A stretch of DNA of 64,000 bases from an uncultured Chloroflexia bacterium (GTDB taxonomy: Bacteria > Chloroflexota > Anaerolineae > CG2-30-64-16). The stretch covers positions 490,659-554,658 of the forward strand of contig CAWAOA010000011.1 in assembly GCA_963783655.1 (NCBI GenBank), given 5' to 3'. Below the pieces are notes generated by a model. That model saw nothing but the letters and a program-made list of their open reading frames with translations, was not told the DNA's origin and searched no databases. Below, one piece after another: positions 1-64,000 of this stretch (position 1 is the stretch's first letter; the number at the start of each line of letters is the position of its first letter). A program made the position numbers and the translations under genes.

Positions 1-12
1 CGGCGGAGCGCG

Positions 13-1205
13 GTGGTGCCGGCCATCGCCGGCGTGGCTCTGGTGGCGGCGGCTCTGTTGATTGCCGTCAACGTGAACGTCCAGACGGTCCGGGCAGACA
101 CCTACTACAAGCAGGCGCTCGGGTACGAAGAGGCAAGCTCCTGGGATAATGCCACCTTCCTGTACCAGCTTTCGGCACAGCAGCAGCCCAATGAGGATTA
201 CTACTACCTGTTCCTGGGCCGCTCCTTGCTGGAGCTGGCGGCGCGCAACCGCCCCACCACCGGCCGCGGCTTCCGGCAGACGGTGGCACACGGCGACCCG
301 CAAGAAGCGCTTTCGCTGGCCGCCCGCGGCTCTGCAGTTGCGCAACCGCGAGGATCTGACGCGCGCTTCCCTGGCCGTCCTGCTGGCCGCGCAGCGGCTG
401 AATCCGCTGAACACCGATCACACGGCCAACCTCGCCCGGCTGTACCGGTCGTGGGCCTTCTCGAACGTCACGACCGCCGAATCCGGGAACAACGCCACAC
501 TCCGGCAACTGGCGCTCACCCGCCCGCAGGAGGTCGACGTCACGAAGCTGCAGCAGTCGATCCGCCACTATCAGGCCGCGCTCTCGTTGAGCGGGCACAA
601 CTCCGGGCTGTGGAATGAGTTGGCGGTGGTGCAGTTCGTCGCCAACGACGTGCAGGGCGCACTCGCCTCGCTGGACCGGTCGCAGCAGCTCGACGATCGC
701 TTCTACCAGACCTACGTGCTGCGCGGCGAGATCCTCGGCGACGGCGGCGACAAGGCGGGGGCGCTGGAAGCGTACCGCCAGGCGAACGAGCTGCGTCCCA
801 ACGACCCCAACGTCGTCAGCGCGATCGGGGTCTACAGCGCCCAATCCGGGGATATGGCCGGGGCGATCCAGGCGTTCGACCAGCTCATCGACGGCGGGAA
901 GCGGGCGCTGGCGGTAGTGCAGCGAGATCTGGCCGAATTCGACCAGGCCGCAACGCGCGCAGGCAGCGTGGCAGCGCTCGGCGCCGGCGCCCAGGGGCGG
1001 CGCGACCAGCTTCAGAGCGGCGGTGAACGCACAGAAGTCGCAGTTGCACCTGGCGTACCGCAACAAGGCCATCGTGCTGCGCGACGGCGGGTTGCTGGAC
1101 GATGCGATGGCGGCGGCGCAGCAGGCGCTTGCGCTCGCATCGGATGATCAGAGGGCGGTGACGGAGCAGTTGATCGCCGATCTGCAAAAGCGTAAGAGCG
1201 GATGA
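13..1205 (+). CDS. TPR-repeat protein, 5'-truncated by the window edge; reading passes through three frames
   Basis: TPR-like helical repeats ([25 protein letters not shown]; [28 protein letters not shown]) are split over ORFs 13..618, 149..1147 and 1023..1205. Frame changes near ~300-330 and ~1000-1030. Confidence 0.5.
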
Positions 1206-2215
1206 CCAGCTACGTTCTCATCCTCGTGAGCGCACTGTTGCTGGCTACCGCCGCCACGCCGCTGGCCCGCGCCACCGCTCGCCGGATCGGCGCGGTGGAT
1301 CTGCCAAGCGCCCGCAAGCAGCATCGCCTGGCCACCCCCCTGCTGGGCGGTGTGGCCATTTACCTGGCATTCATCGCGGCGCTGGCCATCGCCGGCGACA
1401 AGTTCTACGTCAACCAGGTCACCGGGATCTTCCTGGGGGCCACCGTCATGTCTGTGCTCGGTTTCTGGGACGACCGGCGCGGGCTCAGCCCGTGGGTCAA
1501 GCTGGCCGGGCAGTTTCTGGCCGCCGGGTTGCTGCCGCTGACGGGAGTCTCGATCGGGGTGCTGCCGCATCCGGCGCTGAACGTAGCCGCCACCGTCTTG
1601 GGCGTTGTCTTCATCACCAATTCCTTCAACTTGCTGGACAACATGGACGGGCTGAGCGGGGGTGTGGCCGCGATTTCGGCCATCTTCTTCCTGCTCTTCG
1701 CGGCCATGAGCGAGCAGTACCTGGTGGGGGCGCTCGCAGCGGCGCTGGTTGGGGCGTGCATCGGTTTCCTGCGGTACAACTTCAACCTGGCCAGCATCTT
1801 CATGGGCGACACCGGCAGCCTGTTTCTCGGGTATACCATCGCAGCGCTCGCCATCAAGCTGAGGTTTCCCGAGAATTCCGCCTTCGTCACCTGGATGGTG
1901 CCCGTCCTGGTGCTGGCGGTGCCCATCTTCGACAGCACGCTCGTGATCGTGTCGCGGCTCCGGCGCGGCCTGAACCCGCTCACCACGCCCGGCAAGGACC
2001 ACCTCAGCCACCGGCTGGCGCGCCTTACCGGCAGCCCGCGGGAAGCGGTGCTGATCTGCTACCTGTTCTCGGCCCTGGCCGGCGTTTTGGCGACCTTTGT
2101 CACAGAAGCAAGCCTCATCGAGGGCTACGCTGTCGGCGCCGCTGTGGCGACGGCCGGTATTTACGGAATCTGGATATTGGAGAGACCTCCCTTCGCAACA
2201 AGGAGTGAACATTGA
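1202..2215 (+). CDS. Glycosyltransferase family 4 (MraY/WecA-type undecaprenyl-phosphate sugar-phosphate transferase)
   Basis: 337-aa polytopic membrane ORF with [17 protein letters not shown] and [12 protein letters not shown] motifs. ATGA start/stop overlap with the upstream gene. Confidence 0.8.
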
Positions 2216-3585
2216 ATCGCTATCGACTGATTTCCATCTCACTGCTGCTGGTGCTTCTGGCTGCCGGCTGCTCCGGCGGTACGGCTGCTCCGGCTCCGGC
2301 GGCGTCGCCCACCGCCCTCCTCTCCGCGCCTGTCGGGTCGACTGCGGCTGCTCCGGCGACGCGCGCGGCCACTGCGGCCGCCGCCGCATCCACCGGCTCG
2401 GGTCCTGTACCCGCCCCGCCCGCCGACAACAGCCGGCCACTGGCGAAAGTCCCTGCCGCGCAGCGTGCGAATCGCTTCAACGCCCCTGCTGCTACGGTGC
2501 TCAAGCAAGGCGTCGCATACGTCGCCACGATCGTTACCAGCAAGGGTAACATCGTAGCCGAGCTGTTCCCGGATACGCCGCTCAGCATGAGCAACTTCGT
2601 CACCCTGGCTCAGAACGGGTTCTACGACGGCCTTACTTTCCACCGCGTCGAGCCGAAGTTCGTCATCCAGGGCGGCGATCCGGCAGGAACCGGCGGCGGC
2701 GGCCCCGGCTACACCATTCCGGCGGAGATCAAACACAAGCACACGCGCGGCGCGCTGGCCTGGGCGCGTACCGGTGACCAGGTAAACCCGCAGCGGCGCT
2801 CGAGCGGCAGCCAGTTCTACGTCACCCTCGCCGAGCAGCCGGGCCTGGACAACCAGTACACGGTATTTGGGCAGGTGACCGAGGGAATGGATGTGGCAGC
2901 CAAGATCGCCGTGGGCGACACGATCGTCCGCGTCGACATTACCGAGGGTAAGAGCGCCGGTTTGCCGGGCGCAGCGGCATCGCCGGCCGCATCTCCGGCC
3001 GCTGCGACGCCCGCACCGGTAGTCACCCGCACGGCTCCGCCTGCCTCATCTGGCAATCGGCCGGTGGCAGCGATGCCCGTTGCCCAGCGGCACCAGCTCT
3101 ACACCGAACCCCCGGCTTTCAAGGTAGACCCGGCCAAGAAGTACCAGGCTTCCATTGCGACGAGCAAGGGCGAGATCGTGGCCGATCTGGATGCGGTGAA
3201 GGCGCCGGTGACGGTCAGCAACTTCGTCGCGCTGGCCAATCTTGGCTTCTACGACAACATGGAAGTCACCTTCTCCGACCCCACGCAATACGTGATCCTG
3301 GGCTCTCCCAACAAGCAGCCCGACAGCGACGTTGGCTACGCCATGGAAATCGAGGAGAGCGCGGACACCCCGGTGATCACCGGCACCCTGTCAGCGTATC
3401 CTGTCTTCGATCCGGCTACGGGGGATGCCAGGGCGAGTGGCAGCCTCGTCTTCATTGCGTTCTCCGACATGGGCGCCAGCGATGTCCCGCTCAACTCCTT
3501 CGGGACGGTTACGAGCGGTATCGACATTGCGCGCTCCCTGACCGACACGGACTTGATCACGAAGATCACCATCAGCGAGAAATAG
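2212..3585 (+). CDS. Lipoprotein with two cyclophilin-type PPIase domains (second domain degenerate)
   Basis: Lipobox-like N-terminus [12 protein letters not shown] and Ala/Pro linkers. Domain 1 has [25 protein letters not shown]. Domain 2 aligns but lacks the FHR/QGGD motif ([15 protein letters not shown]). Confidence 0.75.
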
Positions 3586-3595
3586 GAGTTCAACA

Positions 3596-4075
3596 GTGGC
3601 ACGCTACAGCACGCCGTTCGAAATGAAGATCGACACGAAGAAGCAGTACACCGCAACGATCGAGACCAACCGCGGCAACATCGTCCTCAAGCTCCATGCT
3701 ACCCAGGCGCCGCGCACCGTCAACAACTTCGTGTCCCTGGCCGAGGACGGCTACTACGACGGAGTCACCTTCCATCGCGTCCTCCCTGACTTCATGATCC
3801 AGGGTGGTGACCCCACGGGCACCGGCCGGGGAGGGCCCGGCTACACCTTCAAGGATGAGTTCACGCCCGAGCTGAAACACGACAAGCCGGGTGTCCTGTC
3901 GATGGCCAATGCGGGCGCGAACACCAACGGCAGCCAGTTCTTCATCACCCACGTCCCCACTCCGTGGCTCGACGGCAAGCACAGCGTCTTCGGGCAGGTA
4001 ACCGAGGGGCAGGATGTGGTGAATGCGATTCAACAAGGAGATGTGATCCTCTCGCTGCGCATCGCGGCCAAGTAA
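3596..4075 (+). CDS. Peptidyl-prolyl cis-trans isomerase, cyclophilin type
   Basis: 159 aa with [31 protein letters not shown] and [15 protein letters not shown] signatures. Confidence 0.9.
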
Positions 4076-4076
4076 T

Positions 4077-4715
4077 ATGGATTCTGCACCGGCGGGCGGG
4101 ACGCCGCCCGCCCCACCCCCACCCGCAGTCCGGTCTGGATTGCAGCGCTGGCGACAGTTCCTCACGCGTCCTGCTACCCAACGCTGGCTGGCGCTCACGC
4201 TCGTCGTCGCCATCACGATCGCGATCCTGATGTCGCACGAGAAGCTGGGGCAGTTGGGCAGCTATGGCTATCCCGGCCTCTTCCTGATCAGCCTGATCGG
4301 GAATGCCACGATCGTGCTCCCGGCGCCCAGCCTGGCGCTGGTATTCGCAATCGGGGCGAGCTTCTCCCCGCCGCTGGTGGGACTCGCGGCGGGGTCGGGT
4401 GAGACGCTGGGGGAATTGACCGGCTATCTGGCCGGCTTCTCCGGGCGCGGCATTATCGAAAACGGAGAACAGTACCGCCGGATCGAGCGCTGGATGAAAC
4501 GCTACGGCCTGTGGGTGATCTTCGTGCTCAGCGCGGTCCCCAATCCCTTTTTCGACATTGCCGGCATGGCGGCGGGGGTGATGAAGATCCCGGTCGGTCG
4601 CTTCCTGCTCGCTGCATTTCCCGGCAAGTTCATCAAGACCATGGCGGCTGCCTATCTGGGAGCGCATGCCATCACACTGATTGACCTGATCCAAAGTCTG
4701 TTCCGGCCGCGATAG
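4077..4715 (+). CDS. YqaA/DedA-type (SNARE-associated) membrane protein
   Basis: 212 aa, multi-TM, with motifs GNATIVLPAPS and SAVPNPFFDIAGMAAG. Confidence 0.65.
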   Translation: MDSAPAGGTPPAPPPPAVRSGLQRWRQFLTRPATQRWLALTLVVAITIAILMSHEKLGQLGSYGYPGLFLISLIGNATIVLPAPSLALVFAIGASFSPPLVGLAAGSGETLGELTGYLAGFSGRGIIENGEQYRRIERWMKRYGLWVIFVLSAVPNPFFDIAGMAAGVMKIPVGRFLLAAFPGKFIKTMAAAYLGAHAITLIDLIQSLFRPR

Positions 4716-4727
4716 GGTTCTTGTCGT

Positions 4728-5618
4728 ATGTTTGAGCTGATCTTCCTGGGCACCTCAGCGTCGGCGCCGTCCGTACGGCGTGGCCTGCCCTCTGCCATCC
4801 TTTCCCACAAGGAGTACCGCTTCCTGATCGACTGCGGCGAAGGGACGCAGCGCCAGATCCTGCGCAGCGGAGTCGGCTTCAAGCGGCTGGACCGCATCCT
4901 CCTCACCCATGGCCACCTCGACCACATCCTGGGGCTGGGTGGACTGGCATCTACCTTTGGCCGGTGGGAGGCGATGGACTCCATGGAGATCTACGGCGGG
5001 CATTGGGCGCTCGCCCGGGTGCGTGACCTGATGCGCGTGGTGTTCGGGACGGGGGAGCCGCGGCTGCGCATGGCCTACCACGCGATCTCTCCGGGCGTTC
5101 TGCTCGAAGACGACACCTTCCGCCTGCGCGCCTTTCCGGTGGATCACCGCGGCGCCGAATCGTTCGGTTTCAGCTTCGAGGAGAAGGCGCGCCGCCCTTT
5201 TCTGTCGGATCGAGCCGAGGCTTTGGGGGTGCCACCGGGGCCGGTGCGCCGCCAACTCGTGAACGGTGAGAGTGTGACGCTGCCCGACGGGCGCACCATC
5301 CACCCGGATGAAGTGCTCGGCGAGCAAGTGCCCGGGGCGCGGGTGGTGTTCGTCGGAGACGCGGGGCGCACGGACAACCTTTTGGCAGAGGCGAGCGGGG
5401 CCGATCTGCTCGCGATCGAAGCGACGTATACCGACGAAGAGCGGGACGTGGCGGCTGACTACGGTCACCTTACGGCATCACAAGGCGCCCGCCTTGCCGT
5501 CGAAGCCGGCGCCCGAGCGCTGGTGCTGCATCACGTGTCGCGCCGTTATTCCAGCCAGCAGATCCTGGACGAGGCGTGCGCCATCTTTCCCGGCGCCTAC
5601 GTAGCGCCGCGACTTTGA
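4728..5618 (+). CDS. rnz: Ribonuclease Z (metallo-beta-lactamase fold)
   Basis: [16 protein letters not shown]-terminus and [15 protein letters not shown] histidine motif; 296 aa. Confidence 0.85.
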
Positions 5619-5773
5619 TCTGTTTCGCGTAGTGAAGCAGAAGCCCCTCGAACGGGAGGACGTGCGCGACCGCCCGGCGCCCCCCAGCGAAGAGAGACCC
5701 GACCGCTGACCGGCGAAGGCAGTTGGCCGGCAGAGCGGCGTCCTCACCTGCACTTGCAGTGACAGGTGCAAGT

Positions 5774-5934
5774 GTCGTCAGGCTCAGGATGGAGTCGATG
5801 GATGTAGGTATCGATGTGAGGGGCGCTGTCGAGGGGTAGCGCTAGATTCGGCCACCCAAGAGCGGGGTTCCTGAACAGCACCATTCGCACCGCTGTCAAC
5901 CCCCAACTACTCCATCCTGAGCCTGACGAAGGAC
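5774..5934. repeat. Palindromic repeat family 1, copy A (5'-truncated)
   Basis: gtcgtcaggctcaggatggag ... ctccatcctgagcctgacgaaggac. Inverted termini, and the internal sequence aligns with copies B and C. Confidence 0.85.
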
Positions 5935-5956
5935 CGGCGCTGCGGCGTGCAGTTGC

Positions 5957-6180
5957 TTCAATGCGAATTGGCTCGCGCGACCGGCGTCCTTCGTCAGGCT
6001 CAGGATGGAGGCGATAGGTATGAACGTCGATGCGAGCGGTTCTGTCAAGGGGTAGCGCCAGTTCCTGCCAGCCAAGTGCGGGGTTCCTGCACAGACATCA
6101 CTGGCACCGCTGCTAACCCCCAACAACTCCATCCTGAGCTTGACGAAGGACGCCCCGTTGGCCATTCAACCCCCATCGAA
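5957..6180. repeat. Palindromic repeat family 1, copy B (MITE-like, ~225 bp)
   Basis: Core 5983-6153 is bounded by ggcgtccttcgtcaggctcaggatggag and ctccatcctgagcttgacgaaggacgcc. The outer arms (ttcaatgcgaattgg / ccattcaacccccatcgaa) are also partly complementary. Confidence 0.85.
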
Positions 6181-6207
6181 GCACGCTCGGTGCAGCACGG
6201 ACTCACT

Positions 6208-6534
6208 TCACCGTGTGCCCTTTGTTGACCTTCCCTCACCTGGCGCGTGCGAGGCACTCAACTCCTGCAGCGCCTGCTGGTCACCCCGCATCAGCGCTTC
6301 CTTCTTGGCGCGCGACCAGCCCTTGACCTGCCGCTCGCACTCGAAGGCTTGCCACAATGTCGGGAACTCCTGCGCCCACAGCAGCGTGACGGGCAGGCGC
6401 TGGCGCGTGTAGTCGCCGCCCTCGCCGGCCGCATGGGCGGCCAGCCGCTGCTCGAGATCCGAGGTGGAGCCGACATAGTAGGAGCCGTCGCAGCAGCGCA
6501 GGATGTAGAGCCAACCCTTGGCGGTGAGTCTCAT
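6208..6534 (-). CDS. GIY-YIG nuclease family protein (small stand-alone type)
   Basis: 108 aa with WLYILRCCDGSYYVGSTSDLEQRLAAH and ERQVKGWSRAKKEALM, the typical GIY-YIG core. Confidence 0.8.
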   Translation of the reverse strand: MRLTAKGWLYILRCCDGSYYVGSTSDLEQRLAAHAAGEGGDYTRQRLPVTLLWAQEFPTLWQAFECERQVKGWSRAKKEALMRGDQQALQELSASHAPGEGRSTKGTR

Positions 6535-6583
6535 GGTAAGGGGAGTGCCTCAGTTGGGTTCGATGGGAGTGGTCTTGCCACGG

Positions 6584-6641
6584 GGCGTGCTCACCTGCAC
6601 TTGCACCTGCGATGCGCAGGCGCAGTGCAGGTGAGCACGCC
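6584..6641. repeat. Perfect 18-bp-stem hairpin upstream of the GIY-YIG gene
   Basis: ggcgtgctcacctgcact ... agtgcaggtgagcacgcc with an inner cctgcg/cgcagg stem. The motif ctcacctgcacttgca recurs at ~5746. Confidence 0.7.
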
Positions 6642-6660
6642 CCAGCGCAGCGCGGTCGCC

Positions 6661-6884
6661 ATCGATGCGGGTTGGCTTGCCAACGGCGTCCTTCGTCAGG
6701 CTCAGGATGGAGTTGTTGATTGTAGGCGACGATGTGAGTGGTTCTGTCGAGGGGTAGCGCTAGTTTCTGCCACCCAAGTGCGGGGTCCCTGCACAGCACC
6801 ATTCGCACCGCTGTTAACCCCTAACAACTCCATCCTGAGCCTGACGAAGGACGCCCGTCTACCCAAGCCAACTCCGCATCGACG
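6661..6884. repeat. Palindromic repeat family 1, copy C
   Basis: Core 6685-6855 has the same 28-nt inverted termini as copy B, in the same orientation. Outer arms atcgatgcgggttggcttgccaac / gtctacccaagccaactccgcatcgac are complementary. Confidence 0.85.
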
Positions 6885-6915
6885 GCAAAACCGGAGCCGC
6901 GCGCGCTCCCGGCTC

Positions 6916-7161
6916 CTACTCTGCCGGCGGGGGGACCGGCAGCGCGTCGACCTCTGTCCCCTTCCACTTGTCTCCATATTCGATCAGCAGATAAGGGATG
7001 TCGTCCACCACGGGGTATTTGCGCCCGCAGTCTGGCTCCTGGCACACCAGCCAGCTCTCCCGCACGTAGCTCAACACGCCGGGGTTGGGACCGGGGCGAC
7101 GCGTGGGACCGGTGACGCAATGCGGGCAGCGCAGAATCTCGAGGACATCCTGGGACAACAT
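6916..7161 (-). CDS. Trm112-family small zinc-ribbon protein
   Basis: 81 aa with LEILRCPHC ... LVCQEPDCGRKYPVVDDIPYLL, the typical Trm112/UPF0434 pattern. Confidence 0.75.
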   Translation of the reverse strand: MLSQDVLEILRCPHCVTGPTRRPGPNPGVLSYVRESWLVCQEPDCGRKYPVVDDIPYLLIEYGDKWKGTEVDALPVPPPAE

Positions 7162-7321
7162 GGCAACGCTCCTGGCCGTTTTGATGAGTATTTCGCTATT
7201 CTATCCGCTCCCAACCGCGAGGGCAAGCACCGCCGTTCTTGTGCGGGGCGTATCGCATGGTGGGGACCACATGCATTGTAGGGGCTGACCGCGCACGGGC
7301 TCCCTGCGCATGGCCGGTCCC

Positions 7322-7700
7322 GGGACAGCTTCAACGCCAAGACGCCAAGACGCAAAGGCCGGGAGACGCAAAGGCTTCCGCGGGGCAAGCGGCTCGGGGT
7401 GTCCCCCCACCCGAACCGGAGGCTAGCCCCTTGTGGGCGCACCTGCCCCCCCACGGCACTGCGCCGGCAGCGCCGGGGCAAGTGTGCCGGGCAGGCACGG
7501 GGTGTTGGTCGCGGCGCGGTTTCCTTAACCCGTCCGCGCCGCATCCCGACGCCCCACAAGGGGGCTACACTACGGGTAACGAGGGGCGGTCGCGTTGCGG
7601 GACGCCGCAGCCCGGCCGCCCTGCGACCCCCATCGGAGGCCAGCGTCCCCTTGCGTCTCCCAGCCTTTGCGTCTTTGCGCCTTTGCGTTGAAGCTGTCCC
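7322..7700. repeat. ~380-bp nested inverted-repeat element (family 2)
   Basis: ~53-nt imperfect terminal inverted repeats rich in gacgcaaagg / cctttgcgtc. An inner pair is ccggaggctagccccttgtgggcg / cgccccacaagggggctac. Shares gccccttgtgggcg..gttggtcgcggcgcgg with 49212-49739. Confidence 0.75.
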
Positions 7701-8030
7701 ATGGCCACGACCCGCCGCCTGCGGAGCGCGCCCCGGCGGTACGCGCGGTCATCCTGCAGGTGGTACGTGCGATGCGACAGGGCGAAGCACCGGCAACCCA
7801 CACGTCTCGCCCCGCGCGCAGCCAGCCGGTGCTTCGCCCCTACAATGCGCCGCGCCGCGCTATTCTCGGCGTAGAAAGGGGCGCGTCTTCTTGCTCCCCG
7901 CATTTCTCTATGGTAGACTTCTCTTTCGGGCCTTGTGCCCATATCCTACACGCCTGCGCGCAGGTTGGCCGTGCCTGCCGGGTCCCAACCATTGGCGCAG
8001 TGCGGAAGTACGAACGGAAAGAGGGGTTCT

Positions 8031-8876
8031 GTGTCTGTTATCTCTATGAAGGCTCTGCTGGAAGCCGGTGTGCATTTTGGCCATCGCACTCGTCGTTGGC
8101 ACCCGAAGATGCGCACCTTCATTTTCACCGAGCGAAACGGCATCCACATCATTGACCTGCAGCAGACGATGCGGCAGGTAAACGTGTCTTTCAATATCGT
8201 CCGGGACATCGTGCGCGACGGCGGCCTGGTCCTCTTTGTCGGGACCAAGAAGCAGGCGCAAGATACGATCCGCACCGAGGCCGATCGCTGCGGCATGCCT
8301 TACATCACGCAGCGGTGGCTGGGCGGCACGCTGACCAACTTCCGCACCATCCGCCAGCGCGTGGAGCATATGGTGGAGCTGGAGCGACGCCGCGATCGCG
8401 GTGAGTTGGACCGGCTGCCGAAGAAGGAAGCGCTGCTGCTCAACAACGACCTGGCGCGGCTGAATGTGCGCCTGGGCGGCCTGCGCAACATGTCGCACCT
8501 GCCCGACGTACTGTTCATCGTGGACGTGCAGCGCGAGTCGCTCGCAGTGTTCGAGGCGGGCAAGCTCAAAATCCCGGTCGTGGCAATGGTTGACACCAAC
8601 TGCGATCCGGATCCAATCACCTACCCCATCCCGTCGAATGACGACGCCATCCGCGCTATCAAGTTGATGGCCGGCAAGATGGCCGACGCCGTGATCGAGG
8701 GCTTGAACTTGCGGACTATCGACGAGGCCGACCGTGCAGCCGAGCAGAAGCCGGCGGAGCCGGCCGAGCCGGAGCTCGAGGCCGAAGAGTCTGAGCCCGA
8801 GCGCGGTGTTGATGAGTACCTGGGTCCCTCCACGTTGAAGAACCTGGAAGTAATCGGCGGCGAACCCGAAGAATAG
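8031..8876 (+). CDS. rpsB: 30S ribosomal protein S2
   Basis: [22 protein letters not shown] and the rest of the S2 core, with an acidic C-terminal tail. Start is GTG 8031 or ATG 8046. Confidence 0.92.
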
Positions 8877-8976
8877 ACCGTTCGTGAGAGGGGCGTGGTA
8901 CGTGGGCAGGCCGCGCACCGCGCCCCTTACGCGAGCGTCACTGGTAATGTACCTCTAGCAGTAACAGGAGCAGATT

Positions 8977-9564
8977 GTGACTATCACGGCTGACATGGTG
9001 AAGGAACTGCGCAACACAACCGGCGCAGGTGTTTTGGATTGCCGGAAGGCACTGGAGACCGCCGGTGGGGACGTCGCCAAGGCTACCGAGATCCTGCGTG
9101 AGAAGGGCCTGTCGGTTGCCGCAAAGAAGGCGGACCGCGAGACCAAGGAAGGGCTGATCGGCAACTATGTCCACACGGGCAGCAAGGTTGCCGCGCTGGT
9201 CGAGGTAAACTGCGAAAGCGACTTCGTCGCCCGCACGGCAGACTTCCAGGCACTCGTGCGTGACCTGGCCATGCAGGTCGTCGCCACCCGGCCCAACTAC
9301 GTTGGCCGCGAGGACGTACCGGCAGATGTGCTGGAAGCTCAGCGCGCCGAAGCTCGCGAGCAGGCGGCAGGCAAGCCGGCCGAGGTGCTCGCGCGCATCG
9401 TCGAGGGCAAGCTGGAGAAGTTTTACGAAGAGAACTGCCTGCTCGAGCAGCCGTTCATCAAGGATGAGTCGTTGAAGGTCAAGAGCCTGGTGACCGCAAC
9501 GATTGCCAAGATGGGTGAGAACATCGTTGTCCGCCGCTTTGCACGTATGGAGGTCGGCGGCTGA
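8977..9564 (+). CDS. tsf: Elongation factor Ts (short ~195-aa form)
   Basis: [45 protein letters not shown]-like N-terminus. GTG start with AGGAG 7 nt upstream. Confidence 0.9.
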
Positions 9565-9603
9565 GTAACACCGAAGAACCGTGCCACATCAGGAGGTAAG
9601 GCG

Positions 9604-10161
9604 ATGCTCAAAGACGTGCTGAAAGAAGCCAAGGAGCGGATGGACAAGACCATCGAGGCTCTGCAGGCTGACCTGCGCTCCATTCGCACCGGCCGGGCGT
9701 CGCCCGCCCTGATCGAACGCCTCAACGTGGATTACTACGGCTCCGCGACCCCGCTCAACCAGCTGGCCGGCATCTCTGTGCCTGAGCCGCGCCTGCTGAT
9801 GATCCGCCCGTGGGATCGCTCGACCATCGGCATCATCGAGAAGGCGATCTTGAAGTCGGACCTCGGGATGACGCCGACGAACGACGGCCAGGCAATCCGG
9901 CTGAAGGTTCCCGAGCTGACCGAGGAGCGCCGCCGGGATCTGACCAAGGTGGTGGCGCGGCGGGTGGAAGAGGCGCGCGTGGCGGTACGAAACATCCGCC
10001 GGGACGGGATTGACATGCTGCGCGATCTGGAAAAGGAGAAGCTGATTGACGAGGATCAGCTCTTCGAGGGCCGCGAGGAGATCCAAAAGCTCACCGATCA
10101 GTATATCAAGGAAGTCGACGAGATCGGCCGGGCCAAAGAGGCGGAAATCCTGGAGCGTTGA
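9604..10161 (+). CDS. frr: Ribosome recycling factor
   Basis: 185 aa with [27 protein letters not shown] ... [13 protein letters not shown]. Confidence 0.92.
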
Positions 10162-10176
10162 TACAACCCAGAATGA

Positions 10177-10205
10177 GGGGCCGGGCTGACCGGCCCCTTT
10201 GCCTT
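10177..10205 (+). terminator. Rho-independent-type terminator after frr
   Basis: ggggccgg-gctga-ccggcccc stem-loop followed by tttgcctttg. Confidence 0.55.
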
Positions 10206-10227
10206 TGAGTAGTGGTGAGGACAGTAC

Positions 10228-10992
10228 GTGGTTAAGAAGCAGGAAGGCATCGCAGCGCCCTGGCAAGAGCGCTATCCCGGCGTTACGTGCGTCCCGCGAC
10301 ATCTGGCCATCGTCATGGACGGCAACGGCCGCTGGGCACGCGCGCGCGGCTGGCCGCGCCTGGCGGGCCATCGTGCGGGCACCGATAATATCCGCCGCGT
10401 TCTGACGGCCGCCACTGACTTCGGCGTGCAGGTGCTCACGCTGTATGCCTTTTCGACAGAGAACTGGGGCCGTCCGCCGGACGAAGTCAATGGGCTGATG
10501 TCGCTGCTGGGAGAGGTCATCCAGCGTGAGTTGGACGATCTGAATCGGAATGGCGTGTGCATCCGCCACTGCGGGCGCACGGACGGGATCAGCCCCTGGC
10601 TGCAGGCGCAGATCCGACAGGCCGTCGAAACCACCCGGAACAACACCCGGATCGTGCTGAACGTCGCCTTCAACTATGGCGGGCGCAGAGAAATCCTGGA
10701 CGCCATGTGCAGGGTGCTGGAGCTGGGTCATCGCCCCGACGAGATCACCGAAGAGCTGCTGTCTGCCCACCTTTATACCGCCGGACTCCCCGACCCAGAT
10801 CTGATCGTGCGCACCGGGGGTGAGTACCGGCTGAGCAATTTCCTCCTCTGGCAGTCCGCCTACGCCGAATATTACGCCACGCCCACGTTCTGGCCCGATT
10901 TCGATGAGAAGGAGCTGGCTGCCGCATTCGAGGCATACAGCGCACGCGAGCGGCGCTTCGGCAAGGTGCCGGGCACTGGATCTGGCTGTTAG
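10228..10992 (+). CDS. uppS: Undecaprenyl diphosphate synthase
   Basis: [27 protein letters not shown] and [20 protein letters not shown] motifs. Confidence 0.92.
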
Positions 10993-10994
10993 CT

Positions 10995-11801
10995 GTGCTG
11001 CGAGCCCGCTTCATCAGCGCCGTCCTGCTGGTTCCGTTGGTGGCGTTAGCCGTCTATGTGGGCGGGCTCGGCTGGCTGGTGGGTGTCGTGCTGGCCGGCA
11101 TGCTCGGCTGGCGGGAGATGGTACACCTGCTGGAGAGCGCCGAGTTTACCCTCGACCGGAACCTCGGGCTCTTCTTCGTAATCGGCGCGCTGCTAGAGGC
11201 GTACGCGTACAGCGCGGGGCTCATCCCGATGAGCTTCCTCCGCCCGCTGCTGGCCGGTTTGATCATCTTCTCGCTGATCTGGGCTCTCTACTATAAGGGC
11301 GAGCACGCCACGGCGAATTGGGGCATCACGGTCGCGAGCGCGCTCTATCTCGGCTTCCTGCTCAGTCACTTCATCTCTTTGCGCGAACGAACAGACGGCT
11401 TCCTCTGGGTGCTGATCGCCCTTGCGCTCACGTGGATATGCGACTCTGCGGCGTACTTCGTCGGCTCCCTGCTGGGTAAGCATAAACTCTGGCCCCGACT
11501 GAGCCCAAAGAAGACCTGGGAAGGGCTGTTCGGGGGCATCCTGGTGAGCATGCTGGCGGGTCCACTGCTGACCGGCTGGCTGCTCGGGCTGCCGCTGTGG
11601 CAGGGCCTCGTGTTAGGCGCGCTGGTGGCCACATTCGATCCCTTCGGGGACTTCGCCATCTCCCTGTTCAAGCGGTACGCGCGGATCAAGGACTCGGGAC
11701 AATTGATCCCGGGGCACGGCGGCGTCCTGGACCGGCTGGATAGCCTGCTCTTCGTCTTCCCGGTTGTTACCTACTTTGCGCTGGTGGTCGCCGGGCCTTA
11801 G
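10995..11801 (+). CDS. cdsA: Phosphatidate cytidylyltransferase
   Basis: Polytopic membrane protein with the C-terminal signature SLFKRYARIKDSGQLIPGHGGVLDRLDSLLF. Confidence 0.88.
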   Translation: MLRARFISAVLLVPLVALAVYVGGLGWLVGVVLAGMLGWREMVHLLESAEFTLDRNLGLFFVIGALLEAYAYSAGLIPMSFLRPLLAGLIIFSLIWALYYKGEHATANWGITVASALYLGFLLSHFISLRERTDGFLWVLIALALTWICDSAAYFVGSLLGKHKLWPRLSPKKTWEGLFGGILVSMLAGPLLTGWLLGLPLWQGLVLGALVATFDPFGDFAISLFKRYARIKDSGQLIPGHGGVLDRLDSLLFVFPVVTYFALVVAGP

Positions 11802-11963
11802 GCCACCTGATTGGCCCACGCGGAAGCTGTGCCTATCCACAAGGTAACGTAGCGCGCCCTACTGTGTCTTCGCCGCGCGCGTTGCACTATGCAAGCGGTG
11901 GCTCCGTTTTGCTTCGCCACTCGCGTTTCTGCCCGCTTCAGCCTCCCATCCGAGGAGTATGAC

Positions 11964-12950
11964 ATGTCCGAGCTGCCTGATCGCAATCTTGCTCTTGAAT
12001 TGGTGCGCGTCACCGAAGCGGCTGCGCTTGCAGCCGGCCGCTGGGTGGGGCGCGACAACAAGATCGCTGCCGATCAGGCTGCAGTGGACGCGATGCGGAT
12101 TGTCTTGAACACTGTCGAAATGGACGGGGTTATCGTCATCGGCGAAGGGGAAAAGGACGAGGCCCCCATGCTGTTCAACGGCGAGAAGCTCGGAAGCGGA
12201 GAGATGCCCCTGGTGGACATTGCCGTGGACCCGATCGACGGCACCCGGTTGACGGCGCAAGGCCGGTCCGGAGCGCTCAGCGTGGTGGCGATGGCAGAAC
12301 GAGGCAGCATGTACGCGCCGGGGAGCCTCGTCTACATGAATAAGATCGCCGTCGGGCCGGAGGCATGCGGCGCGATTGACATCAACGCGTCGATCACCGA
12401 GAACCTCCATGCGATCGCCGCCGCCAAGCGCAGCGACGTGAACGACCTGACGGTCATTATCCTCGAGCGGCCCCGCCATCAGGCCATGTTCGACGAGATC
12501 CGCGGGACGGGAGCGCGCATTCGCCTGATTCAGGACGGCGACGTTTCCGCTGCGTTGAGCACCGCCATGGCCGACACAGGCATCGACGTTCTGATGGGGA
12601 TCGGCGGCTCTCCCGAGGCGGTCATCACCGCTGCTGCGCTCAAGTGCATGGGCGGGGAGATGCAATGCAAGCTGTGGCCGCGTGACGACAGAGAGCGCCA
12701 ATACGCCCTGGAGAACGGGTACGATCTCGACCGCGTGCTCACGATCAAAGACCTGGTGGACAGCGATAATGTCTTCTTCGCTGCCACAGGCATCACCCGT
12801 GGTGAGCTGTTGGACGGGGTGCGCTACTACGGCGGCGGCGCCCGTACTTCGAGCGTTGTCATGCGCTCAAAGTCAGGCACCATCCGCTACATTCGATCGG
12901 AACACAGGCTGGACAAACTGATGCGGTTCAGCCAGATCGAGTTTGGTTGA
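11964..12950 (+). CDS. glpX: Fructose-1,6-bisphosphatase class II
   Basis: [37 protein letters not shown] and VDPIDGT motifs. ATG 11964 chosen inside the longer ORF 11889..12950. Confidence 0.88.
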
Positions 12951-13462
12951 TACGAAAGGGGGAGTGCACGCGGTTCACCCAGAGTCTCTAAGCGCCGTAC
13001 TTGACGCTCGGAGGCAGGCGATGGTATACTCCATGCGGTCAGGCATCAGGCTCATCAGTGACGCGTTCCCATCCTATTCTCATCCGCGTATAGGGTTTCT
13101 CGCAGGACCGCAGGTATCCCGGTTTTCAGGCGTCGTGTAGACTTACTCTGCTCGGCCGCCTGCCCGTGTGCCCGATTGCATACCTGACCGCTAGCCGCGT
13201 GGGACGTTATCCCCATTGACACTTAACCCAACAATTCTATCACTATCCCGAACCTGGCTCATGCGAGCCGTACTGGTTCAGGGGAAATCGCAGCGTTGTG
13301 ATGGACAATTCGAATGCCACCGCTGGCAGTTATCGCATTGTCCGTACATCCTCTCTGCCCACTGCTGAGACTCTGCCGTGTGGGCGGATCGCCATCAGCC
13401 TATTTCCTGTCATTCGCAGGAAGTCATAGCGTCAGCACCGAGCGGGCGCAGGAGTAACACGG

Positions 13463-14726
<1,264 letters not shown>

Positions 14727-14876
14727 GTTGCCCTGCCGGAGACGGCGGGTCTGGGCGCACCAGGGCAGATCCTCCACCGGCGAATGCCGGTTGGGGGATC
14801 TGTTCTTAATCCCGGTCGATTTGGAGGCGCCCTGACCTCGTGATATATTGCTCGAAATCCACTCGCATCCATCCCC

Positions 14877-16047
14877 ATGGGAATGCAGGAGGAGCAGCGC
14901 ATCGCAATGCGCCAGGAAGGATTCATAACCACTATCCGTGCAATTCCGGCCGACGAATGGGGGCCGGGGTATCGGATATGGCACGCCACCCTGAGCTGGC
15001 TCGCGCAACGCGGGCCCGATGGTACCACTTCGATCGTACGCGTTGCCTCCCATATCGTCATCATCTTCATCGCCATGGCGGTGATGTGGTTTAGCGGGTT
15101 GGATCTCCCCAGGTGGGATATCGCCGAGGCTCCGGCCAGCGCCCGTCTGGCGGAAGCCCAGGCTGCAAACCTGGCCGTACAGAATAATGTCTCCAATTCC
15201 CTGCTGCGCTCGGCCGTGCCCCGCACGCTGATACCCGATCGCCAACGCGCCCAGATCCTCACCCACACCGTGGGCGCGAACGACACCCTGACCGCTATCG
15301 CCGTCAAGTACCAGATCTCGGCCGAGACGATCATCTGGGCCAACAATCTGCAGGAGAACCCGGATCTGCTCTGGCTCGAGCAGCAACTGATCATCCTGCC
15401 GGTCAGCGGCGTCATGCATGTCGTCGGGCAGGGTGAAACGATCGATTCGATCGCGAAAAAGTACAAGGCGAACCCGGCGGACATCGCCCGGCTGGAATAC
15501 AATGCCCTGGATGCCAAGAATCCGGCGATCACCGCCGGACAGAAGATCGTGGTGCCGGGTGGGGTGAAGGAAGAAGCGCCGAAGCCGGTCGTGGTTCCCG
15601 CGGCGGCAGCCCCCGCAGCGAAGGCGGCGCCAAAGGCGCAGGCTCCCGCAGCGGCCAAGCCCGCACCGGGGCCGGCCCCGGCCGCGGTTGGCAAGTTCGT
15701 GTGGCCCGCTTCCGGCGCCATCACGCAGCGCTACTATAGCTATCACCAGGCGATCGACATCGGCGGTAAGTACCGCTCGCCCGTGAAGGCCAGCGATGCC
15801 GGAAAGGTCGATCACCGCGGGTTGGAGTAACTACGGCTACGGCAACCACGTGGTCGTGGATCACGGCAACGGGTTCACAACCCTCTACGCCCATCTGGAT
15901 AAGATCAGCGTCTCAGCAGGCCAGGGGGTCGACCGGGGTACGCAGCTTGGTCTTCTCGGCACGACCGGGCGCTCCACCGGCCCTCACCTGCATTTCGAGA
16001 TCCGGCTGCGGGGCGTATTCCAGAACCCGTTCAACTACTTGCCCTGA
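14877..16047 (+). CDS. LysM-domain M23 metallopeptidase (one frame change near ~15800)
   Basis: Two LysM repeats (HTVGANDTLTAIAVKYQI; HVVGQGETIDSIAKKYKA) and an M23 core split over ORFs 14877..15830 and 15796..16047 (HVVVDHGNGFTTLYAHL ... GPHLHFEIR). Confidence 0.8.
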
Positions 16048-16065
16048 CAGTATCAGCCCAGAAAC

Positions 16066-16106
16066 AAAAAAGAGAGGGGAGACCTGAGTCCCCCCTCTCT
16101 TTTTTG
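16066..16106. terminator. Bidirectional terminator hairpin between convergent genes
   Basis: aaaaaagagagggg-(loop)-cccctctcttttttg: a GC stem flanked by an A-run and a T-run. Confidence 0.7.
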
Positions 16107-16126
16107 TTTCGTCAATCGCGTGCGCC

Positions 16127-19100
16127 TCAACCGCCGCGCAGTTGCACCTGGATGCTGTGGCTCACGCTGTCACCGGCCGACAGCACCGTCAGCCGCAGCG
16201 TGTATAACCCTTCAGGCAACGCAGTCGCCTGCCACGTGCCCAGCGGGCCACCTTGCGCCGGAGTCGGCGTGTTCGATGCCTGGATTTGTTGCCAGTTCGT
16301 TGCGTTGTTCGCCGGGCCGGGGGCAAATTCCAACACGTATCCGGTGAAGCCGGGACCGGCTGCAATGCCGATGACCTGGACGGCGCCGCTCACCGTGGCG
16401 CCGTTGACCGGCTGGGTGATACGTCCCAGCGGCCGGGCAGGCGCCGTCGCGACGGGTGGCGTCGTTGGGGTCGCAGTGGCCACGGCTGGTGGAGTTGTGG
16501 GCGTCGCCGCGGCCCTCGTCGGCGTCGCCGTGGGTGTCGCCGCGGGCGCCGTCGGTGTAGCCGTCGGAGCCGGTCGCGTCGGCGTGCTTGGTCGCCGTCG
16601 GTTGCGCCGTTCGCGTCGGAGCGAGTGTGGCGGTCGGCAGCGGCGTCTGGGTCGGGGCGACGGTCGCCGTCGGCGCCGGTCGTTCAGCCGTCACGTGTAC
16701 GTGATTCGAGACGGCCACGGGATAGTCTGCCCCGCCCGGATCGTAGGCCGCGAGGCGGAGCGTATAGTCATTTGCCCCGGCATGCCGTTCCGCCGTGCCG
16801 TGGAACATCCCAATCCGCCAGCTTTCCTTCGACGTCTCCGGCCGTTGGGCCGGCCAGCACGCCCCAGCCGAGTGGGCTGGGACCTACCCCATACTCGAGT
16901 CGCCACACCAGGGGCTTGGGAAGCCTGACGCGGCCGGTGACCGGCACGATCCCCTGCACCTGGCTCTCGGCTACCGGACCGGTGAGAGACAGCTCCGGCT
17001 CGAATTCGTAGCTGGGACCTTCCATGCCGATCTGAGGCATCCCGTGCGCCTGTGCCCATGCCGCGGTAACGAGGCGGGAACATCATGACGTTCCGGTCTT
17101 CCACCCGGTCCGCCGGCGTGAACTCGGTCGCCAACTGGTTGGTCACCCGGTCGACGCGCACGCGCTGGTGTAGATCGAAGCGCGCCGGCAGCGGACCCTT
17201 GTCGTTCGTGAACAGCTCGTTTCGCTTGTTGGGGCACGCTTCGCTCGGCTGCGTGCCGGAATCGGTGCAGACCTGTAGCTGCTGGATCCCCTGCGGCACG
17301 GCGAACTGCGCCGGCTGCGTACCTTCCAGGCTTTTCGCCATCACGTTTTGCCAGATGGGTGCGGCGCCGATCGAGCCCGCCACCTGCTGCATCGGCTTCC
17401 GGTCGGCGTTGCCCACCCAAACTCCGATGGCGAGATCGGGCGTATATCCCAGCGTCCAGCCGTCAAGGTAGTCGTTGGTGGTGCCCGTCTTGGCCGCCGA
17501 TGGGCGACCCGGCACGCTCAACAGGTTCGCCGAGTTGCCGAACGCCGGGCGACGCGCTTCCAGATCCGCCAGGATCGACGTCAACTGGAACACGTAACGC
17601 GGATCGACAACCTGTTGTGGCTGCGGGGTCGTGATGGCCGGCCGGACCCCCGGCTTCAGCGCTTCTTTACATGCGGCGACGCTTTCGGCGCCGGCTCCGC
17701 TCCAGATCAGCGCACCGCTTGCATCGAAAACACACGCCACCGGGCTCACCGGCATGCGCTTGCCGTTATTCGCCAGCGTTGCGTACGCCCCCGTAAGCTC
17801 GAGCAGGGTCACTTCCCCGCCGCCGAGCGTGAGGGAGAGCCCGTAGTCGTTGCGCGTCAGCGTCGTGATCCCGAGGCGCTCCGCCATATTCTTGAGACGC
17901 TCGATACCGATGTGCTGCAGCGTCTTCACCGCCGGGATGTTATAGGAGTTGGCCAGTGCGGAGCGAACGGACACGAGCCCGTGCTCCTTCCCGTCATAGT
18001 TCGTCGGCACGTACGGCGGGTTGGCGCCGTCAGGGAATTCGGTCCGGATATCCATCAGGGCGGTCGACGGTGTCCAACCGCCCGGCGACTCGATGGCGCT
18101 CACGCGGTCGGTGTGCGTCTCGCGGCTGTTCGGGTCTACCCCTGCGGGCATCTCGAACGCAGCCAGGTAGGTCAGCGGTTTCATCGCCGAGCCGGGCTGC
18201 CGGGGCGAGATCGACATGTTGATCTGCCCCTTGATCGTCGTCATTCTTGAAGTCGGCGCTGCCTACCATCGCCAGGATCTCGCCCGTCTGCGGGCGTACC
18301 GCTACCAACGCTGCGTTTGACGCTTGCTGCGCCGCCAACCGCGCCACCTGCTCTCGCACCTGTTGTTCGGCCAGATCCTGGATGCGAGGATCGACGGTGG
18401 TGTAGATACGTAACCCACCTTTACCCGCCAGCTCCGGCCCGAGCGAGCGCTCGACCTGGCTGCGGGCGAAGAGGACGAAGTGTGGGTAGCGCATGGTGTA
18501 GCTGCGCTGCAGCGGCACGAGCTTCAGCGGCTGCTTCCAGGCGGCGTCTGCCTGTTCCGCGGTGATATGGCCGCTGCGTACCATCAGCGAGAGCACCGTG
18601 CCCTGGCGCTTCTTCACCAGCCCTGGCGTCTTGCCGTCCGACTCCCAGAGCTTTGTGTACGGGTCGTACCACGCCGGCGCCTGCGGCAGCCCGGCGATCA
18701 TCGCCGACTCGGCCAGATCGAGGTCTTTGGCCGCCTTCCCAAAGTAGGTCTCGGCGGCTGCCTCGATGCCATAGGCCAGGTTGCCGTAGTTCAGCTCGTT
18801 GAGGTAGATCTCGAGGATGGTTCGCTTGTCATAGCGGCGCGTGATTTCGGCGGCGAGGATCGCCTCCTTCACCTTGCGCGAGATGGACTTTTCGGGCGAC
18901 AGGAAGGTCAGCTTGACCAACTGCTGCGTGATCGTGCTGCCACCCGGCCCCCCGAGGTCGCGCTCTCGCACGGCGTAATAGACGGCGCGCGCGATGCCCA
19001 CCGGGTCAACGCCCGGGTGCGAGTAGAAGTTGGGGTCCTCGGTAGCGATCGTCGCATCCACCACGTGCGACGAGATCTGATCCAGCTTGACTGCGGTGCG

Positions 19101-19388
19101 CCGCCCATGTTCGGGGTCGGCCTGCTCGGTGAGCAGGGCGCCGGTGCGGTCGTAGATCTGGGTAGAAGCGAAGGAACTGGCGCGGGCCTGCAGCTCGTCA
19201 GGATTCGGAAGCGTAGCGGCGATCGCTACATATCCAAACAGGACGCCCCCAAAGACCAGCAACGCCAGGAATACCACGAACAATGCGCCCCACACAACGC
19301 TGCCAAAGCCCGGGCGGCGTCGCGGCGGCGGTGGCACCTGGGCGCGAGTTGGGCTGCCCCCAGGTACGCGCGGTCGATAATATGTCAT
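16127..19388 (-). CDS. Class A penicillin-binding protein (PBP1A-type) with long C-terminal extension; several frame changes
   Basis: TM segment plus GT51 motifs ([21 protein letters not shown]) in ORF 18030..19388. Transpeptidase SxxK ([11 protein letters not shown]) in 16691..18244. Pro/Thr linker and two beta-sandwich-like C-terminal modules in 16768..17040, 16212..16808 and 16127..16483. Frame changes near ~18245, ~17060, ~16800 and ~16500. Confidence 0.8.
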
Positions 19389-19617
19389 AATTCCGGTCCA
19401 AGCCTCCGCCTGGTATAAGATTGCCCACCGGACGCGACCGTCCGGGCGGCTTCAGGGGTACGCGCGGATAAAACGCAATACAAACAGGATAGCGCGCCCG
19501 CCATATACAGGACGTCAGCCAACGTCCATTGGTTGCATTATAAGCCAGCCCCCGAACATGCGGCCATTCAGGGCCGTGCGCCCGCAGCCCGCACAGTGCG
19601 CTGTAGGTCACGCTTGA

Positions 19618-19800
19618 TGAACATTAACAAACGAATCAGGTAAGCACGTCCCACGACGTGCACCCCGACGCGTAGATACATGTAGGTCACGCTTGCAGCG
19701 TGACGGTGCGCGGAATGCCGCACATTTGCGTTCACGCGCGAACCGTCACGCTGCAAGCGTGACCTACATCGCACTTACCTGATTCGTTTGTTAATGTTCA
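19618..19800. repeat. 183-bp nested perfect palindrome with AT-rich 27-bp termini (family 3, MITE-like)
   Basis: Outer pair tgaacattaacaaacgaatcaggtaag (19618-19644) / cttacctgattcgtttgttaatgttca (19774-19800). Inner perfect 28-bp pair atgtaggtcacgcttgcagcgtgacggt / accgtcacgctgcaagcgtgacctacat. Confidence 0.85.
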
Positions 19801-19896
19801 CCAGCGCTTCATCTTGAGCAGCTCACCGCAGTATGTGCTATACTTCACATTAGAAACCAGATCAGGTAGTCCGATTGCTATCGAGGAGTCCTTACG

Positions 19897-20400
19897 ATGA
19901 AGAAAATCACCGAAGCCAACCTGCGCGACGCTTTCGCCGGCGAGAGCCAGGCGCACGTCCGCTACCTCAACTTTGCCGAGCGCGCTTTGAAGGAAGGGTA
20001 CCCGAATATCGCGCGCGTATTCCAGGCCGCTGCGCTCTCCGAGCAAGTTCACGCCGGTAACCATCTCAAGGCCCTGGGTGGCCTGGGGAATACCGTCGCC
20101 AACGTAGAGACGGCGCTGAGCGGTGAGAACTTCGAAGTAGACGAGATGTACGGCGCGTACATGCAGGTAGCGGATTCCCAGGGCGAGAAGTCGGCGCTGC
20201 GTTCTATGACCTGGGCCATGGAGGCCGAGAAGGTGCACGCCCGTCTGTACGGCGGTGCGAAGAGCTCCCTGGCCGGCGGCACTGACGGCGCTGTCACCGA
20301 CATCTGGGTCTGCGGCTCCTGCGGGTTCACCATGGAAGGCGAAATGCCCGACGTCTGCCCGGTTTGCGGCGCACGGCACGAGCGGTTCATCAAGTTCTAA
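19897..20400 (+). CDS. rbr: Rubrerythrin
   Basis: Ferritin-like ExxH motifs (AGESQAHVRY, EAEKVHARL) and a C-terminal rubredoxin-type CGSCG...CPVCG. Confidence 0.88.
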   Translation: MKKITEANLRDAFAGESQAHVRYLNFAERALKEGYPNIARVFQAAALSEQVHAGNHLKALGGLGNTVANVETALSGENFEVDEMYGAYMQVADSQGEKSALRSMTWAMEAEKVHARLYGGAKSSLAGGTDGAVTDIWVCGSCGFTMEGEMPDVCPVCGARHERFIKF

Positions 20401-20412
20401 ATGGCAACGGCC

Positions 20413-20443
20413 GGGGGGCAGGGCAGTAGCCGCCCTGCCCCCC
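20413..20443. terminator. GC-rich hairpin between convergent rbr and methyltransferase genes
   Basis: ggggggcagggc-agtagcc-gccctgcccccc, a perfect 12-bp stem. There is no clear U-run. Confidence 0.45.
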
Positions 20444-20445
20444 GC

Positions 20446-21339
20446 TCAGTCCGCCCGCTCCCCCACGTACACGACCCACTCACCGGCATCCTTCAGGGGT
20501 AGACCGGCCCAGCCCGGGCAGGTTGCGGTGGGCGTGAGGCCGGCGCCCTCGAGCAGTTCATGCATCTCCTCGATGCAGTACGTCTGATCGCTCAGGCCGT
20601 ACGCTCGCACCTCGCCGCTGTCCAGGTTCACGATGTGGAAGCGCTCCACCGCCGCCTTCTGGATGGGATCCCAGGCTCGCTCCCCCAGGTGTAGATAGGG
20701 GAAATCGCCCCACAGGCCGCCGCGATCCGTATACCACCAGTTGCTGTTCTGCTTGTCGAAACGGCTCTCGTCCAGCACTTCCAGCAGCAGACGTCCCCCG
20801 GGCCGCAGCGCGTTCGAGATGCGTTGCAGCACGTCGCGGCTCTCGTCGGGCTTCAGCACTGTGAATTGCCCGTATAGGTAGATCGCCGCATCGAACCAAC
20901 CGGCGGGCCAGGACATCTCCCGCACGTCCCCCAACACGAATTCGCATGCCAGTCCGGCGCACTTGCGCCGGGCATAGTCGATCGAGGCGGGGCCGAAATC
21001 GATGCCCGTGACGTGGACGCCGCGCCCCGCGAACTCGGCGGCATACAGGCCCGGGCCGCACGTGACGTCGAGCAGCCGGCTGCCCGGCCGCAGGTCCAGC
21101 CACTCCATCAGCGTATCTACCTGGGCGCGAATCTCGCGCACCGGGCGACTGGCTGCCCCATGGCCCTGGTCGAGGTGCTGCCGCAGCATGCGCTCGCTGA
21201 AGCCGGCGTCGTTCCATGGGAGGTTGCCGCCGTCGGCCCAGGGGACGGGTGGATCGCGGCGCGCGTAGATCCGGCGCAATCCGTCCAGCAGGCTCTCGCC
21301 GCCCGGGCTACTGGCATCTGGTATAGAGATCTTGGTCAA
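20446..21339 (-). CDS. Class I SAM-dependent methyltransferase
   Basis: Motif I LLDVTCGPGLYAAEFAGRG, followed by VTGIDFGPASI; 297 aa. Confidence 0.7.
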   Translation of the reverse strand: MTKISIPDASSPGGESLLDGLRRIYARRDPPVPWADGGNLPWNDAGFSERMLRQHLDQGHGAASRPVREIRAQVDTLMEWLDLRPGSRLLDVTCGPGLYAAEFAGRGVHVTGIDFGPASIDYARRKCAGLACEFVLGDVREMSWPAGWFDAAIYLYGQFTVLKPDESRDVLQRISNALRPGGRLLLEVLDESRFDKQNSNWWYTDRGGLWGDFPYLHLGERAWDPIQKAAVERFHIVNLDSGEVRAYGLSDQTYCIEEMHELLEGAGLTPTATCPGWAGLPLKDAGEWVVYVGERAD

Positions 21340-21456
21340 CTACAAACCTCGTAATTCCCCTCAAATAGACGGCGCAAGTCGTTTGTTGCTTTGCGATCTG
21401 CCGGGTTCGGTGTATCATCAGCTTGCACCTGATCGCCCGTTTCGGAGCATCGGCTC

Positions 21457-22446
21457 ATGTCCTCTGTGCTGCGCTGGATCGTCATAGTCGTGCTGGCGCT
21501 GGTCCTATGTATCGGACTGGCGGGAGTCACGTTTGCGCAGCCGCCCAAGCCCATCATCACCACCCCCACCCCAACGCCGCGCCCGCTGACCCCGGAAGAG
21601 CTGCAGGCCAGATTGCAGCAGCAAGCGGATCAGAACGGCACGGGCGGGTTGGCAACCCCGTACTTTGACGTTCGCACAGACACCTTCTCGTACATCGTCC
21701 AGGAAGGCGATACGCTGTGGGACCTGGCGCTGGATTTCGGCCGCGACCTCGACACGATGTCGTGCGCGACGAGCCCCTCCGGTCCCGATGCCGAGACGCT
21801 GGTGCCCGGCTCCACGATCATGGTGCCGGCCCTGGCCGATCTCTGCTACACGGTCAGACCGTGGGAGACGCTGGCAGGGATCGCGCTGCGGCACGGATTG
21901 GCCGTCGAGCAGATCGTGGCCGTCAACTGGAATGGGTTCGGCTACCCACCCTACTACGTGCTGCCCCGCCAGCGGGTGCTGCTCCCCGGCGTGCGCCGGG
22001 AGCCGCCGGTGCGCCCCCCGGTCGATGACCTGGTAGCACGCGACACCTGGGCGGCCTCACCCTGGCCGGACTGGCCTTATGGCGAGGGCGTTTTCCAGTG
22101 GCCCGTGAGCGGCCCCATCTCTCAGTATGCGCACGACGGGCACTGGGCGCTGGACATCGCCATTCCCACGGGGACGCACATCCTGGCAGCAGATCGCGGG
22201 CGGGTGAAGATGGCCGGATGGAACGGCTCGGGGTACGGCTTCCGGGTGGTCATCGACCACGGCAACGATTACATGACCCTCTACGCACACCTCAGCGACA
22301 TCTACGTCGAGCCGGACCAGGTAGTGGGCAAGGGGCAGGTGATCGGCGCCAGCGGCGCCAACGGCAACATCACCGGCCCGCACCTGCACTTTGAGATCCG
22401 CGATTTTGGCTCGTTGGTGGATCCGTTGAGGCTTTTACCCAGGTAG
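21457..22446 (+). CDS. LysM-domain M23 metallopeptidase
   Basis: Signal/TM N-terminus and two LysM-like repeats (YIVQEGDTLWDLALDFG; YTVRPWETLAGIALRHG). M23 core HWALDIA ... VVIDHGNDYMTLYAHL ... GPHLHFEIR. Confidence 0.82.
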   Translation: MSSVLRWIVIVVLALVLCIGLAGVTFAQPPKPIITTPTPTPRPLTPEELQARLQQQADQNGTGGLATPYFDVRTDTFSYIVQEGDTLWDLALDFGRDLDTMSCATSPSGPDAETLVPGSTIMVPALADLCYTVRPWETLAGIALRHGLAVEQIVAVNWNGFGYPPYYVLPRQRVLLPGVRREPPVRPPVDDLVARDTWAASPWPDWPYGEGVFQWPVSGPISQYAHDGHWALDIAIPTGTHILAADRGRVKMAGWNGSGYGFRVVIDHGNDYMTLYAHLSDIYVEPDQVVGKGQVIGASGANGNITGPHLHFEIRDFGSLVDPLRLLPR

Positions 22447-22483
22447 CGGCCGCGGGGTCGCGACCTCTGTCCTCTCTCGTCTG

Positions 22484-22837
22484 CTACCCGTTCTTACCCG
22501 CCGCCCGCCGCCCCTTATCCGTCACTACCAGGAATCGTGGCAGCGCTTTGGCGCCGCCCGTCGCGCAGGTCGACCCGGGGGCCGACCCATCTCCCGCCGG
22601 ACTGCAGGCCGCCGCCAGGCTGCACCCACCACAGGCCGCCGCCTGCTCCTCGCCACAGCCCGCCGCCGCGGCCAGATAGCCGCGCTGCAGCAGGCCCTCT
22701 GCTACCGTGTGCAGCAGCCGCTCGTCTACCCCCATCTCGCGCGCCAGCACGCGCAGCGGCTTGATCCCGCCGTCGTCGCGCCCGGCCGCCTCGAGCAGAC
22801 GGGCCGGAAGCGAAGCAGCCGGGTCGAACGTCTGCAT
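22484..22837 (-). CDS. FeoC-like small winged-helix / Cys-rich protein (tentative)
   Basis: Immediately downstream of feoB with a 1-nt gap. HTH-like LRVLAREMGVDERLLHTVAEGLLQRGYL followed by the Cys cluster GCGEEQAAACGGCSLAAAC. Confidence 0.4.
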   Translation of the reverse strand: MQTFDPAASLPARLLEAAGRDDGGIKPLRVLAREMGVDERLLHTVAEGLLQRGYLAAAAGCGEEQAAACGGCSLAAACSPAGDGSAPGSTCATGGAKALPRFLVVTDKGRRAAGKNG

Positions 22838-22838
22838 G

Positions 22839-24920
22839 TTACAGCCGGCTCCCGATCTGGAAGACCAGGATCCCGGCGCCGAGGCTGAGCGCCAGCAGCA
22901 TCCCCAGCACCGCTGCCGTCCAGCGCCAGGAGCCGGTCTCGGTGCGAATGGCCGAGGTTGTCGCCAGGCACGGCACGAACAGCATGTACGCCACCAGGAA
23001 GGCGAGCCGCGCAGCCGGGGTCAGCACCATGGCTACCTGGGCGGCCATACCCCCGGCTCCCCCTTCGCCGAACAGGATGCCGAGGGTGGCGATCGCATTC
23101 TCCTTGGCCACAAAACTGGTGAGCAGCGCCACCAGCATGCGCCAGTCACCGATCCCCAGCAGCGCACCGAATGGCTCCATCGTGCGCCCGAAGGCCGCCA
23201 GCCAACTCCCGCCGACGTCGCCGCCCGGGAAGGTGGAGAGAGCCCACACCACCACCGAAGCGAGCAGGATCAGCGATCCCGCCTTGCGCAGGAAGCTCCA
23301 GGTGTTGTTCCAGACGTACATCCCGACTGTCCGCGCGTTGGGCACGTGGTAGAGCGGCATCTCCATGATGAAAGCCGTATGAGCGCCGCGGAAGACCCCG
23401 CGGTTCACTGCGATCCCGGCAATCCCGAGGATGCCCAGATTGGCCGCCACGATGCCCCACGAGACCAGCGTGGCCTGCGCCCCGAAGAATGCCGGCGCCA
23501 GGAACGCCAGCACCGCCAGCCGCGCCGTACACGGCACCAGCGGCGCGAGCATCGTGGTCAACAGGCGGGTGCGCCGCTCCTCGATGATGCGGGTGCCGAG
23601 CACTGCCGGTACGTTGCAGCCAAAGCCAAGGAAGAGGGGCAGGAATGACTTGCCGTGCAGCCCCATCAAGTGCATGAAGCGATCCATCACGTAGGCTGCG
23701 CGCGCCATGTAGCCCACGTCCTCCAGCAGACCGAGCATGGCGAAGAAGATCACCAGGATCGGCAGGAACGACAGCACCGTGCCCGCGCCCCCGATGACGC
23801 CGTCGGCCAGCAGCCCGCTGATCCAGCTCGGTGCGCCGGCCAGCGTGGTGCGGATCAGTGCTGCGGCGGGGTCGAGGATGGCTGCCGCCAGCCAATCCAC
23901 AACCGGCGTCGCCAGCGCGTACGTGACCCAGAAGACGCCGCCAAACATGGCCAGCAGCATCAGCAGGCCGACCAGCGGGTGCGTGGCAACGCGATCGATG
24001 CGGTCGGTGCGGGTGATGGCGCCGGCGCGCGGGCGGGTGACGGCGGCGCGCATCATGCGGCCGATCCATTCATAGCGCCCACCGGCGATATCGAGGTAAG
24101 CGTCCTCGTGGTGCAGCAAGATCGAGTGCACCGCCGCCCAGGCGTCAGCCGGCAGCGCCCGCTCCATCATGGCGGTGATCTCGGTATCGCCTTCCAACAG
24201 CTTGAGCGCCAACCAATCGGGCGGGTATCCCGCCGGTGCATGCTCCCCGATCAATTCCTGAACCGCCGCCAGCACGGGTGCGTGATCCGGCCGGATTGCG
24301 GGACGGTTTGCGTGGAATGCATCCGGGTTACGGGCCAGCTCGACGGCGGCCTGCACCAGCTCCCGGATTCCCTGGTTGCGCGTGGCTACCAGCGGCACCA
24401 CCGGTATTCCCAGGGCAGCGCCCAGCACGTGCGGCTCCACCTTGATGCCGTGCTGCTCGGCGACATCCAGCATGTTCAGGCCCAGGACGACAGGCTGCGG
24501 CAGCGACAGAAGCTCCGCGACCAGGTACAGGTTTCGCTCCAGCTCGGCCGCATTCACCACGACCAGCACGGCGTCCGGTCGCTCACGGATCACGTAATCG
24601 CGCGCGATCCGCTCCTCGACGCTGTTGGCCGTCAGGCTGTAGGTTCCCGGCAGATCGACGATGCCCACGGCTGCGCCGTCGTAGCGGAAGATCCCCGTCT
24701 TCTGCTCCACGGTCTTGCCCGGCCAGTTCCCCACGTGCTGGCTGAGTCCGGTGAGCATATTGAAGACGGTCGACTTGCCGACGTTGGGCTGCCCGATCAG
24801 CGCAATGGTAAGGTCGCGCGGCTCCAGCGCTGCGGCATCGTCTCCCGTCGTATGGCAGGAAGCCTGCAGCGGGATCACATTGCGACCGCGCGTAGGCGCC
24901 TGGACGGCGGCCTGGCTCAT
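22839..24920 (-). CDS. feoB: Ferrous iron transporter B
   Basis: 693 aa with N-terminal G-domain IALIGQPNVGKSTVFNMLTG ... DLPGTYSL, then a polytopic permease domain. Confidence 0.92.
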   Translation of the reverse strand: MSQAAVQAPTRGRNVIPLQASCHTTGDDAAALEPRDLTIALIGQPNVGKSTVFNMLTGLSQHVGNWPGKTVEQKTGIFRYDGAAVGIVDLPGTYSLTANSVEERIARDYVIRERPDAVLVVVNAAELERNLYLVAELLSLPQPVVLGLNMLDVAEQHGIKVEPHVLGAALGIPVVPLVATRNQGIRELVQAAVELARNPDAFHANRPAIRPDHAPVLAAVQELIGEHAPAGYPPDWLALKLLEGDTEITAMMERALPADAWAAVHSILLHHEDAYLDIAGGRYEWIGRMMRAAVTRPRAGAITRTDRIDRVATHPLVGLLMLLAMFGGVFWVTYALATPVVDWLAAAILDPAAALIRTTLAGAPSWISGLLADGVIGGAGTVLSFLPILVIFFAMLGLLEDVGYMARAAYVMDRFMHLMGLHGKSFLPLFLGFGCNVPAVLGTRIIEERRTRLLTTMLAPLVPCTARLAVLAFLAPAFFGAQATLVSWGIVAANLGILGIAGIAVNRGVFRGAHTAFIMEMPLYHVPNARTVGMYVWNNTWSFLRKAGSLILLASVVVWALSTFPGGDVGGSWLAAFGRTMEPFGALLGIGDWRMLVALLTSFVAKENAIATLGILFGEGGAGGMAAQVAMVLTPAARLAFLVAYMLFVPCLATTSAIRTETGSWRWTAAVLGMLLALSLGAGILVFQIGSRL

Positions 24921-25195
24921 CGCTCTTCGCCTCCGTTACCGTTTGTTTCGGGCCGCACCCACACCTGGCCGGCTTCGGCCCGGCCCAGCGCCACACGCGT
25001 CCCGCGCACCGACACGATCATCGGACCGTGCCCGTAGTTCTGGATTACCCTGATCTCCGCGCCGGCAGTAAACCCCAAATTGGCGACCCGGCTGCAAAAG
25101 GCACGCCCACCCTGCAGGAAGCAAACCACGCCTCCGCCGCCGGCGGGAAGTGCGCTCAACGCGCTGGTCAACTCCTCGTTGCGTAAATCCATCAA
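24917..25195 (-). CDS. feoA: FeoA-family protein
   Basis: 92 aa, SH3-like FeoA pattern (RVANLGFTAGAEIRVIQNYGHGPMIVSVRGTRVALGRAEA). 4-nt overlap with feoB. Confidence 0.8.
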   Translation of the reverse strand: MMDLRNEELTSALSALPAGGGGVVCFLQGGRAFCSRVANLGFTAGAEIRVIQNYGHGPMIVSVRGTRVALGRAEAGQVWVRPETNGNGGEER

Positions 25196-25675
25196 TCAGT
25201 CCTTTGTCGCTGGCTCTGCAGCCTCGGATCGCTCGCCGCGCGCACACTCCCGGCAGGTCCCATACAGGACGACCGATGCCTCAGCCACGGTGACCCCGCG
25301 CTGCCGTTCGACGTCATGCCTCAATCGTTCGACGGCAGGCGAGGAGAATTCGAGCACGGACCCGCACTGGCGGCAGATAAAATGGTGGTGTGACGTGAGG
25401 GCGGTGTGGTCGAAACGCTCGCGGCGGATCTCCTGCCGGTCTATGCCGAGGCGGCAGGGATTCACGAGCCCGGCCGATTCAAGCCAGTTGAGCGTGCGAT
25501 AGACGGTGGACTCGTTAATGGTGCTCATCGTGGTCGCGAGCCGCTACCAGGATCTCTTCGGCCGTCGGGTGCCCGCCCAGCTCCTCGAACGCGTGCAGGA
25601 TCAGGCGGCGCTGCGACGTCATGCGCCCGCCGGTCGCGCGGAGCTGCTCTTCGGCCTGCGCCACTAACGTGCTCA
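25196..25675 (-). CDS. fur: Fur-family transcriptional regulator (one frame change near ~25525)
   Basis: N-terminus MSTLVAQAEEQLRATGGRMTSQRRLILHAFEELGGHPTAEEI is in one frame. STVYRTLNWLESAGLV ... HHHFICRQCG ... YGTCRECA is in ORF 25196..25528. Confidence 0.75.
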
Positions 25676-25700
25676 TTCTTCCTCTCCCCCCGCCGGAGCT

Positions 25701-25741
25701 ACTGTACGTGCAACACCGGCTTATTGCAACTTGCTTGCAAC
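25701..25741 (-). promoter_or_regulatory. Candidate promoter/operator of the fur-feo operon
   Basis: On the minus strand: TTGCAA - 17 nt - TACAGT, ~25 nt upstream of the fur start. Three TGCAAC hexamers (25709, 25725, 25736) overlap it. Confidence 0.25.
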
Positions 25742-25831
25742 AATCTACACCCTGTCGCGCCCGTGTACTATGATCTACATCAAGTTCGGTGACGAATTTC
25801 GCGAAGTTGCCGCTGTGCGCCCCCGGAGCCC

Positions 25832-26052
25832 TTCGATGGGGGTTGAATGGCCGACGGGGCGTCCTTCGAGAACCTCAGGATGGTTGTGTTTGTTATGAGC
25901 ATCGATGTGAAGGGTTCCGTCCAGGGGTATCGGTAGTCTGTGGCGCCTATGTTTCGGGGTTCCTGGATCGTACCATGTTCATCGTTGTCAACCCCTAACA
26001 ACTCCATACTGAGGCTCTCGAAGGACGCCCGGTGCACCACCGAATTCGCATC
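25832..26052. repeat. Palindromic repeat family 1, copy D (diverged)
   Basis: ttcgatgggggttgaatggccgacggggcgtccttcgagaacctcaggatgg ... ctccatactgaggctctcgaaggacgcc. Colinear with copies B and C. Confidence 0.8.
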
Positions 26053-26106
26053 TCGGGCGCGGCTCAACATGCCCACCCTGAGCCGGGCCGAAGGAGGGCG
26101 TATTGT

Positions 26107-26246
26107 AGGTTTGGGGGCGATTTGTAGGATAACATGCCGATGTTGTCCGCGTGCCGGGCAGAGCAGGCTTGCTCGTTGCCCCATGGCGCTTTCTACCCCA
26201 CACCGGACAACATCGGCATGTTATCCTACAAATCGCCCCCAAACCT
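26107..26246. repeat. Perfect 43-bp inverted repeat with 54-nt spacer (family 4)
   Basis: aggtttgggggcgatttgtaggataacatgccgatgttgtccg (26107-26149) is the exact reverse complement of 26204-26246. Confidence 0.9.
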
Positions 26247-26352
26247 CGGATGCACCCGTCGAAGGATCATTCATTGACCGCCCGCGCCGTTTCGTGTTAC
26301 AACAGGCTGCGTCAGTTCTCAACCCTCATATTGGCTACGAGAGGTAACGGGC

Positions 26353-27652
26353 ATGCGAGTTGTGGCTGTGATCCTGGCAGGTGGAGCCGGTACGCGTTTG
26401 GGGGTTCTCTCCGACGTGCGCGCCAAGCCCGCGGTGGCGTTTGCCGGCAGGTATCGCATCATCGACTTCCCGCTCTCCAACTGCGTCAACTCGGGCATCT
26501 TCGACGTCGCGGTGCTGACCCAATACCAGCCGCACTCCCTCAACGAGCACATCGGGATCGGAAAGCCGTGGGACCTCGATCGCGCCCGCGGCGGGGTCCG
26601 GCTGCTCCAGCCCTACCAGGCGCGCGCCGGGCAGCAGTGGTACGGCGGCACCGCCGACGCCGTGCTGCGCAACCTCGATTATCTGCGCGAGCAGCGGGCC
26701 GACGCCGTCCTGGTGCTGTCGGGCGATCACATCTACAAGATGGATTACCGGCCCATGCTGCGCTATCACGAGGAGAAGGGCGCCGGACTCACCATCGCCG
26801 TGATGAACGTTCGCCCCGAGGAGACGTCGCGCTTCGGGATCATGCACACCGATGATCAGGGCCAGGTGATCGAGTTCCTGGAGAAGCCGGTAGAACGCGC
26901 CGAGCACCCTCGCCAACATGGGCGTCTACGTCTTCAACGCCGGCGTCTTAGAGGAGCGGCTACTCACGCTCAGCCAGGAGCATAAGGACCTCGACTTCGG
27001 CAAGCATCTCATCCCCAGCCTGATCGACACCGGCACGGTGTTCGCCTACCCGTTCGAGGGCTACTGGGTGGACGTCGGCACGATCGACGCGTACTGGCAG
27101 ACCAGCATGGAGCTGGTCACCGGCCAATCCCAACTCGACCTATATGACCCGGGCTGGGTCGTTCACACCCGCAGCCAGGAACGCGCCCCCGTCAAGGTGG
27201 GGCCGCAGGCCACCATTCACGAGAGCATGGTGTGCAACGGCTGCGTGGTGCGCGGCGAGGTTACCCGCAGCGTCCTGTCGCCGGGGGTCCACGTCTCGCC
27301 CGGCGCCGTGGTGCGGCACAGCGTCATCATGAACGATAGCTGGATCGGACCCGGCGCAGTGGTGGACCACTGCATCCTGGATCGCTTTGTGGTGGTGGGC
27401 GCAGGCGCGCAGGTAGGCCACGGGGATGATTTCGACACGCCGAACCAGGCGTGGCCGGACCGCTTCTACACCGGCATCACCGTCGCCGGCATCAGCGCCC
27501 GCATCCCCGGCGGGACGGTCATCGGGCGCAACGTGATCGTCGAGCCAGATGTGGATGAGGATGCCTTCGCTTCCTTCAACGGGCAGGTACCCAGCGGCAG
27601 CAATGTCATTTGTCCTGGCAACGTAGTCACAGGGAGAAGCGCCAATGTCTGA
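26353..27652 (+). CDS. glgC: Glucose-1-phosphate adenylyltransferase, catalytic subunit (one frame change near ~26900)
   Basis: [42 protein letters not shown] and GTADAV motifs. C-terminal left-handed beta-helix part in ORF 26918..27652. Confidence 0.85.
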
Positions 27653-28896
27653 GATGGCCTTGATCCTTGCGGGTGGCGAGAGCCCGGAGCTCAGCGTGCT
27701 TACGGCCCTGCGATCGGAAGGGGCAGTGCCGTTCGCCGGCAAATACCGCATCATCGACTTCACGCTGTCGAACTGTGTCAACTCCGATATCTTCAACGTG
27801 GCCGTACTCACCCAGTACCAGCCGCGCTCGCTAAACGAGCACATCGGCGTGGGCCGGCCCTGGGATCTCGATCGCAGCACCGGTGGGGTGCGCCTGCTGC
27901 AGCCGTACCAGCGCACCAAGGGGGAGCGCGGGGCCTGGCAGGAGGGCACGGCGGATGCGCTGCGCTTCAACCTGGATGCCATCCCTCAAAATGTGGAGGA
28001 CGTGCTCATCCTCGCCGGCGATCACATCTACAAGATGGATTACCGTCCCCTGATCCGCGTGCACCACGACCGCGAGGCGGACGTGACGCTGGCGGTGCGG
28101 ACGGTGCCTTCGTTCGAGGCGTCCCGCTTTGGCATCCTCAGCGCCGACGAGAACAACCGGGTCGTGAGCTACCAGGAGAAGCCTCGCCGCCCGCGCGGCA
28201 ACCTGGCCAGCATGGGGGTCTACGTCTTCCGCCGGGCGCTGCTGCAGGAATGGCTGACGACAGAACCGGGGCTCCACCAGCGGAACCTCGGGGGTGAGGT
28301 GATCCCGGCGCTGGTCGCGTCGCACCGCGCCTACACGTATCCCTTCCGCTCGTATTGGGCCGACATCGGCACGCTGCAGTCGTACTACGAGGCCAACATG
28401 GCGCTGCTCGCCGAGTCGCCGGCGCTGGACCTCTACGATCCGCAGTGGGTGATCCATACGCGCAGCGAGGAACGGGCGCCCGCGCTGCTGGGCCCCGAAT
28501 CGCACGTGGAAGAGGAATCTGCTGTGCGATGGGTGCCGCGTCGACGGCACGGTCATCCGCTCCATCATCGCACCGGGGGTCTACGTGGCTCCCGGCGCCA
28601 CCGTGCGCGATTCGATCCTGATGAATGATGCCGTCGTGGAAGAGGGCGCGGTCGTGGACAACGCCATCCTGGACAAGCGCGTGCGGGTGGGCGCCGGCAC
28701 CCGGCTGGGCGGCGGGCGCGATAACCGCGCCAACCTGCTTTGGCCGCAGCGGCTGGGCAGTGGCCTGACGGTCGTCGGGAAGGGCTCCGTGATCCCCCCG
28801 GGGATCCGGGTCGGCCGCAATGTGTGTATCGGGGCGCACGTCGAGCCGGAGGCGTTCACGTCGCCGGAAGTCCCCAGCGGCGAGTCGATTCTATAG
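27645..28896 (+). CDS. glgD: GlgD-like second ADP-glucose pyrophosphorylase subunit (one or two frame changes near ~28520-28585)
   Basis: Paralogous to glgC, but the G-x-G-x-R-L loop is replaced ([41 protein letters not shown]). 8-nt overlap with glgC. Confidence 0.65.
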
Positions 28897-28897
28897 C

Positions 28898-29689
28898 GTG
28901 TCGCTGTATCTTGCCGTAGCGCAGAAGTCGTTCCAGAAGCGGCTGGCGTATCGCGCCGCCAACCTCGCCGGCATCGTCACCAATACCTTCTTCGGCGCGT
29001 TTTACGTCGGCATCTTCACTGCGCTCTTCCAGGCACGCGGGCAGGTGTCCGGCCTCGACCTGCGCGACACCATCACGTACACGGTTATCACGCAATCGCT
29101 GCTGATGGTGATGTCCGCCTTCGGCAATCGCGAGCTCTCCGATGCGATCGTCAAAGGGGATATCGTGAGCGACATGAGCCGCCCGGTCAATTTCTACGGG
29201 CTCTGGGCCGGGCTCGAATTCGGCCGGGCCTTCTACTACCTGCTCTTTCGCGGGCTCCCCACCTTCGTGTTTGGCCTGCTGCTGTTCGGCGCACGGCTGC
29301 CGGCCACCCCGGTCCACGCCTTGCTGTTCGGCCTGGCGCTGGTGCTGGGGGTGGCGAGCAGTTTCGCCTTCCGCTTCATCCTGAACAGCCTCGCCTTCTG
29401 GACGAACGACGCGCGCGGGGTGATGTACGCCTCGAACACCGCCGTCATCTTCCTTTCGGGGATGCTCGTGCCGCTGAACTTCCTGCCCGACGGTGTGCGG
29501 GCCGTGCTCGAGCTGCTCCCGTTCCGCGCGATGGCGCATCTGCCGGTTGGGATATACCTGGGCAAGGTTGAGGGCGCGGCCCTGGTAGAGGCGGTCGCCC
29601 TCCAGCTAGGGTGGGTGCTGCTGATGGTGCTCGGCGGGCGTTTCATGGTGGGCCGTATGATGCGCAAGCTGGTGATCCATGGCGGGTAG
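28898..29689 (+). CDS. ABC-2-type transporter permease
   Basis: Six-TM-like hydrophobic ORF. GTG 28898 lies just after the glgD stop. First gene of a three-gene permease-permease-ATPase unit. Confidence 0.6.
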   Translation: MSLYLAVAQKSFQKRLAYRAANLAGIVTNTFFGAFYVGIFTALFQARGQVSGLDLRDTITYTVITQSLLMVMSAFGNRELSDAIVKGDIVSDMSRPVNFYGLWAGLEFGRAFYYLLFRGLPTFVFGLLLFGARLPATPVHALLFGLALVLGVASSFAFRFILNSLAFWTNDARGVMYASNTAVIFLSGMLVPLNFLPDGVRAVLELLPFRAMAHLPVGIYLGKVEGAALVEAVALQLGWVLLMVLGGRFMVGRMMRKLVIHGG

Positions 29690-29715
29690 CCTACCTGGCC
29701 GGCTGAGGCTGCTCG

Positions 29716-30495
29716 TTGCGGCTCGCGGGGGCGCAGTTGCGCTCGCAGATGCAGTATCGGGCGTCGTTCGTGATGGAAACGGTGGGCACGTTCATGATCA
29801 CCGGGCTCGACTTCATCATGATGGCGGTGCTGCTCACGCGCTTCGACTCGATCGCCGGCTGGAGCCTGGCGGAGGTCGCGTTCCTGTACGGTACCTCTAC
29901 CATTGCGCTGAGCATCTCCGAGCTGGTGGGCGGTGCGTGGGAAGACTTCGACGAGTGGGTCGTGCGCGGCAGCTTCGACCGCTTTCTGATTCGCCCCCTC
30001 GGCGTCTCCTTCCAGATGATCGCCGTGGGATTCCCGATCCGCCGGCTGGGACGGGTTGCACAGGGAGTCATTGCGCTCGCCTTTGCGTTTGGGTGGATCC
30101 GGCCTGACTGGGGAATCGAGCGCTGGCTCTTTTTCGGTGTCACGCTGGCGTCGGCCGCCGCTCTCTTCCTGGCAATCATCGTCGTGGGCGCTACCGCCAG
30201 CTTCTGGACCCCGCAGACGGCCGAGATCACCAACATCTTTACCTACGGCGGGCAGTTCATGACCAGCTACCCCATGAGCATCTACGAGGAGTGGATGCGT
30301 TCGCTCTTCACCTTCGTCGTGCCGTTGGCGCTGATCAACTACTATCCGGCGCTGTACCTGCTGAACAAGCCCGACCCCTTCGGCCTGCCCGGGTGGTTCC
30401 CGTTCCTGTCGGCGCCCGTGGCGGCGCTCGCGCTGTGGCTGGCGATGAGGCTGTGGCGGGTGGGTGTGCTGCATTACCAGAGCGTTGGGTCCTGA
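29716..30495 (+). CDS. ABC-2-type transporter permease (second)
   Basis: 259-aa polytopic ORF (QMQYRASFVMETVGTFMITGLDFIMMAVLL...). TTG start. Confidence 0.6.
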   Translation: MRLAGAQLRSQMQYRASFVMETVGTFMITGLDFIMMAVLLTRFDSIAGWSLAEVAFLYGTSTIALSISELVGGAWEDFDEWVVRGSFDRFLIRPLGVSFQMIAVGFPIRRLGRVAQGVIALAFAFGWIRPDWGIERWLFFGVTLASAAALFLAIIVVGATASFWTPQTAEITNIFTYGGQFMTSYPMSIYEEWMRSLFTFVVPLALINYYPALYLLNKPDPFGLPGWFPFLSAPVAALALWLAMRLWRVGVLHYQSVGS

Positions 30496-30503
30496 GGAGC
30501 AGT

Positions 30504-31490
30504 GTGATTCACGTCGCGGAGCTGCACAAGGATTTTCACGTGTACCGGCACCACCAGGGCGGCTGGGGCGCGCTGCGCAACCTGGTGACGCGGGAGCGGC
30601 GCACCGTCCGCGCCGTGGACGGCGTCAGCTTCGACGTGGCTCCCGGCGAGCTGCTCGGCTACCTGGGGCCGAACGGCGCCGGGAAATCCACCACCATCAA
30701 GATCCTCACCGGCATCCTGGTGCCGACTTCCGGCCGGGTGACGGTGGCCGGGCGGGTTCCCTGGGAACAGCGGGTGGAGCACGTCCGGCACATCGGGGTG
30801 GTGTTCGGGCAGCGCACCAGCCTGTGGTGGGACCTGCCGGTTGTCGAGTCGCTCGACCTGCTGCGGCACATCTACCGCGTGCCGGGCGACCTCTACCGGC
30901 GCAACCTGCGCCTGTTCGACGAGATGCTCGAGATTGGGCGCTTCCTCAACACGCCGGTGCGCAGCCTCAGCCTGGGCCAGCGCATGCGGGCCGATCTGGC
31001 CGGCGCGCTGCTGCACAATCCGCCGCTGCTGTTTCTGGACGAGCCCACCATCGGGCTGGATGTGGTCGCCAAGGAGCGCATCCGCCAGTTCATCCGTACG
31101 ATCAACCGCGAGCAGGGCACGACCGTGATCCTGACCACCCACGACCTCGGCGACGTGGAGAAGCTGTGCGAGCGCGTCATCATGATCGACCAGGGACGGG
31201 TGATGTTCGACGGCGCCCTGGCGGCGCTGCGGGCGCGCTTTGGCGGGGATCGTGTGCTGGTCGTCGATTTCGAGAACGCTCCATCGGATACGCTGCAGTT
31301 GAACGGCGCACGCGAGGTCAGCCGGGAAGGGAACCGCCTCTGGCTGGCCGTCCCGCACGGCCAGGGCGCGCTGCCCGGCTTGATCGCCACACTTTTCGCG
31401 AGCTACCAGATCCGCGATCTGTCTGTTCAGGAACCCGAGATCGAGGAAGTGGTGCGGCGGATTTACAGGGGAGAGGTGCAGGTGGGATGA
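30504..31490 (+). CDS. ABC transporter ATP-binding protein
   Basis: Walker A GPNGAGKSTTIKIL, signature LSLGQRMRADLAGAL, Walker B LLFLDEPTIGLD. GTG start 4 nt after AGGAG. Confidence 0.85.
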   Translation: MIHVAELHKDFHVYRHHQGGWGALRNLVTRERRTVRAVDGVSFDVAPGELLGYLGPNGAGKSTTIKILTGILVPTSGRVTVAGRVPWEQRVEHVRHIGVVFGQRTSLWWDLPVVESLDLLRHIYRVPGDLYRRNLRLFDEMLEIGRFLNTPVRSLSLGQRMRADLAGALLHNPPLLFLDEPTIGLDVVAKERIRQFIRTINREQGTTVILTTHDLGDVEKLCERVIMIDQGRVMFDGALAALRARFGGDRVLVVDFENAPSDTLQLNGAREVSREGNRLWLAVPHGQGALPGLIATLFASYQIRDLSVQEPEIEEVVRRIYRGEVQVG

Positions 31491-31612
31491 CCCCTGTTCT
31501 AGCGAAAGCTACGCCGCGGGCCCACTGGCCGCACGCCGTCCACCGCCGGTGGGACAGGTCTGACCTCACCACACAGAGCCTGCAGGGCAATTACCCCGGC
31601 AGTTCCGGGTAC

Positions 31613-31641
31613 TTGTTCCCGTATTGGGATCATGATAGAAT
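31613..31641 (+). promoter_or_regulatory. Candidate sigma70-type promoter of higBA (possibly leaderless)
   Basis: TTGTTC - 17 nt - TAGAAT. The -10 element ends 6 nt before the higB ATG at 31648, and no SD sequence intervenes. Confidence 0.3.
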
Positions 31642-31647
31642 TCTGCC

Positions 31648-31941
31648 ATGCGTGTGATTGCTCTTGGCGCGCTGCGCAGGTTCTGGGATCAGCATCCTGA
31701 TGCACGGCCTGCGTTGGAAGCGTGGTACTTCGACGCTAAGAGGGCAACCTGGAAGACTCCATCGGATATCAAGGATACCTATCGCAATGCCAGCTTCGTG
31801 GGCAGGAATCGCGTGGTATTCAATATCAAAGGAAATAACTACCGTTTGGTGGTAGCCGTGCAGTATGAGCACGGTATCGTCTACATCCGTTTCGTAGGTA
31901 CTCATCGCGAATATGATCGGATTGATGTAGAGACGGTATAA
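31648..31941 (+). CDS. higB: Type II toxin HigB-family (RelE-fold mRNA interferase)
   Basis: 97 aa: LRRFWDQHPDARPALEAWYFDAKRATWKTPSDIKDTYRNASFVGRNRVVFNIKGNNYRLVVAVQYEHGIVYIRFVGTHREYDRI, the typical HigB_toxin family sequence. Confidence 0.85.
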   Translation: MRVIALGALRRFWDQHPDARPALEAWYFDAKRATWKTPSDIKDTYRNASFVGRNRVVFNIKGNNYRLVVAVQYEHGIVYIRFVGTHREYDRIDVETV

Positions 31942-31954
31942 AAGGGGCAGGGAC

Positions 31955-32354
31955 ATGGAGACGGGAAAAGACACCGTATGTATCAGACCCATAAAGACGG
32001 ACCGCGACTATCGAGCCGCGCTGGCTGAGGTGGATCAGCTATTCGATGCCTCGCCCGATACACCTGCGGGGGATCGCCTGGATGTGCTCGTGGCGCTGAT
32101 CGAGGCCTATGAGGCCGGCCACTATCACATTCCACTGCCCGATCCCATTGCTGCTATCGAATACCACCTGGAAAGCCGCGGGTTGACCGCGTCGCGATCT
32201 GGAGCCTTATATCGGCACCCGAGCGCGCGTCTCCGAAGTGCTGCATCGCAAGCGGCCGCTGACTATCGAGATGATCCGGCGGCTCCATGCCGGTCTGGGG
32301 ATCCCGGCAGAGGTGCTAATCCAGCCGTACGATCTGTACAGCGCAGCGGCTTGA
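31955..32354 (+). CDS. higA: HigA-family antitoxin with C-terminal HTH (one frame change near ~32190)
   Basis: IRPIKTDRDYRAALAEVDQLFDA...IAAIEYHLESRGLT is in ORF 31955... The HTH part (RRDLEPYIGTRARVSEVLHRKRPLTIEMIRRLHAGLGIPAEVLIQPY) is in the next frame and ends at TGA 32352-32354. Confidence 0.75.
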
Positions 32355-32388
32355 TTTCTGGCCGCGATTCTGGCGTTCCGGGAACGTC

Positions 32389-32560
32389 TCAGTTGCTCGT
32401 GCAGAGCCCTTTCTGACTATCCTCTGACCATGCTCCGCGTGCCCGGCAGCCGCAAGTCCCCAGCCAGGGGTCGCGGCTGGTGAACAGCCCCAGCTCCGGT
32501 CGCAGGTAGCGCCCGCAGGTACACGAGCTCGGTCGCGGCGTCCCACCCCACCAGGCGGTG
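32389..32560 (-). pseudogene. RHS/YD core-tail fragment 4 (orphan, ~100 nt of homology)
   Basis: Encodes ...RYLRPELGLFTSRDPWLG... and aligns at nucleotide level with 33700-33800. No upstream YD repeats; short non-homologous tail. Confidence 0.7.
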
Positions 32561-32609
32561 CCGTCAGGTGAGCAGCGCGGGCGGGGCAAGCGAATCGCAC
32601 GCGCGGGGC

Positions 32610-33160
32610 TCATCCGTCATCGAAACGGTCCAGGTACGTTGACAGCGGATTCTCCAGCCACGGCAGGACCGGATCCTCAAGCTGCTGTCGTACGAGCCGG
32701 AGTTGGCTGCGAAGTTCCTTCTCCAGCCGGAAGTGCCAGCGCAGATACAGACCTATGTCGTAGACCAGGGGCAGCGGCGACACGCCCGGCATCGGCAGCC
32801 AGCCCGCAATGTTCGTCTTCTGTTCGCCGCGCACAGGGATGGCCCACGCCTGCCACGGCTCACTGCCCGGGTAGCGCAACAAGAGCACGTCAAAATACTG
32901 ATATAGGTCTCGCGCCACATACGACCACGATACGACTACATGTGCATAACCCGCAGCCCCCAGCTCCTTGGTGAAGGGCAGGTAGAACTCATCCGGGACC
33001 TGGGGTAGGTTAAGTCCGCATAGTCCACCCGAAACCGGTAGCCGCGGCTCTCCAAGGACAACTGCAATTCGTCGCATACGTACGTGCGAAATGGCTTCGG
33101 CAACTCCACCGCAGGACCTCCTCGCTCCGGTGAGCGCATTTGTTCGCCAATGGGCAGCAT
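32610..33160 (-). CDS. Hypothetical protein in immunity position (one frame change near ~32995)
   Basis: ATG directly follows the Imm8-like stop (TAAATG). N-terminus is in ORF 32936..33160 and the rest in 32610..33248 (QVPDEFYLPFTKELGAAGYAHVVVSW...). No family recognised. Confidence 0.45.
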
Positions 33161-33547
33161 TTAGTCGAGCTTGGCCGCGGGATAGTCGGTGTAGTCCTCG
33201 AACTCCCAGCCCCCGTATCTCGCGAGGGTCTCGGCCACGCTTTCCCAATTTGGACCTTCCACCCGCTGGACCAGCTTCTGGATCGCGCTTTCAATCGCCT
33301 CATAGCTGTATTTCGGTAGCACCAAGTAATGCCGCCCCCATACGAAGCCATCTCTGCTCGCCTGCTGGGCTAACCAGGCGGGCGTACAGACCAGGAATTC
33401 GAAAGACTCTTCCCCCGCCGCATCCGACGGACCGATCAACGCTTGGACCAGAAGGCGGAACTCCTCTGGATCGTCGGGACGATAGCTGCGAAGATCCCCA
33501 TCGGGCGCATCCGCGCTCAACAGATAGCGTAAGTGCGCTCTGGTCAT
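33161..33547 (-). CDS. Imm8-like polymorphic-toxin immunity protein
   Basis: EEFRLLVQALIGPSDAAGEESFEFLVCTPAWL ... GRHYLVLPKYSYEAIESAI ... LARYGGWEFEDY matches my recollection of the Imm8 family pattern. GGTGGAG RBS before ATG 33547. Confidence 0.6.
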   Translation of the reverse strand: MTRAHLRYLLSADAPDGDLRSYRPDDPEEFRLLVQALIGPSDAAGEESFEFLVCTPAWLAQQASRDGFVWGRHYLVLPKYSYEAIESAIQKLVQRVEGPNWESVAETLARYGGWEFEDYTDYPAAKLD

Positions 33548-33694
33548 TCTATGGCTCCACCTCGATCTGGGCATTCCCAAACCATTTGCCAGTCGGGTCG
33601 CGGCCGCCATGCAAGGTTGGCTGGCCGACGACCTGACCGCATCTTACGGCTAGGCGGGCGGTACTGCCTCATTCTGTATTCACTGATCAGCACT

Positions 33695-34234
33695 TTACGG
33701 GTTCAGCTTACCCGGCAGCCGCACGTCCCCCGGCCAGGGGTCGCGGCTGGTGAACACGCCCAACTCCGGCCGCCGGTAGCGCGCCCGCAGGTACACCAGC
33801 TCGGTCCCCGCATCCCACCACTCCCCGGTGTAGCCGTAGGGCTGCCCGCCGTCCCCCAGCAGGGGCATCCCATAGGGGTCGTCCCACTCCGCTTCGCTTC
33901 GGGGACTATAGTAGCGGCGCACCGCCAGCACCGCAGAAGCGGCGTCCGTCTCCTGGCGCACGCTGTGCAGCGCATCGCGGCCCGACAGGTAGCGCCACAC
34001 TCCGCCGGTATCGCTGGCTAGCGGGCTGTCCCCCAGGCCGTACAGGTAGCTGCTGGTACCACTCGGGCTGCCGGCCTGCAGCACGGTGGCGAGTGGGGGC
34101 TCTAGATCCAGCAGGTAGGTGGTGGTGACGCCGCCCGTCGCCTGCAAGCGGCGCAGGCCGGCGGGGTCGTCCCACTCCGCTCCGCTGCGCGGACTATAGT
34201 AGCCCGCACTCCAATCCAGCCCGGCCCCTGTCAC
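33695..34234 (-). pseudogene. RHS/YD core-tail fragment 3 (orphan, longest)
   Basis: ...YLYGLGDSPLASDTGGVWRYLSGRDALHSVRQETDAASAVLAVRRY...DPYGMPLLGDGGQPYGYTGEWWDAGTELVYLRARYRRPELGVFTSRDPWPGDVRLPGKLNP, then a stop. No toxin domain follows. Confidence 0.8.
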
Positions 34235-34240
34235 CGCTGC

Positions 34241-34567
34241 CTACCGCTGCTCCGGGAAACGGGGCCGACGATCACTGGGTCCCTGGTAGACCACGCGGTA
34301 CTCACCCTCTAGTTCAGTCTGTAGCTGCCTCCAGAGAGCCACTCCCTCTTCCTGAAATGCCTGCTTCTCCTCGTTCGTAACGAAGCCAGACGAAATGGGA
34401 TCGTCCCAGTTCAATGTTGCGTCATAGGCAGCAGCCCACTTCCGCAATCGATCTCGCGTCTCGACGGTTAGTGGTAGTAACTCAGGATCGATGTTTCCTG
34501 GCTCATGGTTTGCTTCCCACCATAAGGGCCAACTTCTGTAGTCCGGCATCAACTTGATGGTATCCAT
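34241..34567 (-). CDS. Small Trp/acidic-rich protein, putative immunity protein
   Basis: 108 aa intact ORF (YRSWPLWWEANHEPGNIDPELLPL...LNWDDPISSGFVTNEEKQAFQEEG). Called from cassette position only. Confidence 0.4.
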   Translation of the reverse strand: MDTIKLMPDYRSWPLWWEANHEPGNIDPELLPLTVETRDRLRKWAAAYDATLNWDDPISSGFVTNEEKQAFQEEGVALWRQLQTELEGEYRVVYQGPSDRRPRFPEQR

Positions 34568-34582
34568 CTGTCACTCACCAAC

Positions 34583-35277
34583 CTATAAGTCTGCAGGTGC
34601 GCCGCTCGATGAAGTCAGTTCGAACGATGCTCGAAAACCGCCAGCAGTACGACGAAGGTGTCGACCGTGTAACCGATCGCGCACCCACGGATAACGACTC
34701 ACCCTACTGATCGCTTCTCGCACTTCGTCCATCCGGACTGTATAGAAGTCGAATACAGGCGGCGCGATCGTGAACCGGAGTTCTAGGCCTGTCGCCGCCC
34801 GTGCCTCGCGCACGAGTGGTCTACGTTCACAAGGAGTCACCGCCTTGCCCCGATAGAAGTGCTGCCGGAACAACTCGTCGTTGGTCGCCAGGTCGACCAG
34901 AGCATGTTCAGTCTGCGAAGATTGCTCCCACAACCTTTGCTACTGGTACCATGGGGCCCGGCCAACGGCTCTTGTCAGATTCTTCCCGCAGATACTGTCT
35001 CCACAGCCAATGCACCAGCCCCGGTTCGCCCGCGTAATCGTCGGGGACGGCCGGCATCGTATTTGTGCCGGCAGCCACTCGGCAACCAATGGCCGTGAGC
35101 CGCTGGTGTTCGCCTTGCGCCTCAAGCGTCACGGAGCGGGGCAGGGACAGGCTACCGCCGGCATCGCACAGGCCCAGCAGGCAGGTGGCGTAGATGGACG
35201 CGCCGCCGAGGGTGCGGCTGTCAAACAGGTAGAGCCAGGGCTTCTGCCTCACCTCATCAGCCACAAGATCATTGCCC
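34583..35277 (-). CDS. Unknown protein(s) following RHS fragment 2 (either one frameshifted ~230-aa ORF or two overlapping ORFs 34908..35277 and 34583..34933)
   Basis: ATG 35277 is preceded by AGGAG. MGNDLVADEVRQKPWLYLFDSRTLGGASIYATCLLGLCDAGG.... The same frame runs on upstream into the RHS tail without a stop. No family recognised. Confidence 0.35.
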
Positions 35278-35344
35278 ATACCACTCCTGCCTCTCCACAG
35301 TTCAGGCCTGAGGGAGCTTCCGTATTCGTTCAGGCAACCGCCTG

Positions 35345-35545
35345 GCTGCCGCACGTCCCTCGACCAACTGTCCCTGGTCAGGAATAGCTCAGCGCCTGAC
35401 CGCCAGCACCGCCGCCGCTCCATCCGTCTCCTGGCGCACGCTGTTGAGGGCATCCCACTCCGCTGCGCTGCGGGGATAGGTATCGCGGCCCGAGAGGTAG
35501 CGCCAGGTCGCGCCACCATCGCTGGTCAGGGGGCTGTCCCCCACG
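35345..35545 (-). pseudogene. RHS/YD core-tail fragment 2 (internally deleted)
   Basis: ...GVGDSPLTSDGGATWRYLSGRD[TYPRSAAEWD]ALNSVRQETDGAAAVLAVRR-stop, then ...ELFLTRDSWSRDVRQPGG. Lacks the DPYG...GEWWD segment present in fragments 1 and 3. Confidence 0.7.
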
Positions 35546-35556
35546 CCGGGTTTGCA

Positions 35557-35934
35557 CTACGAGGCAAGCTCAGACCGAAACTCGCGGCAGTAGAAGGACA
35601 GGGACTGGTCCTCAATTTCCACTACCCGGTATCTCTTACTGCGCTCCCACCCCATGCTCTGGGTCGAACTGATCTCGAGCGGCCACAGTTGCAGCAGACT
35701 TGTGGCACCGGGGGTGTAGCTGAGATCGCTTACCCCTTGAAACCATAGCCGCAGCCGGCGCCGGTCGTCTCGCTGTGATGGTCGCAACTCAATGGTCAAA
35801 GTGATGTCGGGGATGCTTCCCGGAACGTGCTCCTGCTCGACGGTGAGCCTTACCAACACAGGAAACTGGCGCGGCTGCAGCGCCCAGTACCCTTCAATCG
35901 CCAGCTCATGGGATCTCATCGCCATATTCTCCAA
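35557..35934 (-). CDS. Imm50-like immunity protein (tentative)
   Basis: 125 aa intact: ...LRLWFQGVSDLSYTPGATSLLQLWPLEISSTQSMGWERSKRYRVVEIEDQSLSFYCREF. This resembles the Imm50-type pattern as I remember it. Confidence 0.4.
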   Translation of the reverse strand: MENMAMRSHELAIEGYWALQPRQFPVLVRLTVEQEHVPGSIPDITLTIELRPSQRDDRRRLRLWFQGVSDLSYTPGATSLLQLWPLEISSTQSMGWERSKRYRVVEIEDQSLSFYCREFRSELAS

Positions 35935-36000
35935 GGAAGTGTTCTTCCAATTGCAACCTTCGGGAAACTGGTAAGCTGATACCGTGTTCGGAATGCGTAC

Positions 36001-36765
36001 CTAGGGCAAATTCTGCGAGCACACATCCGTGCCAGGGTATGGCCCGTAGCAGGCATAATTGGTGAAGTTGTGAGCTGCCAGCAGCCGGCACACGCGTTCC
36101 GTCACCAACACGATGTTCGGGTTCTCATCCGGGTTGAAGAAGTCAGCGCCGCTCCAGCGCCCCTCATCGATCCCGATCGCGCCCCGCTGCAAAAAGACAA
36201 TGCGCCCGCAAGCGGCGCATGCGACGATCTGCTCGCGGTCGACGCCGACGCGCCAGGATGTGCCGGTGACCTTCGCCTCGTACAATTCGGGGACGGCGCC
36301 CAGGCTTCCCCGCAGCCTCGGGCTCCACCTGACCGCCACCGGCAGAAACTGGACGCCGCTGACCTGGGCGGCCTGCTAGCGCCTCGACCACCTCGCGCCG
36401 CAAGATCAGCCAGCCGGGGAACGCATGCATGATTGAAGGGACCATCGTCCCTGTCACTTCCCCGCTTGGCTGGCCGAGCGTATCGCCGGGTTCAAGCACG
36501 AAGGTGTCGGGCAAGCCGGCCCCGGAGCGCACCGCCTGCGCCAGGCGTCGCCACTCTGCCGCCGGCAGCGGCCGCCCCCGAGTCTCGCGGCCAGCGTCTG
36601 ATCCGGAATCGGCAGGTACAGTCGCCGGCTGCCGGTCCAGGTACCCCCGCAGACGGGACAGATGATCGCCGGCAGCCTGAGGTCCCGAGACATATGGATC
36701 GGATTAGCCTCTTCCGCAGCCATGTCGGTTTCGTAATCCGGGTGCCAGAGGTCATAGAATTTCAT
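36001..36765 (-). CDS. Double-CXXCG motif protein (Imm11/DUF1629-related family), two frame changes
   Basis: Two CxxCG motifs (ICPVCGG; ACAACGR). Pieces lie in ORFs 36454..36780, 36164..36532 and 36001..36339, joined near ~36575 and ~36375. Confidence 0.55.
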
Positions 36766-36831
36766 CTTAGCAGAAATCAACCTGTGGCCGGCCAGCGCTC
36801 GCTAGCGCATCGATCAGAAACTCCACAACCG

Positions 36832-37182
36832 TCACCTCAGCGCCATCGCTGCTGTTTGTGTATATTCTACCGATCTCCTGCCGGCGGGACTCGTAAGATG
36901 TGAAAACGTGCCTGCGACTTGATTTCCGACGATGAGACCCTCGTCTCCCACCTCGATGTCCCCAGAAGCAGCCAGGATGGTCTCATGCACAGGTCCGCGC
37001 GTATGCACCACGACCCAGACGTCCTCGCTCGGGGCTGCCGATACCGCGATTCCTCTGGGGCCAAACACGACGTTCTCCTCGCCGGTTTCCCATTCCGGAT
37101 AAGCGTTTGGGTCTTCCGCATCAAAGAGCCCGAGTTGAGCGTACTCGGCACTGATCATTCCGCTGAAGATAATCCCTGCCAT
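36832..37182 (-). CDS. Small ComJ-like / nuclease-inhibitor-like protein (tentative immunity protein)
   Basis: 116 aa intact. ISAEYAQLGLFDAEDPNAYPEWETGEENVVFGPRGIAVSAAPSEDVWVVVHT loosely resembles ComJ-type inhibitors. Confidence 0.3.
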   Translation of the reverse strand: MAGIIFSGMISAEYAQLGLFDAEDPNAYPEWETGEENVVFGPRGIAVSAAPSEDVWVVVHTRGPVHETILAASGDIEVGDEGLIVGNQVAGTFSHLTSPAGRRSVEYTQTAAMALR

Positions 37183-37352
37183 TGGTCCCTTCTACTGCAC
37201 TGGTCACGCGTGTCCAGCGTTCTCGCTGGTCCAAACGGCCTGCCGGTCTGTGCTGCGTACTCCGCGGTTCACTCCGGCTCAAGCCCTCGAACCACAACCC
37301 TGAACCTGGCTCCGTCCTCGATGCTGTGGTGCCGGTAGAGATTGTGCATCAT

Positions 37353-37640
37353 CTAGCCTTGGGTGTAGCGTCGGGGATGTCCGAGCCCATACCCATGCGC
37401 CCTCAGCTGCCTCGGCTGGCGCACGTCCCCCGGCCAACTGTCGCGCGTCAGGAACAGCCCCAGCGCCGGCCACAGGGAGCGCGCCCGCAGGTACACCAGC
37501 TCGGTCTCCGCGTCCCACCACTCCCCGCTGTAGCCGTGGGGCTGCCCGCCATCCCCCACCAGCGGTACCCCATAGGGGTCGTAGCGGCGCACCGCCAGCA
37601 CCTGCTCCGCCGCATCCGTCTCCGAGAGTAAGCTGCTCTA
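37353..37640 (-). pseudogene. RHS/YD core-tail fragment 1 (orphan)
   Basis: ...SETDAAEQVLAVRRYDPYGVPLVGDGGQPHGYSGEWWDAETELVYLRARSLWPALGLFLTRDSWPGDVRQPRQLRAHGYGLGHPRRYTQG, then a stop. Starts right after the SUKH gene stop. Confidence 0.8.
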
Positions 37641-37656
37641 GGTCTGTTGGGCGCAT

Positions 37657-38330
37657 TCACAAGGAAATGAAGTGCGAACCGCTCATGCCATCGGTGGTTG
37701 TTAGTTCCGTCAGCCACTCCTCGAATGAGCTGGCAAGCACGACGTACGCTGCTCTCGTGGACTCCACGCCAAACGGAAAGAACTCATACTCATGGTCCAG
37801 GAAGAACACGCATTCAGTCGCGCACGATTCATGCGCCAGGGCGAGATAGTTCCCCGTCTCCTACTGCGCAGAAGGCGGTGTAATTGAGCCGCCGGTCGTC
37901 ATACGTTGAGTCACCGTTTGCGAATGCCTGAAAGATGTTGTGCATCTTTCGGTTGGTCGGAGTATCTCCCGGCCATAATGCGATCGCATGGGTACTGTGT
38001 ACGCTTCCGATCCGGCGTGGGCCGGTAGCGAAGGCGGAAAAATTCTGCACCATTGGTGAGCCGCAGTAGCTCAATTAGCGGTGCGGGCAATCGATGCTTT
38101 ACGCAATCATCGACTGAGGCTAACTCTCCCTGCGCCGGAGGATGCAGTGTGTGAGAACAGGGAATTATCCACGCCCCTGCTTGCCGACGTACGCCATCGA
38201 CAAACCAGCTTGGAACCTCATCCTCGCTCCATGAACTCAAAGGGATAGCTAGATGCGGAGAACGGAGAACCATGGCTAGAGCATCACCAAGCAGCATAGG
38301 CATCACCTTCGGAGCCGAACAATTCCACAA
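37657..38330 (-). CDS. SMI1/KNR4 (SUKH-1) family immunity protein, two frame changes
   Basis: LPAPLIELLRLTNGAEFF in ORF 37911..38330, a middle part in 37829..38074, and the C-terminus GNYLALAHESCATECVFFLDHEYEFFPFGVESTRAAYVVLASSFEEWLTEL in a third frame ending at TGA 37657-37659. Confidence 0.65.
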
Positions 38331-38433
38331 TCAGTACGGGAAATCGATACCAATAGTGGCTGCCTCCACAAGGGGATCTGTTGCCAGTGTACCATCGGCG
38401 CTGCCGGCGGGCTGTAGTGCTTTGGTACCACGG

Positions 38434-39169
38434 TCACGCCGTACGGTCAGATTGGTTGATAACCAACCCGCTGCTACCCGTCGCTCCGGCGAGCAGATCG
38501 GCCCAAACGGAGTTGCGGTCTGCCTCGGTGGCAAACATGAGATAGGCGACCTCGTGTTGCCTGGCCGGCGCCGGTCTTTTGCGAGAGCGGCCTTCCGGCG
38601 GTTCGCCCTCATACCGCAGCGCCAGCCCCGGCCCGCGGTGCGAGCCAATCGCCAGCGTCCCCGCTTCAACCGACTTCACCCGCTCTGGCTGCACGAAGAT
38701 GTACCACATCCCCAGGTCCGGCTCCGGTGTGTGCCCGATGAGCAGAAAGCGAGACTCGTGTGCGATCGCCATCACCGCATGCTCGCGGATGCCGAAGGTC
38801 CGCCAGTACGCCTGCAGCCGCGCAAAGAAGCGGCGCCGGTCGTTCACAGTGAATGTGCCCGTGGCGTGATAGGGCGATCTTGTCTCCGGGGTGCAAAGGG
38901 GTAGGCGCAGGGCCCGGCAAAGCTTGCGGTTCCCACGATACGTAGTCACGCTGCGCTGCCATCCGCCCCGCGACCATGATCGCGGCCGCGAGCAGCAGGA
39001 ACCCCGCCGCCACGAGGTACAGCCACCATCGCTCCGCGTTACGGGTGGCGAGCCACGCCGCCGCGATCCCGCCCAGGAAAGGCAGGCCGGCGAGCCAGCC
39101 CTGGATGGACCACTGGCCGATCTTGTGAGAGCGGGCGTTGTACAGCCACCACAGCAGGCGCGGGCTCAC
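38434..39169 (-). CDS. Hypothetical membrane protein (one frame change near ~38900)
   Basis: GTG 39169 overlaps the EamA stop (GTGA). Two TM helices (WLAGLPFLGGIAAAWLA; WWLYLVAAGFLLLAAAIMVAG), then a soluble domain in ORF 38434..38949. Confidence 0.4.
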
Positions 39170-40104
39170 GGCGCGGCCGGACGCGGTCCGCGGTGCGCCC
39201 GCTGCCGGCCCCACCGGCTGATGGCGATGCCCAGCAGCACCACGACGGCCCCCACGGCCTGCAGCGGCCCCAGCCTGTCTCCGAGCATGATCGCCGCCCC
39301 CGCAATGGTGAATACCGGCGTGAGGTTGGAGTAGACCACGGTGCGTGTGTTCCCCACGCGTTGGACGCCGGTAGTCCAAAGCACGTTGCCCAGCGCGACG
39401 GCCAGGATGCCGGCGTAGAAGATCGCGCCCCATCCCTGCCAACCCACGGCGCTCCAGTCCTGGCGCGCCAGGTCGGGGATGGCGAGCCCCACCAGCACCG
39501 GCGTGCCTACGATCATCTGGATGGCGGTGATTTTCAACGGCGACAGGCGCATGAGCAGCGGCTGGGTAACGGTGCTGTACCCTGCCCAAACGATCGCCGC
39601 CCCCAGCATCAGCACGTCGCCGAAGAGCGTGCCCTGCACCGCCCCAATGCTCTGCCCGATCAGGAGCGCAATCCCCACAAACGAGAGCAGCACGCCGCCC
39701 CAGGCCGCCTTCGGGACGCGCTCGATGCGCAGGAAGTGCACCATGATCGCTACCCAGATCGGGATCGTCCCCAGCAGCAGCGAGCCGTTGGCCGGGACCG
39801 TCCGTGCGAGGGCATTGATGAAGAGGATCTGGTAGAGGGCGTGCCCGATCAACCCGAGGAAGACCAGGCCGGGTATGTCACGCCGGGACACCGAGAGCGA
39901 GCCCTGCCGCGTGGCCAGCACCACCAACACCAGGGTCGCCAGGCTGAAACGCACTGCATTGAACGCCAGCGGCGTCATCGTGCGCAGCGCGATCTTGATC
40001 ACGCTGTAGTTGACGCCCCAGATCAGCACGAGCCCGATCAAGAGGAGATCGGTGCCGGTGAATCCCAGGCCGCGACGCTCCGGGACCGTTGATGCGCGCT
40101 CCAA
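39166..40104 (-). CDS. EamA/DMT-family transporter
   Basis: 312 aa, 10-TM pattern with two EamA repeats (LLIGLVLIWGVNYSVIK...; ...LLGAAIVWAGYSTV...). Confidence 0.8.
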   Translation of the reverse strand: MERASTVPERRGLGFTGTDLLLIGLVLIWGVNYSVIKIALRTMTPLAFNAVRFSLATLVLVVLATRQGSLSVSRRDIPGLVFLGLIGHALYQILFINALARTVPANGSLLLGTIPIWVAIMVHFLRIERVPKAAWGGVLLSFVGIALLIGQSIGAVQGTLFGDVLMLGAAIVWAGYSTVTQPLLMRLSPLKITAIQMIVGTPVLVGLAIPDLARQDWSAVGWQGWGAIFYAGILAVALGNVLWTTGVQRVGNTRTVVYSNLTPVFTIAGAAIMLGDRLGPLQAVGAVVVLLGIAISRWGRQRAHRGPRPAAP

Positions 40105-40116
40105 ACCAGTTTCCTC

Positions 40117-41099
40117 TCAGTAAGCCGGCGCCACAGTGGCTAGTGGCCGCGGCGCGTCAGCAGGATGCCGGTGAGCACCGCAGCGGCGCCGGCAAGCTGC
40201 AGCGGCGCCAGCCGGTCGCCCAACACCAGCCACGCCAGTATGACCGTGAACACCGGAACCAGGTTCTGGAAGACCGCCGTGCGGGCGGTGCCGACACGCT
40301 GGATGCCGGTGGTCCATAACACGTACGCCAATGCGATGGATAGGGAGGACGAGTACAACAACCCTGCCCATCCGCCGGCCGGCACGCTGCCCCACGGCTG
40401 CGCGATGATCTGCGGCAGCGAAACGAGAACCAGCAGCGGTGTGCCGAACATCATCGACATGGTGGTGACTTTGAGCGGCGAATGCCTGCGCAGCAAGGTG
40501 CCGCTTCCGGCTACGTACCCGGCCCAGCCCATGGCGGAGCCCAGCATCAACAGGCTGCCCAATGCCGCCCCGCCGCGCAAATCGATCTGCTGGCTGCCGC
40601 CAACGATGATCAGGACGATGCCGGCGAACGAGAGCAGGATGCCCGCCCACACCAGCGGCTTCGCCCGCTCGATCCCCAGTAGGTGCGCGTAGATGGCGAC
40701 GAAGATGGGGGTGGTCGCGAGGATCAGCGCCGCCGTCCCGGCGGATGCCTGCGCCATCCCGTTGATGAAGAGGATCTGGTAGAAGGAATGGCCGATCAAC
40801 CCGAGTATCGAGCATCAGCAGAGCGTCGTGCCGCGAGAGCCGGAAATTCTCGCCGCGCAGCAGCATGAACGCCGTCATCACGCCCGTGGCGATCACGAGC
40901 CGAGCGGAGTTGAAAGCAAGCGGCTGGAAGGCGCTGAGGGTGAGCTTGAGGACGACGAAATTGACCGCCCAGATCACCACCGTGATGAGCAGGAGGATTT
41001 CGGTTCGTCCGAAGGATCGGGAGTCAGCCGGAGACGCAGCCCTCAAAGCGCTGTGGCCCGGCTCGGGCCGGGCCACAGCACCATGTTCCCCCGTTTCGC

Positions 41100-41103
<4 letters not shown>
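40117..41103 (-). CDS. EamA/DMT-family transporter, paralogue (one frame change near ~40800)
   Basis: N-terminal EamA repeat in ORF 40117..41103 (ILLLITVVIWAVNFVVLK), the remainder in ORF 40140..40799. GTG start overlaps the ftsH stop. Confidence 0.7.
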
Positions 41104-42936
<1,833 letters not shown>

Positions 42937-43177
42937 CTTTATTCTCGACTCTATTCAGTTATGGCAGCGCGCGGGCTGCCTCCGGTATCATACACCATGT
43001 GGTAGATGAGCACGATATGTGGGTGCGCCGGCGATGCTCTTGTGCCCCGCCAGGCCGCTGCTTGCCCGTCTCGTGCTCTCTTCATTATCCTATGGATGCA
43101 GCAAGTAGCACAGTAGTTGCACTTCCTCTGCCTTACCCGCGCCTTACCGGGCGGAGAGCAACGGGAAGCTGGCAACT

Positions 43178-43205
43178 TTGCCCGCTCGGTGCTACTGGTT
43201 ATAAT
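43178..43205 (+). promoter_or_regulatory. Candidate sigma70-type promoter of the DedA gene
   Basis: TTGCCC - 16 nt - TATAAT, ~33 nt upstream of ATG 43239. Confidence 0.3.
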
Positions 43206-43238
43206 GCGCCGATCTATTTGAAACCATAGGGGAGTGGC

Positions 43239-43883
43239 ATGCTGGGTATTGATCTGGAACAACTGATCCGAACTGTTGGCTATTTCGGCCTGATCGCGAT
43301 CATCTTTGCCGAATCGGGCCTCTTTTTTGGCTTCTTTTTGCCGGGCGACAGCCTGCTGTTGACGGCCGGTTTGCTCGCATCGCACGGAGAATTGGACCTG
43401 ACCGTCCTGCTGATCGCGCTGCCGGTGGCAGCCATCCTGGGCGACAACGTGGGCTACTGGTTTGGCAGGAAGACGGGGCCGCACATCTTCAACCGGGAAA
43501 ACTCGGTGCTGTTCCGCCGCAAGAACCTGCTGGCGGCGAAGGCGTTCTACGACAAGCACGGCGGCAAAACGATCGTGCTCGCCCGCTTCATGCCGTTCAT
43601 CCGCACCTTCGCCCCCATCGTCGCCGGCGCGGTGGATATGCACTACCGCAACTTCTTCTTCTACAACGTCGCCGGCGGCCTGCTGTGGGCGGTGGGCGTT
43701 ACGTTGGCGGGCTACCTGGTCGGCGAGACCATCCCCGACATCGACCGCTACTTCCTGCTGATCATCGCCGTGGTCGTCTTCGTCTCGGCTTTGCCGGCCA
43801 TGATCCACGTGTGGAGAGAGTACCGGAGCGAGATCATAACGTTCGTCCAGACGCGGCTGCTGCGCAAGGGCGCCGAGGACTAG
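43239..43883 (+). CDS. DedA-family membrane protein
   Basis: VGYFGLIAIIFAESGLFFGFFLPGDSLLLTAGLLA ... GKTIVLARFMPFIRTFAPIVAG, the canonical DedA motifs. Confidence 0.85.
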   Translation: MLGIDLEQLIRTVGYFGLIAIIFAESGLFFGFFLPGDSLLLTAGLLASHGELDLTVLLIALPVAAILGDNVGYWFGRKTGPHIFNRENSVLFRRKNLLAAKAFYDKHGGKTIVLARFMPFIRTFAPIVAGAVDMHYRNFFFYNVAGGLLWAVGVTLAGYLVGETIPDIDRYFLLIIAVVVFVSALPAMIHVWREYRSEIITFVQTRLLRKGAED

Positions 43884-43897
43884 CACTTCCGGACGCG

Positions 43898-44683
43898 TTA
43901 CCGCTTCCGGGCGACGACCACAAGATCCCCCGAACCGCCGGCGTCGAACTCAGGCGCCGGCGACGTCATCGCACCGTAGCTCTCCACGCCGTCGAATCCG
44001 GCCTCGCCCAACGCGCCGGCCAGCTCGGCCTGAAACAGGGGACGCTGCAGCGTGGTATGTACCTCGTGCGACCATCCCTTATCGCCCTTGTGGAACAGCG
44101 CGATGTGGAAGGCGATCTGCCGGGCCTCGTCGAGGTAATCGGCAAAGCGCCACACCAGGACCTCTTGCCCGTTCCACTCGCCGCCCTGCGCCTGGAAGAA
44201 GCGCGGCCTGCGCTGCCATCGCAGGTCGTAGTTGAGCGATTGGGTGACCAACACCCCGCCCGGTCGCAGCACCGCAGCGATGCCCTTGAGCCCTGCCAGC
44301 AAATCCTCATCGCGGAGCAGGTGCGGCAGCGAATTGCCCAGGCACAACACCACGTCAAACGGCCCCTGGGCCTTTTCGGGCAGCTCGTCCAGCCCGGCGC
44401 GCACGAAGTGCACCTCCAGCCGCTCCGCGGCAGCTTTCGCCTGCGCCAGCCCGACCATCACGGGGCTGATGTCTGCTCCCGAGACGCTCCATCCCTCCCG
44501 CGCCAGCGCCAGGGCATGGCCGCCGCTCCCGCAGGCCGCGTCGAGCAGGTCGCGCGCACCGCTCTGGCGCAAGATCTCGCGCAGGAAGGGCATTTCGCCG
44601 GCCAGGCGATCCTCCCAGTCGGTCATGACGTCGAAGAGGGGCGCCAGGGCGTCGTAGAAATCGCCCGCAAGCTCCGTATTCAT
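43898..44683 (-). CDS. Class I SAM-dependent methyltransferase
   Basis: Motif I LLDAACGSGGHALALAREG, then VSGADISPVM and VLCLGNSLPHL. Confidence 0.7.
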   Translation of the reverse strand: MNTELAGDFYDALAPLFDVMTDWEDRLAGEMPFLREILRQSGARDLLDAACGSGGHALALAREGWSVSGADISPVMVGLAQAKAAAERLEVHFVRAGLDELPEKAQGPFDVVLCLGNSLPHLLRDEDLLAGLKGIAAVLRPGGVLVTQSLNYDLRWQRRPRFFQAQGGEWNGQEVLVWRFADYLDEARQIAFHIALFHKGDKGWSHEVHTTLQRPLFQAELAGALGEAGFDGVESYGAMTSPAPEFDAGGSGDLVVVARKR

Positions 44684-44692
44684 CTCGCCTCG

Positions 44693-45346
44693 CTACTCGT
44701 TGGTGACGGCGATCTTCGCCAGGCCTGCCACATTGAGCACGTCGTCCGTATAGGGCAGCACGCGCAGTGTCAGCTCGAGGTAGACCCTCTCCCGCAACTG
44801 CCCGCGCCACGTGATCGAGTCGCCGAGCTTGCGGAAGGCGTAGCCGCTGACCCCGCCAATCCGGGCGCCGCCCGATCCCGTCCCCTCATAGCTGATCGTC
44901 GTTCCCGGGATCATCTGCCCGCGGCCGACGCGATGGGTGACTCCCACCGTGTAGGTCCATGCCGGTTTATCGGGGAACTGGGCAGTGGCCGGGGCGGGGG
45001 ATGCGATGGCAAGGCGCACAACCCCGGCCGCGATCATACGCTGTGCGTCCGCAGTCACCAGCCTTTGGTTGATGTTGGCGTTGATGCCCGGCACCGGAGC
45101 GCCGCTCCAGTCGAGCGAGTCGCCGGTCCGTTTCCATGCAAGCTGTCCGCCGACGTCGATGGCGGCTCCGTCGGGGCCCGTGCCGGCATAGCGCATGTTG
45201 GTGCCGGGGAGCAGATCCCCTCGTCTCACGGTTTGGATCGATGGACCGGCATAATCGAGGGTTGCCGGTGGGGTTGCCGGCGCAGCGCAGCCGGTGAGCA
45301 GAAGACCGATCAGGAGCAACGGGACCATCTTACGAATTCTGCACAT
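44693..45346 (-). CDS. Hypothetical lipoprotein with internal duplication
   Basis: Signal plus lipobox LLIGLLLTGCAAP. Two similar halves (GDLLPGTNMRYAGTGPDGAAI... / GQMIPGTTISYEGTGSGGARI...). Confidence 0.5.
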   Translation of the reverse strand: MCRIRKMVPLLLIGLLLTGCAAPATPPATLDYAGPSIQTVRRGDLLPGTNMRYAGTGPDGAAIDVGGQLAWKRTGDSLDWSGAPVPGINANINQRLVTADAQRMIAAGVVRLAIASPAPATAQFPDKPAWTYTVGVTHRVGRGQMIPGTTISYEGTGSGGARIGGVSGYAFRKLGDSITWRGQLRERVYLELTLRVLPYTDDVLNVAGLAKIAVTNE

Positions 45347-46575
45347 TCTCTGCCTCCCCCGTGCTGGGCATGATTGAATTCGGCGCCAACTGGGGACGGC
45401 GCGCCAGCCGCCGTCCCATCACGGGCAGCAACGTTACTGCCAGCATCCATATCGCGCCCATCAGAACGGTCGCGATCAACCCGATTCCACTTGCCACCAT
45501 GCGCTGACGGGCGTCACCGGCCAATAGCGCCGTCAGCGCCATGCTTCCCGCGGCCAGGTTCCAGAGGCCGTGGATCACCAGCGACGCCAACCACAATCCG
45601 AACCCTCTTCCCCACCGCTTCTCAGTCAGGAGAGCCTGCCAACCGAGACCTGCCAGCCCGGATGCGATAACGTGCACGGCGGCGGTCCCACCGCGTGCCA
45701 CCATCACCGAGCCCCAACTGCTGCCCGCGCCGGCCAGCGCCAGCGAGCCGTTCATGATCCCTTCGAACATGGTGAAGCCTGCGCCGGCGGCTGCGCCCAG
45801 CAGGAATCCGTCGAGCCGGCTCAGGCGGCGGCCCGTCGCCGCTGCCAGCGGGACGGCGAGCGACTTTGCGATCTCTTCGATCAGCGGCGCGCCCACCGAC
45901 ATCGCCGCCAAAACGATCAGCACCAGGCCCGGAGACTGCAACAGGTCAGTCAGCGGCCCCAGGTCAACCCGCCCGGGATTGCCTGCCTGGCCCTGCGCCC
46001 ACGTCTGGATTTCGGCAACCAGCTCGAGGCTGCGAGACGTTCAGCCAGACCATACCGGCGAACAAGACCACCAGAAGCCCCAGCGCCTCCAGGATGATTG
46101 CGAGCAGCGAGCTCCCCAGGCCGCCCCACGCCAGGCTGCCCGTCGCCATCCGCCCGGAGACCGTCTCGCCGCCCCGCCGTCCTGCTTCCGCCACCAGCGA
46201 AAGGAACAGCAGCGCCGGCAAGGCGCCGGCCAGAACGTGCAGGAACGGGATAGCGACCGTGGCTCCAACGTTATAGAGACTCTGGCCGGTCACCACCACG
46301 ACCACCGTCAGTGCAAGGAGCCAGCCCCAACCGGGCAGGCGAAACGGGCCGCCAGGGGCTCCCCGCAGGGCCCGCCAGGCGTGAAGCGCCAGCGGCAGCC
46401 CGAGTACCAGCCCCAGGGCCACGATCGCCAACGCGATCGTCGTCCCTTGCAGGCCCGACCTACCGGCGCCGCCCGCACGGGCGCCAAACAGAAGCAAGAG
46501 CACGCCGATTCCCGGTCCTACTACGGCGGCCAGGAGACCCCACAGCAACGCAACCACCAGGACCGTCTTTCTCAT
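45330..46575 (-). CDS. PrsW-family intramembrane metalloprotease (one frame change near ~45950)
   Basis: C-terminal half has EEIAKSL, GAGFTMFEG and HVIASGLAGLG/HGLWN motifs (ORF 45330..45941). The N-terminal TM half is in ORF 45964..46662, starting at MRKTVLVV. Confidence 0.65.
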
Positions 46576-46586
46576 CTCTCCTGCTC

Positions 46587-48921
46587 CTACCGCCGTCCGA
46601 GTAACCGCTTCAAGATAAATACTGCCGCCAGCTTGTCCAGGGGGTGGTTGAAATTGCCGCACTTAGGGCTTTGCACGCAGCTTGGGCAGCCACCCGTACA
46701 CGGGCAGTTGTCTACGGCGTCCAACGTGGCCGACCACAACTGGGGCAGCAGCTCGAACCCCTTCTCGGCGATCCCCACCCCGCCGGGAAACCCGTCGTAG
46801 ATGAAGATCTGCGCCGCATCCGTGTCGGGATGGCGGGGTGTGCTGAGGCCGCCGATATCCCAACGGTCACACATGGCAAACAGCGGCAGGATGCCGATCA
46901 CGGCATGTTCGGCTGCGTGGATCCCGCCCAGGAAGTCGAGCCCCTGGTCCGGCAAGCTGGCCCGGCAAATCGTCGGGTAGATCCCACCACATCCCCATGG
47001 TGTCGTAATCGTTCGCAGGCATCTCCAGCTCTACGTCACCGAGAACGGCTTCGGTGAACTGCTGGAGGCGGCGATAACCTGTTACCTGGCTGCGCACCCG
47101 TATCATGCCGTAGTAGGCCGGCGCCGCCGGGAAGGTGGCGTGGCGCACGGACCGGACGATGCGCACGTCGTTCCACTCGCGCGGCTGGGTGTAAAAGTCT
47201 CCTTTGGAGCGCTGCACCACCGCGTAGCGCATCGCCTCATTATACTCTGTGACCTCGTATGACTCCCCCTGGTGCAGGTAGACGGCCCCGGGGTGCACGC
47301 GGAACGGCGCCTGGCTGGCGCTCAGCTCCTCCAGCGTCTGGTTGTCGCGATCTCCGTCCAGCACGGCGAAGCGTTCCCCCCGGGCATCACGCAGATTGGT
47401 GTTCTGCGCCGGGTAGTCGCCGCGCGTGTAGGTCCAGCGACGCCCGTCATAGCGGACCAGGCCCTGGTTCTCGAGCGTCACCATGGCCGGTACGAAACCG
47501 GGCCCAAAGAGCGTCTCGTCGTCTCCGAGCGCACCCACCGGTTTCGGCTCCCCCTCGCCGGGGACCTGCAGTGGGGCTTCGTGCGCCGCGCACGCCAGGT
47601 GCCGCTGCAGTACGTAGACGTTGTCCGGGTCGATCAGGGCGTGCTCGTGCGGGCGGTCGAACAACTCATCCGGATGGCGCATGTAATACTGGTCCAGCGG
47701 GTTGTTCAGCCCGATCAGCATCGCCAGCGAAGGATCGCGGTCGCGGCCGGCGCGCCCTGCCTGCTGCCACATGCTGGCGATGGTCCCGGGGTAGCCCACG
47801 AGCACCGCCGCGTCCAGCTCGCCGACGTCGATGCCGAGCTCGAGCGCGGTGGTGGCGGTGACCCCGCGCAGCCGGCCCTCGAACAGCTCTCGCTCGATCC
47901 GGCGGCGCTCCTCGGCCAGGTAACCGGCCCGGTACGCCGCGATCTGCTTCACCAGCTCGGGGTTCGTCTTGCGTAACTCATTCCGGGCGTAGCGCAGCAG
48001 CAGCTCGGCCACGACCCGCGTGCGGGCGAAGCTGATGGTCCTCACCCCGGATTCCACCAGCGTCGTGAAGAGAACCGTCGCCTCGCGGTTGGCGCTGCGG
48101 CGAGCCGTGCGCGTCTCATCGAGAAACGGCGGGTTCCACAGCGCGAACGTGCGCGGACCGTGCGGCGATCCGTCGTCGGTGACCACGGTCGCCGGGAGCC
48201 CGGTGAGCAGCTCGATGTGCTCGCCGGGATTGGCAATGGTAGCGGACGCCGCGATGAACTGCGGCCCGCCGCCCTGCTGGTGCAGGGCGCAGATGCGCCG
48301 CAGCCGGCGGATCACGCACGCCACCTGCGAGCCGAAGACACCCCGGTAGCTGTGCGCCTCGTCGATCACCACGTAGCGCAGGTGCCGGAAGAACTCCGCC
48401 CACAACGGGTGGTTGGGCAGGATGCCGACGTGCAGCATGTCCGGGTTCGTGATCAACACACGCGTGCGCCGGCGGATGCGCGCCCGCGCCGCTTGCGGCG
48501 TGTCGCCGTCGTAGGTGGCCGCCGCGGCATTCGCCACCGGCTTCGCCAGCGCCTGCCACTTGCCCAACTGGTCCTGGGAGAGCGCCTTGGTCGGGTAGAG
48601 GTACATGGCACGGGCGAGCGGATCGCGCGCCAGCGCGTCGAGCACCGGCACGTGAAAGCAGAGTGTCTTCCCGCTGGCGGTCGACGTGGCGATCACCACG
48701 TTCTGCCCGGCGAGCGCGGCGTTGATCGCCTCCGCCTGGTGCAGGTACAGCCGTTCCACCCCGGCCGCGCGCAGCGCCGCTTCGGCAGGCGGCGCCAGCC
48801 GCGTCCGCAGCGAGCCATACCGCGCCGCCCGCGCCGGCATGCGCTTCTGGTGCACCAGTTGCCCCGCATACCCGCGCTGCCTGGTCAGCTCACGAAGGAA
48901 GGCATCGGGATTGAAACCCAT
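46587..48921 (-). CDS. DEAD/DEAH-box helicase with C-terminal DUF1998 zinc domain (YprA/MrfA type); one frame change near ~46960
   Basis: Motif I ATSTASGKTLCF, motif II VVIDEAHSY, helicase C region. DUF1998-like tail ...HAAEHAVIGILPLFAMCDRWDIGG...CPCTGGCPSCVQSPKCGNFN in ORF 46587..46955. Confidence 0.8.
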
Positions 48922-48968
48922 AGCACTATTTTACCATTGAACGGTAGTTCTAGGTTCGGGTTTGTGTC

Positions 48969-49039
48969 GGAGTTCTGAGTTCTAAGTTCTGAGTTCTGAG
49001 TTCGGAGTTCTGGAGTTCGCTGAGTTCTACGTTCTAAGT
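48969..49039. repeat. Tandem heptamer array (GAGTTCT)n, ~10 units
   Basis: ggagttct gagttct aagttct gagttct gagttcg gagttct ggagttcgct gagttct acgttct aagt, starting 48 nt upstream of the helicase start. Confidence 0.85.
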
Positions 49040-49211
49040 ACCGGGTTCGATATTTGATACCGTAGCTGCAAAGCAGGCGGCGGCGTAGGTAGCAGGACGC
49101 GGCAGGATTGGCTTCCGCCAGCTTTGCTGTCGCTTGACCAACAGCGCGCCGGGAAGCCGCGCGCCTGCGCTGCCCGGGTCGCGGCGCGGATGGGTTGCCC
49201 TTCCCCGCGCA

Positions 49212-49739
49212 CCGGAGGCCAGCCCCTTGTGGGCGTGTTGGTCGCGGCGCGGGTGCTCAACCCGGGGCGCGGCGTGCGCTCCTGATCCACATCTCCTTCC
49301 GGTATCGTAGGGGGCGGGTCACCCGCCCCGTGCCCCAATGCCACCCAATCCTCGGGCCGCGGCGCGCTGGTACCCGGGGCCGCGGCGCGGGTGCGGGAAC
49401 CGGAATGCAGCGCGGTCGCCTTCGATGCGAATTGGAGTGGCCAACGGGCGTACTTCGTCACGGCCTCAGTATCGGAGCAGGAAGTTGTGAGGTTGCCACC
49501 AGTGCGAGCGGTGTCTGTTACGGGGATACCGATACTCTGTGGCACCCAGAGTGTCGGTGATTCCTGCAACCGCCCCATTTAAGGGTGGCAAACCTCTACC
49601 GTCTCCATCACTGAGCCTGCTCGAAGTACGCAACCATCCAGTTCGAGAGCCGACCCGACACTCTCATGCAACGCGCGCCGCATCCCCGACCAACCCAACC
49701 GCGCCGCGACCAACACGCCCACAAGGGGCTGGCCTCCGG
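49212..49739. repeat. ~530-bp element bounded by a perfect 41-bp inverted repeat (family 2-related), with a family 1 copy nested inside
   Basis: ccggaggccagccccttgtgggcgtgttggtcgcggcgcgg (49212-49252) is the exact reverse complement of 49699-49739. The same motif occurs in 7418-7520. Confidence 0.85.
49421..49650. repeat. Palindromic repeat family 1, copy E (most diverged)
   Basis: ttcgatgcgaattggagtggccaacgggcgtacttcgtcacggcctcagtatcggag ... ctccatcactgagcctgctcgaagtacgc. The left flank cagcgcggtcgcc is shared with copy C. Confidence 0.7.
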
Positions 49740-49965
49740 GTCGTTGTGAGAGGGGGGCTCCCTCCAGGTTGAGCCCCTCCGGTTGACCCCTCCGGGTGAC
49801 GCATAACGTAAGACCCCTGCGGGTGACCCATCCGGTGACGGTGACGTATGACGTATGACGGCTGCCCCCCATTTCCCCGCAGCAACCCGGCCCCAGATCA
49901 TCGACTTTGCGTATATAATGTCCCCGTACCATTCGCTCCATCACGGGGCGAGAACAGGAGATGGG

Positions 49966-51340
49966 ATGACACGCGTCACGGAGATCGTGGAGCGGCGACG
50001 AGAGGAATTCCTGGCGGAACTGTCCGAGCTGCTTCGCTACGCAAGCGTCAAAAACAATGAGATGGAGCTCGGCGCGGCTGCGGGTTGGATCGCCAACCGC
50101 ATGCAGCGCGCCGGAGCGCACGTGCGCATGCTGAATACCGGCGGTCCGGCTGTGGTGTTTGGGGAGGTGGGCAGCGGTCCGCGCGCCCTGCTCTCCTATG
50201 CCCACTACGACGTCCAGCCGGCCGACCCGCTGGATCTGTGGGATACCCCGCCCTTCGAGCCTACCGTCCGCGACGGGAAGTTGTACGGGCGCGGCTCCTC
50301 GGACGACAAGGGGGACGCGGTCGCCCGCATCCAGGCGGTCGAGGTGTATCGCGAGGCGTACGGCGAGCTGCCGTTACGCGTGAAGTTCTTCGTGGAAGGG
50401 GAAGAAGAGGTAGGCAGCCCGCATCTGGCCCCCGTGGCTGCCCAGTATGCCGACCTGCTGCGCTCCGACGGCGTGCTGTGGGAGTCGGGCGGCTTCGACG
50501 AGATGGACCGCTACACCTTCTACTGCGGCGTCAAAGGGATCGCCTACCTGGAATTGCGGCTCAAGGGCGCCAACACCGATCTGCACTCCAGCCTCGCGCC
50601 CATCGTTCCCAATCCGGCATGGCGCCTCGTGCAGGCGCTCGCGACGCTGCGCGATCCCGCGCGGCCGCATCACGCTGGACGGCTTCATGGAGCGGGTCCG
50701 CCCGCCGAGTGAAGCGGACCTGCATTTCATCCGCCGCATCCCCTTTGCCGGCGCCCAGATGAAGGCCAATTGGGGCATCCCCGCTTTCGAAAACGACCTG
50801 CCCGACGATGAGGCGATCGTCGCCTATCTGACACAGCCTACCTGTACGATCTGTGGCATCCGCAGCGGCTTCATCGAGGAGGGGGAGAAGACGATTCTGC
50901 CCAGCAGCGCCATGGTGAAGCTCGACTTCCGGCTGGTGCCGGACCTCACGCCGGAGCTGACGCAGATGCTGCTGCGCGAGCATCTGGACCGGCGCGGCTT
51001 CACCGACGTCGAGATAGTGCCTGCCGCGGGGATGCCCGCCGCGCGTTCGAACGTCAGCTCGCCGCTCGTCCAGAGCGCCATCGCGGCGGCCGAAGAGGTC
51101 TACGGCCACGAACCGGTCGTCTACCCGTCGCACGGTGGTTCCGGCCCCATGTATCCCCTCGTGCAGGGCCTGGGGATGGATGGGTTCATGGCGGGGGTGG
51201 GCTATGCGGGCAGCCGCCTGCATGCGCCGAACGAGAACATCCGGGTGGACGACTACTTCCGGCACATCGAGTTCCTGGTGGAGTTCATGCGCCGCTTCGC
51301 TGCAAACGAAAGCGGAGATACATTCCCCCATAATGGGTGA
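49966..51340 (+). CDS. M20-family metallopeptidase/dipeptidase (one frame change near ~50650)
   Basis: SYAHYDVQPADPLDLWDTPPFEPTVRDGKLYGRGSSDDKG and FFVEGEEEVGS are in ORF 49855... The C-terminal half is in ORF 50447..51340. ATG 49966 is preceded by AGGAG. Confidence 0.8.
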
Positions 51341-51431
51341 GTGTAGGTTACAATGGAGCTACAGGGTGAATACCCGCTGCGCATGGGCGCGCCTAGCCGC
51401 CGGCTGCGCCCGGCTGACCGAGGAGCGATAG

Positions 51432-51950
51432 ATGAAAGGCAACGGCATGGATGAAGAGCTCAACACCAACGACGTGCAAGGGTTCGACGAGGGCGATGAA
51501 CTCCTCGACGATCAGCTATACACGGTGCTCGACGACGAGGCGCGCGAGGATCTCGAGCAGCTCGTCGATCTGAAGATCGTGGGCCTTGACGTCTGGGAGG
51601 ACTCGTTGAGCGATGCCGAGGACGAGGAGCCGGTCAAGCCGGAGGAACGCCTCTTCTTCGACTGCGACCTGCTTTTCGAAGACGGGCTGGCGCTCGAACT
51701 CTACGCCGCCGCCGTTTACCCCGATCCTGAGGGGGAGCCGATCAAGGGGATGGACGAGATCACCCGCATCGTCGGCCAGCTGGCAGACGGCAATCTACAA
51801 TTGCTGGACTTCGACCAGGCGGATGAGGAAAGCGGTCTGGCGCTCGCATTCGGCAGCTCGCAGGACAAGACGGATCTGGTGATCGCCGCCGGTGCGTGGC
51901 TGGTGAGCGAGTGGGAAGAGGAAACCGAGGCGCCCGGCGAGGAACAGTAG
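51432..51950 (+). CDS. Highly acidic hypothetical protein
   Basis: 172-aa intact ORF, very Asp/Glu rich. No recognisable family. Confidence 0.4.
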   Translation: MKGNGMDEELNTNDVQGFDEGDELLDDQLYTVLDDEAREDLEQLVDLKIVGLDVWEDSLSDAEDEEPVKPEERLFFDCDLLFEDGLALELYAAAVYPDPEGEPIKGMDEITRIVGQLADGNLQLLDFDQADEESGLALAFGSSQDKTDLVIAAGAWLVSEWEEETEAPGEEQ

Positions 51951-51962
51951 CCGGGTGAGCCG

Positions 51963-52370
51963 GTGACCGCCTGGCAGATAGCCGACGGTGCGGATCTGGA
52001 AACGCTGGAGCGGATAGCCGCTCTGGTGGCCGAGGTCGAGGGGGCGTCCGAGGGTGAGGGCGTGTTGTACCACGCAGCGCATCCTCGCTACCGTCCGCTT
52101 CTCACCCGGTTCATCGACGTCGAAGGCGAGCTCGCAGCGGCTATCCTGCTCGAGCACCAGCGCCGCCTGGTTCAGGGCCGGCCGCTGGATACCGGATACA
52201 TAGCGAACATCCTTACGCGCCCGCGTTATCGCGGGCGCGGTCTGTTTAAGGCGTTGATGCTCGACGCGCTCGCCACGCTGCGCGCCGAGGGCGTGCCGCT
52301 GGCGCTGCTCCACGGGCCGCGCAGCCTGTTCGACATGGTCGAGCGGCCCGAGTGGGCCCATTTCCTCTCG
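51963..52370 (+). pseudogene. GNAT (Eis-like) acetyltransferase, N-terminal fragment only
   Basis: Acetyl-CoA loop ILTRPRYRGRGLFKALMLDAL is present. Sensible sequence ends around LLHGPRSLFDMV (~52340), and the rest of the ORF is out-of-frame read-through of the next gene. Confidence 0.5.
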
Positions 52371-52371
52371 C

Positions 52372-52893
52372 CGCAAGTTCACCGATTTCTACAAGGAGGA
52401 CTACACCCGGGCGGCCGAGGCCACCGGCGGGCGGATCGATCTGTACCTGCTGATCAGCGACCTGGGCAGCCAGACCGGGCCGCTGATCTCGCTGCCGATG
52501 TTCCGCGAGTTCGTCGCCCCGTACATCAAGGAGATGGCCGACTGCATCCACGGCTTGGGGGCGAAGGTGCTCTACCATAGTTGCGGCGTCGATCCGGCCG
52601 TTCATCCCCGAGTTGATCGAGCTGGGCGTCGACGTGCTCGACCCGATCCAGCCGGTCGGGCCGGAGATGTCGCCCGAGCGGCTGAAGGCCGATTTCGGCG
52701 ACCGGCTGTGCTTCCACGGCGGGATCGACATGCAGCACCTGCTGCCGCACGGCACGCCGGAGGAGGTCGCGGGCCGAGGTCCGCCGCTACTGCGAGACCC
52801 TGGGCCGCGACGGCGGCTACATCCTCGGGCCGGCCCACCTGTTCCAGCCCGACGTCCCGCCGGAGAATATCCTGGCCGTGTATGGGCGGCTAA
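52372..52893 (+). pseudogene. Uroporphyrinogen-decarboxylase (URO-D)-like family protein, C-terminal half only, frameshifted
   Basis: ...FTDFYKEDYTRAAEATGGRIDLYLLISDLGSQTGPLISLPMFREFVAPYIKEMADCIHGLGAKVLYHSCG / IPELIELGVDVLDPIQPVGPEM...CFHGGIDMQHLLPHGTPEEV / [30 protein letters not shown], in three frames. The N-terminal ~half is missing. Confidence 0.55.
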
Positions 52894-52896
52894 GCC

Positions 52897-54465
52897 CTAC
52901 CTCGCCATCTCCGTGTGCCGCGTTTCGCGCAGCACGGTGACTTTGATTTCGCCGGGATAGGTGAGCTGCTCCTCGAAGGCCTTGGCGATGTCGCGGCAGA
53001 TCTTGGCCGCGGATTCGTCGGTGGTGTCCTTGCGAGCTGACCATGCACGCGCAGTTCGCGGCCGGCCTGAATGGCGAAGGCCTGCTCGACGCCGTGGAAG
53101 CTCGCTGGCGATCGATTCGAGTTCCTCCATCCGCTTGATGTAGCGTTCGAGCGTCTCGCGCCGCGCGCCGGGCCGCGAGGCGCTGCAGGCGTCGGCCGCG
53201 GCGACGAGCACCGTGTAGGGATTGTCGACGTTGCATGTCGTCGTGGTGGCCCGGCGGCGGCGTGGACGACTTCGGCGGCTCGCCGTAGCGCTTCAGCAGG
53301 TCGGCGCCGATCTTGGGATGGCCGCCCTCGGCCTCGTGGTCGGCCGCCTTGCCGATGTCGTGCAGCAGGCCGCAGCGCCGGGCGAGCGTGCCGTCCAGGC
53401 CGATCTCTCGGCGATCATGCCGGCGAGGAACGCGACCTCGATCGAGTGCCGCAGCACGTTCTGGCTGTAGCTGGTGCGGAACTGCAGCCGGCCCAGCAGG
53501 TTGACGATCCGCTCGTGCAGGCCGTGGACGTCGGCCTCCTGGCCGGCCTGCTTCGCCGATCTTCTGGATGTGCCGTTCCATTTCCTTCTGCGTCTCGGCG
53601 ACGATCTCCTCGATCCGCGAGGGGTGAATGCGGCCGTCGGCGATCAGCTTGTTCAGCGAGAGCCGGGCGACCTCGCGGCGGATCATGTCGAAGCCGCTGA
53701 CGATGACCACGCCCGGCGTGTCGTCGATGATCACGTCGACGCCGGTCGCCTTTTCGAAGGCGCGGATGTTGCGGCCTTCGCGGCCGATGATCCGCCCCTT
53801 CATCTCGTCGCTGGGGATGTCGACCGTGCTGGTGGTCGTTTCGGCGGTGTGCGCGGCGGCGTAGCGCTGCATCGCGGTCAGCAGCACCTCGCGCGATTTC
53901 TCCTCGCAGGTCTCGGCGATGCTGCTTCTCGTGCTTGAGGATGACCGCGCCGGTCTCCTGCGGGAGTTCGGTTTCGAGGTCCTTCCAGCAGCCGCGCGGT
54001 GGCCTCTTCGCGGCTCAGGCCGCTCAGCTCGTGCAGCGTCTGCCGCTGCAGGTCGAGCAGCTTGGCGAGCTCTTCCTTGCGGCGGTTGGTGTCCTGGATC
54101 CGCTCGGTCAGCTTGCGCTGCGTGCCCTCGACGATCTTCTCCTGCTTCTGGAGCTGCTCGGCCTGCTTCTCCAGGGCGTCCTGGCGCTTGTCGAGGATGC
54201 GTTCGCGCTCGTGCAGTTCCTCGCGGAGCTTGCGGAGCTCCTTCTCGCCCTCGGCCTTCTGCTGGATGGCCAGCTCCTTGATCTCCAGTTCGGCCTCGCG
54301 GCGGCGGCTGCTTGGCCTCCTGCTCGGCGCTGCTCGATGATCTGTCGGGCCTCGGACTCGGCGTCCTTGCGCCGAAGATGATCCAACGCACTTGATGACG
54401 ACGAAAGTCAGCACGGCCGCCAGCGCGGCCGCGATGAGAATCGCATGACGGTATGTACGCAGCAC
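52897..54465 (-). CDS. rny: Ribonuclease Y, at least 8 frame changes
   Basis: N-terminal TM ([17 protein letters not shown]), coiled coil, KH domain ([36 protein letters not shown]), HD domain ([12 protein letters not shown]) and C-terminus [20 protein letters not shown] are spread over all three frames. Confidence 0.8.
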
Positions 54466-55328
54466 GGCTCTGGCCCTCGCTCATATCGGTCCGGGCAAGC
54501 GCCTTGCCGAAGCGATGCCGCCAGCGCCGGCAAACGCCGGGCGTCGGGCGGACGCAAGAAAGCAAACCGGCCGCGGGCCAGTGCAATCCCCATCGGGACT
54601 AGCCGAAGCGGACGCGATCGGCATCGCAAGCGCGAGGCAACAGTGGAGTCCCCGGCACGCCGCTGGCCGACCGAACGTCGACCGCTCCTGCGCCGGCCGG
54701 GCAAGCGCCGCCGGCGCAAGAACGGACCGTCGTCCGGGAGGACCACAAAACCTTTCCAACACAAGGCCGACATCCATCCAACCAACGTTCGAGCCGGTCC
54801 GGCGACGACGAGTCGCCCGATGCGCGCCGCTGCGCGCCACGCGATCGCCGAACCGGCGACAGCCGCTGCCGTCCGCGACGGCCGCGGCCTCGACAACCGG
54901 CCCTCGCGAGCCCCAGCATGCATCGAATCATCGTCAACAGCCAAGACATCAGCTTGTCGGTTCCAAACGTTGGATGGTAATTTCTGCCAAGTCTGTCGCT
55001 ACTAGATCCAATCCAGTCGCGCTTTTCAGCGTCGACTGACCCTCGGCCGTCGCCCCTCGGGCTCCACCGAAGACACTCACCATTTTGTTTCGTACAATGT
55101 CCTCCTACGTCAGGCGACATTGTTCGTCTTCTCGCCCCCCCGAGGACCGCCAATCGTGGCGGGCAACGGGGAATTCAGAGAAACTACTGCAATCGTACCA
55201 GAGATTCGGCAAACTGCAACAGGGAATCGGCCGCTTCGGTGGGAGATAACTTCACTTGCCGGTTCAAGTTAGGGCGATTAGGCTAAGCGTAGCGGGAGAG
55301 AGCCGGCGCCCAAACGTCCATCGTAGCA

Positions 55329-56361
55329 ATGGCCCCACGCCCATCCCTTCGAAACAGCCTTGGCCCGATCGTGGCCCCCTCGGACTGGACAGGACGTCAC
55401 CGTTCTGCTGGCCGTTTCGGGCGGCGCGGACAGCGTGGCGATGCTCAGGGCGATGCAATCACTGGCCACCGGGGGGCGCAAGCAACTCCTGGCCGCCCAT
55501 TTCAACCATGAACTTCGAGGCCCGCGAATCCGACGCCGACGAGGCGTTCGTCGTCGAGTTGTGCCGCCAATTGGGGGTGCACTGTGCGGTCGGGAAGGCC
55601 GTCGGGCAACCTGGCCCGGCCGTGCGGCGGCGTGGGGCTCGAAGCGGTCGCCCGCCGGGCCCGGTACGCCTTCCTCGAACAAACCGCCGCGCGGCTCGGC
55701 GCCCGATACGTCGTCACCGCCCACACCGCCGACGATCAGGTCGAGACGATCCTGCACCGGATCCTTCGCGGCACGGGCATCGCCGGCCTGTCGGGCATGG
55801 CCCGGGCGCGGCCGCTGGGCGAGGCCGCCACGCTGATCCGGCCGCTGCTTGGACGTTCGCCGCGCCGAGGTGATCGCCTACCTGGCCGACCTGGATCAGC
55901 CGTATCGGCACCGACGCGACCAACGAGGACACGCGACTGACCCGGAACCGCATCCGCCACGAGTTGCTGCCGATGCTGGCCGACCGCTTCAATCCCCGGG
56001 TGGCCGACGCCCTGCTGCGGCTGGGCTCCCTGGCCGGCGAGGCCACCACGCTGGTCGACGCGACTCGTCGACGACTTGGCCGCGCGGTGCGTCCGACGGC
56101 GAGCCCCGGCAGGGTGTCGGATCGACCTCGCGCCGCTGGCGGGCCAACCGCGATACGTCGTCCGCGAGCTGCTCGTCGCCGCGTGGCGGGCGCAGTCCTG
56201 GCCGATGCGGTCGATGGGCTATCGCCGAGTGGGACGCCCTGGCCGCCATGGCCCTCGGCTCCGGCCCCAAGAAGAGAACCTATCCCGGCAACGTCTCCGC
56301 CACCGTCGATGCCGACACCCTGGTGCTGTGCCGCGAATGCGCGCCAATCCCTAACCCCTAA
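55329..56361 (+). CDS. tilS: tRNA(Ile)-lysidine synthetase, several frame changes
   Basis: PP-loop VTVLLAVSGGADSVAML, TAHTADDQVETILHRILRGTG and TNEDTRLTRNRIRHELLPML are found in different frames. The start is uncertain. Confidence 0.7.
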
Positions 56362-56371
56362 CCCCCAATTC

Positions 56372-57744
56372 CTAACCTCTAACCACCACCTCGACGCCGA
56401 GAATCGCACACAGGTCGCGCATCGCCTCGACGTGGTCGCCATAGGACAGGATGTAGTGCTGGCCGAGGACGTTCTGGATGAACGGCTCGACGTCGCCGTC
56501 GAAGTTCGACTCGAGGCTGGGCAATTGCGGCGCGGGCGGGGCCCAGCCGGCCTCTTCCCACGGCCGCGGCGCGACGGCCTCGCCGGTGGCCACGTGCAGC
56601 GCGTAGCGGTCGCCCGTCGAGCGCCAGCCGCGCCAGCGTCACCCGGCCCGTCTTCACCCTCGAGACGTTCAATAGCCCCTCGCCGAACTCGCCGAACGCC
56701 GTCGGGCATGACCGTCACCGGGCCGTCGACGATCTTCGCTGGGCACGTAGTCGGGCACGCCCATCAAGCCCCCGTCTCGGTGAACTCGTAGAACTCCATG
56801 TACGCGCCGACCTGGCCGGTCAGGTACGCGCGTGATCAACTGCGTGACCGCGCCGAGCGTGTCGTTCTCGGGGATCGTGCGAGACGTCGGCCTCCTCGTG
56901 CAAGAGCATGAAGACCCCGGCCGGGGCGAAACCCATCAGCTTCTTCACGCCGTCGACGTCGATCAGCGAGATCGCCTCGTAGCCCCGCTCGGCCACCTTC
57001 CGCCGCAGCGGCCAGAAACAGCCGCACGGTGCTCTCGATCGTGCCGGCGGCGGGCGGCTTGACGAACGTCCAGCGCCGCCGCACGCTCTCGGACAGCCGG
57101 GCGACTTCCTCGGGGTCGAGCTGCTCGATCGCCTGGGCCATCTCGAGCATCTCGAAGAACTCGACCTCGGGCCCGATCCGCCCGCGGAGCGAAACGCCGT
57201 CGTAGCAGCGTGCCGTAGAGCCGCATGTCGCGGTAGCCCATCTGGCCGATCCGCGCCCCGACGCAGCAGCGCCGCCGCCCGAGCCGCCCGGGCGTAGCTC
57301 ATGATCCGGTCGATGGGCGCGGGCCCGCCGAGCCGGTTGACGACGTACTTGAACGTGTAGCCCAGGTCCCGCATCGGCTTGCGCAGGGCCGTCGTGCCCG
57401 CCTGATCGGCCGTGGTGACGAACCGCCCGCCCTCGCTCCAGCCCGTCAGCCCCCAGAGCAGCATGGGCTTGTGCCGGAAGCGATCGGCGACGTCGATCAC
57501 GGCGTGCGAAGGGATCCACCCGGCGACGCACAGGATCAGCAAATCGAAATCCGCCGCGGCCAACTCCGCCGTGGCCCGGGCGACGTCCTTGCCCTGCCGG
57601 ATCGTCGCTGACCGGCTCGGTCCAGACCAGTTCGACCCCCTCGGCCTCGAGCAGCCGCCGCGCCTCGTCGCACTTCCGCCGGATGATCTCCCGCGGCGTG
57701 TTGACCTCGCCGAACCCAACAAAACCCGCTCGAATGTTCCGCAT
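56372..57744 (-). CDS. L-fucose/L-arabinose isomerase-family protein, at least 6 frame changes
   Basis: MRNIRAGFVGFGEVNTPREII..., LLILCVAGWIPSHAVIDV..., KPMLLWGLTGW..., GYEAISLIDVDGVKKLMGFAP... and the C-terminus HYILSYGDHVEAMRDLCAILGVEVV are reconstructed across frames. Confidence 0.5.
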
Positions 57745-57785
57745 GTCGGTTGTCTCACGTGTGGATGGGGCTTACAGTTCTCCAT

Positions 57786-57852
57786 CCCCTCTGGAGGAGG
57801 GTCTGGGTGAGGGGGTTTGCCGTCCCTCTCCACTTGGGAGAGGTCGGGCGGG
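57786..57852. repeat. Pair of REP-like GC-rich hairpins
   Basis: cccctctggaggagggtctgggtgaggg and ccctctccacttgggagaggtcgggcggg, of the ccctctcc...ggagaggg(n)ggtgaggg type. They lie ~650 nt from a RAYT gene. Confidence 0.6.
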
Positions 57853-58103
57853 ACCCTGAGACACTCCAGAATGCGAAGCCTCGCGCCGCTCGTCAAGGAC
57901 AATATGTTGCAAAGCCCTTACACCATCTGGTACGCCGTGCGAGTCCGCCGTCGCGTCGGCAGACCGTCCCCGGTGTGGGGAAAAGCACTTGCATCGCAAA
58001 GGGGGAGCCTGCTACACTAGGAAGTTGTCGACACAACTCTATTGTGGGGTTCTCGCGGGCAAGGAGAGGATCATGGCGTGTGCGGCCATATTTTCTGGCA
58101 CCG

Positions 58104-58490
58104 CTAATTCCTTTCGGGATTCAGGGTTGTCCAGTAAGTTTGCCACATGCGGCTGTCGTCCAGACTCGCGAGGGCCATCATCGCTTCGGCGTTGTCTCCA
58201 TCCCAGCGGCGGCCACGGCCTTTGACCCGCTGCGTGGTGGTCTTGCACTCGCTTTCGGTGGGCCCACTGCCAATCTGCCAGCCGCGACGGCGGAACTCCG
58301 GGTAGCGGATCATCGGCCGGCACTCCGCCACATAGTGCATCAGGCGGTTCGCTTCTTTCCGTTTGATCGGCGACCGGAGGGGAGAACGCCAGGCGACCAG
58401 TTGGTCCCAAGCGGAATCGTACCCCACGTGCCGAAACGTGTGCATCACCTCCTCCAGCCAGGCCTTGCCCTGACGTCGAAACGGGGACGC
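58104..58490 (-). mobile_element. IS transposase C-terminal fragment (ISKra4-like, tentative)
   Basis: ...RLMHYVAECRPMIRYPEFRRRGWQIGSGPTESECKTTTQRVKGRGRRWDGDNAEAMMALASLDDSRMWQTYW. The N-terminal catalytic part is absent, and the fragment abuts the RAYT gene. Confidence 0.4.
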
Positions 58491-58492
58491 AG

Positions 58493-59215
58493 CTAGTTTT
58501 TGGCATGCCGGCGCTCGGCGATGGCTCTTGGGCGGCCTTCGGAGCGCAAGCGTGTGCAACAGCCCCAGGCGTTTGGCTTGTCTGGCTTGCCACGGCTCGT
58601 CGCCGTACGGCCGGTTCCTGTGCAATGCACGTCTGAATTCGCTCGACCTCCTTCTCCGTCATCGGCTCGTTGACCAGACGCCAGCCAACCGGACGGACGC
58701 TCCACCGGCCAGTCGCTCAAGATCGCTTTAGCCGCTCGCCGCCGTGACGCCGCGCCCACAGACTGCCCCAGCGCCAGTCCTCCGCGCGATCGACGACCCC
58801 GGCGGTCAGCGCGTTCCGCTCGACGTAGCGGCACGCCGTCAGGAAGTGCTCGTCCTCCTGGATCGGAAAACTCTTGAAGCGGCCCTGATACAGGTGCCCT
58901 CGCCCGACGGTCCCGTGCGCCACGTGCCACCGCATGGCGTGCGTGTGGGCCAGCCATCGCATGAAAGCCGTCACTTCGCCTTCTTCTCGCGGCCAGAGCA
59001 CGAAGTGCCAGTGATTGCGCATCAGGCACCAGGCGACAATCCGCGTCGGGTGCCGCTCGTGCGCCTCGATCATGATCCGCTCGAACGCCTCGTAGTCGCG
59101 CCTCCTTGCGAAACAGCGGCAGCCCGGCCACCGACCGATTCAGGACGTGGTACACCAGTCCGCCGGGCGTCACTCTTGCTCGTCTTGGCATGGCAGAAGT
59201 CTGTCGTTTTGGCAT
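58493..59215 (-). mobile_element. REP-associated tyrosine transposase (RAYT, IS200/Y1 HUH family), frameshifted
   Basis: GGLVYHVLNRSVAGLPLF, HUH motif CLMRNHWHFVLWP, GHLYQGRFKSFPIQ and catalytic-Tyr region ACRYVERNAL. The C-terminal ...RPYGDEPW...RSEGRPR extension is in other frames. Confidence 0.7.
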
Positions 59216-59242
59216 CGAGAAGTACTACCCAGTTTGTCAATA

Positions 59243-60535
59243 CTAGCTGCGTCCCCGTTTACTCGGCTCGATCTGCTCCTTGCCCACCCACGGCCGCAGC
59301 GCCTCGGGCACGACGACCGAGCCGTCGGCTTGCTGGTAGTTCTCCAGGATGGCGATCAGCGCCCGGCTGATGGCGATGGCCGTGCCGTTGAGCGTGTGGA
59401 CGAAGTGGGTGCCCTTCTCGCCTTTGATCTTGTAGCGGACGTCGAGCCGCCGGGCTTGATAGTCGGTGCAGTTCGACGTGCTGGTCACTTCGCCGTACTC
59501 GCCCGCGGCCGGGCATCCAGGCTTCGAGGTCGTACTTGCGATAGGCCGGGCCGCCGAGGTCGCCGGTGGCCGTGTCGACCACGCGGTACGGAATGCCCAG
59601 GCCGTCGAAGAGCCGGCACTCCATCTCGCGGAGGTGTTCGAGCATCGCGTCGCTCTGCTCCGGCAGCGTGAAGGCGAACATCTCGACCTTGGTGAACTGG
59701 TGGACGCGGTAGAGCCCGCGCGAGGCCCGGCCCGCCGCGCCGGCCTCGGTGCGGAAACAGTGGCTCAGGCCGCAGAGCTTGATCGGCAGCTCGTCGGCGT
59801 CGACGGTCTCGTCCGGCCAGCAGGCCGCCCAGCGTGATCTCGGCCGTGGCGACCAGGCTCAGGTCGGTGTTCTCGATGCTGTAGATCTGCGTCTCCGGCC
59901 CGCGGGGAATGTAGCCGATGCCTTGCAGGACTTCGTTTCGGGCCAGGTCGGGCGTGGTCATCGGCGTGAAGCCCTCGGCCACCAGCGCGTGGACCGCGTA
60001 TTGCTGCAGGGCCAACTCCAGCAGCACCGCCTCGTTCTTGAGGAAGTAGAACCCGTGGCCGGCGACCCGGGCGCCGGCCTCGAAGTCGATCAGATCGAGC
60101 TTCTCGGCCAGTTGGACGTGGTCCAGCGGCTTGAAGTCGAACTTGGGCAGCGGGCGTCGGCCCTTGGCCAGTTCGAGATTCGCCTTGTCGTCCACGCCGA
60201 TCGGGGCGTCGGGGTGCGAGAGGTTCGGGATCCCGCTTTGCAGCGCGGCGAGCGTCGCCTCAAGGTCGTCCAGCTCGGTCTTCAGCCGGCCGACCTGCTC
60301 GCGGAGCTGGCGGCCTTCTTCCTTTCGGGCGTCGCGCTCGGCGGGGTCCTTGGCCTGGCCGATCGACTTCGAGACCTGGTTGGCCAGCCGGTTGGCCTCC
60401 TCCATCGTCGGCCTGCTTGGACTTGCGCAGGGTTTCGAGTTCGACGAACCGCGCGACGTCGGCCGCGACCCCGCGATTCCGGCAGTTGCGTTGGACCAGT
60501 TCGGCGTTTTCGACAATGAATCTTCGGTCAAGCAT
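59243..60535 (-). CDS. serS: Seryl-tRNA synthetase, several frame changes
   Basis: [23 protein letters not shown]-terminus, coiled-coil arm, class II motifs, and C-terminus [16 protein letters not shown]...[34 protein letters not shown]. Confidence 0.8.
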
Positions 60536-60844
60536 GGCTAGGGGTAAGCCTTGAATGCGTGGGGGTGAAGAGGGGAGGTGGTTGGCAGAATGGCGAAAGC
60601 GGAAACGACGGTCGCCGAGTATTTGGGTAGGGTATCGCTTTGGGGCATTTTGTGCAAAGGGGTGCCCGCGGCGACACGGACGCGGGAGTCTCAACGACGA
60701 CCAAGCGAGTTGACCGATGCTTATGGCTTGTGGTGTGACGGAATACCCCCTAACAGTGTGATTATCACGGAACGGACAGCCGCTTAACTCGTTGTCCCAA
60801 CCGCCGGCTGCCGACTATAATAACGGGATTATCTTTCTCGCCCA

Positions 60845-61914
60845 ATGCGCCGGGCGCTGAACGCCGACGACGCACGACCCCTTTGTCAGGAGACCGTCCG
60901 TGTTCGATTCGTTGCCGTCGTCGGCGCCACCGGCGCCGTGGGGACCATCATTCGCGAACTGCTCGAAGACCGCAAGTTCCCGTTCACGAAGATCAAGTTC
61001 CTCGCCTCGCGGCCGTTCGGCGGGCAAGACGCTCACGTTCGCCGGGCAAGACGTACACGGTCGAGGAGCTTGACGCCCGAGGCGTTCGACGGCGTCGACC
61101 TGGCCATCGCCAGCACGCCCGACGACGTCGCCCGCGACTTCGTGCCCGAGGCCGTCCGCCGCGGCTGCGTCGTGGTCGACGAGAGCGGCTACTGGCGGAT
61201 GGACCCCAAGGTGCCGCTGGTGATTCCCGAAGTCAATCCCGAGGCGGTCGACAACCACCAGGGCATCATCGCCAGCCCCAACTGCTCGACCACGCAGATG
61301 GTCGTGGCCATGAAGCCGCTGCACGACGCCGGCCGCGATCCGCCGCGTGGTCGTCAGCACCTACCAGGCCACCAGCGGCGCGGGCCTGGCCGGCAGCCGC
61401 GACCTGGAACGGCGGCACCCGGGCGCTGCTGGCCGGCGAGGACTACCAGCTACGAGATGCTTCGCCCATCCGATCGCCTTCAACTGCATCCCGCAGATCG
61501 GCTCGCCCAAGCACCAGGGCTACACCTCCGAAGAAATGAAGATGGTCTACGAGACGCGCAAGATCCTGGGCGACGACGTCGATCCAGGTCTGCCCGACGT
61601 GCGTCCGCGTGCCGGTGAGCAACTGCCACAGCGAGAGCATCCTGGTCGAGACCGAGCGGAAGATCACGGTCGACGAGGCCCGCGAGCTGTTCGCCGCCAC
61701 GCCGGGCATCGTGGTGATGGACGATCTGGACAAGAAGGTCTATCCCATGCCGATCAACTGCGACCGGCGCGACGAGGTGTTCATCGGCCGCATCCGCGAG
61801 GACCTGTCCAGCCCCAACGGCCTGGCGTTCTGGTGCGTCAGCGACAACCTCCGCAAGGGCGCCGCCACCAACGCCGTGCAAATCGCCGAGCTGCTGGTGC
61901 AAGGGCAGCAGTGA
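60845..61914 (+). CDS. asd: Aspartate-semialdehyde dehydrogenase, several frame changes (start uncertain)
   Basis: [12 protein letters not shown], active-site [25 protein letters not shown] and C-terminus [23 protein letters not shown] are in different frames. Confidence 0.8.
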
Positions 61915-62006
61915 CGCCGTGCGAGGCGGCACCGGCCCTGACGAGCCGCGGCAGACGTCCGCAGCATGCGTTCGCCCTTGCACGGCCGTCGATCTGCATC
62001 GACGCC

Positions 62007-62784
62007 ATGCGCACCTTCAAGCTGACGCTCGCCTACGACGGCACGGCCTACGCCGGCTGGCAGGTCCAGCCGGACAAGCCGACCGTGCAGGCGACGCTCG
62101 AAGCGGCGATCGAGCAAGATCACCGGCCAGCCGATCCGCGACGCTGGCCAGCGGCCGGACCGACGCCGGCGTCCACGCCCTGGGCCAGGTCGTCGGCTTC
62201 CACACCGAGCACGCATCTGCCGCCGGACGTGCTGCAGCGGGCCCTGAACGCCGAACTTGCCGCGACGACATCGCCGTGCTCGACGTGGCCGAAGTGCCCG
62301 ACGGTTTCCACGCCGATCCGCGACGCCGTCGGCAAGCGCTATCGCTACGTGATCCACGACGGCCCGGTCCGCGACGTCTTTCGCCGCGCAGTACTGCTGG
62401 CACTATCGCCGCCGGCTCGACGCGACGGCGATGCACCGCGCCGCCCAGGCGCTGCTGGGAACGCACGACTTCAGCAGCTTCGAGACCAGCCGGCGCGCCG
62501 CGCGAGCACGAGCGTCCGCACGGTCTACGACATCTCGGTCCGTCGGCGAGGGCAGGGCAGGGCGAGGCAGCGCGATCTGATCGCCATCGAAGTCGAGGCC
62601 GACGGGTTTCTCTACAACATGGTCCGCGCGATCGTCGGCACGCTGGTCGAGGTGGGCCGCGGCGCGCGAGACGCCGCCTGGGTCGGCGAAGGTCCTGGCC
62701 GCCGCCGACCGCCGCGCCGCCGGCCCCACCGCGCCGCCGCAAGGACTGTTCCTGGTGCGCGTCGAATATCGTGACGATCGATAG
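62007..62784 (+). CDS. truA: tRNA pseudouridine(38-40) synthase, several frame changes
   Basis: [22 protein letters not shown], catalytic [30 protein letters not shown] and ...GLFLVRVEY are spread over frames. Confidence 0.78.
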
Positions 62785-62810
62785 TGACGTAACTGACTAA
62801 TCAGTCTCGC

Positions 62811-63964
62811 ATGCGGATCGCCCACGTCATCACGCGACTGATCCTCGGCGGGCCAGGAGAACACGGTGCTCTGCTGCGAGGACCTGCTGCGCGACTACGG
62901 CGACGACGTGCTGCTGATCACCGGTCCGCCGCTGGGGCCGGAAGGGAGCCTGCTGGAGCGGGCAAGGGCAGGGGGGGTGCCGCTGGAAATCATCGCCCGA
63001 ACTGCGCCGCGCCGATCCATCCGTGGCGCGATCTGGCTGAGCTACCGGCGCATCAAGCGATCCTGCGCCGCTTTCGGCCCGACGTGGTCCACACGCACAG
63101 CGCCAAGGGCGGCATCCTGGGCCGCGCGGCCGCCTGGTCGCTGGGCGTGCCGGCATCGTCCACACGGTACACGGCGCACCGTTCCATCCGTACCAGGGCA
63201 GGGGGGCGCGGCGGTTGTTTCAGGCCTGCGAACGCTGGGCCGCCGCGCGCTGCCATGCCATGGTCAGCGTGGCCGACGCCATGACCGACTGATGGTCGAC
63301 GCCGGCGTCGCCCCGCGCGAGAAGTTCACCACGATCTACAGCGGCATGGAGGTCGAGCCGTTCCTGCAATCGGCCGAGCATCGCGAGCGCGTGCGGCGCG
63401 AGCTGGGCTATCGGCCCGAGCACGTCGTGGTCGGCAAGATCGCCCGGCTGTTCCACCTCAAGGGCCACGACGACGTGATCCGGGCCGCAAGAGCGTCGTC
63501 GAGCAGAACCCGAACGTCCGATTTCTGCTGGTCGGCGACGGCATCCTGCGCCAGCGGCTCGAGCGGCAGATCGCCGACGCCGGGCTGACCGAGCACTTCC
63601 AACTCATCGGGCTGGCCGCGCGAGCGGATCCCCGAATTGCTCGCGGCGCATGGACATCGTCGTCCACGCCAGCCTGCGCGAGGGCCTCGCCCGGGTGTTG
63701 CCCCAGGCGCTGATCGCCGGCAAGCCGGTGGTGAGCTACGACGTCGACGGCGCCGCGAGAGGTCGTCATGTCCGGCGAGACCGGCTACCTGCTGCCGCCC
63801 AAGAGCGTCGAGCGAAATGGCCGACGCGATCCTCCGCCTGGCCGCCGACCCGTCGCTCCGCGAACCGCCTGGGCGCCGAAGGCCGGCGCCGCTGCATCGA
63901 CCGATTCGACCACCAGCAGATGACCCGGCCGATCCGCGAGCTGTACGTGCGTCTGCTGGGGTAG
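62811..63964 (+). CDS. Glycosyltransferase family 4 (GT-B, GT1-type C-terminal domain), several frame changes
   Basis: MRIAHVITRLILGG..., VVGKIARLFHLKGHDD, FLLVGDGILRQRLE and VHASLREGLARVLPQALIAGKPVVSYDVDGA are found in different frames. Confidence 0.65.
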
Positions 63965-64000
63965 GGCAGGGGGGCACTCCGTTTTCCGGTGACATTGCCG

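Follow-up and report, generated by a model that had tools for sequence, protein, structure and literature searches.

Gene content of the array

Within the window, the 64-kb stretch of Chloroflexota DNA analysed here, a minus-strand array of about 6 kb comprises eight same-strand small genes with four RHS core-tail fragments between them. In the direction of reading, the features of the array and of its left flank are as follows.

37657..38303, minus strand: SUKH-1 (SMI1/KNR4) immunity gene, two frameshifts read through
37353..37640, minus strand: RHS tail 1, core end complete though decayed (..RYTQG and a stop), no tip
36832..37182, minus strand: ComJ-fold protein, predicted NucA/NucB-type nuclease inhibitor (immunity)
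36001..36765, minus strand: double-CXXCG (SitI6-type) immunity gene, two frameshifts read through
35557..35934, minus strand: 125-aa ORF, formerly called Imm50-like, intact, no family
35280..35548, minus strand: RHS tail 2, internal deletion, decayed core end reaches the ATG of the next gene
34583..35279, minus strand: 233-aa protein of an unnamed family, one frameshift, start ATG at 35279
34241..34567, minus strand: 108-aa Trp/acidic protein, CdiI-like by conserved context
33695..34240, minus strand: RHS tail 3, longest fragment (179 aa), truncated at ..WPGDVRLPGKLNP and a stop, before the core end
33161..33547, minus strand: Imm8 immunity gene, intact
32610..33160, minus strand: 183-aa ORF, no family, one frameshift, three-frame reading, start right after the Imm8 stop (TAAATG)
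32417..32560, minus strand: RHS tail 4, short piece of core with two indels, cut off about 60 nt away from the stop of the convergent HigA gene
31648..32354, plus strand: HigB toxin and HigA antitoxin (left flank), convergent with the array, HigA frameshifted

Some of the coordinates that an earlier sequence-only reading had given were adjusted: SUKH most likely starts at the ATG at 38303, the start of the third unknown protein is at 35279, tails 2 and 3 have the limits listed above, and the homology of tail 4 stops near 32437/32417 and not at 32389. The eight closely spaced genes are probably co-transcribed. The array is flanked by housekeeping genes, and no recombinase was seen beside it. 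On the left, HigB matches Pfam HigB_toxin (E 2.4e-33), and the helix-turn-helix of HigA is read in a second frame that ends at 32354.

Evidence from family, fold or conserved context supports six of the eight genes as putative immunity proteins, and Pfam and NCBIfam searches revealed no toxin resemblance among the eight. With translations frame-corrected where needed, the Imm8, SMI1_KNR4, double-CXXCG and RHS-core models were matched, the Imm50 model was not, and ComJ was identified by its fold instead. The Imm8 assignment held (Pfam Imm8, E 1.8e-33, 115.5 bits). The SUKH and double-CXXCG assignments also held, in each case only after three frames had been joined: the SUKH protein matches Pfam SMI1_KNR4 (E 1.8e-8, 35.5 bits, cut-off 25.4), and the double-CXXCG protein matches Pfam Gmx_para_CXXCG (E 6.2e-14, 52.4 bits, cut-off 25). 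The latter also resembles TIGR02264, the SitI6 family double-CXXCG motif immunity protein (E 6.1e-13), at 48.7 bits, below the equivalog cut-off of 100.15.

The ComJ-like label is supported by the fold. The protein itself has no sequence-profile match, and Pfam ComJ was matched, weakly, by one of 40 relatives. Its AlphaFold2 model (pLDDT 91.2) has B. subtilis ComJ (4mqd) as the best Foldseek match, with an E value of 8e-6 and TM scores of 0.78/0.70. The 107 homologues are mostly stand-alone proteins of 120–135 aa, and one relative carries a fused DNase_NucA_NucB domain. The gene is thus predicted to encode a ComJ-fold inhibitor of a NucA/NucB-type nuclease.

Two further proteins are probable immunity proteins by conserved context. 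Homologues of the 108-aa Trp/acidic protein were found by tblastn in 22 plasmid or megaplasmid records, with identities of up to 47%; the Pantoea homologue begins inside a 3598-aa hemagglutinin-repeat gene, 4 nt from its end, and the Ralstonia homologue is placed in the same way, 4 nt from the end of a 2626-aa gene, which suggests a CdiI-like immunity protein. The sole homologue of the 233-aa protein, P0012, is a stand-alone gene of 222 aa with the same Met start (39% identity, 93% coverage). At locus L009, an Rhs core end (..NMVDPTGH) and its tip, a toxin of about 210 aa, precede it by 48 nt, so that the tip separates core end and homologue, whereas in the window the core end touches the ATG. 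This context argues for an immunity function.

The remaining two genes have no family. For the 125-aa ORF, searches of Pfam (E up to 10), of NCBIfam, of PDB sequences and of plasmids gave no match, and its single-sequence AlphaFold2 model was unusable (pLDDT 49); the former label of Imm50-like was backed by none of these tests, and an immunity role is suggested by position only. The 183-aa ORF similarly had no match in Pfam, NCBIfam, PDB or plasmids, and its putative role is likewise read from position only.

RHS core tails and the missing toxin tips

The four fragments had been described as mutually alignable remnants of an rhs core, and both points were borne out. A direct-repeat search recovers all four copies: positions 33703-33882 of tail 3 and 37403-37582 of tail 1 are 84% identical over 180 nt, 35391-35548 of tail 2 and 33913-34040 of tail 3 are 81% identical (repeats D2/D8), and 32458-32559 of tail 4 belongs to three-copy repeat families (D3/D5/D9). 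Tails 1 and 3 match NCBIfam TIGR03696 (Rhs_assc_core) above the cut-off, with E values of 3.8e-9 (model positions 1-69 of 76) and 1.6e-9 (positions 2-51 of 76), respectively. A six-way DNA alignment of the four tails with two tails of L007, a related contig from another sample and an independent assembly, has one homologous frame throughout. Tail 2 is internally deleted, as proposed, with about 130 nt missing in the alignment; its core end runs on to 35280 and is in in-frame contact with the ATG at 35279 (junction ..LRPELWRGRSG, then M). The protein of tail 3 is identical to the database protein P0001 on an NCBI/ENA contig of 572,603 bp, and the tail-like proteins P0002 and P0003 are on an NCBI/ENA contig of 189 kb that may or may not be from the same genome. 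A full-length rhs gene is absent from the window, as stated previously: tblastn with the RHS proteins of five related loci matches only the four tails.

Reading frames and the alignment showed no toxin tip after any of the four tails. Two tails stop at the cleavage motif of the core, and the other two are cut before it. The reported early stops in three tails were also found, 19 codons past WPGDVRQP in tail 1, 5 in tail 3 and, counted after frame correction, 8 in tail 4. The gaps after the tails are 0–170 nt, including 170 nt without an ORF downstream of tail 1. In contrast, about 25 of 29 related Rhs tails keep a tip of at least 100 aa, and tips are mostly 190–310 aa. Tip-less tails thus make up 4/4 in the window versus about 4/29 elsewhere (hypergeometric p about 0.002, some comparators being near-duplicates). 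The region therefore stands as an array rich in immunity genes and interspersed with RHS core remnants that have lost their tips, with immunity evidence for six of the eight genes and all four tails tip-less. All four tips have been deleted but none of the eight adjoining small genes, which is not what unselected deletion would give.

L007 keeps the layout proposed as ancestral, an rhs gene with orphan cassettes: its rhs 3' end is followed by the PT-TG tip, SUKH, an orphan tail and a new tip. Its SUKH gene is placed after an Rhs core and the PT-TG toxin tip. Window positions 37400-38355 are 87% identical in DNA to L007, with the SUKH-tail junction common to both, up to the core end, where the alignment of tail 1 with the L007 orphan tail stops. 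In DNA, tail 3 and the 3' end of the main L007 rhs gene are 80.6% identical, and tail 4 is 85–87% identical to both L007 tails over 109 nt.

Origin of the array and alternative explanations

We consider it likely that a disarmed rhs orphan-cassette array has turned into a heterogeneous polyimmunity locus here. In the ancestor, orphan cassettes would have stood behind an rhs gene, each combining a core fragment and a toxin tip with an immunity gene. Subsequent deletion of the main rhs gene and all toxin tips would have left the immunity genes and core remnants of 50–180 codons. The families, together with earlier publications on orphan immunity genes, suggest that each product may neutralise, by binding, one class of toxin domain from the Rhs, CdiA-like or other polymorphic toxins of neighbouring strains; for the ComJ-fold protein the candidate targets would be NucA-type DNases, and for Imm8 they would be Ntox7 or EHHH nucleases. 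The array would thereby protect a cell no longer attacking from this locus. The core remnants would be mainly scars of former cassette boundaries. Their description as recombination handles was inference, the longest exact matches between tails being just 10–29 nt; rare homologous exchange with rhs DNA might still occur, and this is the least supported step.

It is possible, although unlikely, that an old rhs locus is decaying neutrally here, with toxins, cores and immunity genes all pseudogenes and nothing functional. Frameshift correction was needed in four of the eight genes and in tail 4, whereas the ORFs of the ComJ-fold protein, 35557-35934, 34241-34567 and Imm8 are fully intact. In the same window, FtsH, the MrfA helicase, sugar-nucleotidyltransferases, EamA and an M20 peptidase are also split by frameshifts. 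Because these essential or housekeeping genes are affected at a density of similar order, most indels are attributable to errors of an indel-rich assembly. The density in the island (about 8 in 5.9 kb) is nevertheless roughly twice the housekeeping estimate, which is a lower bound; therefore, real pseudogenes may be present among the array genes. In SUKH, one of the frameshifts, located between ..CAVGDG and YLALAHES, falls at the same codon in L007 and may be a real inactivating mutation. Of the decay claimed previously, only the truncations, the deletion in tail 2 and the heavy substitution of the last 20 codons of tail 1 in the alignment are safe; the rest is partly an assembly artefact, and the many frameshifts do not count as evidence of decay. 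The dN/dS values of 0.67–0.87 for tail 1 and, against L007, 0.76 for the N-terminal half of SUKH fit neutral decay, as does a 64-kb window without a main rhs gene, but the C-terminal half of SUKH gives 0.26. Neutral decay is also opposed by the selective loss of tips described above. Moreover, the uninterrupted immunity ORFs contain no nonsense codons, and neither do the frame-corrected pieces that were scanned for them (the middle CXXCG piece not among these, and the first half of 34583-35279 covered only by a contiguous tblastn alignment); frameshifts are the sole interruptions.

An ordinary armed orphan rhs cassette array, in which ORFs after the tails such as 34583-35279 are tips masked by assembly errors, is very improbable. 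Tail 2 does lead into that ORF in frame with no stop between, frames are unreliable in such an assembly, and two ORFs have no assigned family. However, the homologue of 34583-35279 is a stand-alone gene downstream of a separate Rhs tip, the genes after tails 1 and 3 encode the ComJ-fold inhibitor and Imm8, the post-tail gaps are short against typical tips, and toxin families were unmatched in Pfam and NCBIfam. Least probable of all is a chimeric long-read consensus that put foreign RHS tails between unrelated small genes: the assembly is visibly poor and RHS-core repeats are typical collapse points, but the SUKH-tail 1 junction recurs in L007, the 13–35% divergence among the tails does not fit collapsed copies, and the protein of tail 3 is also known from the 572-kb contig.

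Comparison with known immunity arrays

The favoured reading, a disarmed cassette array, is less novel than had been claimed: polyimmunity loci, orphan immunity arrays and Rhs-associated poly-immunity arrays have been published. Polyimmunity, a concept known since 2012 and recently extended to Rhs loci, was described for same-strand, tightly spaced, toxin-free arrays, proposed to pre-empt non-kin toxins and never interrupted by toxin genes or cassettes, whose extended forms were found only in Proteobacteria, Bacteroidetes, Firmicutes and Actinobacteria (Zhang, Aravind et al. 2012, PMC3482391). The present array shares the tandem unrelated immunity families (SUKH, Imm8, ComJ-type, CXXCG and others) and has no toxin domain; it differs in its four RHS core remnants and its phylum, and a recombinase was not seen alongside. 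What is new is the retention of core remnants, the lack of an adjacent rhs gene within the window, and the phylum, Chloroflexota.

Arrays of orphan rhs-CT/rhsI cassettes are known from behind full-length rhs genes (Poole et al. 2011, PMC3150448; Koskiniemi et al. 2014, PMC3967940). Here, too, homologous core fragments precede immunity genes in tandem, and L007, which has the same SUKH-tail module, represents the classical arrangement; however, the four units of the window are without the defining CT and have no full-length rhs gene upstream within it.

Vibrio cholerae T6SS orphan immunity arrays arise by sequential displacement (PMC5361080), and an orphan immunity gene of the Serratia Rhs1 locus protects experimentally against a foreign Rhs tip (PMC10539506). 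Rhs poly-immunity arrays are described for Stenotrophomonas (10.64898/2026.07.13.738213) and, as cited there, for Xenorhabdus/Photorhabdus (Martinkus et al. 2026 Curr Biol). In all of these, as in our reading of the window, former effectors were lost and their immunity genes kept and accumulated; unlike the window, which has no adjacent effector and no T6SS context, they adjoin an active effector in Gram-negative T6SS clusters, and the available descriptions do not report core remnants between the immunity genes. The Bacteroidales AID/rAID islands, as presented in works citing Ross et al. 2019 (PMC10539506, PMC10470768), are also immunity-only arrays against toxins not encoded by the host, but are on mobile elements or beside a tyrosine recombinase, whereas neither was seen at the present array with its housekeeping flanks.

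The GC3 of the tails is host-like (0.84–0.87), most immunity genes have values of 0.49–0.74, and the last third of the CXXCG gene reaches 0.84. This mosaic is consistent with imported cassettes.

RHS core tails and their missing toxin tips

On the minus strand, the island runs from 38303 to 32417 and consists of eight small genes and four RHS-like fragments (tails 1 to 4), in the order proposed by the sequence-only reading. The mutual homology of the fragments, also proposed there, was borne out by a direct-repeat search and by DNA alignment. Positions 33703-33882 share 84% identity with 37403-37582 over 180 nt, 35391-35548 share 81% identity with 33913-34040, and 32458-32559 is linked to the other tails through shorter three-copy repeat families. 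One homologous frame runs through the DNA alignment of the four tails and two tails of a related contig. The NCBIfam model of the RHS repeat-associated core, TIGR03696 (consensus ..YxGxxxDxxTGLxYLRARYYxPxxGRFxSxDP..NxYxYxxNNPxxxxDPxG), has a curated cut-off of 32.5 bits, which was exceeded by tail 1 (37353-37601; E 3.8e-9, 36.9 bits, model positions 1-69 of 76) and tail 3 (33695-34234; E 1.6e-9, 38.2 bits, model positions 2-51 of 76). Tails 2 and 4 were assigned through their DNA alignment with tails 1 and 3, and the tail fragments are accordingly RHS cores. A tblastn search with the RHS proteins of five related loci matched only the four tails and no further RHS-like sequence in the 64-kb window, in agreement with the earlier statement that the window holds no full-length rhs gene. 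Orphan cassettes lie downstream of a full-length rhs gene sharing their core, and none is present within 64 kb. An immunity gene follows three of the tails, as in an orphan cassette: the ComJ-fold gene after tail 1, the gene of the P0012 family (named after a database protein from a relative) after tail 2, and the Imm8 gene after tail 3. Only the island boundary follows tail 4.

In this lineage, the core extends about 22 residues beyond WPGDVRxP to ..NPLRYTDPSGH, as seen in the related database protein P0003, and the toxin tip starts thereafter, slightly later than the sequence-only reading had assumed. Its claim that the tips have been lost holds at the corrected boundary as well, and none of the four tails has the tip of an orphan rhs-CT/immunity cassette. 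Tail 1 reaches the core end and then a stop codon, and the next 170 nt contain no ORF; its end is heavily substituted (..LRAHGYGLGHPRRYTQG* vs ..LNAHSYTNNNPLRYTDPSGH in P0003). Tail 2, which has an internal deletion of about 130 nt, also reaches the core end (..LRPELWRG), and the in-frame ATG of the next gene follows three codons on. Tails 3 and 4 are truncated and end at least 16 codons before the core end. For comparison, 29 tails with a complete ORF were counted in 34 related loci of publicly available genomes and metagenomes. About 25 of these 29 carry a tip that is 100 aa or longer, in most cases 190-310 aa, and many of the tip-bearing tails are orphan-like, with a core of just 12-150 codons. 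The absence of a tip from all four window tails has a hypergeometric p of about 0.002, in a comparison in which some loci are near-duplicates. Profile searches with Pfam and NCBIfam detected no toxin domain in the array. Since the gene at 34583-35279 continues the frame of tail 2, it was at first considered as the toxin tip of that tail; the context of its homologue in the related locus L009 led to the rejection of this reading.

Exact identity between tails extends over 10-29 nt at most, which is near the lower limit for homologous recombination. The role of the tails as recombination handles is the weakest link of the account. A 30-nt in-frame insert, TCCCCGMAGCGMAGCGGAGTGGGA, which encodes YSPRSxAEWD, occurs at three non-homologous sites within tails 2 and 3, where none is expected by chance.

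Copies of the 30-nt insert
33882-33905, minus strand, inside RHS tail 3
34170-34193, minus strand, inside RHS tail 3
35453-35476, minus strand, inside RHS tail 2

The insert is missing from tail 1, from the related contig L007, and from the 44 loci compared. It was rejected as a structured element, since its weak hairpin is no better than that of shuffled sequence and no copies occur in other loci.

The eight small genes

Pfam searches on single-frame ORFs gave one match only, Imm8; the negatives were misleading because the frames had not yet been joined. The profile searches on frame-corrected translations recommended by the sequence-only reading matched three of its family assignments, SUKH, double-CXXCG, and Imm8. 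The Imm8 gene (33161-33547) matched PF15586 with an E value of 1.8e-33 and 115.5 bits over profile positions 7-114 of 114. The SUKH gene matched SMI1_KNR4 (PF09346) with 35.5 bits against a cut-off of 25.4 over positions 3-124 of 125; this match needs three reading frames to be joined, and the single-frame pieces gave none. With its frames joined, 36001-36765 matched Gmx_para_CXXCG (PF09535) with 52.4 bits against a cut-off of 25 over positions 24-218 of 236, a span that includes both CXXCG motifs. The same gene scored 48.7 bits with the NCBIfam model "SitI6 family double-CXXCG motif immunity protein", under the equivalog cut-off of 100.15; it is therefore a member of the SitI6 family and not an equivalog.

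The 116-aa protein encoded by 36832-37182 had been called ComJ-like, a description that stands at the level of the fold and fails as Pfam membership. It matched no Pfam profile, including that of ComJ (PF11033). A word-based homologue search recovered only the protein itself, and an exhaustive HMMER search was required to find its 107 relatives, which are mostly stand-alone proteins of 120-135 aa. Among 40 relatives, just one matched ComJ/Nin PF11033 (E 0.0086). Fusion to a DNase_NucA_NucB domain was seen in one relative, and fusion to HEAT repeats or DUF4253 in others. An AlphaFold2 model built on an alignment of 39 relatives had a pLDDT of 91.2. In a Foldseek search of the PDB with this model, the top match was ComJ of B. 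subtilis (4mqd; E 8e-6, probability 1.00, TM 0.78/0.70), the inhibitor of the NucA DNase, and the next unrelated matches had E values above 1. The predicted structure thus places the protein in ComJ by fold.

Two further genes are known by context. What had been listed as one or more unknown ORFs at 34583-35279 is a single 233-aa protein with one frameshift. Its sole database homologue, P0012, is a stand-alone protein of 222 aa (39% identity, 93% coverage), and a unit made up of an Rhs core end (..NMVDPTGH) and a tip of about 210 aa precedes the P0012 gene by 48 nt. This location is the position of an immunity gene, and 34583-35279 is provisionally assigned as one by that context. Homologues of the 108-aa Trp/acidic protein encoded by 34241-34567 occur in 22 records of plasmids or megaplasmids. 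In Pantoea and Ralstonia alike, the start of the homologue lies 4 nt ahead of the end of a large gene, which in Pantoea is a hemagglutinin-repeat gene of 3598 aa and in Ralstonia a gene of 2626 aa. This layout is the classical cdiA-cdiI arrangement.

The remaining two genes were assigned to no family. The product of 35557-35934 had been described as Imm50-like, which we do not uphold: it gave no match in Pfam, Imm50 (PF15594) included, even at E values up to 10, and it was negative in NCBIfam, PDB sequence, and plasmid tblastn searches. Its single-sequence AlphaFold2 model (pLDDT 49) was too poor to compare folds. Searches with 32610-33160 gave no match in Pfam, NCBIfam, PDB, or plasmids. Evidence for an immunity function was thus obtained for six of the eight genes. 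Up to four unnamed families of small proteins are flagged here, and two of them have context evidence as immunity proteins and could be paired with their toxins.

Frameshifts, ancestry, and flanking genes

Frameshifts were also found outside the island. The affected housekeeping genes include two sugar-nucleotidyltransferases and an MrfA-type helicase, which are split across overlapping frames. The second EamA transporter is split between frames -2 and -3, FtsH is divided into one ORF with the AAA domain and another with the M41 peptidase, an M20 peptidase is also split, and HigA is frameshifted.

Frameshift-split genes outside the island
26278-29686, two NTP-transferases
40143-41043, EamA paralogue
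41143-42954, FtsH
46590-48930, MrfA helicase
49852-51337, M20 peptidase
31955-32354, HigA

At least seven frameshifts were counted in roughly 12 kb inspected outside the island, and about eight in the 5.9-kb island, a density about twice the background, which is itself a lower bound. The L007 contig is likewise affected by frameshifts. The window assembly is indel-rich and long-read-like; therefore, any pseudogene call in it needs read-level confirmation. Because housekeeping genes are split too, the frameshifts of the island are not evidence of pseudogenisation. The decay of the RHS tails proposed by the sequence-only reading accordingly rests on the truncations of tails 3 and 4, the deletion in tail 2, and the substitutions in tail 1, and not on frameshifts. 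One SUKH frameshift, between ..CAVGDG and (N/L)YLALAHES, is located at an identical codon in the window (37853-37860) and in the independent contig L007 (about 3137), although the homopolymers differ (GGGG vs CC). Either both sequences share a true mutation, or errors have coincided.

In L007 (ENA ERZ25039513), an rhs 3' end and a tip with PT-TG are followed by a SUKH gene, then by an orphan core tail with a new tip, and then by additional small ORFs. This layout probably represents the ancestral form of the window array. The SUKH gene and orphan tail of L007 have 87% DNA identity to window positions 37400-38355, up to the core end; beyond it, a toxin follows in L007 and none in the window. 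Upstream of the window SUKH gene, there is no trace of the rhs gene or the L007 tip. The GC3 of the tails (0.84-0.87) is in the range of host genes (0.83-0.90), whereas that of most immunity genes is 0.49-0.74, though the last third of the CXXCG gene attains 0.84. This compositional mosaic suggests a resident core that received its variable parts through horizontal transfer. A scan of genome contigs found only relatives at 52% identity or less, and homologues of the island genes were absent from 31 metagenome loci (40-56% identity). The nearest relatives are Chloroflexota and Anaerolineae MAGs.

Ordinary genes flank the island, HigBA and an ABC transporter on one side and an ORF without an assigned family, two EamA genes, and FtsH on the other. 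The scan also covered a methyltransferase, a VTT-domain protein, and a helicase, and no recombinase was found among the ORFs scanned on both flanks. The HigBA pair forms the left edge of the variable region.

Toxin-antitoxin pair at the left edge
31648-32354, plus strand, HigB/HigA pair; GC of HigB 0.52; convergent with the array, about 60 nt from the last RHS remnant

An ORF at 38434-39140 (minus strand) between SUKH and EamA was provisionally kept out of the array. Its 38434-38949 part has no family and no plasmid match and is unlike the L007 toxin tip; the whole may encode a membrane segment of two helices and, across a frameshift, a soluble part of 171 aa. A PrsW-family intramembrane protease gene (45333-46040, minus strand) adjoins the MrfA helicase. 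Among the N-terminal trafficking modules known in RHS toxins is the PrsW domain (PMC3482391), but no connection was found between this gene and the island.

Function and comparison with known loci

The array comprises eight minus-strand genes, six with immunity evidence, and its gaps from gene to gene or gene to tail are 0-170 nt. On gene content and layout, it fits the published description of heterogeneous polyimmunity loci, in which unrelated immunity genes lie tightly spaced on the same strand with no toxin and are proposed to protect against the toxins of non-kin (PMC3482391). The genes are probably co-transcribed, and each product would neutralise incoming toxins of a single class. Experiments in Serratia have shown that an orphan immunity gene in an Rhs locus protects (PMC10539506), and the keeping of old immunity genes after effector loss has been modelled in Vibrio cholerae (PMC5361080). 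Retained function is supported by four fully intact ORFs, by the lack of nonsense codons in the intact ORFs and the frame-corrected pieces checked, by the loss of toxins but not of antidotes, and by a dN/dS of 0.26 in the C-terminal half of SUKH. Against it stand the SUKH frameshift common to L007, a dN/dS of 0.76 in the N-terminal half, and the island frameshift density, about twice the lower-bound background; both dN/dS estimates are noisy because the two sequences carry assembly errors.

To our knowledge, interbacterial antagonism in Chloroflexota is almost unstudied. Extended polyimmunity loci have been listed only in four other phyla (Zhang et al. 2012, PMC3482391), and Rhs-linked poly-immunity arrays are known from Martinkus et al. 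2026, as cited in 10.64898/2026.07.13.738213. The novelty suggested by the sequence-only reading is thus reduced, since polyimmunity loci, orphan immunity arrays, and Rhs-linked arrays had already been described, and no new principle is involved. Three differences are left. Blocks of immunity genes are separated by retained core remnants; neither an effector gene nor a recombinase adjoins the array among the ORFs scanned; and the likely phylum is new for such loci, so that extended polyimmunity loci now reach a probable Chloroflexota genome. Known polyimmunity loci are never interrupted by toxin genes or cassettes (Zhang et al. 2012), whereas this array, with no toxin domain, has four toxin-less RHS core remnants between its genes; whether these count as cassettes in that sense is a matter of definition. 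An adjacent XerC/D-type recombinase or a mobile-element context is frequent, though not universal, in polyimmunity loci and AID islands, and neither was seen among the ORFs scanned on the flanks of the island.

The locus looks like an evolutionary intermediate between an orphan rhs cassette array and a toxin-free polyimmunity locus. It suggests one route to immunity-only islands, in which toxin tips are lost and antidotes are kept without a recombinase. A bolder version, which we regard as improbable, is that the core remnants are maintained as homology anchors capturing immunity genes from incoming rhs DNA without a dedicated recombinase, that the tips are actively and almost precisely removed, and that polyimmunity loci arise directly from orphan rhs arrays, as a "defence-only" strategy in lineages such as Chloroflexota.

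Two more related loci are of note for their RHS tails. L008 (ENA ERZ25039462 contig_79486, 5700-10700) has two tail fragments next to remnants of DDE_5 transposases. A tip of about 215 aa with an HExxH motif is still present on the first, and the second (P0005) is tip-less, abuts housekeeping genes, and resembles window tail 4. L002 (Chloroflexota MAG OH_SDB_50, 9670-11100) has a lone RHS tail remnant with a 35-aa tail past the core end, followed by small ORFs, and is possibly another toxin-less remnant in the phylum.

Follow-up and report, generated by a model that had tools for sequence, protein, structure and literature searches.

In long-read metagenome assemblies, chimeric reads or misjoins extend the ends of contigs. 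In the resulting chimeric contigs, unrelated genomes are joined at arbitrary points inside genes and have no shared sequence at the join, the added piece forms the end of the contig and has a poor consensus, single-copy markers are duplicated, and the joins are recurrent. The locus described here resembles such contigs in all of these respects and differs from them in that its tail is composite, with two foreign pieces in succession. It can also be compared with horizontally acquired genomic islands, with which it shares a foreign composition and foreign best hits beside native DNA, and a transposase (RAYT) inside. Unlike such islands, however, it has neither an integrase nor a tRNA nor direct repeats at its boundary, it is not followed by native DNA, and its cargo consists of essential core genes in planctomycete gene order, with one-base indels throughout.

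The window, i.e., the whole stretch of 64,000 nt that was analysed, corresponds to C11:490659-554658 of an assembly (G000) from an uncultured Chloroflexia bacterium, comprising 20 contigs and 4.59 Mb, with an estimated completeness of 66% and an estimated contamination of 2.15%. The original prediction, made from the letters, had proposed an abrupt breakpoint at which two genes truncated mid-domain abut, and this breakpoint is real: by Pfam profiles, both the GNAT acetyltransferase gene to its left and the URO-D-family gene to its right are partial. Of the two readings offered with it, a genuine rearrangement or foreign-DNA junction and an assembler's join of unrelated contigs, possibly from different phyla, the latter was likewise upheld by the lineage split between the two sides, a ~36-fold step in indel density and the recurrence of such breaks at contig ends. 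From these sequence comparisons, we consider it very probable that the junction is a misassembly in which planctomycete DNA was appended to a Chloroflexota contig.

The breakpoint was located by DNA alignment to contig C128 of G031, a MAG titled Planctomycetia bacterium from Lake Pavin sediment that was found by a DNA search of the genomes behind planctomycete loci. It lies at window positions 52327-52330 (~C11:542,986), replacing the earlier estimate of ~52340-52372. The planctomycete-derived similarity formed one block (window 52330-57747 against G031:C128, 87.7% nt identity over 5.4 kb), in which TCGACATGG (52330) are the first similar bases. In the 70 nt 5′ of 52330, 22 of 70 positions matched G031:C128, which is the random level, and at most TGT (52327-52329) can be assigned to either side. 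The GNAT open reading frame had been said to make sense to ~52340; it is truncated, as claimed, but FDMVERPEWAHFL consists of URO-D and not of GNAT residues: its counterpart in the planctomycete URO-D protein is LDMHERPDWVHFL, and it happens to fall into the frame of GNAT. Similarly, the C-terminal half of a URO-D-like protein had been recognized from ~52372 onward; its N-terminal half is indeed absent, but URO-D starts at 52330, and the apparent change of frame at ~52369 is a 1-nt insertion within URO-D.

Both genes at the join are cut, GNAT after codon 122 and URO-D from about residue 157. The Acetyltransf_9 match in the open reading frame from 51963 covers the first domain only and stops at residue 128, and the URO-D part matches positions 204-339 of the 346-position profile, the N-terminal half being absent; an intact orthologue of 341 aa was found in locus L089. 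G031:C128 reaches 1356 nt further upstream, where it encodes the URO-D N-terminus missing from the window, and carries intact URO-D-family (341 aa), rny (RNase Y) and tilS (TilS) genes. No tRNA was found in window 45-64 kb, no direct or inverted repeats flank the junction, and no integrase is present at it; the nearest transposase (RAYT) lies 6 kb inside the foreign block. Inspection of the junction by eye revealed no Nanopore adapter. The features on both sides are collected in Table 1.

Table 1. Features around the junction, in window coordinates.
Feature	Position	Strand	Remarks
M20/M25/M40 peptidase, native	49855..51340	+	Pfam Peptidase_M20 and M20_dimer over two frames; one frameshift at ~50655-50669
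Acidic 172-aa protein, native	51432..51950	+	Without Pfam family; last complete native gene
Eis-like GNAT acetyltransferase, N-terminal 122 codons	51963..52329	+	Acetyltransf_9 profile 44-121 of 127
Breakpoint, very probably chimeric	52327..52330	.	At most 3 nt (TGT) common to both sides; G031:C128 similarity from 52330
URO-D-family gene, C-terminal part (about residues 157-341)	52330..52886	+	Pfam URO-D; 8 one-base indels
rny (RNase Y)	52897..54480	-	Pfam RNase_Y_N, KH_1 and HD in separate frames; 20 indels
tilS (tRNA-Ile lysidine synthetase)	55330..56340	+	25 indels; colinear with an intact 378-codon open frame in L089
Gene named fucose-isomerase-like in the original prediction	56456..57744	-	17 indels; colinear with an open frame in L089
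RAYT (Y1/IS200-like transposase) and fragment of another transposase-like open reading frame	58104..59215	-	Pfam Y1_Tnp, E 6e-11
serS	59264..60669	-	At least 2 frameshifts; 94% aa / 91% nt identical to Planctomycetia MAG L009
asd and following genes	60785..64000	+	85-89% nt identity to G031:C398; synteny with G032, G034 and G035

The two sides of the junction have different origins. On the left, the best matches of the helicase (684 aa, 46867-48921) were 70-73% identical, and those among them that carry an organism name belong to Chloroflexi, Anaerolineae or Caldilineae. The M20 peptidase, which is encoded 1 kb to the left of the breakpoint, has orthologues with 70-75% identity in six genomes of the same family, and in four family relatives a protein ~50% identical to the acidic one is encoded directly downstream of the M20 gene. 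The left 20 kb has repeats in common with all 20 contigs of the assembly. In addition, a 184-nt contig of an independent public sequencing run (X1) matches 51903-52086 with 99% identity and so connects the 3′ end of the acidic gene with the first part of GNAT.

GNAT homologues in relatives are open frames of 315-466 aa, and the two that are clearly Eis-like have 418-439 aa. The C-terminal remainder of GNAT occurs nowhere in the assembly. When metagenome contigs were scanned, no close relatives of this gene emerged, and exact-protein look-ups returned no match. Among loci L118-L122 from same-family genomes, a HAD-type phosphatase gene lies 3′ of the pair of M20 and acidic genes in four (G011, G008, G007 and G004), and G012 is without it. 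In the present genome the GNAT gene occupies the place of this HAD phosphatase, whose gene is missing from the whole assembly. The true continuation of the native contig, for which the GNAT remainder and the HAD gene were looked for, was not found in the assembly.

On the right, the impression that the gene content looks planctomycete-like proved well founded, with an identity of 85-91% at the nucleotide level to contigs of a Planctomycetia MAG together with the best loci for SerRS. Window 56250-64000 matches the G031 contigs C128, C189 and C398 at 85-91% nt identity, and the foreign block goes on past the window to C11:563,390, its continuation matching G031:C520. The rny gene is intact in L089, and the tail copy shows 80-86% nt identity to seven Planctomycetota genomes and 75% to an eighth. 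For the gene at 56456..57744, no Pfam family was found, and the L089 open frame that matches it is itself cut by the end of that locus. The SerRS identity of 94% at the amino acid level was measured over an intact stretch of 198 aa against L009. Among the best 80 loci for SerRS, drawn from species-representative genomes, all but one, which bears the label "uncultured archaeon", were Planctomycetota by title.

That exception, L050 (CAWHLK010000024.1, "uncultured archaeon" MAG MFD04780.bin.2.59), stands among 79 Planctomycetota matches with a SerRS 70% identical to planctomycete SerRS, and the record may be mislabelled or contaminated. The gene order around serS was not conserved across the 80 planctomycete loci. 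In the window, serS stands between the RAYT and asd, whereas in the 91%-identical G031 neither of the genes flanking it is the same, and in G032, G034 and G035 serS is far from rny and asd. The boundaries of the serS block coincide with gene ends. Its placement looks like a natural rearrangement, and it might also reflect a further hidden join.

The RAYT that the original prediction had placed on the right side is present as a transposase of the Y1_Tnp (RAYT-type) family in Pfam. Many copies of this stretch, 65-85% identical, occur in the Planctomycetia genomes G031, G032, G034 and G035. The RAYT/REP elements are an expanded family of the Planctomycetia lineage and are therefore planctomycete elements, foreign to the Chloroflexota host. 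For window 58475-59260, G032 and G034 contain dozens of copies in the same range of identity.

Single-copy genes are duplicated in this genome. Each of 20 relatives has one rny, while two are present here, the second of them on contig C3. The C3 copy is 81-92% identical to those of family members and 59-78% to those of same-class genomes, whereas the tail copy and the C3 copy share 56% aa identity, below any same-class relative (59-78%). Contig C7 carries a second serS, 33% identical to the tail copy, and a second tilS, 45% identical to the tail copy. Members of the URO-D family are numerous in the genome, and the aa identity of these paralogues to the URO-D part in the tail is 37-44%.

GC content was alike on both sides (~65-68%). 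The left 20 kb lay at a tetranucleotide distance of 0.0077 from the genome centroid and the right 20 kb at one of 0.0248, against a 95th percentile of 0.0176 among the 20-kb chunks of the genome. The comparison of profiles that had been suggested for the two sides thus set the right side beyond the 95th percentile and the left side within it. The right 20 kb was slightly nearer to the centroid of 50 planctomycete loci (distance 0.0216). The repeat families of the genome are truly absent on the right, as had been stated, but this has no diagnostic value: of 60 20-kb chunks drawn at random from the genome, 15 have at most 2 repeat hits. Repeat content was dropped as a marker of foreign DNA after this control, in which those 15 chunks were equally poor in repeats.

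Sequence quality also changes at the junction. In four coding regions on the right side (4.5 kb), 70 indels were counted against the intact genes of G031:C128, none of them a multiple of three (49 insertions in the window and 21 deletions), and over the whole alignment to this contig 106 of 119 indels were single bases. The counts were taken from base-level gaps, since frameshift counts from tblastn proved unreliable in this GC-rich DNA. The description of the right-side genes as heavily frame-broken was therefore apt, with 8-25 indels that are not multiples of three in each of the four genes and the remaining genes split over several frames. The left flank has ~2 frameshifts in 4.6 kb (one in the 2.3 kb of the helicase, one in the M20 gene, none in the acidic gene and the GNAT part), and a 94%-identical relative in run X3 showed no indel in ~800 nt of left-side coding DNA. 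Indel density thus steps from ~0.4 to ~15 per kb at the junction, i.e., ~36-fold. We used this step as a proxy for a drop in coverage, the drop itself being what we infer from it. Indels of this kind beside a well conserved protein (SerRS, 94% aa identity) are evidently sequencing error and not gene decay.

The left genes had been said to read through intact. Error density is indeed far lower there, but the helicase (~46950), FtsH and the M20 peptidase are each frameshifted. Isolated frameshifts in native DNA were seen in the DUF1998 helicase (46950), in the M20 gene (50655-50669), in ftsH (41100-42640) and in rny (C3:268.5-272 kb). At least 3 frameshifts were counted in this native C3 gene, and coverage by open frames is patchy across the genome; the background rate of indel errors probably explains the completeness estimate of 66%. 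A rule by which frameshifts mean foreign DNA was rejected, native genes being frameshifted too; only the size of the step is informative.

Several other accounts of the junction were weighed against a misassembly. In a genuine horizontal transfer, at least 20 kb of planctomycete chromosome would have integrated by illegitimate recombination, disrupting GNAT, and would now be decaying. The deposited contig does contain the join, the 3-nt microhomology is of the kind seen in illegitimate recombination, and GC is similar on both sides, all of which would suit such an event. The cargo, however, consists of core single-copy genes (rny, tilS, serS, asd and accA) that the host already has, and the 70 indels in 4.5 kb that are not multiples of three, beside conserved protein, form a pattern of error and not of neutral decay. 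A segment of the same chromosome would, moreover, share the depth and quality of its flank, yet quality drops ~36-fold. What lies beyond the segment is not native DNA but another break within a gene, after which the composition is of a third kind. The same breaks occur at other contig ends, including one with a tail of 33% GC, which shows that joins of this sort were made by the assembler. We therefore regard horizontal transfer as very unlikely. Were the join physically real, it would represent a very recent inter-phylum transfer into the GNAT gene that preceded adaptation to the host, to which we give very little credence; the consequence would be a Chloroflexota cell in which 20 kb or more of a planctomycete chromosome, with its essential housekeeping genes, had been inserted.

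It is just as improbable that the misassembly was mediated by a repeat, the assembler having crossed from one organism to the other via a sequence common to both, for instance a conserved gene or an IS element. Misjoins in metagenomes often arise in this way, and the many URO-D-family paralogues of the genome (37-44% aa identical to the tail copy) could in principle have provided such a sequence. Only 3 nt are shared, however, the 70 nt to the left are random with respect to the planctomycete contig, the join is free of repeats, and GNAT and URO-D are not related to each other. Least probable of all, to the point of being negligible, is that one organism accounts for both sides, its genome having undergone a real rearrangement or deletion at the break. 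Similar GC, the placement of the whole contig in one bin and the low estimated contamination (2.15%) agree with it, but the two sides come from different phyla, single-copy genes occur twice in divergent versions, and the tetranucleotide signature shifts. Some observations also count against a misassembly. Background indel errors occur in native parts too (C3 rny), so that poor sequence alone is no mark of foreign DNA; GC is similar on both sides and the lack of repeats is not diagnostic; synteny between the right side and its relatives is incomplete, the context of serS being different in G031, G032, G034 and G035; and the search of the assembly for the true continuation of the native contig gave nothing.

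For the misassembly, which we favour, the following course of events would account for the structure of the contig. The true Chloroflexota contig would end inside the Eis-like GNAT gene, and ~20.4 kb of low-coverage, error-rich Planctomycetia sequence (Pirellulales/Thermoguttaceae-like), from the same sample, would have been appended to it, followed up to the contig end by 9.2 kb from a third source (~54% GC). A chimeric long read, produced by ligation during library preparation or from molecules left unsplit by the base caller, may have extended the contig end, and the tail, backed by one or few reads, would have stayed unpolished, with near-raw indel errors. A chimeric long read of several molecules is expected to give arbitrary breakpoints, no shared sequence, two successive foreign pieces and a near-raw error rate, and is most likely the cause. 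Reads of the source sample were sought in three sequencing-run searches, which gave only runs containing ~5-6% of the sampled words. From these runs (X1-X3), short pieces were obtained (99% identity at 51903-52086 and ~94% at 51003-51902), none of which crosses 52.1-52.7 kb.

A join of this kind would have no biological significance, and its value would lie in curation, as contamination to be removed from the genome record. The assembly represents its species in the genome collection that was searched, and at least 30 kb of its contig C11 would be foreign DNA, with similar tails elsewhere. If kept, these tails would give rise to false inter-phylum transfers, false rny, serS and tilS paralogues and false pseudogenes. 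The frame disruption and the RAYT/REP elements in window 52.3-64 kb would accordingly be read as planctomycete DNA with sequencing errors, and not as Chloroflexota biology.

Breaks of the same type recur at contig ends. On C11 itself, a second mid-gene break was found at C11:563,390, 20.4 kb after the first, where similarity to G031:C520 stops though C520 continues. In the last 9.2 kb of C11 after this position, GC falls from ~67% to ~54% and stays so to the contig end; no match to this part was found in four planctomycete genomes, and it probably comes from a third source. At C16:93,086, GC changes from ~65% to ~33% within a gene, whose frame ends "...VVQPIAHF". The tail of 7.6 kb that follows (C16:93,086-100,686, 33% GC) encodes frame-broken nadB and nadC, a CBS-domain protein, mreB and flgB-like genes, and is clearly chimeric, from a low-GC organism. 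On C2 (~695,000-706,665), GC rises from ~63% to ~72% over the last 11.6 kb. When the tetranucleotide composition was surveyed in 5-kb bins, 17 of the 46 outliers fell in the terminal 10 kb of contigs (4 expected), an enrichment that is supporting only, as ends are also atypical where assemblies break at mobile elements. More chimeric tails at contig ends are likely. Shifted GC or an outlying tetranucleotide composition was also seen at the starts of C10, C12 and C8 and at the end of C20.
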